Shown: positions 1-64,000 of the stretch, in pieces | How positions within the stretch are numbered: position 1 is the stretch's first letter | Layout of the letters: each line of letters begins with the position of its first letter | Source of the DNA: Schmidtea polychroa | Taxonomy: Eukaryota | Direction of reading: 5' to 3' | Length of the DNA: 64,000 nucleotides | Assembly (NCBI GenBank): GCA_044892525.1 | Contig: CM097885.1 | Location: 162,502,001 to 162,566,000 of the forward strand | Notes under the pieces: generated by a model | Database searches by the model: none | Seen by the model: the letters and a program-made list of their open reading frames with translations, nothing else | Told to the model about the DNA's origin: nothing | Program-made: the position numbers and the translations under genes

Positions 1-1185
1 TCTTGGAATGTACCCGGTGCCGCCGCAATGCCAAAAGGCATTCTATTAAAACAAAATTGTCCTTCTTTAGTAGAAAATGATGTCTTTTCTTGCGATTCTA
101 TGTCCAACTTCACCTGATAATAAGCGTTCCCAAGGTCTATAGAACTAAAGTACTTAGATCCATGTAATGTATCTAGAATTTCTTCTACATTCGGCATAGG
201 AAAAGCTTGTCTTTCAGTAATCTTATTAAGCTGTCTAAAATCTAAACAAAGTCTGATATCTTTTATGTCTTTTTTCCACACGCATACTAACGGCGTATTC
301 CAAGGTGAATTACATCTTCTTATGATATCATTATTTTCTAAATTTTTTATAGCAGCATTTATTTTCTCCTCTAAATTGATGGGTTGTCTTCTGGGTTTTA
401 TCATAATTGGCCCTTCTTTTGTGATTATTTTATGTGCAATTAAATCAGTACATCCGATATCCCAGTTATTAGCCATAAAAACACTTTTATTGTTTTTAAC
501 AATCTCTAACAGTCTTTTATTTTCGTTTAATCTTAGAATTTCTATTGCTCTTTGACATCTCTCGTTATCTGTAATTTTTTCCCCAAATCTAGCTTCTATT
601 TCACATACAAATTCATTATATCCTTCTTCATTTTGCTTGATGTAGTTTAATTCAATTCCAAACTCTTTCTGCAATTCTACTCCGCCTATTATATCTGGAA
701 CAATATTTTTAACTATTATAAATGTTATTTTTCTTTCCATATTACCAATTCTAACATCAATATATATTTTTCCGATTGTCTCTAATTTACTATCATTTGC
801 ACATCTTAACATCTCATCTGTTTTTATGATTTTCACATTCACTAATTTTTCCACAACTGCTTCTGCCATTACATTTACTCTTGCTCCTGTATCTAGTAAG
901 CATTCCATTCTATAACCCTGAATTTCAAGAGTTGTACTCGGTCTACCTTGCATTTTGTCATAACTCAATTTCGGTCGTTTCCATTCATCTTTAGTGAAAT
1001 TATTTTGCTCCTCTGATATTTCATTAATCCACCCAATTTCATTTCTCTCTAATTTATCTTCTGCCTTCTTAATAAATTTATAAACTTTTTCATTTACTAT
1101 TTTATTATTATATTCTGCTTCTTTAATTTTACTATACTCTTCTTGATTCTTAGGATTATTATTATTATTATTTATTAAAGATCGA
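1..1185 (-). mobile_element. Ty3/gypsy pol (aspartic protease + 5' part of reverse transcriptase), runs off window
   Basis: Open frame 1185->1 translated by hand: LLDTGARVNV (protease), SPWNTPLVCVWKK, LCLDFRQLNKIT, FSSIDLGNAYYQV, RMPFGIAAAPGTFQ (RT). Confidence 0.95.
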
Positions 1186-1342
1186 TCAGCATTAAAATAA
1201 CTATAACATTTAAAATTATTTAAAGGAAACTTTTTAAAATTACAAATATTATTACATAAAGGTTCTACATTATTATATATATAAGGATTATTTACATTAT
1301 TAAAATTATTATGACCAATATTTACATCAATATCAAAATTAC

Positions 1343-2381
1343 CTAGTATATTGCTCCGATCATTGCCTCCCGTGTCGAAGCATGTACTTTTGGGTGCTGA
1401 ATCTCCTCATATTTGTCTTCTGCATAGTCTGAATACTCCAATGGCATCATCTCATCATTAGGTTCAATTGCTGCAATTGTTCTTCTTGGATTGTTGATCT
1501 TTTGTTGATAGCTTGTGGTTCGATGGGCATAATAATTATTGTTTCTCATGTTTGAATTAGTTTGAAACTTCCTTCTTTCCAAATTTGTAAAGCAGTCAAT
1601 CTCCTTATGTCCACGTAAGTGACATCTCTGGCATTGAATCGTTGAACATTCTCGCCGTACGTGGCCTTCAACTCCGCATGCAAAACACGTAATTTTCTTT
1701 TTCATTTGGCATTCTCGACTCACATGACCAATTTTCTTGCATGTCCAGCATTCCAATTGTCGGTTACTGACGTTTCGCTGCTTGAAATTATTATTTCCGT
1801 TTACCATTCCTCTTTGAGCAACATCTCTGTAGCTTCTGTAGTTTTGAACAACCGGTGAAGTCTTCACAACATTAACATGGCCCATAATTTTGTTTACCTT
1901 TTCTAATTTCTTTATTGTCGCTTTTATTTCTTCTGATGTTTTCAAATCTTTCATCTCGATCTCTTTTTTAACTTCTCGATCTCTTACACAGTTTGTAAGC
2001 AGGCATTTTTCTATTTCTTCTTCATCCCATTTGTGCGCTATTAATTTCTTTGTCATCTTTTTAATTTTCTCTATAAAAGTTTCGGCTGAATCTGATCCTT
2101 GTTCATAACTCAAAGCTTCTTTTAGATCATCCATTAATGATGTCGGTTTTGAAAATGCATATCGAAGTTTCTCTTCCATAGTTTTCCTTCGGCTGCTTCA
2201 TAATCTTCCATTAGCGATCTGTCAAGTAATGTTGTAGTTAATATTACTTGCATCCTAATTGTTGTTTTTGTCGCGCCAAAAAACCTTTGACAATCCTTGA
2301 TAAAATTTTCTAAATCATCGCCTTTGTGAAATTTCTCAGGATTAGTCTGCTTATCAATAAATCCGTGGTCGTGGTCGCCAT
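1343..2381 (-). mobile_element. Ty3/gypsy gag with three CCHC zinc knuckles, frameshifted near the N-terminus
   Basis: CWTCKKIGHVSREC, CFACGVEGHVRREC, CQRCHLRGHKEIDC in ORF 1343-2179; upstream gag-like frame NPEKFHKGDDLENFIKDCQRFF is offset by single-base indels; ATG at 2381 overlaps the LTR/PBS junction. Confidence 0.9.
2368..2380 (-). promoter_or_regulatory. Primer binding site (TGGCGACCACGAC, tRNA-Arg-like)
   Basis: TGG-initiated motif directly after LTR-terminal ...TCTAACA; tRNA identity from recalled 3' ends. Confidence 0.65.
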
Positions 2382-2945
2382 GTTAGACGCAATTAAATTC
2401 AAGTCTTCTTCAAGCATTTATTTTTATAACAACTTCAAAACTGAGCCGTTTACTAGAATATTTAAACACCGAGGCGTGATAATTATTAATATTAATGTAA
2501 TTACTGGTCATACATTTAATTGATTTAATTTAATATAATTTAATATAATATGATATAATTTAATATAGAATTTAAATATACAAATTTAACAGAAATAATT
2601 ATTTCTACTAACTGATCTCACTTCTACATTTAACCATAATAATTTTATATAGAGGTTTACTAACTCCTTACACTAATGGTAGAAATTTATACAATATCAT
2701 AAAAGTCACGTGATACTTCGTAAAATTCTATTATTTTAAATGTAACTTAATTTTAGTATGAGACTATAGTTAGTTTTTATCACTTTCAATGGGTTAGGCG
2801 CACTCAGAAAATTCTATAAGAAAAATTAGTTCAATAAAAAACCACTTACTCTCAGATAGAGTTATATTTTTCAATCACTTGTTATTGGAAAAATTTTTAA
2901 TATTCAAAATGGCGAAATAATTAAAACTATCAGATGCTTTTGACA
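2381..2945 (-). repeat. Putative 5' LTR of the first gypsy element (outer end uncertain, about 2630-2945)
   Basis: Inner end ...GCGTCTAACA before PBS; candidate outer end TGTCAAAAGCA; AATAAA on minus near 2420. Partner LTR is outside the window. Confidence 0.45.
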
Positions 2946-3009
2946 TTACTTTGTAAAAATTATTTTACTCGAAATTTTAGAATTTAAATTTACAATTTTT
3001 TAACTATTT

Positions 3010-3459
3010 TATTGAATTTCTCTGATAAACAAAAAAAATAAGTTCTGTCAAGAAAAATGGAGAATTTAATTACCTACAAAACTGAATCACTCCCAAATTA
3101 CCTACAAAATTTGGTGTACTTTTATAAAGCTCTTTGTGAAATACTCAAAAGTGCTGTTCCATTTTTTATGTAACATTAAATTTCTAAGAAACGTATAAAT
3201 TATGTGACCAAATATTTATTTTTAAAAGGAAATATAACTTCAGATATGTTATGAAAGCTGTGAGTATCAAAGCGATATTTTCAATAACCAGGAACGAACT
3301 AGGATAAATAAACAAGCTTGGGTAGAATCCAATTGGGAATCCGAGCTCAGATCTACTTTAATTTCATTCATCATATATCGTTATAAATCAACAAATATAG
3401 CAAGTACAGCTGGCCAGGATTATGTAATTGAGTCTTACAATTATAACGTCTCAAAATGA
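3010..3459 (+). pseudogene. PRELI/MSF1-domain paralogue remnant (degenerate exon + intact terminal exon 3244-3459)
   Basis: cag|ATA..: ICYESCEYQSDIFNNQERTRINKQAWVESNWESELRSTLISFIIYRYKSTNIASTAGQDYVIES aligns with the last exon of the PRELID1 gene at 28065-28322, same phase-0 boundary; upstream exon has frameshifts; candidate 51 nt intron 3193-3243. Confidence 0.7.
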
Positions 3460-3864
3460 ATTTCTCAACGAAACTGTTTCAAATTAAAATTATACGATTG
3501 TTTTGTAAATATCTTAAAACTGAGAAAATTGTTGATTCACAATGAGTGTTTACCGTGATAAAATTACATTTATTTTCATCATTACTACTCATAATGAAAC
3601 CAAGTCCAGTTCTTTACAAATTTATTCAACAAAAATTCCACTTTTAAAATTGAGTTATATTAAAAAAACTTGCGTAATATTTAGATAATTATGTTGGAGG
3701 CGATTCTTATTGAATTTCGAATTGATCTAAATAATGGTTAAATTTAAAATATAATTTAGAGTCAATATGAAATATTTATTAATTTACAAATTTAATTGAA
3801 TTATTTATAGAACGTTTTACATCATTTGATGTTATCATTTAAACATTTATTAGTATTTTGTTTC

Positions 3865-3964
3865 TGTTACAATTCAGAAAATGACCAAATTCAAATTTTT
3901 ATTTTCTTGTTTTTATCACAAATTAAAACAAGAATAATAATATTAATTCTTTAATATTATTACA
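3865..3964 (-). repeat. 3' LTR (100 bp, TGTAAT...GTAACA)
   Basis: Identical over 90 bp to 10429-10518. Confidence 0.9.
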
Positions 3965-4239
3965 TGTCTCTCTCTAGTGTCCATTCGCCGTAAAGGTTCG
4001 GAGGTCTTCTTGATCTCTGACTTCTCACTCGGTTATAGCCGTCGGGCATAGTCTCCGTTAAGAGAGAAGGCTGATTAAAAATTGTCCTCGGCGTTCTCCT
4101 GAGAAGTAAATGTTTTTTCTGTTGCTTTTTTGGTGCCTGGGGAGTATATCTGGTTATTGCTTGATAGTCGTAGGACAGGCTCCTCTCCCTCGACGTCCAT
4201 TATCCACGACATGTTTCTTCCTTTTGGCATAAGATATTG

Positions 4240-5655
4240 CTAATTTGTTAACTCATGATTGGAGTACGGCTTGTATCCGACTGATTGGCCTTGGTCGAAT
4301 GTGCTCACTATTGGTCTTCTAATCTGCCTTCCAAAAACCATTTCCGCCGGAGATTTACCATAATAGTTTGCTGAGATGCGATGATAAAATAACATCTTCT
4401 GGAGGAAGACGTCAAATTCCATATGACACTGGCTTAGCTTCCAACATTTGATCCCCTTCTTTATTGTTTGGACAGCTCTCTCTGCCCTCCCATTTGCCAT
4501 TGGAAAGTAAAGCGGAGATTCTATCTTTCGAGCTCCTTGATTCTCAATCCATGCTAAACATTCTTTTGATGTAAACTCAGGAGCGTTGTCGGATACTATG
4601 CATTCTGGTATTCCGAATCTGGTGAATACTGTTCGTAGGCATTTGATGACGTTTTCAGTTGTGCGTTCTTTGGTTCTAAAGGCTTCGATCCATCCCGATC
4701 CTGAATCAACGATTATTAAAATGTTTCCGACGTCTCGGAAGTACGCCCAATCTATGTGAAGTCTTTCAAAGGGTGTGGCGTTTGGCCACTCGTGGACTGT
4801 CTTCTGTTTCTGGGGGCGTAATGTAGAACATATTTCACATTTTTTCACATATTGTTCGATGTCTCTCGTTATACCAGGCCACCATGCTACGTTTTGAATC
4901 ATCCTGCAGGATGATTGGATGCCACTGTGAGATTCCTTGTGGAACGAATCTATCGCCTTTCTTCTTAAACGTTCTGGTATGAATAGACGAGATCCTTTAT
5001 ATAGCATTCCATTTTCGATTGAGAGAGATGCTGAAACCGCCTTAAATGAGAATTCATACTGACTGCATTTTGACCATTTTCCACGTTTTACCCTGTTCAT
5101 AATTCCTTGTATACGAGTGTCTAATTGTAGCTCACTTTTTACTTCTTGGGGTTTTAAAATTGTTTGAAAGACGACACTGTGCATTCTAGCATAGCTCAAT
5201 GTCTTAAAATCGACCGCTTGATTACTAAATCGTAATCTCGTCAATGCATCCGCATGAGTAATTTCTTTTCCTGGAACATGTGTAATGATGTAATCATATT
5301 GCATCAGATTTAAAGCCCATTTCGTAATTCGCAGAGAAGTATGATCGGGTATTGCTTGATTACTTCCTAATAAATATATGAGCGGGCGGTGGTCAGTTTG
5401 TAATGTAAATTTTCGCACTAATAGAAAGTGGCCTTATCTTGAAACTGACCAGACTATGGCTAATGCTTCTCTCTCTATATTAGAGTAGTTCTTTTCTGCT
5501 TCCGATAATGTCCTCGAGACGAATATGACTGGATGTCCTTCTTGTGTGAGGACTGCTCCTATGGCTTCTTTCGATGCATCTGTGGTTAATGTTGCTTCTT
5601 TTTTTAGACAATACGATCTAACTATGGGATGGGAACTTAGTTCCGTTTTTAGCTT
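4240..5655 (-). mobile_element. RNase H + integrase of the Mag-like element (one in-frame stop)
   Basis: LTTDASKEAIGAVL, YSNIEREALAIVW, TDHRPL, HSG..CEIC zinc finger, FERLHIDWA, IVSDNAPEF, NGRAERAVQT. Confidence 0.95.
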
Positions 5656-5659
5656 ATCT

Positions 5660-8600
5660 GCTCTCTTCTGATATAGTGTAGCTCCTTGTTGTCTTCTTCT
5701 AATTCTGCAGGGGTTACGTTCTTGTTGATGAAGCTTTTCAATTGCTCCATGTTTTGAACGAACTCTTTGATGTCGTCGACGCTTGGTTCCGAATGGCCTA
5801 TCTTTTCCAACAAACGCTTTTTAGATTCACTGTTGTTGGGCGTAGGTGGGGAAGAGAAAAGTATACATGCATTTCTATCACGCCTATCAAACCTCATCAT
5901 TTCGTTTAGGCACTCCCCCTACATACTCCACATGATCATTCGCATATTCCCACGTATGAGCCCGTGGTGATGTTCCACGTTGGTGCTGCTCACACGGGTC
6001 GGAAAAAGTTAGCAGGTGAGCCCCTGCCTTAGGACTACTCCTAACCCTTTTCTCGGTACGGGTCCTACGGTGCCTTAGAAGGACTTACCCATGCTTCACG
6101 CATCATTCGGTCCACCCTGGTCCAAAGGGGACGACGTTCCAGCTTCTGCTACTCCTTCAGGATCCTCCACTCATGAAAATTCAATCATAGCCAATCATAC
6201 ATATAATTAACGAAATCGGAAAACAAGCGAACAGCTGTATTAGAACAAAACATCAAAATACACTCAAAATTATGTAAGTAGACACAAAACATTAACGACT
6301 TGTACCAAATAATGTCACTCCTTCGAGTTCGTTCATGGTAGTAGGGGAATCGGGACTTGAGAGAAAACTCACTGTGAGAATGCTTCTCCTTCCGCGAGCA
6401 TCTCGTCGATGTCAACGGGCAACCGGCGATCTTCGAGGAATTTGATACTGCCGGCCGGAACTACCCGGAACACTTCTTTGGTAGGAATGCAATGAGTAAC
6501 GGTAATTTCTTGGATTGTTGATTTGGCTGCGAATAATGATGCCTCAAGCGCAGCCATGGCATTTCTGCGCTTCTGATTCTTTTCCGAGCGCGTCGGCCGC
6601 TTACGCTTTCGATGGGGAAGGGTAGTTGCTAGTGGGGGCTGAGTGAGGTGTGGCCCGAGTATTGGAGCCAAGATAGGGTCCGAGGGTCCACCAGCCATAG
6701 GCCGATAACCAGAGAGAACTGGGGCGGGAATTGGTGGCAATTGTGGACCATGCCCCTTGCAATTAGTTACTGACGATGATTCAGCTGATTGGTGGTGCCC
6801 GGGGAACACATTAGTCCCCTCTTGTATTGGGTATTCGTGAACTCGCTTCGCTATCTCTGCTTCGGAGTATACTTTATGTAGTGCCTCTGATTGGGCTTTT
6901 ATGGTTAGCCGCTGGCATCTACTCTCTTCCAGGAGACTGTCACGGCAGTGCTCCAGACGTAGAATCTTACTCTTCTCCTCTTTCATCTGTGGCGGGGAGA
7001 ACCACGTTCCCTCATAGAGGTCAATTCTCTTCTTTAATTCCCCAATGTACAAGTGCAACTGTGCGATGTCTGCATTTTTGTCCGAACACGAGAAGCATGG
7101 ACGGAGATCTTTTCTGGACTGGATCGGTGTAGTCATCTGAAGATAAAGAAGGTTTCCATTAAGGCGGGGTTGCGAACAGCTTTCCCTCATGATTATTTAG
7201 TTCCCTCAACATACAATTTCGGTGACCCTCGATCGGTCTCCGCTCGGAGATGGTCCTTTAAAACCATCGTTTACTACGACCGCTCATATTCACATCAACG
7301 TAAACCATGCAAGATTAAAAGAAAACGGGAGTCATAAATAAAACACTTTATTATATTAGCTATGTACTGTATATCTCCTACATGTTGTTGATTTATCTAA
7401 GTTATTCTGCTAATTTTCGGGAAAACCTTCGCTTTTATAATTATAACATTTAAATTTTCCGTTGTTTGTTATCGGTGACAATTTTATTCAATATCGTGAC
7501 CTATTGAGAGTCGTTGGGTCTGAATGTCACAGGGAGTGAAATGACTATCGCTTGGAGTACTCGACCTCCCCGTACCAGAAATGAGAATTTGAAAAAACTC
7601 GTCGAGAATTTTAATTATTACTTCGAATTATCTAAAAGTTCGTTTAAATTAGCGGCGTTAGCGTAGTCATGAAAACCCTAACTAGGTCGTCAATTCATTC
7701 CTACTCTGTGCATGTATGTGAGTATGCGTATATTTCACTGTGTTAAGATTATAGTATGCCGGTATTACTCTTACCCACGGCTAGACAATTCTCGTTGAAA
7801 TTAATCTCCCTAAATGATTTCGATGTCGCTGTCTATGTTCGCACACACAGTCTCACACTGTTACATAATTACGTCATTTTCCTACCTGAGTTACTACGGT
7901 GGATCGGCTTGCTTGTGTGCATCATTGGACACACTGATGATTTTGCATGGCGTGGATACCTGATTTGATACTAGAAATATTCAGTTAGATCTATCAACAC
8001 AGTGTTTCGAATTTGGAGTTTTATTATCGCCTTGCCAAGTTGGAATTATGAGTGAGTGATTATAAGGTCTACTCGATGTTTATTTCTGCTAATCTCTATC
8101 AAGCGCCGTTACTGGACCTTCATGGCCTCGTTATCCGGGTATTGGATGTGCTCAGGCGAATGCTTATCGGTCGTCTACGACTAATTTCCAGCAGGCCAAG
8201 ACTAAAAGATAATTTCCCTAGTTTGCTGACCTCAGATTTTCTCAAGGCTGTCGTGAATATTTACATTCACTATCGGATGATTTTCATGTGTCGTATAGGT
8301 TCTACTATTAGCGACGATAAGGCCTGTCAAGATTGATTGTAGAGTCTGATTAAAGCCGAGAGGATGGATGTACTCGCTAATGCTCTAGTAGTTCAAATCT
8401 CTGAGGAAAACTAGAGACAGTTTATACAGATCTGTCTGGGATTTTCCTTTGCAGCCGAAAACTATGATCCCTTCATAATCAATTCACCGAAATTCGAAAG
8501 TTTAAAACAATAATCATGCCGAATTGGAGCATAATGAAGTACGGCAGTACGTGGAAATGAAGATTCTGTCTCATGTCTTTTCCGGAAAGTTTCAAACGGA

Positions 8601-9979
8601 GTTATTATTTGTATCAATTGTCGCAATTCTGTCTCTCCTATGGATGGAAATTTTCTTATGCCGATCGTCGATATCACTCGGTGGTAGATTCTCCATTGTT
8701 ATGTATCTACATCGCTCACCAGATGTCCTCACCCCTCCTGACTCACCCAAGCACAGCATGCATCGCTGCCGCCGCACTTGGACCGTCAGGAAGGACGATT
8801 CCAACCCCTCAGATTTCTATCTTCTTCATCGAAAACAATCATCGCAAATAAACAATAAATTCGTCCGACAATTCAATATTAACGGAATATTATGATTATA
8901 TAAAACAGTTAGTTACCCGGCGACCACGCCGTCCGAAACCCGAACATGACACAAAGTCGGAATAATCCTCGTACACTTTATTTTCCATTCTCAGTGGGAT
9001 TTAAATTCTCGATTCGATGTCTTTATTTTCATTACTCGTCTACGAGTATCATCTAGCCCATTCATTCGCGTTTCGGCATCATGTCCGAATTTCAGACGAC
9101 ATCGTCGCCGGTCGCATGGAGAGAGAGAACATCTTTATAATCAAATAGAAAAATTTATTAAAAATAAATTATATTGTTCATTCCTTTTTATATAAAAACA
9201 AAATTAAAATATGCATCATACTTACAATACGTTTCCTTCGAGAGTATTGGAAAAATATCGGTTGAAGTTTTCTGTTCCCAGGTGAATAATATTAATGCTC
9301 TGTGGAAATCTCGATAACTGTATGAATAGTGTTTCTTGAGTATAGTCCTTGCGAATTGATTTAATGAAGTTTGCTGTAGAGTTTGGTTAAAAAGTGGTGG
9401 TTAACAAGTTAAAATTTTACCTGTAGAGTTTGGTTAAAAAGTGGTACTCTACAGATATTTTCCGTTTCTTTTATATTATTTTCTGTCCAATCAGGACGCG
9501 GCTTGCGTGTAATATTATTATTTATTACTATTTTTATGTTTTTTAATGCAATAAGGTATATTTTAATGACTTTTCTCTATTTTTATTATTATTTTATTTA
9601 TTTTTCTATTTTTTATTATTTCCCTCCTGTTTTTCCTGTGACTTTATTGTTTTTTAGTTATAGTCTAATTTTTTGTTTTAATTAGTTTATGTATTTTTTT
9701 GATAATGATTTATTTTTATTTTATTTCCTAATTTCTGGTTTATTTTTCTTACATTTATTATTTTATTTCCTTATGCTATTATGTGTGGTGCGTTATTTTC
9801 TTTTCTCATCTTGTTTTTCATCTTTTATTGTTTCCATTGGTTATTTTATTCCTTTTATTTCTGTTATGTTTATCTAATTTTATTTGTTCTTCTATTTTTC
9901 GCGCTTTTCGTGCAATTTATTTTATCCCCCTTATTTATTCTTAACCGGTTTTGCAATACTCTCGAAGCTTGGCCCAACA
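5660..9979. mobile_element. Nested fragment of a different LTR family (TGTTGGG/CCCAACA terminus at 9979) carrying accessory ORFs
   Basis: Gag frame breaks at LHDS|TGTTGGG (9979); other junction with RNase H near 5660; A-rich (minus) LTR-like segment about 9000-9979; orientation unresolved. Confidence 0.65.
6369..7190 (-). CDS. Unknown LTR-associated accessory protein, copy 1 (CxxC, coiled coil, TWFSP, Pro-rich linker, basic patch)
   Basis: 273 aa open frame; homologous segments at 18426-18780 and 60094-60743. True start uncertain. Confidence 0.7.
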   Translation of the reverse strand: MRESCSQPRLNGNLLYLQMTTPIQSRKDLRPCFSCSDKNADIAQLHLYIGELKKRIDLYEGTWFSPPQMKEEKSKILRLEHCRDSLLEESRCQRLTIKAQSEALHKVYSEAEIAKRVHEYPIQEGTNVFPGHHQSAESSSVTNCKGHGPQLPPIPAPVLSGYRPMAGGPSDPILAPILGPHLTQPPLATTLPHRKRKRPTRSEKNQKRRNAMAALEASLFAAKSTIQEITVTHCIPTKEVFRVVPAGSIKFLEDRRLPVDIDEMLAEGEAFSQ

Positions 9980-10428
9980 CTGTCATGTAATCCTGCAATT
10001 AGTGACATTGTAATCATGTCTTCTGTTGGATTTGTTGATTCCTTTAGTTTGGAGAATTGACAGAGTTCGGCTCCCTTTCTTAGTCTGAGAATGAAATCGC
10101 TGATTCCTTCTAATTCCTTCTGCTTTAATGAGAAAAATTTATTTCTTTCTACTATCACTAGTCTTGTCTTTGGTTGCAAGAACGATTTTATAGTTCTTTC
10201 GATTTCTTCGTATTTGACTGTTTGAATATTTCTCGGGGACAGCATTGATATGACTTTGCCAAGGGCCTCGAACCCGCATACGGCAATGAAATTGTCTGTT
10301 ATTACATTCTGTTTATCCGAATCAACCCATTTGTTAATTCGAGTCATTGCACTGAATGTCATCATCCATGTTTGACATTGATCTGCATTTGTGAGATCTA
10401 ATACTGGAAATCCTGCTCGTGACGCCAT
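9980..10428 (-). mobile_element. gag N-terminal part of the Mag-like element, truncated by the nested LTR
   Basis: MASRAGFPVLDL..., ERNKFFSLKQKELEGISDFILRLRKGAELCQF is typical retrotransposon gag. Confidence 0.85.
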
Positions 10429-10518
10429 TGTTACAATTCAGAAAATGACCAAATTCAAATTTTTATTTTCTTGTTTTTATCACAAATTAAAACAAGAATA
10501 ATAATATTAATTCTTTAA
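10429..10518 (-). repeat. 5' LTR lacking its outer 10 bp
   Basis: Matches 3865-3954; TATTATTACA missing, replaced by target-site sequence. Confidence 0.9.
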
Positions 10519-10962
10519 ACATTTATTAGTATTTTGTTTCCTTTTTATTTCAATGAGAATTTCGCGAAATTTATAAAGGCAGTTCAGAAATAAATATTGC
10601 TGGGTTATCGGTGAATTGAGATATTAACAATTATTTATCTGAATCCAAGAATGCCTCGACTAACATCAATTATGAATTTTAAATATAATGTTTATTAATC
10701 AGTACATTTACAATTGAATCTCCACTTTACTTATTACAATCACAGAATGATTAGACAATTTTAGTTTTTAGTTTTTATTACTATTTTATGTAAGAATTGC
10801 TACTATTCTATCAATTTTAAATCTTGTAGCCAGTAAGTTTCTTCTAACTGTGGATAAAAGTTTTTCTTTTTTAAGAAAATCCTTGATTCGGTCAATTATA
10901 TCACAGAAACGACTTAATACATTATATGTGAATAACCATCTCATAATAGAATAGAACGGCGA

Positions 10963-11205
10963 CTAATTAGGGTGGTCATCAAATTCTATTTCTTCAAGAA
11001 AATTCTTATATTGTCTATGAGTCTTTGAGTTTGGTCGAATATAATCAACAACCTTAAGAACTGTTTTCATAACATTTTCATACTTCAGATATTTGTCTAT
11101 CAAATTTTCACGGTGAATAATACAATGAACAGATATAAAATCAGGTATTCTGGGATTACTTTTTTGAAAGATTAAAATTGATATGGAAAGGCAATTTATG
11201 TTCAA
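10963..11205 (-). mobile_element. hAT (Buster/GTF2IRD2-like) transposase fragment
   Basis: HCIIHRENL motif, VMKTVLKVVDYIR. Confidence 0.8.
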
Positions 11206-11512
11206 AATATAATAAAAACGTTTTCATTATTCATGAACGAAGTTGTTCCTAATTTCAGAAAAAAATTAATTTTTAAATTGTATATTGTATACAAAAATAA
11301 TAAGATATAGCTTCCGTAATTTTTTATAAATTTTATATTTCCCGTGTTTCATTTAATTTTATATACATAGCTATTTCGGAAATCTTATGACAACAATTTA
11401 TTAGTAATTTAAAACAAATCATTAATTAATTATTTAATTTCAATTTCTTCTCAAAAACAAAAAATAAAAAAGTACAAAACTTATTTTTTTAGCCAGTTCT
11501 TAACTTAGTACA

Positions 11513-12050
11513 TTGTTCTTAATAATAGAATGGCTGAAGTCAAGTTCTCTTTGATCGAGGCTCTTATATCACTCTTAATAATTTTTAAAGCAGAAAATAA
11601 CTTTTCAACACTAACTTGTGTCGATGGCATTGCAGTCGAATAATTTTTGGATATGTATCAATTGGGTTTTCAAGGTTCAATTTTGATAAACAGTCATATT
11701 TCTCAATCTCTTAAAGAGTTGAAAAATTCATTCCGAAATTTAATATTCTTCACTTCTAATGGTGTAAATTCTTGATTTTCTCTTGCATATAGACGTCTTC
11801 GCTTTATGCGTTCTAAATTGTTTAAATATACATTGAAGTATTTTTCGTTTGAAGATGAATCTGGATCTGAACAGTCACCAATGTTTATGTATGTATCGTC
11901 CTCTTCTCTTAATAATTCAACAGGTGTTGTGTCAGGATTTTCAGTTGTTTGTAAATTTTTATTTCGTAATGCTATTTTGTAAAGAGTTTCTTTTGCTTTT
12001 GCAATTTGATCATGACTGTAGTGTAGTGTTAATTTTTTTATTATGAAATT
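11513..12050 (-). mobile_element. hAT transposase C-terminal dimerisation remnant
   Basis: AMPSTQVSVEKLFSALKIIKSDIRASIKENLTSAILLLRTMY*. Confidence 0.8.
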
Positions 12051-12632
12051 GTAATTAGGATTTGTAATGTTTTGTTATTTTTATTATTATTATTTATATT
12101 ATATGAAAATATAAAAAAACTACCTCGTGTAATAATAAAGAATTGATGAACCAAAAGAGAAAAGGATTGTGGAAAACCAGGTTAGCGAAACAACAGTGAA
12201 AATGCAGGAAGTTATAACTCAAATAGCAGAAGTAATAATCGTGAAGGAGTTTAATATGGCAAGAAGCAACATATTGCGAACGAAAAGACCTCAAAATGGA
12301 AACTCAGCCAAAAAAAAGAAACGCAAACATTGGAATAAGATGCCGTAGTAAAGAAGACAATAACATTCGGTAGAGAAGAATTGGGGCTGTTGGGCTAGTG
12401 CCAAAAATTGAGAGCTTGTTTTAATGAGTCGGAAATACATAGCATAAAATCCGCACCAAGTTGAATTAAAATCTATGATTATACACCAAATATTACAAAG
12501 TAAAGTACACAACACATTGAGAACAAATAAAACACGTAGGGTTGCGTTGATTGTCTCTAAAAATAACAAAATCTGAGCTTCTTTGACAACGGTTTCATGG
12601 ATTTCTATTTCAGTATAAAATCTTTTAAGTCT

Positions 12633-14208
12633 TTAAAAATATTGAAACTCTTGTTTTTCCAAATCACGTTTGAAAATTTTCAACTTCATTTCAAATGCTT
12701 TTATAACGTTAAAAGCCTCGTCAACGGTTTTTCCAAAACCTTGCAACTTAGTGTTAAGTTCATTTAGATGTGAAGTAAAATCTGTAAAGAACATTAGTCT
12801 GCTGAGCCAGTCAACATCAGTTAACTCTGAATACTTCTGTTTGTTTACTTCCATAAACATTCGAATTTCATCAAGGCATTCCACGAAACGTTCCAGCACA
12901 CGGCCTCTGCTATTGTACATTAGTAACCCAGAGTGAACGGACTGGACTTCATTTAACAGCAGTTCAAATTTTTTCTTATTCAAAGCACGAGCAGTAATGA
13001 AATTTACAATTTTTGTTACAATTTTCATAACATCTCTAAGTTCCTTCAAACCGGATTTTGCACACAAGGCTTCTTGGTGCACAATACAGTGGGTGTCCAA
13101 CATGTTTCGTAAACAAATTCACGAAACCCGCATCTTTTCCAGTCATACTTGGTGCACCGTCAGTCGTTACAGAGACTATTTTATTTACGTCAAAATCTGC
13201 ATTTTTAAGTTCATTCACGACTTTTTGGCATATTTCAGCACCCGTTGTTGTTCCAGATATTTTGGTTAGTTTTATTAGTTTCGTTTTCTTTCAAATATCT
13301 AGCAATGATGGCTAATCGAGCAGACGATGTTACATCAGTACTCTCGTCCAGGCAAATAGAGAATGCCTGACATAACTTGATGTCTTCTTTTAATTGATTC
13401 TCAATGTTTGAATTCAAGTTAATTATTCTCTCTTTTACTGTATTTCGACTAATTGGCAGATCTTTTATTCGCTGAAAATTTTTTTCTTTATTTGGAAAAT
13501 CTTCAAACAAATATGTCACACATTCTAACCAAGTTTCTTTGATGTAATTACCATCACTGCTTAGCTATTATTTTGGAAACTTCGAAACTTGCAGACACTA
13601 AGTTAGATGTACTTTTAACAAACTTTACAAACGAACAGGATTGTAAATTTTCATTTTTTAACTGGCGCAATATATATTCTTTTTGTTCATCTTCGCTTTT
13701 GCCAAGAAGCCACTTGTGATTACTTTCATAGTGGTTTAACTGAAGATGTTCGACAAACAACGCTTTCAGAACACAAGATACACAATGCCTTACTTTGTTT
13801 GTTGATTACTCCATATCGTTCAGTCCACCGATCTTGGAATTCCCTGCCACTTCCTTCTTCTGAAAGTTTTATTTTTTTTGCTTTGAACACATTTTATTTA
13901 TCAAAATTTCTATTTCTAAATTATTAAATATTTATAAAAAAATTCAATCTTTCACAAATAATAATGTCAACAAGATGTCTGCATCATCAAATTCGTGCGC
14001 ATCTTAACTTGTTTATTTTTACTTGTAATACAAATGCGGAATATACAAAAAAATGATAGAAAATAATTTATAGATTTAATCATAAAAAAATATATATTCT
14101 GCCATCTAAAATTTACACAAATTTGTTTTATCTCAAATGTTTGGCGAGCCACACAAAATCGTCTCGCGTGCCACTTTGGGTACGCGTGACATAGGTTTGC
14201 CAGCGCTG
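12633..14208 (-). mobile_element. hAT Buster/GTF2IRD2-like transposon, 3'-truncated, frameshifted transposase
   Basis: TIR CAGCGCTGGCAAACC at 14208 with nnnTAnnn flank; ALCILC zinc finger, LDESTDVTSSA, TTDGAPSMTG, HCIVHQEALCAK, HLNELNTKLQG in several frames. Confidence 0.9.
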
Positions 14209-14707
14209 ATTTAGACCAATGTAATCGGCTACTGAAGCTGTTATAATTAGTAAAGTTATAAATTCAGATCAGTCGAGAATCATGAAATATTGTTTTATCC
14301 ATCAGTATGATCATCAACCAGACATGGTGATCAGGGATATTGCTCATTTTAAAATTCGTTTATCCTTTCCAGTTCAATTCAATGATAAACTTTCTTTTAT
14401 TGCTTTACGATTTTTCATAACATACCTTTGTACATCATTTACAATAAAGAAATTGGTTTAAAATACAAATTATATAATAAAATATACAAAATAAATTAAC
14501 CAATTAAATAATTATAATTACAATTGACATATATTATTAATATTATTACAGTTATATCTTTCAGTGTGATTAAATATACTGTATTAAATCAAAATGAATT
14601 TTATTAAGCAAGTTTTTATTTTGATCAATAATCATTTGCTTGACTCCAAGTTTATAAGCCAACAAAGTCTGTCCTCAAGTTTGACAATCTTTTGAAATTC
14701 CAACTAC

Positions 14708-14913
14708 AAATTCTTCTGCAAGTCGCCTTGCATTCATATAATCCAGACTCCTCTCCTCGATAATTCTCTTAGCGATGACGCTATTAATAAAAGTTTCGAA
14801 AGCATTATAATCTCTCCAAGTTGTCTCAATACGAAGCAATGGAGTAACAATAGCCCGATGATAGATTCGACGTGTGCAATTATCTTTTGACTTTCAGCAT
14901 ATTGAGTTTTAGC
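14708..14913 (-). pseudogene. CSTF3: CstF-77 (CSTF3/suppressor of forked) gene fragment with a 1 bp frameshift
   Basis: TQYAESQKIIA + RRIYHRAIVTPLLRIETTWRDYNAFETFINSVIAKRIIEERSLDYMNARRLAEEF versus recalled human [66 protein letters not shown]. Confidence 0.85.
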
Positions 14914-14990
14914 CTTCACAATAGTGTTGTAATAAGCACTGTGTTATCAGTATTTAGCTTGCTGAGTCAATTGTATCATTGTGAAAATAT

Positions 14991-15895
14991 TGTTGGGGTT
15001 CAACAAGAGAGGCACAAAAATGAGGTGAAAATTGACAAAAACACCAAATTCAGAATAAAAATTTAAAGTACAAAATATTAATTAAAAATCAAAAATTTTA
15101 AAAAATGAATATTTTCTGGGGGAAACTGGTATGGGCGGATGCGAAATAATGAGACGAGTTCAGCTATAATAAAATAAAATCAATGGGGGGTCCCTAAAAG
15201 GAATAAATTACAAAAAACAAAAATTAATTAGAAATTAATTAACTAATGGAAAACCCGAGCTAATGGGAAACCTGAGCTAATGGAGAACCCGAGCTAATGG
15301 GAAACCCGATACAATGGAAAACCCGAGCGAATTGAGAAATCCAATTTCGGGAAGGCAATTAATTTAGCCGGAGAAATCCAATTGCGGGAAGGCAATTAAT
15401 TTAGCCGGATAAAATAAAAGAGCCGTCAAAGAAAATGAACAAATTCCCTTCAATTAAATTAGATCTCCAAGAGGAAGCCCGGGGGGAAATAGGACCAAAG
15501 ATAATTGGCAAAAATAAAGTCAATTATTAAACGAGTATAAAAGCAACTGGCAAGAAAACAAAATGCCAGTTGGTCGAAGAAAAGAAAATAGAAGTTTGAA
15601 GAGAGCGAAAAGGGAAATATTAAAGTTAGTAGAAATTAAACCATTTAAAAATCGAACGTACCAGAAAGGGACATCTCCCGTTGGAAGATCTACCCCTGCG
15701 TGAGATTTGTTAATAAATTGAAAAGTGCAGACAAAACCTGATTGTATCAAGTGTGAGTAAACTAATACAAGTGTAAAAGTGTAACTGCATCAGTGTCAAT
15801 AAAGATTTTGTGTTGGGTTATTTATTTATTTATTTATTTGGAAAAGAACACAAAGGAGTCAGACCGTAGTACCGACTTGCATTAAAAACCCAACA
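14991..15895 (+). repeat. 5' LTR (905 bp, TGTTGGGG...CCCAACA)
   Basis: About 99% similar to 24326-25199; five 17 bp and two 37 bp internal tandem units. Confidence 0.95.
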
Positions 15896-15899
15896 TATT

Positions 15900-15917
15900 T
15901 GGTGAGCCCGACGTGAT
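15900..15917 (+). promoter_or_regulatory. Primer binding site, tRNA-Trp-like (TGGTGAGCCCGACGTGAT)
   Basis: One mismatch to the recalled tRNA-Trp PBS TGGTGACCCCGACGTGAT; 4 nt after the LTR. Confidence 0.8.
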
Positions 15918-16211
15918 CAAAAGTCGGTGAAAATTTGTTGAAATTGTGATAATATTTGAGTGATACCGAAGAATAAAAAGATCGGTGAAAATTTGTTGAG
16001 ATTAGTAAAGTATCGGAAAAATTTGGAAAAAGATAATAATAATTAAATAAATAAATATTGAAGTGAAACGTTTATTTGAAAGTGGTGAACATTTATTTGA
16101 GAATTATTAAAGTGGTGATTTTATAATTGAAGCAAAGTGGAAAAATTTGTAACGATTGATTGTTGAAAAGTCAAAATTAAAACGAAAGGTAAATTTTGTA
16201 ATTGTAACACT

Positions 16212-18425
16212 TTGAATTTTAGACGAGTAAAGCCTGTGTTGACCCGATCATTTTATAAATTGAGAAGCCAAACACTAATAGAGAATTTAATGAGTACCCA
16301 AAGACTAACCAATAATAAAAATAACAACGACGAAACACCTGTGTCCACGGTGGGCAACGGCAAGGAAGGCAATGATTATGCGAGTTGTCAAAAACTACCT
16401 GTGGATCAGTACGGTGGAGATCCGCTGGAATTTGTCGATTTTATGGCAGATTACTATATGTATGCGACGGCCTATGGATGGAGCCAATCGATAATGGTGC
16501 AAAGATTACCGCTATACCTAAAAGGAGCAGCCAGAGAAGCGTGGCAACAAATTGATAAAAGAATAGTAGCAAATGACTGGACCAAGTTGAAAGACGCGTT
16601 AGCCACGAAATTAATCGGAGGGGATATCAAACGGATAATGCGACAGAAATTCTATAACCGCGTACAAAAGCCAGAGGAATCGGTAAGTGAGTTTGCTTAT
16701 CATTTATCAACTCTTGCAGAGAAAGCGTTCGAAGTGAAACCAGAACAGGCCGAGATGGCAAAGCAGGTAAAAGAATTATTGCAGGATCAATTCTTGTCAG
16801 GAGTAAAGAAAGAAATTAAAAAGGCTTTATGCTATGTTGATTTTAATGACTTTGATGAATTGATCAAAAAGGCAATGAAAATTGAGATAATTTAAAAAGC
16901 ACACAGTCAAAATCAGAGTCGTTTGCAGTCATCTCAGGCGCAAGCGAAAGATCAGTAACCCCAATTAGAAACAATCGTTTTCAACAAACAAGTAGTCCAT
17001 CACCAAAATTTAGATCCAAATTTGAGTCGAACAAGTCAACAGATATTCAAACAGATGGAAAGGAAGGTCCCATCCAATGTAGTCATTGCCAAAGGATTGG
17101 ACACCATGTTAACCAATGCTGGTTTAAAAATAGAGTACAGAGAAGCCCAATTCCGATTCAGTGTGATAATTGCCAAAGAATGGGACATGACAGCAATCAA
17201 TGCTGGTTCAAAAATAATGTACAACGGAGTCCAAGGCAAATGTGGCCTGATTGGTTAAAAGGAAATGGTGCGAAAAGTTTCACTAAAGCGAACATTAATG
17301 AGCCGAGAACTAATGATAACTTACAATGCTTTAATTGCGGAAGAAAAGGGCATGTGTCACGAAATTGTTTTGCCAGGTCAAGATCAACATCAACATCACC
17401 ATCACCGCAGAGAGATAAAGTAAATCTACAAGGACAAATTCAATGTCATTCATGCAGAAGTTATGGACACATGGCTAGATCATGTCCAAGAAATATGGAT
17501 AAATTCCAAAGGCCCATATTAAAGAAATCGATTAGGTTTCAGAGTGACAAACCGCAGATGGATAATGTAGCTTTTATTCAGCCAGATAATTTTAATGAAA
17601 GAATTGAAAGCGAAGTGAGAGAAATGGGTCGACGTTTGGATCGATTGATGTCAAAGTTTGAATCAGAAGAGGACTACAATAATCACATGATGTATGAGTC
17701 GCAAGAGGAATTGAATGAAAAAGAGTCGAAAAGGAGAGTTATAAAAGATGATTTAGAAAGTGAAAAAGCAACAATGATAATGACCAGAATCGAAAAACTA
17801 ATTGGAAATAATGAAATAGAGTCGGCTAAAGTGATCAAATCGTTGAGAGAATTAAGTCAAATATCTTTGAGTACGAGAAAGATAAAAAGTGTAATTAGCT
17901 TGTGCGTTAACTACTATAATATGAATCCAAAGTATAAAAAAGAAATTAAAGAACTAATGAAAATATTTGGAAAAGCTTTGAGAGAGAAAACTGGGTTAGA
18001 TTCCATCTTGGTGGAAGTAGTAAACGAGATTGATAAAAGTGTATTATGTTGTCGTTGTGAGGCAAATGATTGTGTAAATGATTTAAAGAATAAATTAAAA
18101 GAAAAAAAGGAAGGATGCATGATAGAGTTGAGATTTAATGAGAGATTGTTAGAAAATGACGAATTTTTGGTAGATTGTGGATTTATTCCAGGAAGTACAA
18201 ATGAATTAAAAATGGAAAATGTAATTACTAGTGATGAAATAATGAGTAGTAAAATAATAGACAAAAGGAATTCAAGGGAGATATTAGAGGAATTAAATGA
18301 TGCGTTATATATTGGAGATGAAGATGAAATCAATGAGAAGTTACAGATTATTGAGAAATTAGAAAGGGAGGACAACGATAAACTAAAAATAGTGAATGCA
18401 ATACGACCATATTTACATGTGAAAA
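16212..18425 (+). mobile_element. gag with four CCHC knuckles and long C-terminal extension; frameshift at about 16890; deleted at the protease start
   Basis: Capsid-like QKFYNRVQKPEESVSEFAYHL; knuckles CSHCQRIGHHVNQC, CDNCQRMGHDSNQC, CFNCGRKGHVSRNC, CHSCRSYGHMARSC; ends RPYLHVKT then switches to unrelated sequence. Confidence 0.9.
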
Positions 18426-18780
18426 CCAGCCGCTTCCTCTTGGGCTTATCCTTCGCGGCCGGAGGGTAAATGGCTGCCAACTCCACGGACAACGGCCGGA
18501 TTTGACTTATGGTGGCTCCGTGAACCGCTTGTTCATTGCGTTCGGTTTCTAACGCGCGGAGTTGGAGTTTCAAGGCCCGGATCTCCATCTGATCCTGCGC
18601 GTTTTGAGTCTGCAATTGGAGGACCTGTGTCAACTTCTTCCTCATATCTTGAGGACTAAACCAGGTGCTTTCTAGTTCACGGCACCGTCCCTTGAGTTTG
18701 TCCACTCGTATACGCAGCTCCTCGGCCTGTTTTTGGGCTTCTTCTCTGTCCTTTCGTAGATTTTCGCATAGTTTGATCAC
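18426..18780 (-). pseudogene. LTR accessory protein copy 2 (coiled coil, ESTWFSP), 3'-truncated by the deletion junction
   Basis: LRIRVDKLKGRCRELESTWFSPQDMRKKLTQVLQL aligns with LHLYIGELKKRIDLYEGTWFSPPQMKEEKSKILRL; ends in basic KPKRKR. Confidence 0.7.
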
Positions 18781-18985
18781 TAGATAAATTACAACGATTA
18801 CTGGCTTGCAGCATTCCCCTTGTTCAATATAATAAGGTCAATATCATGCATAACGATACTTTAGCTATTAAATAAGAAATTTATTCAAAAGATATTTTAT
18901 TAAAAAGAGTAACACATGATCCTCAACCAATTTGATTATTTGTCACAATACACGCAATTATAGTAAGTCAATAGTTGGTCCTTGA

Positions 18986-19351
18986 TCACCCTCGGCATTT
19001 GCGGGGCCTCCCTCTCTTTCGTGGGGATGCTATGGCCTCCTCTAGCTCCTCCACGGGCACTCCTTCTCTTTTCGCCCGGATTTGTTACTCGATCTTCCTG
19101 AGTCGCATCTGAGCGGCTTCCACCTCCCAGGCCGCTTGGTCTCGGGCCTCCTGCAGCCGGTTATTCTCCGGTTCCACCTTCACCCACGCCGGGGCATCTA
19201 CTTCGGGGCCTGTCCGGATTACTCGTTCCGTACAATCTAGGTCCCTTCCCTGACCCCACCGATGTATATGGTGCCAGATGTAACGGGTCCGGAGGCGGGT
19301 AATCGTCTGTCGGTGGTTTTCTTCATCGCTGAACTCATCTGATTGGGACAT
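18986..19351 (-). pseudogene. Unknown small AT-hook protein ORF with one internal TAA
   Basis: After acceptor cag|at ATG: MSQSDEFSDEE...LRKIE*QIRAKREGVPVEELEEAIASPRKRGRPRKCRG*. Confidence 0.55.
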
Positions 19352-20284
19352 ATCTGTAGTACAAATATTAACGATCATAACCAATGTGGAAAATATACCC
19401 AAAATAAATAATACTTTAACTACCAAAGTTACTATAAGTAATGTAACTACTTTTAACATGAAATTTTTTATTTAATTTATCGATAAAATTCTTAATCAAT
19501 TAAAAATAAAAAAAACATTTATCTAGATTAAGCATTAATGTTGAAAGGTCCATACCTCGACAAAAAAAAATTCCCTCACTGTCATATTTGTTTAAACTTA
19601 CTATTTCACTATTTATCATTTATTTACCACGAGATGGTAATTTAAAAATCTTTATGTTAAATTTTGTCGAATTCCCGGGAATTAGTAAATTACTACTGAA
19701 TTCGGGCACATCGGGTGATAGGTATTAGTGGCGGGCTTAGTTCTCGTTTACTTACCTCTCCTTGATCGTGCTCGTCATGAGTGGTACAATCGACCTTTAA
19801 GCAGCTCGGGTAATTTATTTATTTACCGCAAATTTTCATTTCTAGGAATGCTGGGTGATGATTTTTCTTGGCTGGAGATAGACGAGTTTAGCTTTGGGAG
19901 ATCGTCGTACGACTCCTCGTTAGGGATTCTCTTTTGGAATTCGTAGTAGTTTTGTATTTATAATTTATTAATCACAATAAAGAAATCTTGGGTATTTTAG
20001 TAATAGTGGTTTGATTCTCTAGTAAACAAATGATATGATTACGATTCATTAATGATTTAGATAGGTATCTCATAGGTTTTGATAATATACTTCCACCCCT
20101 ATCTCCAATTTACTTAGATAGTGTTAACATTTTCTAGAGGGGGGTTACTAAAAATAACTTTTAAGGATTTCGCTCCTTCTTATTGGATCTAAAGGGTTGA
20201 TACTAAATTTGTCTTGGGGCAAATCTTAAATCGATATTTCGATTGGAATATTGATTTTGGTGAGCAATAATTGCTGATAGAGAT

Positions 20285-20415
20285 AACAATAATAATTGTA
20301 ACAATAATAATAATAATAATAATACCATGGTAACAATAGTAGTAATAATAGTAATAATAATAACAAATAATAATAATGGTAATAATAACACTAATGATGA
20401 TGGTTATAATAATGA
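20285..20415. repeat. Degenerate (AAT)n microsatellite
   Basis: Runs of aataat/aacaat/agtaat. Confidence 0.8.
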
Positions 20416-20613
20416 ATATAATTATTTCAATTTGTAATTCATGACTCTAGCAAGATTTTTATAGCCCTAATTCTAACGTCGTATGCTTCGTTGCAGGTCA
20501 TTATCGCTATTTGTACTTTGTGTATTTATAGCCAAGTATTAAATATAACTATCTATAATTCGTATTTATACCTATTTATAGATTATATTTATAATTTATA
20601 TCAAATAACTTTC

Positions 20614-21020
20614 AACCATAACCATTGGGGATTTGTAATTATAATTTATAGATAACATTTATAATTTTATCATTTGTGCTTTTAAGGTTGAAGAGATTAT
20701 TAAAGAGATTCTTTCATTTTTATAGAGTAAAATTTAACCATAACTATTGGGAATTTATAATTATAACTCATATATAACATTTTATCATCGATGTTTCTAA
20801 TACTGAAGCGATTATTAAAGAGATTCTTCCATTCTTATAAGGTAAAAGTTAACCATAACCCTTGGGAATTTCTAATTATAATTTATATATAACATTTTTA
20901 TCATTTATATTTCTAAGATTAAAGGGATTATTAAAGAGATTCCCCTTCATTATTATAAAGCAAAATTTTCCCATAACCATTTGGAATTTATAATTATAAA
21001 TCATATATAACATTTATATC
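20614..21020. repeat. Tandem array, about 3.5 copies of a 115-122 bp unit
   Basis: Units start AACCATAAC at 20614, 20736, 20851 and about 20969; each full unit carries GATTATTAAAGAGATTC. Confidence 0.85.
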
Positions 21021-21584
21021 TTTGTGGTTAAAAATCTATCTATTATCCTTACTAGGTTACCTATTTAGAGTTAACATATACATACATAACTAGATTTATA
21101 TTTTCTGATCTATATACACTTGCTTATGGTCTATTTTTATAGTTAAGATTTATCCGTGTTGTTCATTTATCATTTACCCAAATGTATTAGAGTAGGATTC
21201 CTGATCAATTTGTAATTTGTTTCTGGAGAATTACATTTATGATATCTACATTTACTTTAATTAGCCTATCTAAATTAAACTATACTTATACACATGCCGA
21301 CGATCCTTCTCATTTTATTACTTTACTGTAAATTCTTATTTCAAATTCTAGTTCGGCATCTGTCTAAGTATACTTACAATTACTATTAAGGGTCAACCAG
21401 CTACATGAGTGTGAGTGCAGGATTGTGTCATTTTAGGTACGAGTTCTACTCAATTTAGAACCTTAATGTAGAGTTTTTGTTCGTGATTTTGAATGTGGAT
21501 TTTACATGTGTATTAACTGAAAGTCGGGAAGAATATTGCTTCCATGGCCCCACTGTGACCACTTCCACAAACCTTAGTGTTGTG

Positions 21585-22828
21585 TGTTGAGTCAACCATT
21601 TACGGTCGACCTTACATAAATACAAAGAGTCAGACGGAGGGTTTCCTCGACCTAACTCCATGGCCGGACCATGAAGTAGTTCGACCCCCGAAAGACCCGA
21701 ACAAAAAAAAGGATGATATAATATTAGATTGCTATAATATTGATAATGCATGTGCTATAAAAATTAGATGCAGGACCGAACGACGACGCAGGAATACCAG
21801 TACGCCGTCGAACCTTCGTACATCACTGGAGAAAATCAAAAGCAAGAGACATCAAAAAATGCAATTACTTCGATTCCCCTATATAATTGATAATAAATTG
21901 AAAAGTGATTCACCAATGTAATAAACTCAACAAATAAAATACTCATAAATTGAAAAGGTAATTCATTAATGTAATCAACACATAAAATAATCATAAAAAA
22001 AAATAATTCATTAATATAATAAAAATCAACAAATAAAATGATAACTAATTTAAAAAGTACTTCATTAATGCAATAAAAAAAATCAACAATTCTTACTATT
22101 CTCGTTGGCAATACTTTCTGCAAAAATTGGCATAAAAATAGTGATTGATTGTGACTGAAACGTGTCAGTATATATACCTATTTTGTACACGTGTATGTAT
22201 TGATGCATTAAAACAAACTTGAATTCTTTTTATTCCAGAACTTTCTATTTTGTAATTTCGATATTTTTAATAGCAATTTTTGTGCCATAATTTTTGTTTT
22301 TATTTTTATATTTTTATTCTTTAATTATTTTTCATTAATTTTACGTCCATGATGGATTTGGAACGGTTCCAGAACATTCTATTTCACTTTTAATTTAATT
22401 TTTATTTTAATTGGTGTTTTATGGATTTCTTTTTACGAATTTTCATTTTTATTACTAATTTATTGATTTTGTCTAAATTTTTTTGTTTAAGATAGCTTTT
22501 ATGATGGTCATCGCCATTTTTATGGAATGTTCTGGGTTTTTCTGGAATTTTTTACTGTTCTTACCAGCTTTTAAGTTATTCGAGTTTGTTTCTTGTAACT
22601 CTATGTTTATTTGATCATTTTTTGAGTTAGATTTTGCATGACTTCTTGCTTTTGGTATGATTTTATTTAATTTCGGTGTTTATGCTTTTGTTGTTTTCTC
22701 CTTTAATTAATATTGTTTATTTGATGTAATTTTAATATTTAACTACACTTTTTGTTTTTGCATGTTGTGTACCTACACCTTTCAGTCACAATTCAAGTTT
22801 GGGTCTAGAAGTCAGTTCTAGCCCAACA
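21585..22828. mobile_element. LTR-like segment of another family (terminus CCCAACA at 22828)
   Basis: TGTTGGG on minus starts exactly where the KLHL20 frame breaks; candidate other end TGTTGAGTC at 21585; no matching TSD found. Confidence 0.45.
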
Positions 22829-23159
22829 ATAGCTTTAAAATAAGGACTACATGCAGATAACACAATTCTATGGGCTAAGATTTTTTTTTGACCAACAATC
22901 AAGGCTACGTCACATAATTCGCCGTGTTTTCTTAGTTGATTAATGGATTCCAAAGTAATTTTTGGGTGCTTCTCAGAGAAGTAGCATAATTTGTTAAACG
23001 TATTAGAATTGAATGCACCCCCAGAACATTGATTTCCAGTAATAATCTTTTTCTCATTTTGTTACTGAATTAAAAAAATATGAAGAAAAATAAAATTTCT
23101 TACCTATTAATGAAAAAAAAAGCAGCCAATCAGAAGCCATTTAGTGCATTGGCTAGAAT
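22829..23159 (-). pseudogene. KLHL20: KLHL20/diablo 5' fragment (UTR exon, 39 nt intron, first half of BTB domain)
   Basis: [51 protein letters not shown] versus recalled human [51 protein letters not shown]; GT-AG intron 23065-23103. Confidence 0.9.
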
Positions 23160-24062
23160 CTGAGAAAAAGAAAATATTAAATTATGGAAAAATAAATCGA
23201 ATTACCTAGTTCGGATAGATAATCAAAATTTTCCCTAAATAAAATATCAACATAATAAAATATTTATTTAACATTTTTCAAGATTTACTTCATAAACTCT
23301 TGAGCTGTTGCCGACGATAACTAAATCTAAAATTTATTTTGTTGTTTTACTAATTGAATTTTGTCTTATTTCGCATAGATGATATAATTAGGTAATGGTA
23401 CTTAATAGAGTTTAGATGAGTTTGTAACGATTGAGAAAAAAAAATTATTTTCGGTACAGTTTTCTATGAAGTTTTATGACAAACACATAATTTAGCTCTA
23501 TACAATGCGTCTAAATATTAATTAATAATTTAGCAAAAAATCTCATAGCTGGAAGAACTGATAATATAATATATTTGTTTAAATTTTTGATTCATTTAGT
23601 TATCCCATAAATTTCATGAGCATTGATAGAAAACTTTAAGGAATTACCTTCAGCCGAATTTTTATGAGTGGAATATATCTTGGTTTAAAATAATAATCTA
23701 ACATAGCAATAAATGTTTAAAGGATTCTTTATCATTTTGTTAACAATCATTCTTAATTTATCATATGATTTGTTTGTTATAATGGTTTAGTTTATTAGGA
23801 TTTGTTGATATGTCTTGAAAGGAGGCCACGTGGTATTTTGTAAAAAAATAAAGTAGTACGATTTATCATACTTTGTCGAATTTTCCAATAATAAATGATT
23901 AAGTTTCCCTGCGATTGTTTTAGACGTTCAAGAACTATTTTTAACAATATTTACATAATGATTAGTAACGTCTGTTATCTATGAGTTTTATCTCAGCTTC
24001 CATCTTTCATATCGAAGATTTTATAAATTCACTAAAGTTTTAATTGGAAATTTAAATTAGGG

Positions 24063-24244
24063 NNNNNNNNNNNNNNNNNNNNNNNNNNNNNNNNNNNNNN
24101 NNNNNNNNNNNNNNNNNNNNNNNNNNNNNNNNNNNNNNNNNNNNNNNNNNNNNNNNNNNNNNNNNNNNNNNNNNNNNNNNNNNNNNNNNNNNNNNNNNNN
24201 NNNNNNNNNNNNNNNNNNNNNNNNNNNNNNNNNNNNNNNNNNNN
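24063..24244. other. Assembly gap (others at 34193-34369, 42553-42805, 43457-43711, 48717-48901, 50543-50693)
   Basis: Runs of N. Confidence 1.
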
Positions 24245-24312
24245 TTATTGTTATTACTGTATGGTAAATTAGACTTATTATATACATGCAGATTCGAGGT
24301 TGAATCTAAATT

Positions 24313-24323
24313 AAAGGGGGAGA
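24313..24323 (+). promoter_or_regulatory. Polypurine tract
   Basis: AAAGGGGGAGA 2 nt before the 3' LTR. Confidence 0.85.
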
Positions 24324-24325
24324 TA

Positions 24326-25199
24326 TGTTGGGGTTCAACAAGAGAGGCACAAAAATGAGGTGAAAATTGACAAAAACACCAAATTCAGAATAAAAATTTA
24401 AAGTATAAAATATTAATTAAAAATCAAAAATTTTAAAAAATGAATATTTTCTGGGGGAAACTGGTATGGGCGGATGCGAAATAATGAGACGAGTTCAGCT
24501 ATAATAAAATAAAATCAATGGGGGGTCCCTAAAAGGAATAAATTACAAAAAACAAAAATTAATTAAAAATTAATTAACTAATGGAAAACCCGAGCTAATG
24601 GGAAACCCGATACAATGGAAAACCCGAGCGAATTGAGAAATCCAATTTCGGGAAGGCAATTAATTTAGCCGGAGAAATCCAATTTTGGGAAGGCAATTAA
24701 TTTAGCCGGATAAAAAGTAAAAAGCGCCGTCAAAGAAAATGAACAAATTCCCTTCAATTAAATTAGATCTCCAAGAGGAAGCCCGGGGGGAAATAGGACC
24801 AAAGATAATTGGCAAAAATAAAGTCAATTATTAAACGAGTATAAAAGCAACTGGCAAGAAAACAAAATGCCAGTTGGTCGAAGAAAAGAAAATAGAAGTT
24901 TGAAGAGAGCGAAAAGGGAAATATTAAAGTTAGTAGAAATTAAACCATTTAAAAATCGAACGTACCAGAAAGGGACATCTCCCGTTGGAAGATCTACCCC
25001 TGCGTGAGATTTGTTAATAAATTGAAAAGTGCAGACAAAACCTGATTGTATCAAGTGTGAGTAAACTAATACAAGTGTAAAAGTGTAACTGCATCAGTGT
25101 CAATAAAGATTTTGTGTTGGGTTATTTATTTATTTATTTATTTGGAAAAGAACACAAAGGAGTCAGACCGTAGTACCGACTTGCATTAAAAACCCAACA
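24326..25199 (+). repeat. 3' LTR (874 bp)
   Basis: Copy of 14991-15895 with two fewer 17 bp units, +3 bp and a few substitutions. Confidence 0.95.
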
Positions 25200-26131
25200 A
25201 TATTTATGATATTCAATAAAGTTTTCAGTGTTAATTGTTATCTGTGGGTCAATTAAAGTCACGCTTGGAGTCAGAAATAATTCATTTAATTTAAATTTCA
25301 CCAACGACCCAATACAATCCTCTGGATAACTATTATTAGGATCATATTTATTTTCACTGTGTTCAGTTAATATCTTTCCCGTATAATTATCACTATTAAC
25401 CGCATCCACATCCTCATCGTGATGACCATTAATAAAATTATTGTTATTGGTTCTACCACTTCAATTATTATTATTATTAATATTATCATTTCATTATCAT
25501 TCGCCTATCTTATCTTGGTGAATTTGCATTTTTTCGATTCATTTATTTCCTCTCAGAAGCTTGAAACCAATCGATTGTTAATTTCGCTGATGCGATAAAA
25601 TTTCCCGTTGAGACGAAATTATAATTTATTTTTTTACGTTTTGGCGGTTAAGAGGCTAAAAGATTTGAAAACACTGAACCAAACAGGTGGATAAAGGATG
25701 GTAGACAAAAGAAGGAGAATTACGAAGAGGGTCAACAGAAATACCTAATTAAAGAATGATAGCTAAGGAAGTCAAAACCAATTACGTCAAAAAAAACGAT
25801 TATTGGAGTATATAAGGAAACTCCAAATTCACATAATCGGAAGTAGCCTTAGGTAGGGAAGAAGAAAAGGACAATAGGAGTTGGAGGAATGAAGTCAAGA
25901 AGAAAAAGTGAATTACAAGAGGATCTAAGGAGTCAGAAAGGGAGTATTTAAAGTGTTCGGATCAGAGAGCGGAATCAAATAAAAAGGTGAAACTTATTTT
26001 TAAATCGTACAAGGTCGAGACGTTCCAGAGCGGAGTTCGATCGGAAATTGTGAGAAAATCGTAGTTAACTAAAAGTTATAATTATTTATTGAGCATTGGA
26101 AATTTGCTATAAAACAATTATACGTTGGGAG

Positions 26132-26286
26132 CAACGTTCCCTCTAAGCTGCGCGCGTACGCGCGCGCAGCACCTCCAAATTATTTTCAGCGCAGTATACT
26201 TAATTCAACCGCTAATTTGTATTTCAAGGCTGCTCAGCGCAGCTGACTTTGCGCGCACTGCTGCTTATGGCTTAGAGGGAACATTG
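26132..26286. mobile_element. 155 bp hAT MITE
   Basis: TIR CAA(C/T)GTTCCCTCTAAGC; perfect 8 bp TSD GTTGGGAG. Confidence 0.9.
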
Positions 26287-26599
26287 GTTGGGAGTTGTGG
26301 TTTTTGGAATACGTAGCTACTTGTATTCTTGATTAGAAATGTAGAAATCAGGCAAAATTTGGTTAAACAATGTTTCTATTTTTAAATGTAAAACTTAAAA
26401 CGGCACCCAACCGGTAAAAATGGGTCAAATGAAAAATTGAAATAATCCTATTTTATAAACCTAACATGATCTACAACTTTTATTTGTAACATTGTTGCAA
26501 TTTCACCTCTTTTGGGTATCTACTGTAGTAAATGAAGGCGACCCTGAGTAGGGTTAGGTTACCCTAGGGGTGGTAACCTGGGTTTGAAACATAGCCTAT

Positions 26600-27686
26600 G
26601 GCCTGTCTCGAGTCAAATGAGAGTCACATGCAAAATTACAGCACAATAGGTCCAACGGTGTGGAATTCTATGGGTACCAAACAAACAAACTTTCATCTTT
26701 ACATATTAGATTCGAGCAATAAAGAGTTCCTGAAATATTTAGAAACTGAATATGGCGACATGGTTTTAATACCGAAGTACGTTGGCTTAGCTGCGGTGCA
26801 ATGCTAAAGAGTATGCAACTTAAAAAGCGAAATACAATTGTTCTTGGAAATGAATGGCTATATATGTCTTCCCACATTTTGGTAATAAAGAATGGATGCG
26901 CGATTTTGGGTTTCTTATCGACATGACTCAGCATCTCAATGATCTTAAGGTCGAACTTCAAGGCAAAGGACAGTCTATTCACAATTTGTATGATAAAATT
27001 CAGGGCTTTGACCGCAAATTAAAATTGTGGACACAGCATCTTTTGTAGAATAATGTGTCTCACTTTCCACATTTAAAAAAAGAAAACGTTACTACTTCTT
27101 AAAAATATGGCATAATATATAGACATTTTAATCAACGAATTTCAATTACGATTCCAAATGTTCAAAACTGAGAAGTCATTGGTTTCCATGAAAATGTTTT
27201 CCTCGACATTTAATATCGATGTGGATACAGTTCCCGAAGACTTTCAAGACACGCAGAATAGTAACGATTTAAATAGTATGTGAGCCCTCAGAAATTTCTG
27301 CTTTTGGCGAAAAATGCAAAGCAAATGATGTCTCTGTTCGTAAATTCCTATGTTTGAGAAGTTATTTTCAACCATGAAAATAATCAAAAATGACCACCGA
27401 TTAAGATTCTCAGACTTAGAGTAGCTACCTCATCAATTCCTGCTGATATTGATCAGTTTGTATCGGAAAAAAACAGTGCCAAATATCTCATTAAAAATTT
27501 CAAGTAAATTCGTTTCATTGTTCCCTTCTTGTTTGTTATTATTTTGCATTAAAATTTGAATATGAAATCTTTAATTTTTATTAAATTTTATATTTTTTAT
27601 TCTAATGTTTATTATAAATAAAGTTTTGTAAATTATTAATAAGTGTTTAAATTGGACCATTGATTATAAAGGTTGCTCATTTCTGT
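26600..27686 (+). mobile_element. hAT GTF2IRD2-like transposase 3' remnant
   Basis: HLNDLKVELQGKGQSIHNLYDKI, FSTMKIIKNDH; TIR-like AAGGTTGCTCATTTCTG. Confidence 0.8.
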
Positions 27687-28064
27687 TATAGATTAATAGA
27701 AAACAACATATTGATCTTTAGTCTGAAAAGAAAATTGAATATTTTACCCATTAACTTATTGTTAATTGATTAACAACAATTCAAAATACAAATGCAGCTA
27801 AAAATATATTGTTATAAATATTGATATTACTAACAGTATTAGATGAAAAATATCTTTGAAAAAATGTAAAATTTATTTGATTTGGAAATAAAAGAAAATA
27901 GAATAGGATTGATCTTGAAATAACTTGCTTTCGAATAAAAAGTATGGAGATAAATAAAATGAATAACTAATAGATTGCAGAAACATCTATTTATTAAAGA
28001 AAACAGTACTAATATATTTAATGGAGTTATAATAGTTGTTAGGGAAAAAAAATTTGAATCAGCT

Positions 28065-28322
28065 TCAACTGACTTCTGGTTTACGAGCTGGAATAAATTT
28101 GGAATTGATTGGAACTACATTCAACAGTAGGTTATTCTTGATTACATATTCATATCCAACACTGCTTTTCACACTAGTCGACTTATATTTATACATCAAA
28201 CATTTAATAACTGGACGTGAAATGAATGCATTCACTTTCGATTCAATCCACATTAATTTATTAATAAATGTTTGCTGTGGAACAGAACTCGTTGGAGTAT
28301 ATGAACATTTCTCATAAAGTAT
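28065..28322 (-). CDS. PRELID1: PRELID1-like exon 4
   Basis: ttcag acceptor; ILYEKCSY...KYKSTSVKSSVGYEYVI. Confidence 0.85.
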   Translation of the reverse strand: MLYEKCSYTPTSSVPQQTFINKLMWIESKVNAFISRPVIKCLMYKYKSTSVKSSVGYEYVIKNNLLLNVVPINSKFIPARKPEVS

Positions 28323-31300
28323 CTGAATATTGACAATGTTCAACATTTCATAAATTCAATGATAAATGCAGCACAATAATTCTATCTTCATTTGTTTTGA
28401 AATTGAGTTATTTTATATAGGCATAAAAATTCACTTAATTTAAACAAAAAATCAATTTTCACATAAACGTCACGTTTATTAAACGAATAAAAATTAAAAA
28501 GATGTGTCACAATTGAATGGTTTAGTTCAGGTCTCTCAAATCTACAATCTACCGCTTTATATCTGTATAAATAAAATAACAGATTTTTACAATGTATTTT
28601 GACAAATTAATTAATTATTCAAAATACCACATGGTTAATGCATTTTGAATGTTGATGTTTCGGTTGATTGATTTTATTATCAAGGTCTCACTAGTAATAT
28701 ATTTTTAATAGTTTTGAAACCTCAGATTACACTTTAAAATTGGAAATGTGAATTTTTAACTTACACTTTTAATTGGATTAAAACTGAGTATAAAGATAGC
28801 AAAAACGATACTGTATATAAAATGTGAAATTATGTATAGATTAGGGTTGCTAGGCGTCCTGGTTTTGAAATCATTGTCCCGGTGTCCCGAAAGAGGTCTT
28901 CGGGACGCTCAATAGTCCCGTTTTTTGCATTGCAATATTGCAAACAAAATTAAAAATTTTGGAGGACAACTGCCTCCAAAGTTTCGTTTATTTATCACAC
29001 TTTCTATTTTTCGAATTAGCTTTCTTGTTCGATGGGTTTTAATATGAAACTTTTCCAGTTGGGTAGTTTGTTTTTGTTATGAATTACAGATGGTTAAGTT
29101 TTGTTTTTGTTTAATTTAATCTTTGGCCGCCGTGGGAAAGTTACTTTTTTATTTACAATATTTAAGGCTATTAAATTATTTTAAAATATATGAGTTTATT
29201 GATTTTTATATTTATACTTGGTTTATTATTTTAATTTTTTATATAGTTACTAGGTTTGTCTTGGTGAAAATCTGGCAACCCTAGGATAGATAGCTTACAC
29301 ATGCTTTACTGAATAATACGACAATCGAGAAAGTTCTAATCATTTGTCACGAAAACTGGGTAAATCCAAGAAAATACCAACTCAACACACACAGTGAACC
29401 ACAAATGAAAAAATGAAAAAAAAAAAAAACTTGAAATGTGATAATACTTTTTTCCAATATTACGATTTCGAGAACCTTTAGAATTATTTGATGTTATAAC
29501 ATTAGACCAGTGTTTCTCAGACTTGTCTCACTAGCGGTACACTAAAAATTTAGAAAAGCTCGCGGCACACCCGCCCAAAAATCAAATATTTTTACAAATT
29601 TTTTGACTTTTCAATGATATATAACAAAGCTACTTTTTAGTCTATACTAATTAAATATGATTACAAGATTTTTATAAGGTAATAAAGACAATTCTTTGTA
29701 ATTTTGATACAGAGAAGCGACTTTTTCATAGTAAAAAGCTTGATATAGTTTTTGTAATTTTTTTTATTAACAACTTTTTTGGGAAAAAAAAATCTCGCGG
29801 CACACCGTTTGAGAAACACTGCATTAGCCTATGTCAGCCCATTCCCTACCATGCAAGGGAGAAATATATTAAGGGTTAAACTGTATTTGTGTATTTACTT
29901 GTCTGCAGACGAGGCCCGTTCATTTGGAAATTGCATATGATTTGGAAACAGAAGCATTTATACAAGTACACCTAATTCTGTTTTTACGCGAATTTTATTT
30001 AACACGAATTAAAAAATTTTTTTTCTCTTTTTACACGAATTGCTTTGTTTTAACACGATTTTCAATATTCTATTAATTTTTTTTTATTTTCATTTTTCAC
30101 AAATTATGTATACATACTAGAGATTGTAAATTTACCAATTTTTTCATTTACCGGTAAATCGGTAAATGAAAATAAAATTACCGGTTTACCGGGAAATTAT
30201 CGGGAAATTTTTTTTCTCTAAAAGATAAAATAAAGTGTCCAAAGAAACAAGTTTAAATTTCCATTTCATGATTTTTATTTCAAAAATATAAAATATGAAA
30301 AATATGAAATATGTATTATTAAAAATCTAAACAAACTATAATAATATTTTAGAAACAAATAAAAATAATAATTGAGTAGAAATAGCTTTATTAACTAATA
30401 GTTTTCTATTTATTAACATATTTTTAAAAATAGCTCCTCAAAAAACTTAAATTATTTAAAGTCCTATCCCCTAATTTTGTTTTTATTTTTGTACAAAATA
30501 ACCCAGAGCTCGAAAATACCCTTTCTGAATCAACACTTGTTGGACGAATTGTTATCAAATTGTTATCATATACCATTTGAATATACTTTCCTCGTATTTT
30601 CTCTTGGTGGAAGTACTCTAATTCTTTTTTCACAATATATTGCCTTTTTTGTTTTTTTAGTTGTGGAACTGATCTTTCCTGGCATTCTGTTTTTGTTTTA
30701 TCAGATCGTATAATTTCTGCTTTATAGGCATTTCTACATTAACTGTAGAATTGTCAATATTTTTGTTATCTGACTCTAAACTGGTATCCAAATCAGTATG
30801 ATTTAACTGAATCTGACAATCAACAACAATAATCGAAAGTATATCCACAATACTTTTGATTATTGTTGGTTTTTGGTGATATGAAAAATATTGTAGTTTT
30901 CCTGATTCAAAAAACCAAATTAGGGTCTGTCAAATATTGCAGAACATGGAGTTACTCGATTTGGTAAGTGGCACGTTAATATCAAATGTAATAGCATAAT
31001 AGTAAAATAAAAACTTACCTTAGCTTTCAAAACTCGCACAAAATACAAACAAATTAACTTAGAAAATATGTAATATAAGGTAATTTATTTATAAAAATTA
31101 TAACTTTTTGTAAATCATGTAAAGGACTCGTAACTCTTACTTTTAGGTATTTATAAATACGATATTTTACACATAAAAATTTCTAGCAAGGATTTTTAAT
31201 TTACCGAATTTACCGGTAAATTTACCGAGTGTTTTTTGCCAATTTACCGGTAAACCGGTATACAATCCCTAATACATACATGAATATCTTACAGAGAACT

Positions 31301-34300
31301 TTATAATGGTTTAACACGAAACCACACACAATCTTTAATAACTGATGTCACTCTAAAAATTTCTGAATTATCAACACAGGAGACTAGCGATAATAATACA
31401 AAAATAATTTCCCAAGATGATGAACAAAATAATTCGAGTGATAGCAGTGATATTGTAGTCTTACGTATATGTGTATCAGAAAATGACAATGAATAAAAAT
31501 TTGTTATGATTTGGAAAATAGAAAATAATATCAGAAATTCATTAATATAAAAGTAAAAATAATAAACATAATTTATTTTTTATATAATATATTTAATGAA
31601 TTAAAATGTGTACACGAAAAATAAATTCTTTTGTGAACTCTAACAAGGATTTTTTTATATTTATTATTATACTTTGTTTGTTTATTGTACTTTTGTTGCT
31701 TTTTAAGGTGTGGAACCGATCTACTATTTTTCCATTCAGTCAATATCTTTTTTACACGAAATTTTTAGGAATGTATCTATTGTGTAAAAACAGAATTATG
31801 TGTATTTATAAGGTTTATCAACAGTCAAAGAAAGTCAAGACGTATGTTATCAAATAATGTTAGATATTTCATTGAAGCAGCAAATAGAGCATTAAATAAC
31901 TATAAACTGAAAAAGGTTCTGATGGATCATCTAACAGTGAAAGAGTAATGCAGATTGACAGGTGATGAAATGTACTATGTAATAATTAACATTTTAAAAT
32001 TTTGTGCTCGCAGTGCGCTGACATTTCAGTGGATGCGTGTTTATAAGTGTTGAGCAGTTTGACGAATTTACATGAAACGAGTTTGTTAGTGTATAGCAAT
32101 TAACAATTATTTTTTAACACAAGGCGCGAAACTACTTGCCCGGAGCGTATGATGCACACATTTTTCACGAGTATATTTGTTTAGAGCAGCGTTTCGCAAA
32201 GTGGGTTTCGTGGACTGATAGGAGGGATTCCGCAAATTTTTTGTAAATAAATAATTTATAAAAAAAAATTTTTAAATAAAGATTAAATAATTTTCGATTT
32301 TATTCGATCCAATTTAAAATTCTTTTTCAAAGGGAAACCACAGTTTTTTTAATTATATTGTTTTAAAATACGCATTAAAAATATGAATTTTAATAATATT
32401 TGATAAAAAGGTAAGTTATTTTTTCAATTTTTGAAAATAATCATATGAGTATTTTTTTATTATCGATAAATTTTGTGAATAGTTAACCCAAATTTTGTGA
32501 TGATGAAACGTTGGTTAAAACAAGGGACTTCAAAAACTAAAAACACTAAAGCTCATATTAATATTCACGATATTAAAATTCTAAGATTTTTGTAAATAGG
32601 GTTCCGTCAAAAATTTGAAATCAAAAAGGGTGTCTGGTGAAAAAACTTTGGGAAACGCTGCTTTAGAGCAACGAAATGGTTAAAGCAGAATAGATGGTCA
32701 ATTTGAAATCATTGACAAAAATGATAAATATTACCAAAGCCAGAGGATAAACATAAATTATAAATGGAAGAGTAATGGAACTATAAGCGTATCTACGAAG
32801 AAGTTAAATGAAAGAGTTGGTCCTAGTGCAAGGTCCCAGGGTAAAATGTACACAAGAAAAAAAGAAGTTAAAAGGGTGAATATCATGTGAGAAATGGATA
32901 AATGGTCATTAGCAAGAGTTTTGGAACTATATGCAGGTAGAGATGGTAGATCAAGGGTAATGAAAGTAATAGTAAATTATAAAGAATCCACACGCCACTT
33001 GACCAAGTTATCCCTGTTAAGTGAATCAGCGTTGATTGATTGGATCAAATCAAAAAATGGAAATGTTTTATAGTGTATGTATAGTCATATATATTTAACT
33101 CCAATTTTACAAAATTTTAAACAAACTATCGATATTCTTTGTCAAATTGTTTTTCAATAACCTTTAAAAACTGAAATTCGAATGAATTTTAATTCAACAA
33201 AGTGTAATTTTCCAATATAGATAAACAATTTGAATCTCATAAAAGTATACGCACAATTCGTAAATCGAAAAACATTTTCAATAAAAAAAATTCAATAACT
33301 TTTTACAGAAATATTTAAAATTTGGATAACATTACAGTTATTTTATTTATATAAAATAAAATAACTGTAAAAAAACGTACAAATTAATATTAATTACAGT
33401 AAAACCTCTACTTAAGACCACCTCCCTAAAGAGACCACCTCTAGTTAAGACCTCTATTTCTTCGGAACCAAATTTACACAGTAGTTTACTGGGACAAATA
33501 ACCCTCCATAATAGGACCACCCCTCTCGTTAAGACCACTTTTCGTAAAAAATATTTTTAGTTTAAATATTTTTTGTTTAAATATTTTTTGTTTAAATATT
33601 TTTTTTAAATTAAAATGGGAGTAAAAAAAACGAGAAAGAAGCTTACATTGAGCGAGAAGATGGATGTTATTAAATCTTCTGAGCGAGGAGAAGGACAGAG
33701 ACTTATTGCAAGACGATTTTCTTGTAGTAAAACGCAAGTCCACAATATCATTGTTAACAAAGAAGAAATAAAGAAGCTTTGGAACAATAATGCAAATAAA
33801 AAACTAAAACGACTAACAAATCAGCAGTTTAAACTTATCAATGAGTATGTTCTAGAGTGGTATGAAAACAAAGTGCTGCGAGGCTTTCCTATTAACGGAG
33901 AATTGTTGAAAGCATGAACAAAAGTTGACGAATATGACAGTTTTTGATAACAGTGAAGCCAAATCGAAGAGACAAACAACATTAGATGAGTTTTTATAAT
34001 AAAATCTTCAATTTAAGTCTAGTTTTCTTTATAAAAATAAAATCCTCTCTAATAGGACCACCTCTAGTAAAGACCACTTTTGGTCCGAAACCAAGGGTGG
34101 TCCTATTAGAGAGGTTTCACTGTAATATATATGCGTTAATATTAACATATATATTAATTTGTACGTTTTTTGACCCGCGTATAAGTCGAAGTNNNNNNNN
34201 NNNNNNNNNNNNNNNNNNNNNNNNNNNNNNNNNNNNNNNNNNNNNNNNNNNNNNNNNNNNNNNNNNNNNNNNNNNNNNNNNNNNNNNNNNNNNNNNNNNN

Positions 34301-37300
34301 NNNNNNNNNNNNNNNNNNNNNNNNNNNNNNNNNNNNNNNNNNNNNNNNNNNNNNNNNNNNNNNNNNNNNTTATTTTTACCATTGAATTTATTAAAAAGTG
34401 AGTTTGAAGACTATAAATCAGTAATATGTCGATGTTTGTTGATACTCACGAATTTTCGACACTGCCTTTTTCAATATCACCTTTTTAAAACATATTAATA
34501 ATACAAATACTTTATTCAACCGGAAGTAGAATTTTAATGTTTTTTAAGGTTGGAACAATATTATAATGATAAATAATGTAATTGGATGACATAAAATATG
34601 ACAGAATCTCAAAAAACTATATTGGATTTTTACCATTTTATATTAAAAATGTTTGGTTGGATTTCATGTGACGTATGAAATCAATGTTATAAAATGAATA
34701 CAACATTAACCAAATTATCATTGTCAAACAGAATTTAATTAGACCGATTAGTGAATGTTTGTTTCACAGTGAACTTGAGATTTTTATTTTTTCACATGAT
34801 TTTAATTTATTCGCATAACACAATTGATTGTATCATTGTATCTAGACAAAATACGTATTTTTGAATTTTCTGACAGTAACGCCCTTTGAATTGGTCACTG
34901 TTAATATAGGAATTGATTAATTTCCAATAACAATTACAGGAAATTTTCGATAAGTGTCGCAAGAATTGACACAATTATTTTTAAATCCCATAAAAAATAA
35001 GGTGACAGTTATCAAATTTACAATAATCGATATTTGATTGATGTTTCGAGGGTTTTAAGTATCCATCAAAATAGCTATTGGGTGTGTCATATTAATCGAG
35101 AATTTTCTTTATCTCAATTTTTGCAATTTTTCTGAATAGCTGGAGCGTATTTTACTACATTCTAGATTTGCCATTACGAAGATTTCCAGGCGAAATTCAA
35201 TAATTTCAGGTGAAAGATGTAGACAAACCTACTTTCTATTTTTAATCCGATGACTTATTTTGATGCCAAAATTTATCCATTGCCTCATTTTTTTGTTACC
35301 TATTTATTCAAGAACGCTTCTAGTTTTGAAGAAACAAATTTATTTAATAAGATACTAATTATCAGTCTTTTTAATTTATAGAACTGTTAAGAACTGATGT
35401 AGGATTGCCAACTCCCGCAACCTCGAACCCGAGAGATCGTAAAATTGCGAACAGTATAACGCTCAAGAAATAATATAACGTCTGTTTTTTCACTTTTTTG
35501 GTTTACACAAATTAGTGATTTTAACTATATGATGACTAATACCATAAAGATTTAAACAAAACAATTATTTTTACATATTATATTTTACATTTTTTACATT
35601 TTAAAAGTGAAAAAACCTGACAGTGACAGACTAATAACGTGGGTAAGAAGAAAAACATAAAATCGCTCGCCGCGAACAAACAACTTAAATCAATCGAAGG
35701 GTCAAATTTTCGGAAAAATACTATCACGGGCCACAATAATAACGATTCAAGTAAACTTAGAATCAATTTTTTAAATTAAAAACATCCTTAATTCGAATAT
35801 GAATTCTAAAAAAAACAATTATTGATTTGATGTTTAAAATTGTGTCTGGGCCATATCAAAACGCTTCGCGGGCCACCGGTTGGCCATCGCTGACTTAAAC
35901 TTCCGGTGACAGTGAGCAAAAATAAATCTTGACTATCATTATTTTAGAGAAATCAAATAAAAGTTAAAACTTCAAAAACTGCACTTTTTTCTTGAAATAT
36001 TGTAAAAACGGAAAGACGGGAGATTTACATTTCCCGGGAGACGAGAGACGAAAGCCGATTCCGGGAGACTCCCGGCAAAAACGGGAGAGTTACCAAGCCT
36101 AAACTGATGTTGTAGTACGAGAGAACGTCCATATGAATGTTGCCCATTAAATCGGTTTAATTTAAAATAAGAATAGATAAAGAAAAAATAGGGTTTTAAA
36201 TTTCAGTTTTAAGAAATGTCCTTATTGACCTTGGCCCTGAGTATGAACTTCACTTTTCACATTGACGTTTAAATAGATGTTCTCATGCTTAAGAATTCAT
36301 TGAGAAACTCAATATTCAAGTTTTTATTTACACCACTAATGAAATGGGATTAGGAAAAATGGTATGATTCTGGTGAATAAATTTGTGACCTTAATTTTAT
36401 GGTTTTATATGGATTCTATTAACATCATGTTGTGAGAGCTCTCGTGGTGAGCTCTCATGGCTGTGTAAACGGAAAATGAATTAAAAAGACGAATCTTGAA
36501 CCTAGAGATTTGCAATTCCCGCGAACCAGATCCCCGATATCCCGTGGAAGGATGAAGTCACTTAGCCATAACGCTGTTGAAAATACGCAGGCGGGCGAAA
36601 CCAGACCATGGATGTTGTTGACGAGTTGGAATGTTGTAAAATTTAATGGAATATGGTAGAAAAGTGAAGCAGTATGTAAATGAAAGTTGAACGCTAGAAA
36701 ACGTAAGTCCTTCTATCGGCATCTAGGAACCCCAAAGTGAAGACGAAAGAAGGGAGCTCACCTGCTCATTGCTTTTTAGCCGTTATGCACACTACCAACA
36801 TGGTAGTTACCATGGTTGTTTAGGAGGGAGGATGATATATTATCAGCAACCCTAGATTATTAAAACACATCCCTAGATCCCAACAATAAAACAGAATCGA
36901 AGTTACCTATAAATGCTACCAGAATGGGAAAGCTTTCAGTAAAATCATTTATCTTTTTGTTCATTATTGATCTAATCCTTTTATTAATTTTTATTTAATT
37001 TTCAACTATATATCAGTAAACTGTATATTCGACATATATTTTTGGCACTACTTTGTTTAACAATAACCTTATTTTATAAACTGAATGATGATAATCACTT
37101 AATGTAAACTGTTTCAAAGATAATAGTTGGATAAGAAAAATAATTCTCTGGTCAATAATTCAGCAGAATAAGCTTCAATAATCGAAATAAAAATAAACAA
37201 AAAAAGAAAGAAATAAAAACAAATTCATATTAAATTAAAAAATATATAAAATATAAGTTAAATTAGTTTTCATCCAATTCGCCTTAAAAGCTGCAAGCTG

Positions 37301-38527
37301 GTAAATGAGTTATGCAATATATAATCTTTTTAATTAGATATTCATAAAATTTTTGTTCAATTTGCATTTTCTTATGAAATGTGAGATTCACAATTTCTCT
37401 TTCGAACTCGAAATAGCTGATAGAAAATGAATAATCCAAGAATTTATTTTTTGCATGTCAATAGTTAGTCCTAGATTTAACTTCACCAATAAATCCCGGC
37501 GAACAATTATAATTTTCTAAACGACAGACCAATTTTCTGTCAATGTAGTCTTTATGATTGAGAGCTGCTTGTAAAATCGATATTTTGGATTATATTCTAT
37601 TCTTTTCCATTTATGTTTAATTTAATTGTATTAAGCTTCATTTTATGAATATTCATTCTGAGATTCTTATAGATATTTTCTTTATAAGTAGCAAACTTGC
37701 TATATCACTAAATCCATATCATGTTACTGTTGATTCTTCATGACTCCGATATTCAAAGATTTATTAAAACCTCCAATAACAGTTAATTAGTTAGTACCAA
37801 CACTAAAAACTAAAGTAGTTTTAGTTTTCTTTTTCTCTACGATTTTCAACACTTCATAGCTTCTTACGTTTTATAAAATTATGCATTATTTATTGACTAT
37901 TAATTTTTAAAAAATCAAAAGCATAAATTGATTATCAATAAATTTCTTATGCAGTTAATACTTCAATTTTTTCAAAAAATTGTTATGGTTTTAGAAATTA
38001 AATGAAAATAATTATGCAAATAAAAAATTATGCCTCTAAATTTAATATTATAAAGATTAATTTTATATTCAATTAAGTTTTCAAAAAATATTTATAAGTT
38101 TGTTTAAAGATTACTTACGCCATAATTTTTTGATTCTCCAACATTATAAGTCAATGTATCCATTAATTGTTTACGAGGAGATATTATACTTTCTTCTAAA
38201 ATAAATTCTTTATTTTTAAATAAGTATTTAATGGTAAATGGCAAAGCTTTGAAATGTTTTTTAGTTGTAAGCCGCTTTGTGTATAGACTACCATCTGGTA
38301 AAATTTCTCTATGTATTATATCTTCAGACAAAACATGTTTTCTAAAATGTCATTATCATTTATAGTATGCTTCATAAGCCATACGCATAGGGATTTGGAT
38401 ATCTTTTCCAAAAAAAAGAGGCAACGATATTCCAGGTGTAATTTAAATAAGTTGACGTTTTATATGCTTTGGCTTAATTAAATAATAAATATGGATATTA
38501 CATAAGAAATATATGAGAATTACTCAT
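28065..38527 (-). CDS. PRELID1: PRELI domain-containing protein 1-like (mitochondrial intermembrane lipid transfer), 190 aa, 4 exons
   Basis: Exons 38524-38527, 38385-38472, 38119-38341, 28065-28322 (573 nt, all GT-AG, frame continuous): MTKAYKTSTYLNYTWNIVASFFWKRYPNPYAKHVLSEDIIHREILPDG...NVGESKNYGILYEKCSY...GYEYVI; matches PRELID1 motifs FWxRYPNP, KHVLxED, ExCxY. AATAAA at 27990-27995. Confidence 0.88.
28842..29283. mobile_element. hAT (Tip100-like) non-autonomous element
   Basis: TAGGGTTGC...GCAACCCTA termini; TSD gtatagat/ggatagat. Confidence 0.85.
29508..29821. mobile_element. hAT Buster-type MITE
   Basis: TIR CAGTGTTTCTCA; TSD cattagac/cattagcc. Confidence 0.9.
29969..31802. mobile_element. 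Tc1/mariner-pogo-type non-autonomous element hosting a nested hAT
   Basis: TIR CAC(C/A)TAATTCTGTTTTTAC, TA flanks. Confidence 0.75.
30118..31271 (-). mobile_element. Internally deleted hAT element
   Basis: TAG(A/G)GATTGTA termini; perfect TSD ATACATAC; RPTSVDSERVFSSSG dimerisation motif. Confidence 0.9.
31930..33030 (+). mobile_element. BEL/Pao integrase C-terminal remnant, split by a MITE
   Basis: KWSLARVLELYAGRDGRSRVMKV resembles the BEL WPLGRV..GxDGxVRV motif. Confidence 0.65.
32187..32660. mobile_element. hAT MITE
   Basis: TIR CAGCGTTTC(G/C)CAAA; TSD gtttagag/ctttagag. Confidence 0.9.
33397..34122 (+). mobile_element. pogo/Tigger deletion derivative with CENP-B-type HTH ORF (33615-33917)
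   Basis: TIR CAGT(A/G)AAACCTCT, TA TSD; RKKLTLSEKMDVIK..LIARRFSCSKTQVHNI. Confidence 0.9.
35400..36101. mobile_element. hAT (Tip100-like) non-autonomous element with a nested hAT end near 35892
   Basis: TAGGATTGCCAACTC / GAGTTACCAAGCCTA termini; perfect TSD AACTGATG. Confidence 0.88.
36450..36810 (+). pseudogene. Weak fourth remnant of the LTR accessory locus
   Basis: ELKRRILNLEICNSR resembles EKSKILRLEHCRDS; shares intron motifs with 5986-6088. Confidence 0.4.
38119..38341 (-). CDS. PRELID1: PRELID1-like exon 3
   Basis: KHVLSEDIIHREILPDG...TYNVGESKNYG|gtaagt. Confidence 0.9.
38385..38472 (-). CDS. PRELID1: PRELID1-like exon 2 (exon 1 = ATGA at 38524-38527)
   Basis: WNIVASFFWKRYPNPY; flanked by 51 nt and 43 nt GT-AG introns. 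Confidence 0.85.
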
Positions 38528-41123
38528 AAAATCATCTGTTTCTTTTATTGACGGCATATCAGAAACAAAATATTTCGAATCTATAAACTAATATTTTTAA
38601 CTTTAAAATGATACTGTAAATTAATAAATTTCGAAATTATATTAAACTTAAACAAATATCACGTTGATGAAATATTGAAACAAATAATCGTAAAAATATA
38701 ACATTAGAGAAGTATTATTTAATCACGGTGTTTAAAAATAAAAATATAGGTTCATTTACAACTTTATTCATTTAATTTAATTTTATTTTCATTTGTATTA
38801 TTAATGACAAAGATTTTGAGATGAAATCAAATCAACGATAAAAGATGGAATTAAAAAAAATAATTCCATTAAAGTTATGTTTTAATAAAAATCATAAAAA
38901 ATATTTTAGTCATGAAAGATCTTTGATGACCTAGGGGAAAGAACCACCTCATATTACCTTTAATTTTCAACTTTATACTAAATTATTAAGATTTTTAGAA
39001 GTTAGTACTTGATTATCATTCATGTGATAAAGTCATATCATTATAAAAAATGTCTTGATATAAATAATATCGATTTACTCGTAATTATTACTTGTTTGTG
39101 AAATCTTACAAAAGAATAATGATACTGGGAATGCGTAAATTTTACAACCCGGTGTTGCTATAGTAGGGTCGGTCTAATAATAATTCTCTATGGTAAGTAG
39201 CGTCGCGTGTCGACTGGCCCACTATGTCAAATGACTATAGCACCCGTTGTGGGAAAAACGATTAAATGTGTTTAAGTGAGACTAGGGTAATGGCACTGGT
39301 CTCGGTCATCATATTGCTTCTATACCATGTAGTCATAAAATACAGAGTAAGTGACTCATTATCTTGGACTGCTCACGTACATCGTATCACTTTCCTTGAA
39401 GCCTGACAAAAAGGTTTACGTCTTAACTTTATTACCTTCCACACATGATCACTTCCTAGCTTCCTGCCCTTGGCTACAATATTGGTAATTCGCCAAGGAG
39501 TGCGAATTATATATACAACTTAACATCATTCTCATGTATTCTAGACTCAAAGTCAACATTTAGATAAGGCTTATATAATGAAAGAGACATTTATTATTAC
39601 ACAAAAGGTGAATTAAATTTATGGTGAAACAGATAATCTTCATGTGTATTTCCCGAAATTACTTCATAGTCAGTGGAGTTTACAGGAGTTAAACAGAAAA
39701 AAAACATCACCCCAGATACTCATCCACATCAAAATTGATGTCTGCTAACAAAGGCCACCTTGTCCTGGAATTTCCAGTTACTTAGAGTTGACTAGGTTTA
39801 TCTTTTTATAATCATACTCCTATTTGCTTTCCTTCGCCTCATCTGGACCTGATTTTTTAAACTGCCCTCACCTTTGTCGGATGACATAACTTAGCGTTTG
39901 ATATTTGGTGATCGGTTCTCCAGTTACACTAACGTGTAGACTTTTTGGAGAGTTCTCCCCTGTATATTTATGACTTGGTTGGAGGGAAATGAAAGGCATT
40001 AGATTATCCTATGTGTACCTATTGATAGTAAAAGTGAACAGTCGTCAACGCTAAACACACTCAATGATAGAATCATTGAAGGTCATTTAACTTAATTTAG
40101 CAATGGAATTTAGTGTTCAGAAACTATCTGACTTCTTTACTGGCTACTTTATAGGTTTGGTTGGTAATTCGAATCTTAACACTGACATCACTTTACAATT
40201 CACGCCACATTTTTTACCAATCGGTATCTTAATTCTACCCTAGAGAGTGAAATTTTAAAACCTTCCTGAGTCCACATCACATTTATACTATGGTTTCTGA
40301 AAACTCTAGTTTTTAACACTCGTCAAATCCGAGTCGAGTCCGAATCTAATTTTAAACTAAAGTCAATAAGTGAAAAGGTTTAATATCCTGAAGTTCAATA
40401 ACAATTCTCATAGATGAAGGCTTTATAACAAAATACTTACTAGAATTTTTTAAAATTCTGACTTTTGACTGAAATTTGTGGTTGTCAATAATTAAAAAGA
40501 AAATGTACTCAAATTTATTATTTAATCAATTTTTTTATTTTGAAAAATCAAATTTTAAAAGTATATATTTGAACATTTATTTGATTCAATTCAGTTGCTT
40601 TTTTTGTCTTGAGGTCAGCAAGTCTCGACCTAATTTTATTACAGAAGCTGCCACTTATTGAAGATGTTCTTTCATTAGAAGTTGAAGTTGGTTTTATGGA
40701 TGTAGACATAAAGATTACTTATTTGTTTTCCAGTATTTTTGAAAAGCAAAAATTCCTATAATTTTAGTTTGCTATAAATCTCAGATTGTTTTGAATATTC
40801 AGCAGTGCTTTTCAAATTTAAATCAATTTCTTCCCCAATTGTCAATTTTTTTGATTTTCAATTATTATTAATTCTTGATCTTGCTAAGTTTCCGTTTATT
40901 CACTAATATCTTCTTTAGCCCTTTAGAAGGTACAAATTTTGAATTTTTAAGCGTTTTGAAGCAAATCCGTTAAATTTACATTTACTCACTCATCAATTCT
41001 CTTCTCCATATTTTTTAATAATTCAAACGCTATTTAACTTTTACAGTTGAAGATATTTCTTTTCGTGTACTCCAATGCAATAATAATTAATAAATAATAA
41101 ATAATCTTTATGTGTGTTTATGT

Positions 41124-41279
41124 CAGGGGTGGGCACGCATGAGGTCCTCGAGAGCCAAATACAGGTTTTCCCTGTATTACAAAGAGCCACAACATATTGT
41201 CTTATTCAATATTTACTATAAAATCAGATCTCAATTGGAGCCACACAGCTCATCAAAGAACCGCACTTGCCCATCCCTG
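41124..41279. mobile_element. 156 bp hAT MITE
   Basis: TIR CAGGG(G/A)TGGGCA; TSD 6/8 match. Confidence 0.8.
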
Positions 41280-42198
41280 GTATATATAAATATATGATTT
41301 ATTTTAAATAAAATATATTTTAAAAATAACTTAATATAAAATTTAGCTTTTTTATTAATTTAGTAAATATAAATCCTTTATTTAAGATTAAATATAAAAA
41401 ATATGTTTTTATAGTGAAGAATAAAAATAAATTTATGCTATATTCTAGCTTCATTATATTATCTAAACTAGTAAATGAAAACTAAATTTATATTCAATTA
41501 TTATTCATTATGAGAATTTGTCGAATATTATTAATATTATATATTTTTTTTAAATATAAGAATTTTAATTTATGACATAAATAGAAAAAATTCAAAAATT
41601 TATTATAATAAAATTTAAAAATATAAAAAATTAATTATAATTATGTAAACTACTTTTAAAAAATTGAAACTAATATCAATAATTTTAAATTAAAAATAAA
41701 TATTTTTGGGGCGCCGTTTTATATTTTGCCTCAGGTACTAAAATGTCTCACAATGGCTCTGAAATTCAGTAGGAAAATTTGCATTTTTCTCCTTTGCACA
41801 ATTTAGACAATTTTATTTTTACATTAAACTCCACACGTGATGGATTCGTATGGCTCACTGGACACGTGCTGGCCAAATGGATGTTTATGGACGGCTGAGG
41901 ACGACTGTCTCGCTTGCCTGCTATAATTTTACATATAATATCGAGATAATATATAACTTTTCCAGTTTGGAAATTACCTCTCTTTTTAATGGCCTGCTGT
42001 TTGTAAAATAAAATTAATTTGACTTAATTAAATAATTATAATTTTTTTTGTTTATTATTATAATTAAAATATTATTTTTAAATAATATAATTTCACAGAC
42101 AGGAATTTTAGGAGAAATAAGTGAGGTATTATAGAAAGATAAATATGTTTAAGAATATATTATTATTTATTAAGTGTATTGAAAAATAAATGTATTAT

Positions 42199-42477
42199 TT
42201 ATACAATAAGTCGCTTCGATAATCTTGTGGCTGAATCAGAGAAAAGTATGCTTCGAATTTTACTAAATATTATATTCATTAGATAAAAGATCTTCTGTTT
42301 CATATCCCAACAAATTCCTTTGCATACTGCTGATACATAGAGTACATTAATGGATTGCCTCATTTTTAATCCTTCCGTTTGCAAATATCTTAATGGAGGA
42401 TTAAATCTTTTTCTATCATGTTGCGTTGCAACTGCAGCATCAGCAGCATCTTCATGGTTATCATCAGTGACACACAA
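42199..42477 (-). mobile_element. Possible Tc1/mariner (maT/rosa-like) transposase remnant
   Basis: TQHDR...QSINVLYVSAVC loosely resembles QNDR...SVMVWGAI. Confidence 0.35.
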
Positions 42478-45400
42478 TATTATTAAATAGAATTTGCCAT
42501 ATCAATTAGAAATATTATCTATCGCAGACATACTAGTTAATATCGCCGCCATNNNNNNNNNNNNNNNNNNNNNNNNNNNNNNNNNNNNNNNNNNNNNNNN
42601 NNNNNNNNNNNNNNNNNNNNNNNNNNNNNNNNNNNNNNNNNNNNNNNNNNNNNNNNNNNNNNNNNNNNNNNNNNNNNNNNNNNNNNNNNNNNNNNNNNNN
42701 NNNNNNNNNNNNNNNNNNNNNNNNNNNNNNNNNNNNNNNNNNNNNNNNNNNNNNNNNNNNNNNNNNNNNNNNNNNNNNNNNNNNNNNNNNNNNNNNNNNN
42801 NNNNNGCCGTGTGACTACTATACATTTTGGGTTTTGACAGATATATAAAAAGAGAGTTTCGAAATAGAAAAAAGATATAAAGATAAAGGGTTCTATAGTT
42901 TTTAAGAAAGCATTTTGTAAATGAGGAACTTACTCATTTGTGAATGTGAAGGAAATAATTTTATTATTTCTTTATATGTAATTGTACAATTTTATTTCCT
43001 TCTGACTAAAATATTAGCAGGAACTTCTTTTTATACTTTTTAAATATAAAATTTTGTAAAGCCTATTAAAATATTACAAAAATGAGATAGAATTGAAATT
43101 CGAGTAATCATAGAAAATCACATCTGTTGGATTAAAATAATGTTTTCGTTAGGAAATTTTTTACAACAAATTGGTGCTCGAATCTACAAAAGGCATCTCT
43201 TTCCAACACATAAATGTGTCCTCTATTTGGTAGATAAGGTCTTTTAACTTTTCTTACTAAGGTTAATTTTATAATTTCGCTTTATATTAATTCTTCATCC
43301 AGATTGCAAAGATGTGGGAATCCGCCAGTCTTTATATGGATAAATTTTTTATATATGGTTACCATTTTGATGGTACGTCGCCCTAGTTCTTGAAACTTCT
43401 GCCTTCAAGTTCTCTTTTCAATAAATTCAATGGAAAAAATAATCAGTGGTGAAATTNNNNNNNNNNNNNNNNNNNNNNNNNNNNNNNNNNNNNNNNNNNN
43501 NNNNNNNNNNNNNNNNNNNNNNNNNNNNNNNNNNNNNNNNNNNNNNNNNNNNNNNNNNNNNNNNNNNNNNNNNNNNNNNNNNNNNNNNNNNNNNNNNNNN
43601 NNNNNNNNNNNNNNNNNNNNNNNNNNNNNNNNNNNNNNNNNNNNNNNNNNNNNNNNNNNNNNNNNNNNNNNNNNNNNNNNNNNNNNNNNNNNNNNNNNNN
43701 NNNNNNNNNNNTGTAGGAGAATATTAAAGGAAATTCCAAATTAAAAATTTTCTTTGCTGCAAATTGGTGTGATACATTTTTCCAGGACTGCCGAGAGAGG
43801 GGGCAAGGGGTGCAAATGCCCAGGGCCCGGGTTCGATTTTTTATGTATTTAAATATAATATTACTGACACTTAAGTCGACTTAACTACAATCAGTTTAAA
43901 GTTCAAGCATCTGAATTCCATCAGAATAAATTGAATTGCTGTTCGGTGGGCCTGCACTTATATAGAATAAAATGTTATGCCAGAGATCAAAATTTTAATT
44001 TTACTGTTTTTATTTTAATTTTTTTAAATAAATATATGTTAAAAAATAATTTAAGTTATCAAGAGACCCGATATTTCAGTTTTGTTCCGTTGTCCGCATT
44101 TGCTAATGACAGTACCAACCAAAATGATAATATTTAATCTTTTCCATATGTTGAACTCAAACTTTAACTGATATGATATCCCTATTGTAATAAATCGGCA
44201 ACAAGTTTCAGCACTATTAGGTAACAGAGCCGAAATTTATCCAGAACTCTTTATTCAAATTTTGAAGTTGCGTCGCTCTTAAATTAACACTAAAGTTTCC
44301 TCTAATTTGTATTTTTGAACTTGTTTTGTTTTGCTGTTGAATTTAAGTGAGTTTTTCCAGTTTCAATCTTAACTTGGCTTTATAGAAATTGCATGCATTT
44401 ATTTTGAGTTCTATATGTTGTAAGTTAGGACTTTTTAAAGATTAAGGTGTTGATTGAAAAAACTATTTCAAATTTATAGAGGGCATGGACGATATAGGGT
44501 GTAAATTATTGTCAGAAAGTCGTCACCCCATTAGGATAGATTGTTTAGAAGTTGATGATATTAGAAAAGTCCTGAGAGAAGAATAATTGCTAATCTGCCA
44601 TAGTCAACAAATTATTATAGAGAAATTTATGGTGCTGAATTGGCAATATGCTAACGACAAAGATAGCTCTGTAGAAATTTCGGAACAACATAATTTAACA
44701 CCAAACAACTCACCAAAACTATGATTTATGTTGATGAAGCTTTAGAGATTTTTTAAAAATGTTTCCGGTCGGTAATTAATGATATAAACTGCTATAAGGC
44801 ACTTTATATAGATTTAAAGAAATAAAAATTCCCCAGCCTTTTGACATATATTTTGAGAAATAGAATTAAGTAATCCCGACTGCCTATATGCATCAAACAT
44901 TTCGTTCAGTTAACAGGATGTATTTTGTTGAGAACTTTTACTATTATTTTTTTAAATTGAATTTAATGTCCTTTAATACGCACACTAATACATATTTCTA
45001 TTTTATTCTAAAAATGTTAAGGATGAAATCTATTTTCTGTATTTCTATGAATTTCCATTTATAAACCTTGATTGAATTTAGGTTAAAATTTTTTTAGAAC
45101 TTTTATTCGACTCTAAGGAAGGTTTGAGTGTATAGAAATAAAAATCAGAGTTTCCATATGAATTTTTTCTTTTTTTCAACTGAAATAACATTTTGCGCAC
45201 TTCTTAAAAGAAAAACCGCATAATATTTTTGCATAATATTTAAGATCTTTGATAATCACTTTTAAAAACACCCTAATTTTGGAAATAAAATGATATCCAA
45301 TTATAAAATTATTTTCAAAACTTGTTCACACAGATCTGTTAGAACTGTCAAAAACATTACTGATGTCTTGATTAGTTTTAGTTAAACGACGTATTAATAA

Positions 45401-45747
45401 GTATATGATATAATTGATATAGTCAAACGAGCATAAATCAAAAATTTTATTCTATGATATGCCGCCAATTTATACAGGTTAGGTAGGTTACCAAACGAAA
45501 GTATTTTTCATCACCAGACATTGTGGCACCTATGAAGAGAATTCACTCTCACACAAACCTGCCAGTCACACAAGTGAACATAAAAAAAAATCACTAAACC
45601 ATGACCACATCAATTAAGATCATTTACAAGAAATTATCATTTAACGATTTTCTCATCGCACAAATTTGACTATTTTTCAATCAATAAAATAATATTTTTT
45701 TCAAATTGATTTTTTGCTTTTGAAAAATTTCTTAATTCTTTTTTCAG

Positions 45748-46165
45748 AAAATACGAGTTTTCATTGGTTGCCTGTTTCATAGACCGAAAGGATTAGTAAC
45801 CAATAGTGACAAAGCGCAATTCTCCAAGGTATGTGTGGAATCAAGAATTTGTGTGTATTTCATTTTGTGAGTGTGTGGCCGGCTATTGTAATGGCAGTAG
45901 AAATTTCTGTTCTTTCTTATCAGGTTTACGTTGAATAAATATATATGCAACCAATCTGGCTAAGTTGTGTGTATTAATAATTCTGTAAAAATGTATTTTT
46001 TATCAACAGACCTACTGCAAAGCTGCTACGAGCCAAGCAAGAATAGATGGACAAAATATAATAAGGATTAACTGGCTTTAACTGCTTCACTCGCAAATTT
46101 CTTTTCGACGACTTCGACTACGATCAAATCTCTTAATGCGCTTAGTTCTGGGCCGGATTTAGCAA
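45748..46165 (+). other. otx: Candidate Otx 5' UTR exons (45748-45828, 46010-46165)
   Basis: ttttcag/gtatgt and caacag/gtattg boundaries; the second exon splices in frame to 47770. Confidence 0.5.
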
Positions 46166-46471
46166 GTATTGGTTTTAATGTTCTTGTTTGTCATCTACAT
46201 AATTATCACCATTCCACAGTGGCGGGATTATATTTTAGTATTTTTTTTTATTTACAAAAAATATATAATTCGAATTTGAGGTACAGTAGCAGAAGCCGAT
46301 AGATCGAATAATCCGATCCCCACTGACCACAGTATTAGTGAACAGGCTTTCTCTAGTTAATCCTATTTTGTAATACTATGGAATTTATAGTTTGGGTAAT
46401 AGAAATGGAATGATTTATGATATTGTGAAATCGGCGCTAAACGTTAAAAAATTTTCTCGTTAATAGGATTA
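45790..46471. promoter_or_regulatory. Cluster of six TAATCC/GGATTA K50-homeodomain sites
   Basis: Sites at 45790, 46065, 46225, 46309, 46358, 46466. Confidence 0.6.
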
Positions 46472-47774
46472 AAATTTATTTGTAAAATTATTTTTCGAAG
46501 AAAAGCAATAAAGATTTCAAAATCGGCTTGGAATATTCTTCAACTTGGGATATTGATTTTTCTGTAAATGACAAAGATTTTATAGAGTTTTTTTACCGGT
46601 TTTTCTTCTCTCGTTTATATGGAAGTAAAATTGTAAAGTTTCCACTATTAATATTTATTTTATTTTATATTTTTATTCATTCAATAACATCTGGGAAATA
46701 AATCAATAAAATAATTTAAAATTTTGTAGATTTGTTTTAAAAATTATTTTAAAAATTGAATTTTTAATTTATATATATATATATTAATAATATCAGAATA
46801 ATAATCAATAATTTGATTATTTAACCCGATTAATAAAATAATTTAATCAACAAATTGATCCTTTCTCAAATCCATTTTTAAGAATTTTTTGAGAATTATG
46901 TTGTAAGTTTATCAATTTTATTTTTTATTTAAAATATTTCACAATTATTATTTATTTTATTTTATTTTATTTTTATATTTTTATATTATTATTTTATTTC
47001 CTACATATTATTTTTTTAAAGAACTGTTCAATTTTTTAGAGTTTCATAGATTCATTTATTTTAAAAAATTATTTTTTCTTAAATCAATTTTTTATTTATA
47101 TTTATTTTTTTTACAAATCAAAATATTGATAAATTATTTGAATATTTCAATAAAATAATTAAATCAATAAATTGATTCCTTCTCAAGATCGATTTCTAAT
47201 AATTTTTTGAGAACTTTTTTGTAAGTTTTAAAAATTATTAAAGAAAATTTTCATTGAAATTCATTTGAAATGGGAAAAAAATGTATTGAAAATTTCGAAA
47301 AAAATATTTTAAATGAAATAGTTTTGTAATTGTTAAAAATTGGTTAATAATTTGTTAGTGATTGAAAATAAACATATAAAAAAAGACTGCTCAGGTAGAT
47401 GCTCGAGGTCGGTGGGGGAAAATAGTCGATTTCCTATTCTCATTGTACAAACTAACAAATACGCAGAGGAGCGAATTCTAATTTGTTAGAGCATTATTTT
47501 TGATAACTTTCTTATTTCGCCTCGCCTCCTTAATCCCCGGTTTATCTCCTGAGAGTAATCTGTTTTTTTTTCTTTTGTATTCTCATGAGGCTTAAGAAAA
47601 ACAGGTTGTATTAGAGTCGATTCAAGTAAGATCAAGATGTAATTGAAAATTTTGTGCTATTCCTGATGCGATGATGTATAGTCGAGATGGATGCCTGTTT
47701 TTTGTATGGAAAAATATTTTAATTAAATTTTTTTTGAGTCAAATTAATTTATTTATTTTTAAATTATAGATACA

Positions 47775-48183
47775 ATGTTTCTATCTCAACCGATGCATCC
47801 AACAAACCATTTATCAATGTTTCCCTATTCTCAAGCCTTTACATCATCAGAATGTGGCTATCCAACAATAAATTCCTCCACATATTCCCAATATCCTATC
47901 AGTGCTATTGAACAAGCTTTTTCGGGATTCAATTCGAACGTTAATCTCTCCTCGACATCCGCGGAAAAATCTATTTCAGCAACTGCGGTTGGATCAAGTG
48001 AAACGTGTCTTAATTCTCGAGAAAGCTTATGGACCACAGCGTCAGGCTATCAGCCGCAATTGGCTCCACAGTATTCTTTCGACCACAACGCTATGACTGC
48101 TGCAAGTGCGTTGGCATTAGCAACAGGCGGATCGTCTTTCCCGAGTTCCCCGTATTTCCCCCAGCATCCAGCATTATATCAAG
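47775..48183 (+). CDS. otx: Otx coding exon 1 (Ser/Pro/Ala-rich)
   Basis: Ends CAA G|gtgagt. Confidence 0.85.
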
Positions 48184-51100
48184 GTGAGTAAATCGTTAAT
48201 TGCATGACTGATTAACCGAGTAATCGGATGGAAATTTGTCGAAAACTAAACCAAACACATTACTCCAGAAAATAACTAATTAATTTCTCTCTAAACTTTG
48301 CTTTCCACTATATCAGAACAGTGTAATAATTTTTTTTTCTTTAAATACACAACATAAAATAAATTGTCAATTTTGATTTAATGAAGCGAAGGGAAATTAT
48401 TTTCATCCTATTGGAATTATGAGAACTGTTTATCTTTGCTACCCAGACGCGACAACGCAGATGGCCGAGAAAAAAATTTAAATCTCTTTTTCATTGAAGG
48501 AAATCGTAGATGAATTTTACACCTGGCCATATAGACCAAGAGCTCCCTACAGCATGCAGCTAAATGATGGATAGTTCTAGCGAACCGTATGATTTTTTCT
48601 TCATTCTTCATAAAGATAAGAGACGAAATTTCATTGACAATTGAAAAAAATAATAATAATATTTATAATAATTTTTTCTGATTTTAGTTAAAATTTTTGA
48701 TTTTTATTAACATTTTNNNNNNNNNNNNNNNNNNNNNNNNNNNNNNNNNNNNNNNNNNNNNNNNNNNNNNNNNNNNNNNNNNNNNNNNNNNNNNNNNNNN
48801 NNNNNNNNNNNNNNNNNNNNNNNNNNNNNNNNNNNNNNNNNNNNNNNNNNNNNNNNNNNNNNNNNNNNNNNNNNNNNNNNNNNNNNNNNNNNNNNNNNNN
48901 NTTTTAATTTAAAGTAAATCTATTAATTAAATATTAATTAATTTACTTATTAAAATCATAATGGTTCAGCTTAGAGTTACTCAAAAAAATTATTCATTAA
49001 CGGAGGCTAGATATTTTTCAAACCCTTGGGATAACAGTGCCCTAATACGTGAATACATAAACGCGCGTAAAATTTAAGAAGTATTAAATTGAAATTAAAC
49101 AGCATTTTTCTCCTGGGAGATTTCATAATATCATTCAATGGATCGAGCACATTAATAATTCCTCAATCCATAAAACATGAGCTATTAGGTTACAAAATTA
49201 TACGCATTTTTTCTCTATGGTGTACTCAGTTTATACATTATCTTTCCCTTGTTTAATAAAACAAATATAAGTAAATAAATTCTATAACACCTGAAATTTG
49301 ATTACTAAAAAATAATAATGTCATTTTTCTTTATTTTCATGGTTATTAACAATATAAAAACTACATTACACGGGCCCTTGGATTCGAGAATTTATTTGCT
49401 ACGAAATTCAAAAAGCGATTTTTTTTATTTTGCGATGCAAAGATGTACTTTGGACTTACCGCAGGAAAATACTGGTGCAGTCTTATAATTAACATTTTTA
49501 CGTGTCCCTCTGTTGGCAATCTCATGATAGTGATGAAGACCATCTAAAGAAATACATGATCAAGGGATACTGTGAGTGACATGATCTCTTATTGTCATAG
49601 TAAATTCCTCATATTTTGAACTAGAAGAAAGTCAACTTCTTTTTCTTGGCTTATTATTTTTTCCTTCGAGAAGAAGGGCTTCAATGATACTCGTTTTGAA
49701 TTCTTACAGTATATCTCGAAATCTCTACGATAGGGTAACCAAGAGCTTACAACAGTTAAATTTATGAAATGAAAAAAATGTTGGTGATAATATTTTCTCG
49801 ACCTGGTGTAAAAAAAATAAATAACAGTTTATTTCAATACAATAAACACCTATATTAAATATAGTTCACACTAAAAAAGAGAGCTCAGGCACCATCTTCC
49901 CATTTTATATATCCTTTAACATTCAATGAAACATCTTCAGCTTCAAAAGCTTCTGATAACACTAAAAAAATTTGACAAACTACATAGAGGATGAGCTACG
50001 TATATGTTCTCTATAAATATGGTAACTGGGTATAACTGAAGCTTTTGTTGCTAGTTTAGCCAAGCATTTAATTTCTGTTTTTGAGAGACCAATTTTTGAT
50101 AATATTGGGTCATTAGCCCGGTCCCATGATCCAATTAGTCCAATTACTAACGCCGAGATCGTTGTTTTACTTTCCAATTTGAAATCCTATACTCATTATC
50201 GAAATTTTCACTATCCTCATATGGAACTTTCAGGTCTAAAATATGGAAAAATTATTTCTTTGAGGCTTTATTAGTACATCTGGTCGGACTGTTGTTTCAA
50301 TTCCTTCTGGAGGCATTTCAATATCTCCATTTATGCCTATTGATCTGAGATATTCTCCAACAACTTTTAGAATATTTGAATGTTTTTTTCTTCTGAAATT
50401 TATTCCATTTAGGCCAACGTTTCCCAAAGTGTGGGACGCGACCCGGCACCGGGCCACAGGAAAGTTCAGCAGGGTTGCGACAAAAGTTGTAAAAACACAA
50501 AAAACTTTCCATTTCATATTATTACATCGGCTAGTCACTAGGNNNNNNNNNNNNNNNNNNNNNNNNNNNNNNNNNNNNNNNNNNNNNNNNNNNNNNNNNN
50601 NNNNNNNNNNNNNNNNNNNNNNNNNNNNNNNNNNNNNNNNNNNNNNNNNNNNNNNNNNNNNNNNNNNNNNNNNNNNNNNNNNNNNNNNNNNNNAATTCAA
50701 ATGGAAAGTAAGCGAGGAAAAAAAGGCAAATAAAAGCGGGATCGTGCACAGAATCAATAGTAAAGGAAAGTGTGATAGAAACAGTATTAGAAAATGCCAA
50801 AAGCAATTAAGAAAGGCGAGAATCCGGAAATCGGAGAAAAATCAATAAAGGGAAAAATCATCGAAATCGAATGGGAAAAACGGCACAGGTATAGATTAGC
50901 TAATGGTCAACAAGATGATGGTTAGGGATTTATCAGAAAAGGGTTAGGAAGGGTCGAAAAACATTCAAATGTATGAAAACAGAAAACGTTAATTAATTAA
51001 TTAATTGGCTAATGGAAAACCCGAGCTAATGGGAAACCCGAGCCAATGGAGAACCCGAGAGATAAAGGAAACCCGAGCTGGGTAAACAAGAAGAAAGGCA

Positions 51101-54100
51101 AACAAAAGGAAGATTTGGGCCCATTAGCTTGACACAATGATTAATGGGAAAAGAGTAAGGAGAAGATAGCGCGCGTAGGAAGACCGGTAGGGCCATTAAT
51201 TATCTGGATTCGTTGGACCATTATGGATGACAGCCGAAGCAAACACGTAGGAGAAAATGTCAAACGAAAGATTGGCTCGACAATAACCATTTGTCATCCT
51301 GATTTCGAGGAGTATATAAGCAAAGGGAAAATCAGAGAAAATCGGCATTTTGCCTCAGGTAGGGTAAGAAGAATCGAGAATAGTCGAGAGGTAAAAAACG
51401 AATTTAGGGAAGTAGGGAAAAGAAGAAATAGAATTAAGAATACGGAAAGGCAGAAAGGGATCAAACCAAAGAGAAACCGAGGAAAAAGAGAGTCGAGAGA
51501 ACTAAAGGAACAAAAGGTGAATATTGTTTGTTGGCAAAGCATCAACGCCGAGCGGAGAATCGTATAAAACTTTGATTGGTAATTGTAGCGTGATAATAAA
51601 TTGTGAACTTGTTGTTTCAATATACGTTGGGTCGTTCATTGTTTTGATTTAAAGAACACCAGGAGTCAGAGAGAACCGACTTGAAATAATCCAAAACCCA
51701 ACAATATATATATTATATATAGAAATATATAGAAATATATATAGCATATAAATTTGGGAAACGTTGTTATATAATTATTTTGCAATTTTTGTGTAAGAAA
51801 TTAACAAACAAATAGCTTGATTTTTATTAAAAAATAAATGTTTTTCATAAGGTGAGTCGCAAAAAATTTTAAAATCTCGTACCGGGCCGCGGTCAAAAAA
51901 ATTTGGGAAACGCTGATTAAGGCAATGATAAAATATGTTTGCCTGTGTTTCTGGTTGAGTTTTGCAGTGCCTACACATAATATCAAGGTTTTCTTTAAGC
52001 CGGAATGGAGTATATTATAGCTCGAGTATGATGTTCCTAGCTTTAATCAAAAAGTAAAATCGTGGATCAGTTAGACAATCAGATTGGATAAAGATTGAAG
52101 AGTATTCACTATCTCCAATAGATTTAGCTATATGTCCTTGGCAGACCATTATCTTTCATTTTTCTGCATATATATCATGCTCATTAAATCATGCAAGTCT
52201 AAGCAGGTTTCATCCATATTATCTTTATTCATAATTCTAAATCTTTCTGCATAGTCAATTTCTAATACAAATTCATTATCTATTATTTTTAGGTGGATCA
52301 CAATGTTGAACTTCTCTTTTATACGTTTCACCGATTTCCTAAATTATAAAAAGAACAACGCTTTGTTTCCAAATATGATACTTTCTCCATTCATCCATTT
52401 CAACGCGGCATCAATACTTGATCCTCTTTCTCTAAAATAAATTAATTCACTTACTACCATCTTTGTCTTTTGAGTTCAACATTCTTACAAAGTGAACAAC
52501 ACTTTGTATCAGGTATTCGTCTATTGTCTGAGTTATGCCTAGTCCTCCATATTTACAGCTGGCATATGGATATAATTATTATTCATATTCTGAAACTTAT
52601 CCTTAACCATATCTTTTATTATTCTCTTGACTTTCTGATCATCTCCAAGTTGTTTGTCTCTCATTTGCACAGTCCTGTTTCTATCTGTGTCCAACACTAT
52701 ATGATTCAAAATACAATTTCTGAAGCAGAATATGAGTCTCGAATGGACAAATATTTTGTAGGCATAAAGCTTCTGTGATGGGTGCAGATTACATTTCATA
52801 ATAGCTTTGTATCCGCTAAAGCTTCATTCAATATTATAGCTCTTTATCATTGCTATATCAATTCCCAAATATGTATATAGATTATCTTCATTAATAAATA
52901 ACAATTTTTCATCATATAAATAAATAATATTTTCTATTTTGTTCTCATGCAGTTGATAATATCCACATTTTGAAGGTTTAAAATTCAAACAGCACATATT
53001 AGCTGATTCCATAACCTTATTCAATGCCTCAATAATCCCAATTCTTGTATCCGACAATAGAACAATATCATCTGCATATGCCAGAATGCTCAAATTATAT
53101 CCATGCACAAGAAAGGGATTGGAATTTAGCACATTCTTGAGTATTTAGTCAATTGTTAAACAAAACAAAGTCATTGAGATTGGATAGCCTTGCGTAATTC
53201 CTTGTTTAATTGGAGTTTTGCTTGATATCTTTTTCTTGCACTCATAATAAGTAACGACATTCTCATACATATCTTTTAATAGGTTCATGGTTCTGTAATC
53301 CATTAACATTCTTTCTAATACTAACCAAATCATGTAATGGTGTAAACTTCCAAGAGCATCAACAATATCTAACCATATAATGTGTAGATTGTTTTGTCTT
53401 CTTATCGCGTTCTCAATTGCAATTCGTATTGCTAAATGATGCTCTGCACAGCCATCAGGTGCTCCAACTGCTTTCTGGTTTACACTCAATAAATTTCCAA
53501 TTTTTATCCAGTTCAGAATTCTATCATTTAATAAAGTGTCAAAGATTCTATATGCCGTATTCACTATAGCCAAAGGTCGACAAGGTGCTGTCTCGTGGCT
53601 TTTATCTTTTTTCCCTGGCTTCAAGATTAGTCTTGTCCTAAAAATTTCCAGTTATTTGGACATTTCCTATTTCTGAGTATATTATTAAATAATTATATAA
53701 GAAAGTGATAGTTTTGGTCAATCTTTCTTCAATCTCCATAAGTTATCTTATCTTTGCCCGGGGGAGACTTCTCCATTTTGCTCATTATATATTTAATCTC
53801 TTCATAATCTAGTATTTTCTTCTTTAAACATTGGTGAGCTCAGGACTTCCTTAGGTTATAAGAATTGCCAGTTGATGCTTGTAAATGCAGCAACAAATCG
53901 TTCCAGGTTGGGAGCAGCAATATTAATTTTCCTATTCCATAATTTTAGGAGTTCTTCTTTTGGATTAACTTTAAATTTGAATCTCCTTACACAAGTCAGT
54001 TCAAACGCAATCTTTATATTCAAATGAATGGGATCAGATTGTTTTTTAATTTCATATTTTTTGGGTTAATTGTACAGTTGATCCTTTCAATTTCTAGAAA

Positions 54101-57100
54101 TGCCGGCTCATACCGAGCATGATCACTGTCTAGCTGGATAATAAAGTCTTTAATAAACAATCTATATTGTTATATCATCATCCGATCTTCTATTGTTTAT
54201 AATTTCCATTGTAAGATCTTTCATTTCTTTTCTCATTTTTTCAATTTCTGGTCCTGTAACCGCAACACTTGGGTTAAGACATTTTAGAAAATGGCATATA
54301 TAAATTGGGCTGTTGGCAGATGATGTACATCATGGATATATCAATTCTGTCAAGACAACATCCACATTGACTATTATACTCTGGATTGATCAAATAGTTT
54401 TTAGTAGTTCAGTTGCAAACAATTCATGGGCTGGAACGCTTTCACGCAAAGTTGCATCAATCATGGTTGCATATTTTCTTTTTGAGTCCAGATAAAAGAG
54501 GCTCCATGCATTAGTGATTGTCAGTGGGATAATGAACGTTAACGATAAGAATCCTACAGTTTCCCACGAAACACCATTTGTCCACTGCTAGTACATTAGA
54601 TGTTTGTTATAAACTAAAACAAATAAAAAACTACATATAAAAATACTTTCTTTCTACATGCATAATTTTAATACAATAATCAAAATATAAATAAATAAAT
54701 TATTAAATCTAACAATTTAGTTTTATAAGTACCTGCATTTTATTAGGTAAACGCCTTTTAATAAGTAGTAGGTCAAAAAATAAACCTTGTCTTCAATTCT
54801 GCCTCTCCCATAAATAGGGAGAATATGGCAGTTACATTTGGTGCAGTGAAATAACATAACCAAAACACTCGTTAAAATTTTTTATTTTGAATTTTTTTAG
54901 TACCAAACAAAAAAACCCGCCGAGATCGAACAACATTTACAAGACAGCAATTGGAAATATTAGAGCTACATTTTGAGAAAAACAGATATCCTGATATATT
55001 TCTTCGGGATGAAATTTCCTCAAAAATCAACTTACCCGAATCACGAGTCCAGGTTTGGTTCAAAAACCGACGAGCTAAGGAAAGACAAAAGAGTAAACAA
55101 AAACCCAACAGTTATACGGTAAAAGTTTATAAATAATAATTAAATTAGAAATTATATAATTTCTCAAATAAAGATTCAACCCGAACAAATGCCTGCCTTG
55201 CCCGACAAACACATTCTCCATCGAATGACAAGCATGAAAAATGGAAATCATTTAAAGGAGAAAATAAAACTTAGCCAAGATTTGCCAGATAATCGCGGAA
55301 TTAATGATGTGAATTGTGTAAATGATTCCATGAATTCCTCAGATAAATTCTCTAAATCAGACAGCAAAAAAAATCCAAAACCAAAAATTAAAGAAAATCA
55401 AGTAAGCAAAAAAATCATTCTGAATATAATCCAATGGCCTCTCAGTAAATCTGTTATCTTTCACGTCAATTATCTTTTATCAATTTTCTTTATCTTCATT
55501 TCGCTTTCATACAATAAGCTTTTATTTCGACCGTTTTTGGGAGACCATTTAACTGGAAATTAAGACAAATGGTACTAAATGATGCAAACAATGAAATTAA
55601 ATATACAAAGACTCCTTTAAAAATGTATAACTCGAATGTTGCATAGGAAAATTAATTTTTGATCTATAATCATAATGAGAAAAAAAAATTAAACGTTAAC
55701 AGATCAAAGGTAAACAAAAAAATAAAAGACTTTATTAACAATGTAGAATCTTGATGTTTTAAAAAATTGTTCTGTTTAATATAATATCGTACTGGCTTCT
55801 AGACAGGGCCATTCCAAAGTCTTTTGGTACGTCATAAAACGATCTCAATCATAGAGCTACACCTGACAGTTTTTCATACCGATCTCCAAAAAATTGAATA
55901 TTAAATAAAAATTTATAAATTTAAAATAAAAATTAATTGAATATATATTTATATCCATATACAGGCATACTTGAGGTATGATACCTCTAATAAAACTACT
56001 TTAAATTTTATGCACTCTTTAAATTTTATGAAGAAAGAAATTTTTTTCAAATTCGTTATTTTTTATTTCGTATGAACAATTCTATTATGTATATACAGTC
56101 GAGCCCACTTTAGTAGGATCGGGATATCTCGGATTTTGGCGTATGTCGTAGTGTTTTCAAAAGTCAGGATATTAAACTTTTACAATTCATATAAATTTTA
56201 CAACTTAAGTCGTATAAATAAGTCGTATTTTTGATTATCTCGTAGCTATTGTTACTTGCATGTACGAGTATTGTTTATTTTTTCTTTGTATGTATTGATT
56301 TTTTCTACATTCACTCTTCGTACGTAGTTGTACTAATAGATATTTAAAAATAATGTTATTTAAATGTAATTATTAATTTGATAATTAGTTAGTTTTAATG
56401 AATAAACTTTTAAAAATTATATAAATTGAGTTTTGCGATTGCTTTATGAAGTTTATAAAAGCAAGCTACAGACTCAGACGTACAATGAAAAAATATAAGA
56501 ATGAATTGCTCTTGCAGGAACCATTCGTAGATGAAGTCAGTAAATTTAAAGAGAGCTTTGAATCATTTATTACCAAGCTTCTAAAAAACTTCTTTGAAAA
56601 AAAATTAACAAGTGATTATAACTTAGCGGTTTTGTTTTTTTTATATTCCTTATGTTTTTGAATTATGTACCAATCCTCATCCTCTATGTTAGGAAATAAA
56701 TTGGCAACTATCCAGGCATCCAGAATGGGTTAAGTGCCATATAAACTGCAGTTATAACAATGAAATGGAAAGTCATTCATTTTTATTGAATCAACAATAA
56801 ACAAATAATACGGCAAAACCATATATTTGATATAAGTTGTATTTGACATAAATCGTATGAATTTTGGTATTTCTATCAAATCCGACTTAAGCGGGCGAGA
56901 CTGCATAATTACTTTTTTCTAAATAATTTCAGAATTTATTTAAAACACCTTGGCTACTTGTAAATCTTATGTAATTCACAAGAACATCTAAGTCAGTGGT
57001 TCTCAATTAATATAAAAATGCGGAACACCATTCACATGATTTTTTAACGGGAACACCGACAAAAAAATACTTGCCCACAATGAGTGACCAATCACAAATT

Positions 57101-58795
57101 ACTATAAATTTGTTGTAAACGTAAACAATGCCTTCTTATAAGAAAAGAAAATACCACGTACAACAATAAAAAGCATTAAAAACACTTTTATATGTGTATG
57201 TTTATATATCTGTGTAACGGCTTTCTTATTGAATCATCCTATAAAAAAATTAAGTGAGGTTTTTGATGATAAGTATCTTAAATGCAAATTTATAGATAAA
57301 ATGCCATTTTTTTCGCGGAGCACTGGAAGTGTAATCGTGGAACACGGGTTGAGAACCACTGATCTAAGTTATATGCAACCCATATTAAATATTAGTTTGG
57401 ATGAAAGTAACTCATTCGCCAGTATTATTGCATTTAATTTATAATTCGTGGAATATTTGTTTAAATAATTAAAATTCATTAAATAAAAAATCAATTACAC
57501 ACACACAAACACATATACATCTTATTTGTTTTTTATTGAAATATTATATTGAATTCTAATTTAATTTATTGTTTTAAATTAATTATACATTAAATAAAAG
57601 ATATATTTTCAATTTTGATCATTTTTTATTTCAATGCATCAAAAAATATTTATGGAACGGAACTTCATATTCTAATGTGCTTTCTAAATTTTCAGGAACA
57701 CAACCTGAGTGAAAAAGGATGTGTCGATAATCCGTGAATTTCAAAAAAAAATCGATATAATTACTGATTCATAGTCAAAAAATTTTTTCAAATAAATACG
57801 ATCTCAATTGAAAAGAGATCAGAGGTGAAAATTGAAAAAAGTTCTTATAATATATTACTTTATCAATTATAAGTAAACACTATTTATGGAGTCCCTGTAA
57901 TAAGGGCTAACCTGTCTCTAACTTTACATAGTGTTCAGCTCAAGTATAAGTTATTTTATATTATTTACTTTAGTAAACATTTTAGTTAAATTATCGATGA
58001 AATCCTTTTAATAAATTTGTTAATACCTGAAATCGTTTTGCAAATAAAAAAAACGCTTAAATTTAGTTCAATAAAAAATACTTTGCAAATTTATAAATCT
58101 GATAATCTACTGACAAATTAATGAGTAGTTAAAATAAAAACATTAAATAGTTTGGTTAATAAATAAATTTATATTTTTAGAGTTCGAATGGATCAATTAA
58201 AAACATTGGTAATAGTGCCAAATCACTTCCGATCAAATCGGAAACCAACACCATACCCAATTCAAACAATAATATTTCTCCAATAAATACCATTGACTTA
58301 AGATCTCCAGAACAAAAGCCATTTTATCCAGAATATATCAACAAATATTCCAGCTGGCTAAATGGAAACAATGCTTTTGGATGCGACAATAATTTATGGA
58401 GTGCAAGACATAAACCGATAATGTCATCCCATGATAATCCATTTACAACGAGCTGCCTGACCGGACAACATGAAAGGAATTCACTTCTAATCCCATCACA
58501 GAACGCCGAAGTGAACTCGTCAACATCACTAGTGCCTCCGTCAACGAATTTCCTGAGATATTTTGATCATTCTTCCACTGACCAGTCAATAATGGACCCT
58601 ACCTGTAATCCTGCTAATATGTTTTGTGACCTACCAAATGAAGGTTACATAAATGGATATACACACAATTTTTACAATTATTCACCGAAATTCTCCTCAG
58701 GAACATTGTCCAATTACAATGATTCTTATCCACCAACCGCTTCATGGCCTCTTACAATGTCCGGCCACAGAGACTTTGGCCAGTGGACTCAATGA
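47775..58795 (+). CDS. otx: Otx-family PRD-class K50 homeobox protein, 489 aa, 4 coding exons
   Basis: Exons 47775-48183, 54901-55118, 55174-55401, 58181-58795 (1470 nt, GT-AG, phases 1,0,0 consistent); homeodomain [55 protein letters not shown]; AATAAA at 58921. Confidence 0.93.
49023..49760 (-). mobile_element. piggyBac transposase C-terminal remnant
   Basis: LDGLHHYH and [12 protein letters not shown] resemble the piggyBac DGxxHWP and Cys-rich C-terminal motifs. Confidence 0.5.
50415..51915. mobile_element. hAT MITE inserted in the NeSL endonuclease region, itself carrying an LTR
   Basis: TIR CA(A/G)CGTTTCCCAAA; TSD atttaggc/attaaggc; extra right end at 51766. Confidence 0.8.
50694..51703 (+). 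repeat. LTR related to the 14991 family (left end in gap)
   Basis: Same 17 bp AATGG(A/G)AAACCCGAGCT units; U5 GGAGTCAGA..ACCGACTTG..AAAACCCAACA followed by ATAT. Confidence 0.8.
54901..55118 (+). CDS. otx: Otx homeobox exon
   Basis: Complete homeodomain with K50. Confidence 0.97.
55174..55401 (+). CDS. otx: Otx coding exon 3
   Basis: 55 nt intron before; ends CAA|gtaagc. Confidence 0.8.
56096..56903. mobile_element. pogo-like non-autonomous element
   Basis: Imperfect TIR CAGTC..GCCC.CTT.AGT.GGA; TA on the left flank. Confidence 0.65.
56994..57361. mobile_element. hAT Buster-type MITE
   Basis: TIR CAGTGGTTCTCAA; perfect TSD ATCTAAGT. Confidence 0.92.
58181..58795 (+). CDS. otx: Otx terminal exon
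   Basis: ttttag acceptor; open to TGA at 58793-58795. Confidence 0.85.
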   Translation, partial: SSNGSIKNIGNSAKSLPIKSETNTIPNSNNNISPINTIDLRSPEQKPFYPEYINKYSSWLNGNNAFGCDNNLWSARHKPIMSSHDNPFTTSCLTGQHERNSLLIPSQNAEVNSSTSLVPPSTNFLRYFDHSSTDQSIMDPTCNPANMFCDLPNEGYINGYTHNFYNYSPKFSSGTLSNYNDSYPPTASWPLTMSGHRDFGQWTQ

Positions 58796-59228
58796 ATTAT
58801 CCATATATTTATATATATAAATATAAAAAAATATGTTTAATCCAAAAATTTCGTTTTGTATTGTACATGGATTAAATGATAATTAATTTGATTTTTAATT
58901 ATTTTTATAACGTTATAAAAAATAAACATTTTTAGTAATTACTGAAGAATTATGTCTCAAGTTTTGAAAAATAATTTCTATTAAATTAGATTAAATTGAA
59001 TAAATCGGTTAACAGAAAAAGAAAAATTTCAAATATATAGAAACAGTCAATTTTTATCAGTAGCTTAGTCAATTAAGGGGGTATTCAATTCTTTTAATCG
59101 AAATTAATAAAACCCTTTTTTATAAGGTATCAAGAAAGATTTTCACAGGATAAAATTACACATAGACAGAATTACACATTTAATTTTCTTTTAATTAATT
59201 GAAATAAAAAATATAAAAATTGATAGCG

Positions 59229-59644
59229 TAGGAGAGCTACATTCACATCCAAAATGTGTATGCGATCCACTTTTTTAAAAAAAAAAAAAAAGTACTCCTC
59301 CATTTCTTCGCAATAATGATAAGTCTTGGCTTTTTTATTTAGCATTTTTTTATTTAGCATTTTTTTATTTAGCATTTTTAAACAAAAGTAATTTAACAAA
59401 AAAGCTTAAGAAAATTTTTCACTTTGTTACACCAAAATTTTTTTTATTTAGCATTTTTAAACAAAATTAATTTAACAAAAAAGCTTAAGAAAATTTTTCA
59501 CTTTGTTACACAAAAATTTAAGCATAAAACAGAAATTTTATATAAAATCTAAATTTATATAAAAAATATTTTTTTTATGAAGATCTACTAAAAAATCCTT
59601 CGCGATCTACCGGTAGATCGCGATCGACCTTATGGACACCCCTG
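59229..59644 (+). mobile_element. hAT MITE copy 1 (right TIR only)
   Basis: Ends ...GGACACCCCTG followed by GTGTAGTC; near-identical to 62986-63394. Confidence 0.9.
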
Positions 59645-60093
59645 GTGTAGTCAATCCTTTTTATTGTTTATATTATAAATTATAAGAAATAAATAGACCA
59701 ATCAGAATAATTGGAATTTGAAAGTAAATAACGATCAATAAATCTGATCTCTGGGATTCGGATAACTTCAATCTTTACATGGAACAAGGGTGATACCATC
59801 TTTAGTCAATATTTTTCCTATGAAGATTAATAGCCATTGCCTAAGCATTTTCCTGTCGTCCCCAGATAATTTAAAAATTCGTGTTACCATTTGTGTTCCG
59901 AAAAGTAGGATCGTCTCAGGTACATAAATGTCATCATCGCTGGGTAAAGTCAGTCCGTCACATTTGCTAAACGTACTATTTGGTCTACAAATACGGAACC
60001 TTTGATATTATTCGATCCAATCATTATGTCATCCAGTAATTTACCTATGTACTTTCCATTTCGAGCACAATGATTCAAAAGAATGTTCAATTA

Positions 60094-60743
60094 AAACCCT
60101 GTTTCTCGTGTTCGGATAAGAACACAGTTAACCGAACACAAAAGAAGAAATAAAGCTGCTGAAGACGATGATTGGCCTACTGGGGGGGGACCTGGTTCAC
60201 CCTCGTCCAGATGAAAGAGTCCATCCAGAAGGTACTGAGATTGAAACACTGTAGAGATAACCTCTTCGAAAAGAGTCGGACCCAAAGTACCCTCATACAG
60301 GAGCACTTCCAAGCCTTGTATCAAGTGTACACAAAGAACAAACTCGAGGCTAGAATCAAAGGGCTATATTAAGACAAGAGATCTAAGGTGCAGCTGTCAC
60401 CAATAGTTCAGTTTATTCAATGTTGATTTCAAGCTCTACCGCACCAACAGCCCTAACCGCTGAAACAAATGACAATCTAATCGTAATAGTCACGCATTAC
60501 CAGGCCTTCAACTCAAGCGATACGTCCACGTCCTAAGCGCAAACAAATCTCGTGCTCAGGGTCTAACAAACGCAAGCTAGCCAAAGAAGCGGCCGAAATG
60601 GGTATCTTGGCCACCAATATTTGTCCACCGGAGGTCGATCTCCCGATCTCTTGCACGAGCCTTCCTTGGATGTGAAACCAAGAGATCAGTTCAACCTAGA
60701 TGAAATCTTAGTGAATGCTGAGGACGAAATTTTCTGGCAATGA
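60094..60743 (+). pseudogene. LTR accessory protein copy 3 (frameshifted)
   Basis: PCFSCSDKN, GTWFTLVQMKESIQKVLRLKHCRDNLFEKSRTQ, ...ALYQVY, C-terminal NLDEILVNAEDEIFWQ*. Confidence 0.8.
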
Positions 60744-62985
60744 TTTCCTTGACTATTTAATACTGATTTATTTAATTTACTTGATGTGATTACCTTATTA
60801 ACATATTTTCTCCGGTTTACTTTACTTGGTTTGTTAACATATTTTTACAAGACTAATAATTAAATTAGAGTCGATTTTACCTTCAGTGTCATCAGTCTAA
60901 AGAACCAGGTTTTTTTAAGTGGCAAGCCTAAAGACTTATTATCCGCAGTCACAAACCCGCCGAGAAGGTTTGCAGAGGTTTCACCTGCTCTGTAGCTTTC
61001 TCCGACTTAGCACTATTCCAACATGGTTGCAACTATAACTGGTTAGTCGTTTTGAAATAGTGATGCGGCGACTTTCTGGAACTTGTACTCATCGCAACCT
61101 ATGATCATACCCTCACAGTCAATTTTCTTCTACATTCTCTTTGAACTTTCGCCGAGTAAGCGCCAACAATATCAATATTAGTATAATATTTGTATAAATA
61201 AATTGATATAATCGAACAATTGAATAAGTATTTATATTATTATTATAGTAATTTTATATTGTAACAATTATTCGATTGTTATTTAACACTGAATCATATA
61301 ACAGGGGAGGCCAACCTGTGGCTCGCGAGCCGCATGCGGCTCTTTGAAGATTTATTTGCGGCTCCTGATAAATTTATTTGATTAATTTTTTATTTTTCCA
61401 TTATATTTAAGAATTATTATCGTTGAGTATGTTGAAGAAGACTACGCAATGTGTAACAGCATTGACAATGATGAATTCATCATTACCATTCCAATTCCGA
61501 AGGATTTCAATATGACTACAACAAACAAAATGATCCCGACGAAGATCTACTGAGATTAATTATCAGGAACCAGACACAAACCTCACCAAAGCATTAAAAG
61601 TAAAAGAGAAACCATTCATCGTAGAAGACTATGTTGGTTTTGGCAGTTCAATATTAGAAAAAGTTAGAACAAACTTATTCTAAGCGACACTTTAACTTTC
61701 GGGACTCTTCCTTCTCCCATGGTCCCATGTATCTATTTTGATTTATATTGCGAATACCCATTTTAATTAAAACAAAATCTCCAATTCGAAATTCGCGATT
61801 TGTTAATAAATTGATTCTATTATCTATCGGTGTTTGTGAAAAAAATTCACTATAAATCTATAAAATATCAAAATGTTATCGAAACATTTCTAATGCGTTA
61901 AAGCGTATGTTTCCTTAGAATAGTTTAAATAGATGACAACGAATAGGGAATTGAGTCCATAGGAAAATGATGAAGGATAAGGTAAAATGAGGCACGGCAC
62001 CTTCTACGGCAGTCAATGAACACAGCGACTCTTCGGATTAATAGCAGTTCACTTTACAGAACTCACCTCTTGCTGACAGTCAACCACTAAATCGTAGTAC
62101 CAACGTCTCGTGCGACGGGCTTTTAATGACCAATTAAAACAGTTATGTGCGGTTACGGAGAGGAATACGAAAATAAGGAGAAAGACGACCAAATTACAGC
62201 GAGAAAGCGCAGTATCTTCCCTACATTTGATGGATACATCGAACCAGCACAATGGGAATTAAAGTTCAAAACAGATGGCACCAGAAGAACATATCAGAAG
62301 ACAGAGAAAGAGAACAGCAAATAAAGATGAAGAAATAGTCAACAATCAGATACAACAGCAGTGAAATTGACTGTGATCTGGATTCTCATAAAGGATATTT
62401 CTCGTTTGAAAAGTATTAACCATTCAATAAAGATCAATCAGGATATCAGAGTCCAGAAAATGAAACATAGGACTAATGAACTGAATCAGAACAGGATTTT
62501 ACGACGAAAGAACCGAATTTCGTTATTGACTAAAATAAAACAAACATCACTGAAAAAGATATATGCCATCATTTTTGGTAGACAAATTTGCGACGATGAT
62601 GTGTTAAACCTTGCATTAAAATAAAGATTAATAAACGACAATACGAATAAAATATATCCCAATAAAACTATTCCTCGCTGAAAAAGATAATGAGAACATT
62701 ACCTTGACGGCTCCCAAAGAAATTTTGGATAACAAGGGAAGATATATCGAAAATTTTCAGTTGGTTGGAAATTACCGAACAAGCCCAAACCAATGTAGGG
62801 CCAATATCTATGACAATAAAATATCCCAGTTCAACGTGGGTCCCAAAGCAATTCAGAAAGCAATCCAATACTCAACAAACACATATTCATTCATCTAATT
62901 ATTTACATTTAATCATTCTTGTGAGACAATTTGATTATCCTTCATACACATTATTTATCCACTTGTTTAATTGGAAAGTGTAGTC

Positions 62986-63394
62986 CAGGGGTACCCACTA
63001 ATTTTTCTAGGAGAGCTACATTCACATCCAAAATGTGTATGCGATCTACTTTTAAAAAAAAAAAAAGTACTCCTCCATTTCTTCGCAATAATGATAAGTC
63101 TTGGCTTTTTTATTTAGCATTTTTTTATTTAGCATTTTTAAACAAAATTAATTTAACAAAAAAGCTTAGGAAAATTTTTCACTTTGTTACACCAAAATTT
63201 TTTTATTTAGCATTTTTAAACAAAATTAATTTAACAAAAAAGCTTAAGAAAATTTTTCACTTTGTTACACAAAAATTTAAGCATAAAACAGAAATTTTAT
63301 ATAAAATCTAAATTTATATAAAAAATATTTTTTTTATGAAGATCTACTAAAAAATCCTTCGCGATCTACCGGTAGATCGCGATCGACCTTATGG
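62986..63394 (+). mobile_element. hAT MITE copy 2 (left TIR only)
   Basis: GTGTAGTC|CAGGGGTACCCA; lacks the last 9 bp of the right end. Confidence 0.9.
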
Positions 63395-64000
63395 TAAATG
63401 TGTAATTTCGTCATAGTGTAATTTCTTCTGTGTAATTTTGTGAAGGGTATCAATGCTAAAATGACCTTTAAATAATCTAACATGAGAAAGATGTTTTTAC
63501 AAACTTTGTTATTACTGTAACAGATTATTAATGTAAATATTATTGTTACAAGCAACAAAATTTTAGGGATAATTATACTTTGTTGAGAAAATTTTTGTTA
63601 CCTCGTCTCTGAATTGTTTGATATCGTCGGTGTCATATCCAGCTTTGTATGTGCCTTAAGTTCCAAGATTATACTTGTTCATTCGTATGACAGGATGTTT
63701 GGAATTTGTAGCTCTTAATACTTCACACGTGTTTAAATTTTCAATGACACAATAAAACCTTTTGCTTGATACCTAGGGTAAATGCTCCTAAGGGAAATCA
63801 CCCCAAGAGGAAACGAATCTGATTTAGCTTTTCAAAAAATTTCTCTACGTCTTCCCTTTTTCTAATTCCAACTTTTGTTTAAGAATTAGTCTGCCTACTT
63901 TTATAACCGATTTTGCAATTTGCCTATGTCTTTCGCGTCTACTATAAGGTTCTCTCTTATTCAATTAGCCTCAAATTAAATAATTTGCATAGGAGGAGCC
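63395..64000 (-). mobile_element. Heavily degenerate retroelement pol-like remnant
   Basis: Fragmentary RT-like peptides with many stops. Confidence 0.3.

Follow-up and report, generated by a model that had tools for sequence, protein, structure and literature searches.

The stretch of Schmidtea polychroa DNA analyzed here, 64,000 nucleotides that we call the window, raises the question of which genetic element encodes a protein family found in it several times, and what that protein may do. A sequence-only reading had described a 273-aa accessory protein of LTR elements, with three or four copies in the window. The frame is indeed open, at 6369-7196 on the (−) strand, and contains all of the motifs quoted for it. 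The start did not hold up. The candidate at 7190 was rejected because conservation begins only at the second Met (MTTPIQ, ATG at 7136), which a YAG acceptor immediately precedes, and the likely product has 255 aa. Three of the copies stand at the protein level, and the fourth is an LTR remnant only:

6369..7136, (−) strand: intact 255-aa LTR gene (dN/dS 0.06-0.14, AlphaFold helices, dimer model)
18426..18779, (−) strand: copy 2, the homologue ORF-B of a second element family (family 2), truncated in the window (YAG/TG acceptor start, dN/dS)
60064..60743, (+) strand: copy 3, a pseudogene (profile E=2.4e-24) in a decayed LTR ending near 61168
36750..36885, (+) strand: decayed LTR remnant with 3′ block and CCCAACA end (DNA match)

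A tblastn search with the window ORF matched 60064-60357 on the (+) strand (E=6e-20) and 18553-18720 on the (−) strand (E=3e-4), and gave no match at 36450-36650. A family profile built from 34 natural copies scored copy 3 at E=2.4e-24 and copy 2 at E=6.5e-37, the latter a circular figure because its close relatives belong to the profile. Copy 2 on the (−) strand, which is cut off at 18426, is thus a homologue as proposed. It had been said to share only the coiled coil, TWFSP and a basic patch; its family has the basic helix as well. Copy 3, placed earlier at 60094-60743 (+), is also a true homologue but not an intact protein. It carries stops and frameshifts, with the PCFSC/TWF block and the NLDEIL tail in different frames, and older relatives stand at 67-84% DNA identity. 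The weak homologue suggested at 36450-36650 (+) was rejected as a protein copy: the profile had no match there at E<1, and no significant protein match lies upstream of the LTR remnant. What resembles the family here is LTR DNA alone, with 62 bp (36755-36816) matching a conserved 3′ LTR block (E=8.5e-13) and CCCAACA following at 36879.

A conserved gene inside the LTRs of giant Burro elements

TGTTGGG termini on the same strand, 2.8 kb (9979) and 4.0 kb (22828) upstream of copies 1 and 2, had been noted earlier and are present. The gene is encoded by a retrotransposon, as that reading held; it is not an accessory ORF near an LTR but lies within the LTR itself. The elements concerned are:

5834..9979, (−) strand: family-1 Burro solo LTR, 4,146 bp, TGTTGGG...CCCAACA (ends read from the sequence)
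5890..6139, (−) strand: conserved GC-rich 3′ LTR block with donor-like GGGTAAGT at 6083-6092 (LTR alignment)
3865..10530, (−) strand: small, internally deleted Ty3/gypsy element, its gag interrupted by the solo LTR (repeats, Pfam)
18426..22828, (−) strand: 3′-truncated family-2 Burro solo LTR, antisense within another LTR element (DNA identity)

The solo LTR at 5834-9979 matches the LTRs of two full elements at 96-97.5% identity and is flanked by a 4-bp target duplication (CTGT, at 5830-5833 and 9980-9983). The small Ty3/gypsy element around it has identical 90-bp repeats at 3865 and 10429 and Pfam matches to RNase H and integrase; its putative gag is called by position after the primer site, without a Pfam match. 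The LTR at 18426-22828 is 94-96% identical to LTR segments of a full family-2 element, and the possibility that copy 2 is an internal antisense ORF was rejected in favor of a nested LTR. The conserved 3′ block keeps about 80% identity between subfamilies that cannot be aligned in the middle of the LTR. A shortened LTR (L122) turned out to reflect a deletion and not splicing.

A search of the genome (781 Mb, four large contigs) gave 6,224 candidate loci, and scores were computed for the best 150. Many candidates are same-strand pairs 26.3 kb apart (family 1). Of five such pair loci, four each consist of one element whose two terminal repeats both contain the ORF (broken in one 3′ copy), and the fifth is a larger duplication. 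Two family-1 elements have 4.19-kb LTRs that are 99.9-100% identical, and a frame of 4,736 or 4,811 aa. Family-2 elements are about 34 kb long, with ORF pairs 30 kb apart; the duplicated block spans the entire LTR and the ORF in three of the four elements examined, and in the fourth it comprises only the LTR's 3′ 2.6 kb, ORF included. Intact elements measure 30.5 kb (4.19-kb LTRs) and 34.4 kb (4.3-kb LTRs). The ORFs lie within both LTRs in 7/7 full elements examined, sense to gag-pol in both families. Full elements thus bear the ORF twice, once per LTR, and solo LTRs bear one copy; because the gene sits in each LTR, solo LTRs hold an intact gene copy. A TGTTGGG start lies upstream of the ORF in 14 of 18 further sequences, and a 4-bp duplication is present at every one of the 11 solo copies for which both ends were located.

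The polyprotein encodes, in Pfam order, gag, CCHC, an env with a mononegavirus-like fusion domain, protease, reverse transcriptase (RT), RNase H, integrase and ankyrins, and the frame is surrounded by accessory modules (RING, BIR-RING and TRAF/MATH ORFs). Burro, or GYPSM1, elements are giant gypsy-like LTR retrotransposons of planarians (Jurka 2007; Grohme 2018; PMC6431247, in the parts consulted). The elements found here are Burro elements in that their anatomy matches the description in the accessible text of PMC6431247; the comparison is one of anatomy. Shared features are the length of 30-34 kb, the single polyprotein of 4,200-4,800 aa, and the TRAF/MATH, BIR and RING ORFs. The suggested association with Burro is borne out, since the ORF occurs in both LTRs of full elements that have the Burro domain set.

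The family-2 LTR carries a further gene:

18993..19351, (−) strand: ORF-A, second family-2 LTR gene, about 120 aa (window translation)

ORF-A ends in PRKRGRPRK, which we take to be an AT-hook-like motif, and its window copy has a premature stop. It has no Pfam match, and the ESM Atlas gave no usable match. YAG plus 2 nt precede its ATG in 7/7 copies. The presence of this AT-hook-like ORF in the same family-2 LTR was counted in favor of the activator reading given below. ORF-B has no early ATG of its own, begins at YAG/TG in 7/7 copies inspected, and has neither the CxxC motifs nor the acidic tail.

Comparisons of the window gene with diverged copies gave dN/dS of 0.06-0.09 in five of nine cases (dS 1.2-2.7), and dS was saturated in the other four. 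The N-terminal domain is at 0.03-0.05 in the four computable pairs. For ORF-B, dN/dS is 0.06-0.13 in four pairs, with a fifth pair saturated, and for ORF-A it is 0.12 and 0.19. Judged by these substitution rates, the LTR gene is real, old and strongly conserved. It predates the split of the Burro families. Selection had been described as past. Purifying selection is evident (dN/dS 0.06-0.14), but it is not only past and is ongoing, because intact copies occur in young elements, whose LTR pairs are 99.9-100% identical. Among the best-matching loci, a biased sample, 19/30 are intact.

We give almost no weight to the idea that the frame is neutral or a domesticated host gene. Private variants of single copies do have pN/pS below 1 (0.27, 0.28 and 0.61), as could result from selection at the host level, but these copies were selected for the quality of their protein match, a bias that lowers pN/pS and makes the values uninformative. 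A neutral open frame is excluded by the nine-copy dN/dS as we read it, with low dN at saturated dS, and many decayed copies are present in the genome. A host gene is made very unlikely by the number of candidate loci, 6,224, and by their position inside LTRs with target duplications.

Predicted transcription, splicing and an RNA stem

How such a gene might be expressed is suggested by conserved signals in the LTRs of both families:

9468..9493, (−) strand: predicted family-1 core promoter (inverted CCAAT box 9487-9493, TATA-like box 9468-9477)
9220..9225, (−) strand: predicted first splice donor GTAAGT (LTR alignment)
9154..9159, (−) strand: conserved AATAAA, candidate poly(A) signal (10/11 LTRs)
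8913..9111, (−) strand: long conserved RNA stem with variable head, ending at donor-like GGTAA (covariation)
7137..7141, (−) strand: predicted splice acceptor TTCAG directly before the ATG (diverged-copy comparison)
22092..22176, (−) strand: predicted family-2 promoter and first exon (7/7 LTRs covering the site)

Inverted CCAAT and TATA-like boxes with fixed spacing lie near LTR position 490-510 in 11 of 12 family-1 LTRs, and we infer a transcription start near 9445 (about LTR position 535). A GTA-type donor is found within about 15 nt of LTR position ~755 in eight of nine aligned LTRs, and AATAAA lies 297-374 nt past the CCAAT box in 10 of 11. Among diverged copies, YAG abuts the ATG in 8/10 and is within 3 nt of it in 10/10; this acceptor is conserved, and the DNA upstream of it is divergent. 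The family-2 motifs are TATATATA (22168-22176) and an initiator-like TTTCAGT (22153-22160) at LTR positions 655-680, with a donor ATA/GTAAG at 22092-22099 (ATA/GTRAG in 7/7 LTRs covering the site). We infer that splicing this donor to the YAG/TG acceptor would create an in-frame ATG, because the donor exon ends in ATA and the acceptor exon starts with TG. The LTR gene is probably made from a spliced LTR transcript. Spliced DNA copies numbered 0 at the family-2 junction, against 334 unspliced, and 0 for one family-1 junction pattern.

Linkage should break at a transcription start, since the flanking sites are at opposite ends of the packaged RNA. For family 2, 24 elements were mapped and the 18 of the two closest types were read site by site; r2 was computed for 17, leaving out one whose 5′ part is missing. 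From position 689 to its end the LTR falls into two types, which agree with the 5′ internal type in 17 of 18 elements, and positions 1-580 vary independently of these types. The minimum of r2, 0.14-0.15 among these 17 related and not independent elements, is at 581-681 and coincides with the predicted promoter/first-exon site; near the LTR 3′ end these elements show no linkage break. ORF-B has an r2 of 0.53 with the 5′ internal region, 0.33-0.38 with the 3′ end and 0.15 with U3 (17 elements). The family-2 break could instead reflect template switching in a conserved stretch. In family 1 (24 elements mapped, 18 used) recombination is found everywhere, and linkage singled out no start site in these 18. 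Here r2 is 0.06 at the ORF start versus 0.10 across the predicted transcription start, so that dips in linkage can follow conserved stretches.

Given the CCAAT and TATA boxes, the donors and acceptors, the splice-made ATG, the RNA hairpin described next and the family-2 linkage break, the gene is probably located downstream of the promoter, in R/U5. Genes in R/U5 would imply a strong-stop DNA near 4 kb.

The RNA stem is a candidate response element. Its basal part is common to 12 family-1 LTRs, with z from -0.6 to -6.2 (window copy -6.2). Its 31 pairs were drawn from the window copy, and across the 12 LTRs, which are related, 92% of cells are paired, compared with 27-47% in slid controls. Two-sided changes occur at 9/31 pairs, and frequent G-U pairs point to sense-strand RNA. 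Rfam gave no match over 5800-23000 of the window. The hairpin starts about 330 nt past the predicted transcription start, and HIV TAR lies nearer its start site, a point against the Tat-like reading given below.

Protein structure and proposed function

The domain order of the protein is CxxC, coiled coil (14-90), short helix, linker, basic helix and acidic tail. AlphaFold (pLDDT 68, pTM 0.23) predicts helices at 15-43 and 48-89 with the hinge TWFSPP, a short helix, a disordered linker, a basic helix at 183-214 and a tail helix at 239-254, in keeping with the basic patch and acidic end noticed in the sequence-only reading. The dimerizing coiled coil proposed there also finds support in modeling. 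Residues 6-115 are predicted to pair as a parallel, in-register dimer whose interface includes Cys14 and Cys17, scoring 0.60 against 0.03 for the best control, with contacts agreeing at least 94% between runs and pLDDT of at least 78. The mark used for a dimer was reached by 21/30 solved pairs, by 7/16 pairs from animals, and by 0/23 single chains. Acidic tails are present in 20/25 family-1 members and end in L-x-x-D-I/V-x-x-hydrophobic.

Similarity searches connect this protein to no known domain. Pfam found no shared domain on the ORF or on any of the 34 alignment members, and a word-index search of 5.8 billion proteins, covering near lengths only and run with the single protein and the alignment, returned none. 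Nothing among PDB sequences was significant (best, the CLOCK bHLH basic region, E=0.21). Foldseek with the monomer model gave no match at E<=0.001 against PDB and viral structures, a negative that says little because the pTM of the model is 0.23. The best ESM Atlas match for the ORF, at 0.85, is an unnamed protein and is not significant. At E<=0.001, a profile search returned 16 proteins, of which 15 match on the N-terminal domain, mostly within chimeric gene models; P0016, which matches on the basic stretch only, was rejected as a homologue. One remote homologue tested against this genome had no match above 41%, and the family is therefore probably not confined to a single species.

The function we favor, with slightly less than even confidence, is that of a dimeric activator similar to Tat or Tas, made from a spliced transcript and acting in the nucleus to promote Burro RNA production. 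Transcription would begin at a promoter within the first 0.5-0.7 kb of the LTR, and a short first exon would be spliced to the acceptor before the ORF, the splice itself making the ATG in family 2. Two chains would then pair as a parallel coiled coil, with the family-1 CxxC motifs closing the dimer and possibly holding zinc. Nuclear import of the dimer would depend on the basic helix, which would also contact nucleic acid; the simplest target is either the hairpin RNA of the LTR or the promoter. Host transcription factors would be brought in by the amphipathic, acidic tail. As promoter, first exon and ORF are in one repeat, the protein could also come in trans from 3′ and solo LTRs. The basic helix is present throughout. 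The acidic tail is missing from ORF-B and so cannot account for activation in every member, and Pfam, PDB and Foldseek revealed no resemblance in sequence or fold to Tat, Tas or other activators. More tentatively, Burro elements may be complex retrotransposons with an independent Tat/Rev-like circuit, in which the regulators and the RNA element occupy an R/U5 of 3.6-4.1 kb, the strong-stop DNA is ~4 kb, and 3′ and solo LTRs are self-contained, spliced genes driving expression in trans.

Alternatively, the protein could be an export adaptor like Rev, Rex or Rec, whose dimer binds the LTR stem via the basic helix and exports the unspliced 26-34 kb RNA. We consider this rather unlikely and rank it second because an export signal was not found. 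The predicted coiled-coil dimer would match the oligomerization domain of Rev-like proteins, and the long LTR stem with its branched, variable head is conserved. Because it precedes the acceptor, the stem would mark all unspliced LTR RNA, although this presupposes splicing that is itself a prediction. Four of 11 remote homologues inspected have 10-12 Arg in 20 residues, in RRRPNRNRRRRERRR-type runs that closely resemble Rev's and speak for this reading over the activator; in P0004 and P0011 a class-1a export pattern follows the arginine run at an identical distance, and P0010 comes near Pfam REV (E=0.0013, below the cut-off). In this genome, however, the basic helix is Lys/Arg-mixed with 4-7 Arg (6 Arg in 20 in the window protein), the tail of the window protein has no export-signal pattern after this helix, and such patterns occur in 7/25 family tails versus 16.4 expected from shuffles.

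The evolutionary rate of the ORF bears on another explanation, an anti-silencing factor, in which a nuclear dimer would shield Burro LTRs or transcripts from PIWI/H3K9me3 via chromatin or a silencing protein. BURRO1 is de-repressed upon loss of SMEDWI-2 (PMC8532177, in the part consulted), and the element is rich in host-interaction modules (TRAF/MATH, BIR-RING, RING, ankyrin). The ORF also evolves faster than RT: dN/dS is 0.136 between the window ORF and an intact young subfamily and 0.010 for RT between the same lineages. Nevertheless, no positive selection was seen in the ORF, the N-terminal domain is held at 0.03-0.05, and neither Pfam nor the profile search matched a chromatin or silencing domain, so that we regard this explanation as improbable.

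A coiled coil followed by a basic helix is also the layout of LINE ORF1p and of hepatitis delta antigen. We see a slim chance that the protein is a nucleic-acid chaperone or particle component of this kind, which would aid the copying and transfer of the ~4 kb strong-stop DNA; with 3.6-4.1 kb of R/U5, first-strand transfer would be a demanding step. The ESM Atlas matches include delta antigen at 0.78, but this is a chance-level score, and no match in the Atlas, PDB or Foldseek is significant. Moreover, Burro Gag has CCHC knuckles of its own, and the NLS-like run and acidic tail suit a nuclear role better.

The usual view of Ty3/gypsy LTRs is that they are control DNA without coding function, and solo LTRs are seen as inert remnants. 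In this case a gene within the LTR predates the Burro family split and is kept under strong selection. If it encodes a trans-regulator, such as the activator we prefer, retrotransposons evolved retrovirus-style regulation independently, and the many solo LTRs constitute a dispersed protein-coding family that PIWI silencing must restrain. The system offers one RNAi target and one RNA element for probing Burro activation, and probably a natural example of a very long R/U5.

Comparison with known systems

The elements are already known, and the LTR gene has apparently not been named before in the Burro literature consulted. It is unnamed in the available parts of PMC6431247, PMC8532177 and PMC11410931, and the original description may show it. 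The text of PMC6431247, as far as accessible, names no gene within the LTR, and published figures may draw the ORF unnamed. An exact-phrase literature search, a method that misses much, found no LTR-internal ORF, long U5 or Rev-like retrotransposon gene by title.

Sense accessory genes in or overlapping an LTR and expressed from spliced mRNA include MMTV sag, HIV nef and foamy virus tas/bel. MMTV sag, nef and foamy Bel are situated in U3 or overlap with it, and precede the promoter. The Burro gene resembles them as a sense accessory gene at the LTR with a predicted spliced mRNA, but it belongs to a Ty3/gypsy element and apparently lies downstream, in R/U5; we found no sequence or fold similarity between them in the Pfam, PDB and Foldseek searches. 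In foamy viruses, a donor upstream of the poly(A) signal suppresses 5′ polyadenylation (PMC3694450, in the part consulted). The family-1 LTR has the same order of donor and then poly(A) signal, whereas no conserved counterpart of the AATAAA was seen in family-2 LTRs.

Rev-like proteins, as described in the accessible part of PMC5568270, combine a coiled coil and an arginine-rich motif with a structured element located in the LTR or close to it, and export unspliced RNA. With Rev, Rex, Rem, Rej and Rec the Burro protein has in common a coiled coil (predicted here) and a basic helix, and the LTR stem is a candidate for the structured element. It differs in that the window gene is in the LTR and not in env, and in having neither an export-signal consensus nor significant homology. 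Conserved extra ORFs are also found in the plant Ty3/gypsy elements Grande, RIRE2, Retand and Athila, where they occur in most family copies and their function is unassigned (PMC7264820, in the part consulted), and Ogre likewise carries an additional ORF (PMC6431247, in the part consulted). In those descriptions the plant ORFs are internal, usually placed after pol and before the 3′ LTR, and in many cases antisense, whereas the Burro ORF lies inside the LTR and in sense orientation.

A second gene in family-2 LTRs

The LTRs of Burro family 2 carry a conserved second gene, ORF-A, of about 120 aa:

window 18993-19351 (-), ORF-A
L101:5686-6048, ORF-A

Its protein contains the motif RLRTRYIWH and ends in an AT-hook-like C-terminal motif, PRKRGRPRK. 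ORF-A had no match in Pfam or Atlas; at least 150 copies are 99-100% identical to the query. Family-2 LTRs also have conserved blocks 3' of the first donor (window 21523-21824 (-)), which look hairpin-like by eye.

Start of the Burro internal region

L035:8619-8645, primer-binding-like site
L035:9078-9572 and L101:7852-8331, RING (C3HC4) ORF of 160 aa, directly 3' of the primer-binding site

The primer-binding-like site resembles tRNA-Pro and lies 5-7 nt from the LTR end in each of the two Burro families, and the RING ORF (dN/dS 0.08) is common to both at this place. Young Burro copies (L251-L290) are dense mosaics of a few haplotypes, and in 4 of 18 the RING-ORF segment is diverged by 16%.

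Host element, duplications and neighboring frames

window 14991-25200 (+), LTR element whose 0.9-kb LTRs share 95% identity
window 47763-48191 (+), Ser/Pro-rich open frame
window 58181-58795 (-), Ser/Pro-rich open frame

The LTR element, which hosts the nested Burro LTR, has a gag with several zinc knuckles that is split by a stop, and its pol is lost where the nested LTR joins. Both Ser/Pro-rich frames look like host exons. The region of the decayed LTR-gene copy 3 has a second copy about 16 kb downstream, just beyond the window (G000 C1:162575964-162580390; L052, L054; 99% identity). Elsewhere, a tandem duplication (L043-L046, C2:102.20-102.23 Mb) contains a Burro LTR together with Polinton-like genes, among which integrase and ATPase pieces, and others resembling capsid and DNA polymerase, were recognised by eye.

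Follow-up and report, generated by a model that had tools for sequence, protein, structure and literature searches.

The window analysed here, a single stretch of 64 kb of DNA, is AT-rich (GC content of about 26-44% in 2-kb bins) and is interrupted by six N runs of 151-255 nt each, which is typical for a gapped assembly. Transposon remains crowd its whole length, among them a gag ORF with zinc knuckles (1343-2179, minus strand), an integrase/RNase H ORF (4240-5418, minus strand) and a reverse-transcriptase fragment (53145-53624, minus strand); scans of the 64 kb for tRNA genes and Rfam families found none. Within this setting a pair of long terminal repeats (LTRs) encloses a gag-like gene, a series of unrelated sequence blocks and a short piece of a KLHL20/diablo-type gene.

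A truncated KLHL20/diablo-type exon

The gene piece occupies positions 22829-23064 of the minus strand (236 nt) and derives from coding exon 1, of which neither end is preserved. Its counterpart in a related protein, P0010, is the stretch of residues 18-94, covering the N-terminal region and the first ~40 positions of the BTB domain. The Pfam BTB model aligns over positions 2-42 of 110 with residues 41-80 of the minus-strand frame (E=1.6e-13), and the PDB matches of this frame are generic BTB domains. A sequence-only reading of this DNA had described half a BTB domain; the domain is present, its extent being about 40 of 110 profile positions rather than half. In a search of 1.8 billion representatives the 111-aa BTB protein P0010 was the outstanding match (E=1.8e-39, 90% identity over 77 residues). 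The best full-length relatives, P0039 and P0042, share 69% identity with the fragment, other full-length matches reaching at most 50%, and P0039 is recognised as KLHL20 by the match of its Kelch domain to PDB 6gy5 (E=5e-207). The earlier assignment to KLHL20/diablo is thereby confirmed.

P0010 is encoded on a public contig of 1228 bp, L001, which is genomic DNA of a related species. Its layout is an exon 1 of 107 codons followed by BTB and BACK exons, with introns of 61 and 62 nt, and by eye the BTB/BACK exons resemble the corresponding region of KLHL20. Homology between the window and L001 is limited to 22829-23064 (local score 106 versus 9.8 +/- 1.4 for shuffled sequence), where identity is 75% at the nucleotide and 90% at the amino acid level. 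Both ends are abrupt in this comparison, and the 3' flank scores 10 versus 9.2 +/- 1.4 for shuffles, indicating no homology.

The open frame around the fragment (22789-23061, minus strand, 91 codons; 22786-23061 with the stop that closes it) has no in-frame ATG, and an in-frame stop codon lies directly upstream, abutting the first homologous codon. The ATG at 23057 opens another frame, as the earlier reading had stated. That reading also had the frame ending exactly at an LTR-like terminus: homology does stop there, at 22829|22828, and the open frame itself continues through 13 unrelated codons before reaching a stop. With no start codon, a stop just upstream and another 13 codons past the junction, the fragment cannot give rise to a protein, and the BTB match at 22829-23064 should not be annotated as a gene or as the start of one.

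The rest of the gene is missing from the window. Searches with tblastn using P0010, P0015, P0023, P0039 and P0042 returned one hit only, and no further BTB, BACK or Kelch sequence was found on either strand of the 64 kb; of the complete BTB-BACK-Kelch architecture, BTB positions 2-42 of 110 are the sole part in the window. The 17 N-terminal codons that P0010, P0180 and P0181 have in common are likewise missing. The view that this is not the native KLHL20 locus therefore holds.

The fragment differs from L001 in the manner of a gene under selection. There are 63 differences among 231 aligned bases, of which 45 fall at third codon positions, and at the codon level 42 differences are synonymous and 8 non-synonymous. 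Over the last 53 codons no second position has changed and only one conservative replacement is seen. This pattern marks the fragment as a recent copy or remnant of the species' functional gene, and its sequence suggests that it is young, or was under selection until recently.

The minus-strand stretch upstream of the fragment (23065-23159) is AT-rich with no homology detected to L001. It had been read as a UTR exon together with a retained 39-nt intron (GT..AG, 23103-23065), and neither feature is supported by comparison with the orthologues. The 5' flank scores 12 against L001 versus 10.2 +/- 1.4 for shuffles, a score reached by 64 of 500 shuffles, and the site of the proposed intron holds the 17 conserved coding codons in P0010, P0180 and P0181. 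In L001, the one locus with DNA, these codons continue unbroken into exon 1. Moreover, the window contains 67 GTAAG sites, and after 35 of them a YAG follows at intron-like distance, so that GT..AG brackets of this size occur at chance level. In the orthologue no true intron begins until 12-13 codons past the 3' breakpoint of the fragment, which is thus contained within a single exon. For a piece that nowhere leaves coding exon 1, a genomic and an mRNA source cannot be told apart, and the argument that intron retention pointed to capture of genomic or antisense sequence falls away. Just upstream of the fragment there is also a palindromic pair, CCAAT...ATTGG (23123-23152, minus strand), which may have prompted the earlier promoter/UTR idea.

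At the 3' end, the point where homology stops (22829|22828) is followed by TGTTGGG, the 7-mer that opens both LTRs. The joint ..TAT|TGTTGGG looks like an LTR end made by integrase, its flank being similar to the ATAT that adjoins the window's three LTR ends of this kind. The 7-mer (22828-22822) forms the first part of a hairpin-forming stretch of 32 nt directly 3' of the fragment (22797-22828, minus strand), which folds as DNA at -8.1 kcal/mol versus -1.8 +/- 1.2 for shuffles (z=-5.2). TGTTGGG occurs at 14 sites in the window versus 4.3 expected, and a sensitive self-BLAST found no LTR body past the 7-mer at 22828, returning only A-rich low-complexity matches. The motif may be what is left of an LTR whose integration hit the exon, or else the footprint of a repair event; with the 7-mer being part of a local hairpin, the supposed LTR-like terminus could also be a coincidence. 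An apparent match to 9456-9925 dissolved on alignment, and the TGTTGGG at 9979 falls within a gag ORF, leaving a recognisable second LTR unsupported. Other types of carrier were considered as well: no inverted repeats bracket the fragment as in TIR-type carriers (Pack-type DNA transposons), and for Helitron-type capture, judged by eye, neither a CTRR end after the 3' hairpin nor a Rep/helicase gene among the listed ORFs was seen.

The divergence pattern of a selected gene, together with a 3' joint that resembles an LTR integration junction, would also fit a native KLHL20 locus broken by insertions, the fragment being its visible remainder between two transposons. We regard this as scarcely credible. 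Two transposons would have to have landed within 236 nt of each other in a gene that is highly conserved, and no other gene part is found in the 22.8 kb downstream or elsewhere in the window on either strand. The introns of the orthologue are just 61-62 nt and its exons are packed within a few hundred bases; in addition, the first 17 conserved codons are missing and an in-frame stop takes their place next to the fragment.

A pol-less LTR pair with a mosaic interior

The fragment lies between two direct repeats on the plus strand, a 5' LTR of 905 nt (14991-15895) and a 3' LTR of 874 nt (24326-25199), each with the termini TGTTGGG...CCCAACA. Their alignment has 865 matching and 6 mismatching positions (99.3% identity), plus one 34-nt indel (a tandem unit) and one of 3 nt, in agreement with the earlier claim of paired LTRs at 14991 and 24326. 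A primer-binding-site-like stretch, read from the sequence, begins with TGG 4 nt past the 5' LTR (15900-15918). At the other end, the last 81 nt of the element interior (24245-24325) include a polypurine tract (24314-24324) that adjoins the 3' LTR, showing that the 3' repeat is no solo LTR. Long direct repeats, TG...CA termini, a primer-binding-site-like stretch and a polypurine tract are the structural marks of an LTR retrotransposon, and all were found at 14991-25199.

The element is flanked directly on its 5' side by ATAT (14987-14990) and directly on its 3' side by ATAT (25200-25203), a candidate target-site duplication. A related LTR at about 50976-51703 (plus strand) has the tandem-repeat block in common with this pair, and its 3' terminus CCCAACA at 51703 is followed by (AT)n; an N run (50543-50693) adjoins it. 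ATAT thus adjoins each LTR end of this type that the window contains, three in all, and the (AT)n past 51703 suggests that this group of LTRs prefers ATAT as its target. For this reason the matching flanks are weak evidence.

Downstream of the 5' LTR lies a gag-like coding region (16212-18469, plus strand) in two reading frames with one break. It matches Retrotrans_gag (PF03732, E=4.8e-8) and contains CCHC zinc knuckles (PF00098, E=3.6e-8), and its relatives reach 57-64% identity. Its long C-terminal extension, acidic/basic in composition, can be aligned to ORF 2 of contig L003 (E=5e-25) and, being common to this relative, is genuine family sequence. The stretch concerned (17180-18469, plus strand, against 1014-1850 of L003, a metagenome relative) is charged and conserved; in L003 the extension also touches Rad60-SLD, a Pfam model of ubiquitin-like type, at E=4.9e-5, narrowly missing the curated cut-off. 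Three public proteins, P0006, P0008 and P0009, combine the N-terminal part of gag relatives (57-87% identity) with truncated host domains (DAG kinase, DTW and Ras-type GTPase). They may be real chimeras of this element family, which would hint that it often ends up in such fusions, or assembly artefacts.

No ORF between the LTRs encodes protease, reverse transcriptase, RNase H or integrase; gag domains are the only ones present, and the copy is therefore non-autonomous. The pol domains of an autonomous LTR retrotransposon such as Ty3-gypsy (Metaviridae) are lacking, and gag domains alone give no basis for assigning a superfamily. With gag on the plus strand and the KLHL20/diablo-type fragment on the minus strand, the description of a host-gene fragment lying antisense inside an LTR-bounded unit without pol stands.

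Past gag the interior turns into a mosaic. The base composition switches at about 18400, from a purine-rich plus strand before this point to a GC content of 52-61% with the opposite skew after it, and between ~18400 and the polypurine tract no element-like sequence was found. The first foreign segment (18400-19459, minus strand) consists of two coding-like blocks, GC-rich (52-61%) and antisense to gag, which belong to an unnamed dispersed repeat family with further copies in the window at about 6369-7190 (minus strand) and 60064-60357 (plus strand). The copies have a short coiled-coil motif in common (pairwise E-values of 3e-6 and 7e-20) and a GC content of up to 61% versus ~29% for the genome, with no homologue in Pfam, the PDB or the protein database. 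A possible similarity of this family to P0009, in the N-terminus of that protein, proved not significant. Satellite-like tandem repeats follow at 20593-21023 (period about 115-122 nt, units 76-83% identical), then short tandem repeats at 21923-22090 (period about 50 nt) and a stretch at 22148-22792, A-rich on the minus strand, between 23-nt inverted repeats that are 87% complementary. From the far side of the fragment's flank to the next N run the sequence (23160-24062) is AT-rich and non-coding, with only low-complexity matches elsewhere in the window. The N run itself (182 N, 24063-24244), which may be a gap or masked sequence, separates the 3' LTR from the fragment.

Origin of the composite and likeness to known capture systems

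The reading we favour, to which we give an even chance, is that the non-functional piece of KLHL20/diablo-type exon 1 is a reverse-oriented passenger in a non-autonomous LTR retrotransposon copy spanning 14991-25199. The element's own sequence from ~18400 on would have been replaced by a patchwork of foreign pieces, and this patchwork, including the exon piece, would have been put together before the last integration of the copy. The composite would then have moved as one unit with enzymes supplied by autonomous relatives. The integrase-like look of the 3' joint suggests that an LTR element with this 7-mer at its terminus had first inserted into the exon, or into a copy of it. The resulting exon-LTR junction would then have been brought in by illegitimate recombination, either through template switching in reverse transcription or through break repair. 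Assembly before the last integration would account for a scrambled interior alongside LTRs that differ at 6 of 871 aligned bases. The satellite units, being only 76-83% alike, are older than the LTR divergence, which favours an interior that pre-dates integration; if there was one insertion, this order of events is very probable (17-24% divergence between satellite units versus 0.7% between LTRs).

The fragment's identity and limits, the paired LTRs, the missing pol and the patchwork interior are direct observations; we infer a single insertion, as well as a capture that preceded the last transposition and the route by which it took place. Signs of one insertion are the primer-binding-site side and the polypurine side in the same orientation, the 99.3% LTR identity and the matching flanks, the last of which loses most of its weight through the apparent ATAT preference. 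Against the passenger reading stand the run of 182 N between fragment and 3' LTR, the orientation of the foreign coding pieces and the single known copy. Template switching from a packaged mRNA would normally yield sense inserts, whereas the two foreign coding pieces in this interior both run opposite to gag. As to copy number, exact-protein look-ups of four window ORFs gave no second copy of the composite, the 91-aa frame, searched against proteins clustered at 90%, gave only orthologues (at most 79% identity), and among metagenome contigs a 26-nt pattern scan and a gag-based locus search each gave 0 matches. Thus neither the element nor the junction turned up a second time, be it in the window or in the searchable collections.

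The same interior might instead have been built in place. A fuller element would have integrated, and its pol region would then have been lost and replaced through nested insertions, deletions and filler-DNA break repair, including the 236 nt of KLHL20 exon, so that the element never mobilised the fragment. The region is a dense pile of transposon remnants, the fragment ends abruptly with no matchable transposon hallmark, and at the level of DNA the antisense orientation needs no special pleading. The inverted duplication at the junction forms a hairpin, and such duplications resemble the snap-back templated insertions found at repaired breaks. This account must, however, squeeze all these events into the time of 6 LTR differences per 871 bases, with internal satellite units already 17-24% diverged, and none of the blocks can be recognised as a complete nested element that has ends of its own. 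We consider it rather unlikely.

A further possibility, to which we assign a minor share of the probability, concerns the two halves themselves. The 5' LTR with gag and the polypurine tract with the 3' LTR may come from different truncated copies, inserted separately or joined across the N run by the assembler, with repeat-rich host DNA and a decayed duplicate of the KLHL20 5' end between them. The N run at 24063-24244 falls at exactly the place where the fragment would have to connect to the element's 3' end, it is one of six such runs (151-255 nt) in the window, and identity of 99% is normal between copies of a young family. Matching flanks would be expected for separate insertions too, given the apparent preference for ATAT. 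Yet two complementary truncated copies would be needed, in the same orientation and only 5.6 kb apart, with flanks that match, and a primer-binding site on the 5' piece and a polypurine tract on the 3' piece are the expected ends of one element.

The passenger reading would place the composite within a phenomenon that is already known, the capture of gene fragments by LTR elements. LTR-mediated retroposition is documented for mammals, birds, fish, mosquito and flies (Tan et al. 2016, Genome Res; PMC5131818). In these cases an incomplete copy of a host gene, lacking both its ends, takes the place of internal ORFs between two retained LTRs; one chimera can draw on several parental genes, and the retrocopies, which are co-transcribed with the LTR element, can act as non-autonomous elements (PMC5131818). 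The present case is alike in that host sequence replaces the element interior with both LTRs kept, although here an N run intervenes, and in that several unrelated pieces are combined. It differs in orientation, the mechanism of template switching on packaged mRNA leading one to expect sense copies, whereas the fragment is antisense to gag; the study reports the strand of transcription, not orientation within the element (PMC5131818). The criteria for such retrocopies also include exon-exon junctions and microsimilarity where the pieces are fused (PMC5131818), whereas the piece described here lies inside one exon and is known from one copy.

Drosophila telomeric retrotransposons offer a second comparison. 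Their captured host fragments of 140-235 bp, from nxf2, aub and piwi, are associated with piRNAs against the parent gene, small RNAs having been measured for aub and piwi (PMC13534243), and the nxf2 fragment is reported to be present in all TART copies (Ellison et al. 2020, as cited in PMC13534243). Here too a short host coding fragment (236 nt versus 140-235 bp) sits in a retrotransposon, and by analogy it is conceivable that transposon-derived antisense RNA could target the parent gene. The Drosophila elements are non-LTR elements, whereas the element described here has LTRs, and the piRNA-pathway genes captured there suggest a plausible benefit for the element, whereas the gene captured here is KLHL20. 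KLHL20 is a Cullin-3 substrate adaptor and is not known to be linked to transposon control.

Non-autonomous LTR elements that depend on others also have precedent in MaLR, mobilised by MERVL (as cited in PMC5131818). LARD/TRIM-type and MaLR elements, whose interiors are scrambled or non-coding, resemble the copy in keeping LTRs, primer-binding site and polypurine tract while lacking enzymes, with a presumed dependence on autonomous relatives; they differ from it in that the copy keeps a long gag-like gene and is the only one known. In maize, the LTR retrotransposon Bs1 carries several cellular gene fragments, which are expressed as one chimeric ORF. Cellular gene pieces thus occupy the interior of an LTR element in both cases, but here there is a single dead antisense fragment.

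Transcription from the 5' LTR would yield an RNA in which 236 nt are complementary to the KLHL20 mRNA, and this antisense stretch could in principle feed small-RNA pathways, an effect that we infer purely from the arrangement. The fuller version of this idea, in which a mobile, multi-copy non-autonomous LTR element produces an antisense KLHL20 transcript that feeds piRNA or siRNA pathways and so modulates a Cullin-3 adaptor gene, seems to us very unlikely. If true, it would extend to LTR elements what the TART-nxf2 and aub/piwi captures represent, with a target outside the piRNA pathway. If the composite moves as a unit, it would add a further animal example of LTR elements shuffling pieces of host exons, and would be unusual through its antisense passenger, which would make the element's transcript complementary to the mRNA of a conserved ubiquitin-ligase adaptor. 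Should the composite be a local patchwork or an assembly join, it would be ordinary debris of a repeat-rich region.

Other repeats and open frames in the window

The remains of a second LTR-type element with a disrupted interior lie at 3865-10518 (minus strand), between identical 90-nt repeats at 3865-3954 and 10429-10518; they include a gag-like ORF (9931-10428) and the RNase H/integrase ORF at 4240-5418. Two neighbouring ORFs of 156 and 94 aa (12633-13519, minus strand) resemble part of a hAT-type transposase by eye and have no Pfam match at E<=0.01. Towards the end of the window, direct repeats of ~400 nt (59229-59635 and 63008-63394) are 94% identical, contain tandem units of ~80 nt and enclose ~3.4 kb with one copy of the unnamed GC-rich family. 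This unit may be a terminal-repeat element; its ends are not TG..CA. Finally, two open frames rich in Ser, Thr, Pro and Asn (47763-48188 and 58181-58792, plus strand) have no Pfam match and a GC content higher than their surroundings, and may be host exons, for example the low-complexity N-termini of regulatory proteins.

Follow-up and report, generated by a model that had tools for sequence, protein, structure and literature searches.

Probable ectopic, circularly permuted duplication of a 3.3-kb segment between two clipped hAT-like MITEs of Schmidtea polychroa

The analyzed stretch of S. polychroa DNA (64,000 nucleotides, here called the window) contains, between two clipped copies of a hAT-like MITE, what we consider with a probability of about 85% to be a recent, circularly permuted, ectopic duplication of a 3.3-kb segment, the permuted copy being real and lying away from its native site. 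The two MITE copies belong to an element of about 420 nt and are direct repeats on the plus strand (59229 to 59644 and 62986 to 63394). Copy 1 lacks its first 22 nt, which hold the left TIR, and has an intact right end, with a right TIR (59633 to 59644) that reads CAGGGG.. on the minus strand and faces the segment. Copy 2 has an intact left TIR (62986 to 62997) and lacks its last 9 nt. Copy 1 is followed by the 8-mer GTGTAGTC (59645 to 59652, plus strand), which has a central TA, and the same 8-mer directly precedes copy 2 (62978 to 62985, plus strand). Thus, the target-site duplication faces inward, as had been claimed in the preliminary description. Two random 8-mers of the window match by chance with a p of about 9e-5, and GTGTAGTC occurs in the window three times on the plus strand and never on the minus strand. 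When the window was scanned for CAG..CTG end pairs with matching 8-mers, three ordinary, outward-facing pairs were found (29508 to 29821, 32187 to 32660 and 56994 to 57361), and the pair at 59645 to 59652 and 62978 to 62985 was the sole inward one. No other copies of the segment or of this MITE were seen in the window among self-BLAST hits of at least 40 nt.

The ends of the MITE share 10 of 14 positions, including all of the first 7, and thus qualify as short TIRs (5 to 27 bp according to PMC3517528). If the 8-mer were part of the element, it should flank other members of the family as well. In fact, at least nine contigs of run X4 have the family begin at 62986 next to flanks that differ (agreement, 0.49), and in a contig of run X5 another MITE copy has the same right end as 59633 to 59644 and stops before a different TA-centered 8-mer. 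Because the family starts and ends at the same positions with unlike flanks, the 8-mer is target and not element, and the idea that it belongs to the element was rejected. The 8-mer is present once at the empty site described below and twice next to the MITE copies of the window, as expected for the 8-bp target-site duplication of hAT elements. A central TA (nnnTAnnn) is found at this site and at one other family copy, and it is also found in all three outward-facing hAT-like pairs of other families that served as controls within the window; the nnnTAnnn target is described as a signature of Buster elements (PMC3517528). Judged by its TIRs and its TA-centered 8-bp target, the flanking element is probably a Buster-type MITE of the hAT superfamily. 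No coding frame could be assigned in it. The summed contig depth of the family is hundreds of times that of single-copy sequence, a value to be read as an order of magnitude only; in X5, it was 22,000 to 40,000 in three bins versus about 52.

An inward-facing duplication predicts an empty site in which the end of the segment directly meets its start. Contigs assembled from four of the seven public runs (X1 and X2 of study P1, X4 and X5 of study P2) were compared with positions 57900 to 64000; statements on contigs and joints refer to those listed. The predicted empty site was indeed present in all four runs, as a joint leading from 62977 to 59645 with 8 letters fitting both sides. The end of X4 record 21 coincides with 62985, where a branch would break a contig; this is consistent with filled and empty forms side by side. 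In X5, record 24 crosses the empty site without a break, and the missing break could reflect contig simplification. The preliminary description had also read a peptide through the joint on the minus strand, but that reading was mis-framed: the start of the segment gives TIKRIDY after a stop and not NNKRIDY, and on the other side of the joint the frame meets a stop 16 codons in. With stops on both sides and a wrong frame, the read-through is no evidence for the joint; the contigs are.

The same contigs give the order of the segment. In the window, part Y (59653 to 61433, 1,781 nt) stands before part X (61434 to 62977, 1,544 nt), whereas in the native order X precedes and Y follows the target site. 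X5 record 24, X1 record 2 and X2 record 9 all read from 62977 to 59645 and on to 60115. In X5, this is a single contig of 2,015 nt that comprises 61434 to 62977 and then 59645 to 60115 with no difference from the window (depth, 109.7); the depth of X1 record 2 was 44.6. The claim of a circular permutation is thus borne out by the rotated order of the window and the native-order copy retained, with its joint, in all four runs. The new internal junction, expected at about 60750 to 61950, maps within that range, to 61433|61434, with base 61433 assigned to neither side; we infer this position from contig ends, no listed contig bridging it. X1 record 7 and X2 record 14 cover 61434 to 61651 and continue beyond 61434, on the upstream side, with 410 nt of different sequence, and X5 record 24 starts exactly at 61434, which we read as the mark of two different predecessors. 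On the other side, the junction cuts off a MITE of a second hAT-like family after its left 131 nt (61302 to 61432, plus strand), and other copies of this MITE continue with different letters after 61432 (listed for three of the four runs). The native order would therefore be other sequence, X (61434 to 62977), the 8-mer, Y (59653 to 61432) and the rest of the second MITE.

If the segment was duplicated, the depth of its contigs should exceed that of the flanks. In X5, the depth was 106 to 111 in the segment versus 51.4 and 53.7 in the flanks (ratio, 2.0 to 2.1), whereas the ratio was 1.0 to 1.4 in X1 and X2; in X4 it was uneven (0.6 to 1.4), gave no clean copy number and was left out of the count. 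Since contig depth is not copy number, a marker with two paths is the firmer evidence. Such a marker is a 164-nt indel (60772 to 60935) that is present in the window copy and in study P1 and absent from the other copy of study P2. The path that skips from 60771 to 60936 had a depth of 53.8 in X5 and 77.4 in X4, the unskipped contig had 55.4 and 114.9, respectively, and the skip was found in neither X1 nor X2. In X5, the two paths add up to the depth of the segment (55.4 plus 53.8 versus 109.7). Study P2 matches the window and study P1 is diverged from it by 1.4% (26 of 1,798 positions). We read these data as two copies of the segment in P2 and one in P1. The listed segment contigs of X4 and X5 had no substitutions relative to the window (a paralogous contig of the second family, record 28, was excluded from this count), and depth arithmetic suggests about 0 hidden bubbles in 2,015 nt and about 1 in 571 nt. 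The two P2 copies thus appear nearly identical, a divergence figure that depends on these presumed bubbles; contig ends suggest differences between the copies near 60763 and 60960.

A count of two copies in P2, which matches the window, and of one in P1, diverged by 1.4%, argues for a recent permuted duplication and not for a permutation in place. The latter had been put forward in the preliminary description after the maize Ac/fAc case, in which a segment between two transposons is permuted where it lies. The orientation of the ends fits it, since the right and the left end of two elements face the segment, and so does the inward 8-mer. However, such an event would act on a resident spacer without a gain in copies, whereas here the segment is duplicated (ratio in X5, about 2.1), with two copies in X5, the two-path marker in X4 and X5 and one copy in X1 and X2, and a copy in native order persists. 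It would also join the former flanks of two elements, whereas here the closing junction cuts a different MITE 131 nt from its left end and joins it to sequence that has another upstream neighbor at the native site, although resection before closure is possible. Finally, the contig of P1 extends 410 nt upstream of 61434 without the break expected from a high-copy MITE. Permutation in place is not borne out by these data, and we hardly credit it.

Alignment of the two MITE copies shows 3 differing bases among 387, and 3 indels. All of these differences fall in the left 210 nt; the copies do not differ over the right 197 nt. Assuming 2 to 5 differing sites between the segment copies, the MITE copies are more diverged than the segment copies (Fisher p, 0.011 to 0.047) and were therefore probably two preexisting copies, distinct before the segment was copied. 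The most likely route, still short of even odds, is that a MITE-bearing circle recombined with, or was copied into, a resident MITE with clipped ends; this was the second of the two routes in the preliminary description and the one that fits best. End joining would have linked the end of a native segment of 3,333 nt (X, 8-mer, Y) to its start at 61433|61434, the simplest product being a DNA circle. An ordinary insertion of a Buster-type MITE at the 8-mer, in the circle or in its source allele, would have made the duplication. The circle would then have entered a resident MITE copy lacking both TIRs, via crossover or gap-repair copying across the roughly 385 nt that the two have in common, to give an insert of 4,166 nt with the order clipped copy, right TIR, 8-mer, Y, X, 8-mer, left TIR, clipped copy. 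We infer the circle, the resident copy and the recombination step. Recombination of a circle with a resident MITE accounts for the two distinct MITE copies and for the identical right tract, which is what a conversion or copying tract predicts. Clipped ends are, moreover, common in hAT elements, only 40 to 50% of excised hobo/Hermes circles having kept both termini (PMC2803484). Against it stands that neither a native allele filled with the MITE nor a single clipped resident allele was seen in the contigs of the four runs and that, with so many intact copies on offer, recombination would seldom be expected to involve a doubly clipped one. The preliminary description had held that either of its routes implies a circular intermediate. 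A circle is likely, but the structure does not imply it, and that statement was too strong, since the junction of a tandem duplication gives the same order.

Indeed, the order could have arisen with no circle at all. The MITE would have inserted at the native site, the site would have been duplicated in tandem, and the inner unit (MITE, 8-mer, Y, X, 8-mer, MITE) would have been excised as a composite, clipped and captured, or copied by gene conversion. Tandem junctions are named as a false positive for circle-mediated duplication (PMC7188851), and a single capture event would explain both clipped outer ends. The MITE copies should then be as young as the segment copies, yet they differ at 3 of 387 positions versus about 2 of 3,170 in the segment, and, since X5 has only two copies of the segment, one of them empty, the filled tandem donor must have been lost. 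This history is quite improbable.

A single transposition could also have united MITE ends and segment. A transposase would have paired the facing ends of two clipped MITEs arranged head to tail, dropped the spacer between them and inserted the ends into a circle of the native segment, the inward 8-mer being made at that moment. This one event would cover the inward duplication, the empty and near-identical native copy and the loss of the outer ends, and it also requires two preexisting MITE copies, as the MITE divergence suggests. Activity of such ends is described for maize, rice and insects (PMC3470690, PMC4270019, PMC2803484): on excision, reversed Ac/Ds ends release the spacer as a circle, and they generate 8-bp duplications (PMC3470690, PMC4270019), and Hermes ends that face each other across at least 80 bp integrate efficiently in insects (PMC2803484). 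However, capture by reversed ends needs a clipped dimer, unseen so far, and its chance meeting with a foreign circle, and the permutations published in PMC3470690 involve the element's own spacer, whereas here a second copy is involved. Nor does it predict the identical tract of 197 nt, a weak argument with a p of about 0.12 based on substitutions alone. We regard this capture as unlikely, although it ranks next to recombination of a MITE-bearing circle with a resident copy.

The outer flanks of the insert carry arms of a second, host repeat. Its left arm (59153 to 59182, plus strand) is the inverted partner of its right arm (63395 to 63424, minus strand), which adjoins copy 2; the arms match over 30 nt at 83%. 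Their exact inverted match of 13 nt was reached by 13 of 2,000 random stretches and their strict local score by 4 of 2,000; under a lenient score, reached by 30 of 181, the match is weak. A joint between opposite strands at 59166/63400 was found in all four runs. Since the arms are inverted arms of one repeat family, the outer flanks probably belong together. In X5 record 29, 30 nt of copy 2 run into the right flank, and the right outer junction is real. Among the listed contigs of the four runs, none spans the insert, the left outer junction or the two inner MITE junctions. The depth of the right flank was low in P1 (10 to 25 versus 36 to 43), and thus P1 does not confirm that the two flanks belong together. 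No outer duplication of more than 2 to 3 nt was found: there is no direct repeat of more than 3 nt at the outer ends, only a TA repeat of 2 nt. The outer site as a clean insertion was dropped as a candidate, as other units of the host-repeat family do not show it. A joint leading from 59224 to 63539 (four of four runs, with a side of 24 nt) was set aside because it may be a chance AT-rich match, and an empty outer site (59228 to 63395) is not among the 15 of 21 joints listed, which in contigs is no proof of absence. An open frame, possibly the last exon of a homeobox gene, has its stop codon 434 nt before the start of the insert. A homeodomain near 54.9 to 55.1 kb (E, 2e-22) is presumably Otx-like. 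The window contains six runs of N, of 151 to 255 nt, and the MITE copies are free of N.

An artifact of assembly would have to combine a native tandem duplication, one unit of which is filled with the MITE, with a separate, doubly clipped MITE between the two flanks, the assembler having crossed twice inside the MITE. The k-mers and depths of this arrangement are identical to those of the window, so that the contig comparison cannot separate the two, and both the identical stretch of 197 nt between the MITE copies and the six N runs of the window would favor a mis-join. Yet the path must return from the left flank to its own right flank and bridge a gap of 4.2 kb instead of 0.4 kb. More than 162 Mb of its piece precede the window, which points to a chromosome-scale assembly with long-range data, and the two MITE copies have private differences and no N. 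A mis-join has a small probability only.

The segment itself looks like decayed repeats without a recognizable gene, since no Pfam family was found in any of its six frames (with X at stops), the one of six frames searched had no match among 1.84 billion protein representatives, and parts of the segment are multicopy in the contig comparison. It may have a remote protein origin. Gag, piggyBac and Polinton had been considered as identities of the cargo; these were guesses from translations and were left without support.

How circles of chromosomal DNA reenter genomes is called unresolved in PMC7450558 and PMC7188851. In the structure described here, a hAT target site pinpoints the entry point to the base, and for comparison there are the empty site and a strain that lacks the duplication. 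Any MITE-rich assembly could, moreover, be screened for inward duplications, which make a simple signature. A bolder reading, to which we give little weight, is that in an animal germ line a hAT transposase used the facing ends of two MITEs, each no longer able to transpose alone, to capture a non-transposon circle from another locus. If this were true, clipped pairs of MITEs would be landing pads for extrachromosomal circles, and there would be a transposase-driven path to dispersed duplication that could be recognized genome-wide by inward target-site duplications. All of this refers to one case, with no gene in the cargo and no sign of function. The literature search, which lay mostly outside subscription papers and supplements, returned no animal case of a foreign circle between two hAT ends with an inward duplication.

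Several known systems share features with this structure. Among bacteria, the translocatable units and pseudo-compound transposons of IS26 are similar in that a circle carrying a single element unites with another copy, after which direct copies bracket it. Here, the element would be a eukaryotic cut-and-paste MITE without copy-in chemistry, so that the likeness is an analogy only. The flanking element resembles MITEs of the Buster family, such as Mar (PMC3517528), which have short CAGGGG TIRs and 8-bp nnnTAnnn targets, are noncoding and reach high copy numbers. Alternative transposition has also been described in Arabidopsis, for VANDAL21 (PMC12312487). Composite insertions made by re-replication of Ac (PMC4270019) likewise consist of two element ends and copied DNA with an end-joined internal junction, but their duplication lies outside and flanks of the donor are carried along, whereas here the flanks of the target lie inside, the duplication faces inward and no direct repeat of more than 3 nt borders the outer ends. 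The products of reversed Ac/fAc and Ds ends in maize (PMC3470690, PMC4270019) are similar in that right and left ends face a permuted segment with an 8-bp duplication at both ends. They differ in that the segment is the element's own spacer and remains single-copy; the structure described here lacks both outer ends, and its segment is a second copy of sequence from elsewhere. Circle-mediated segmental duplications (cSDPs) are described in human (PMC7450558, PMC7188851), and these papers cite further circle-mediated cases at cattle KIT, at tilapia vasa and in yeast. As here, cSDPs have a rotated derivative copy and a retained copy in native order, and a closing junction with an insertion of at most 1 nt may be a further shared feature. 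However, they open and integrate without homology or transposon ends and exceed 20 kb, whereas the segment described here, of 3.3 kb and without a known gene, has its opening point exactly at a hAT target site that is duplicated over 8 bp and bracketed by two MITE copies. The structure would combine known processes: it works like a circle-mediated duplication and looks like a product of reversed Ac ends, although it lacks two of the features that define such products.

The two end-clipped MITE copies that form the outer parts of the 4,166-nt insert both contain an internal tandem unit of 78 to 79 nt, located at 59346-59497 in copy 1 and at 63106-63257 in copy 2. In contigs of public runs, other members of the family diverge in their continuation at 59435 and before 59512, and therefore, copies 1 and 2 share a sub-family interior. 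Contigs of study P1, whose runs are 1.4% diverged from the window, break at 61651 with at least 159 to 209 additional nt; this is an insertion or other difference, and the window is without these letters. The depth of the P1 contigs was only 10 to 25 in the right flank (63612-64000), compared with 36 to 43 in the left flank. The right flank may be absent, diverged or hemizygous in this study.

Three ordinary hAT-like MITEs of families other than that of copies 1 and 2, each with an outward 8-bp duplication with a central TA, are found at 29508-29821, 32187-32660 and 56994-57361. An LTR-like direct repeat pair (14991-15900 and 24326-25205, 95% identity) encloses gag and zinc-knuckle frames at 16167-18469, and related fragments are present at 50976-51711. 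The stretches 1343-5820 and 52824-53651 hold disrupted reading frames of LTR retrotransposons (zinc knuckle, RNase H and integrase) and reverse-transcriptase fragments, the latter probably from a non-LTR element. An exact 90-nt direct repeat is present at 3865-3954 and 10429-10518, with a spacing of 6.56 kb.

Upstream of the insert, an open frame of 204 codons (58181-58795), whose stop precedes the insert start by 434 nt, may be the last exon of a homeodomain gene. The homeodomain itself (54918-55088; Pfam, E = 2e-22) is encoded 3 kb further upstream, and the MITE at 56994-57361 sits between the two. The recognition helix of the homeodomain has a lysine, and we take the domain to be Otx-like.
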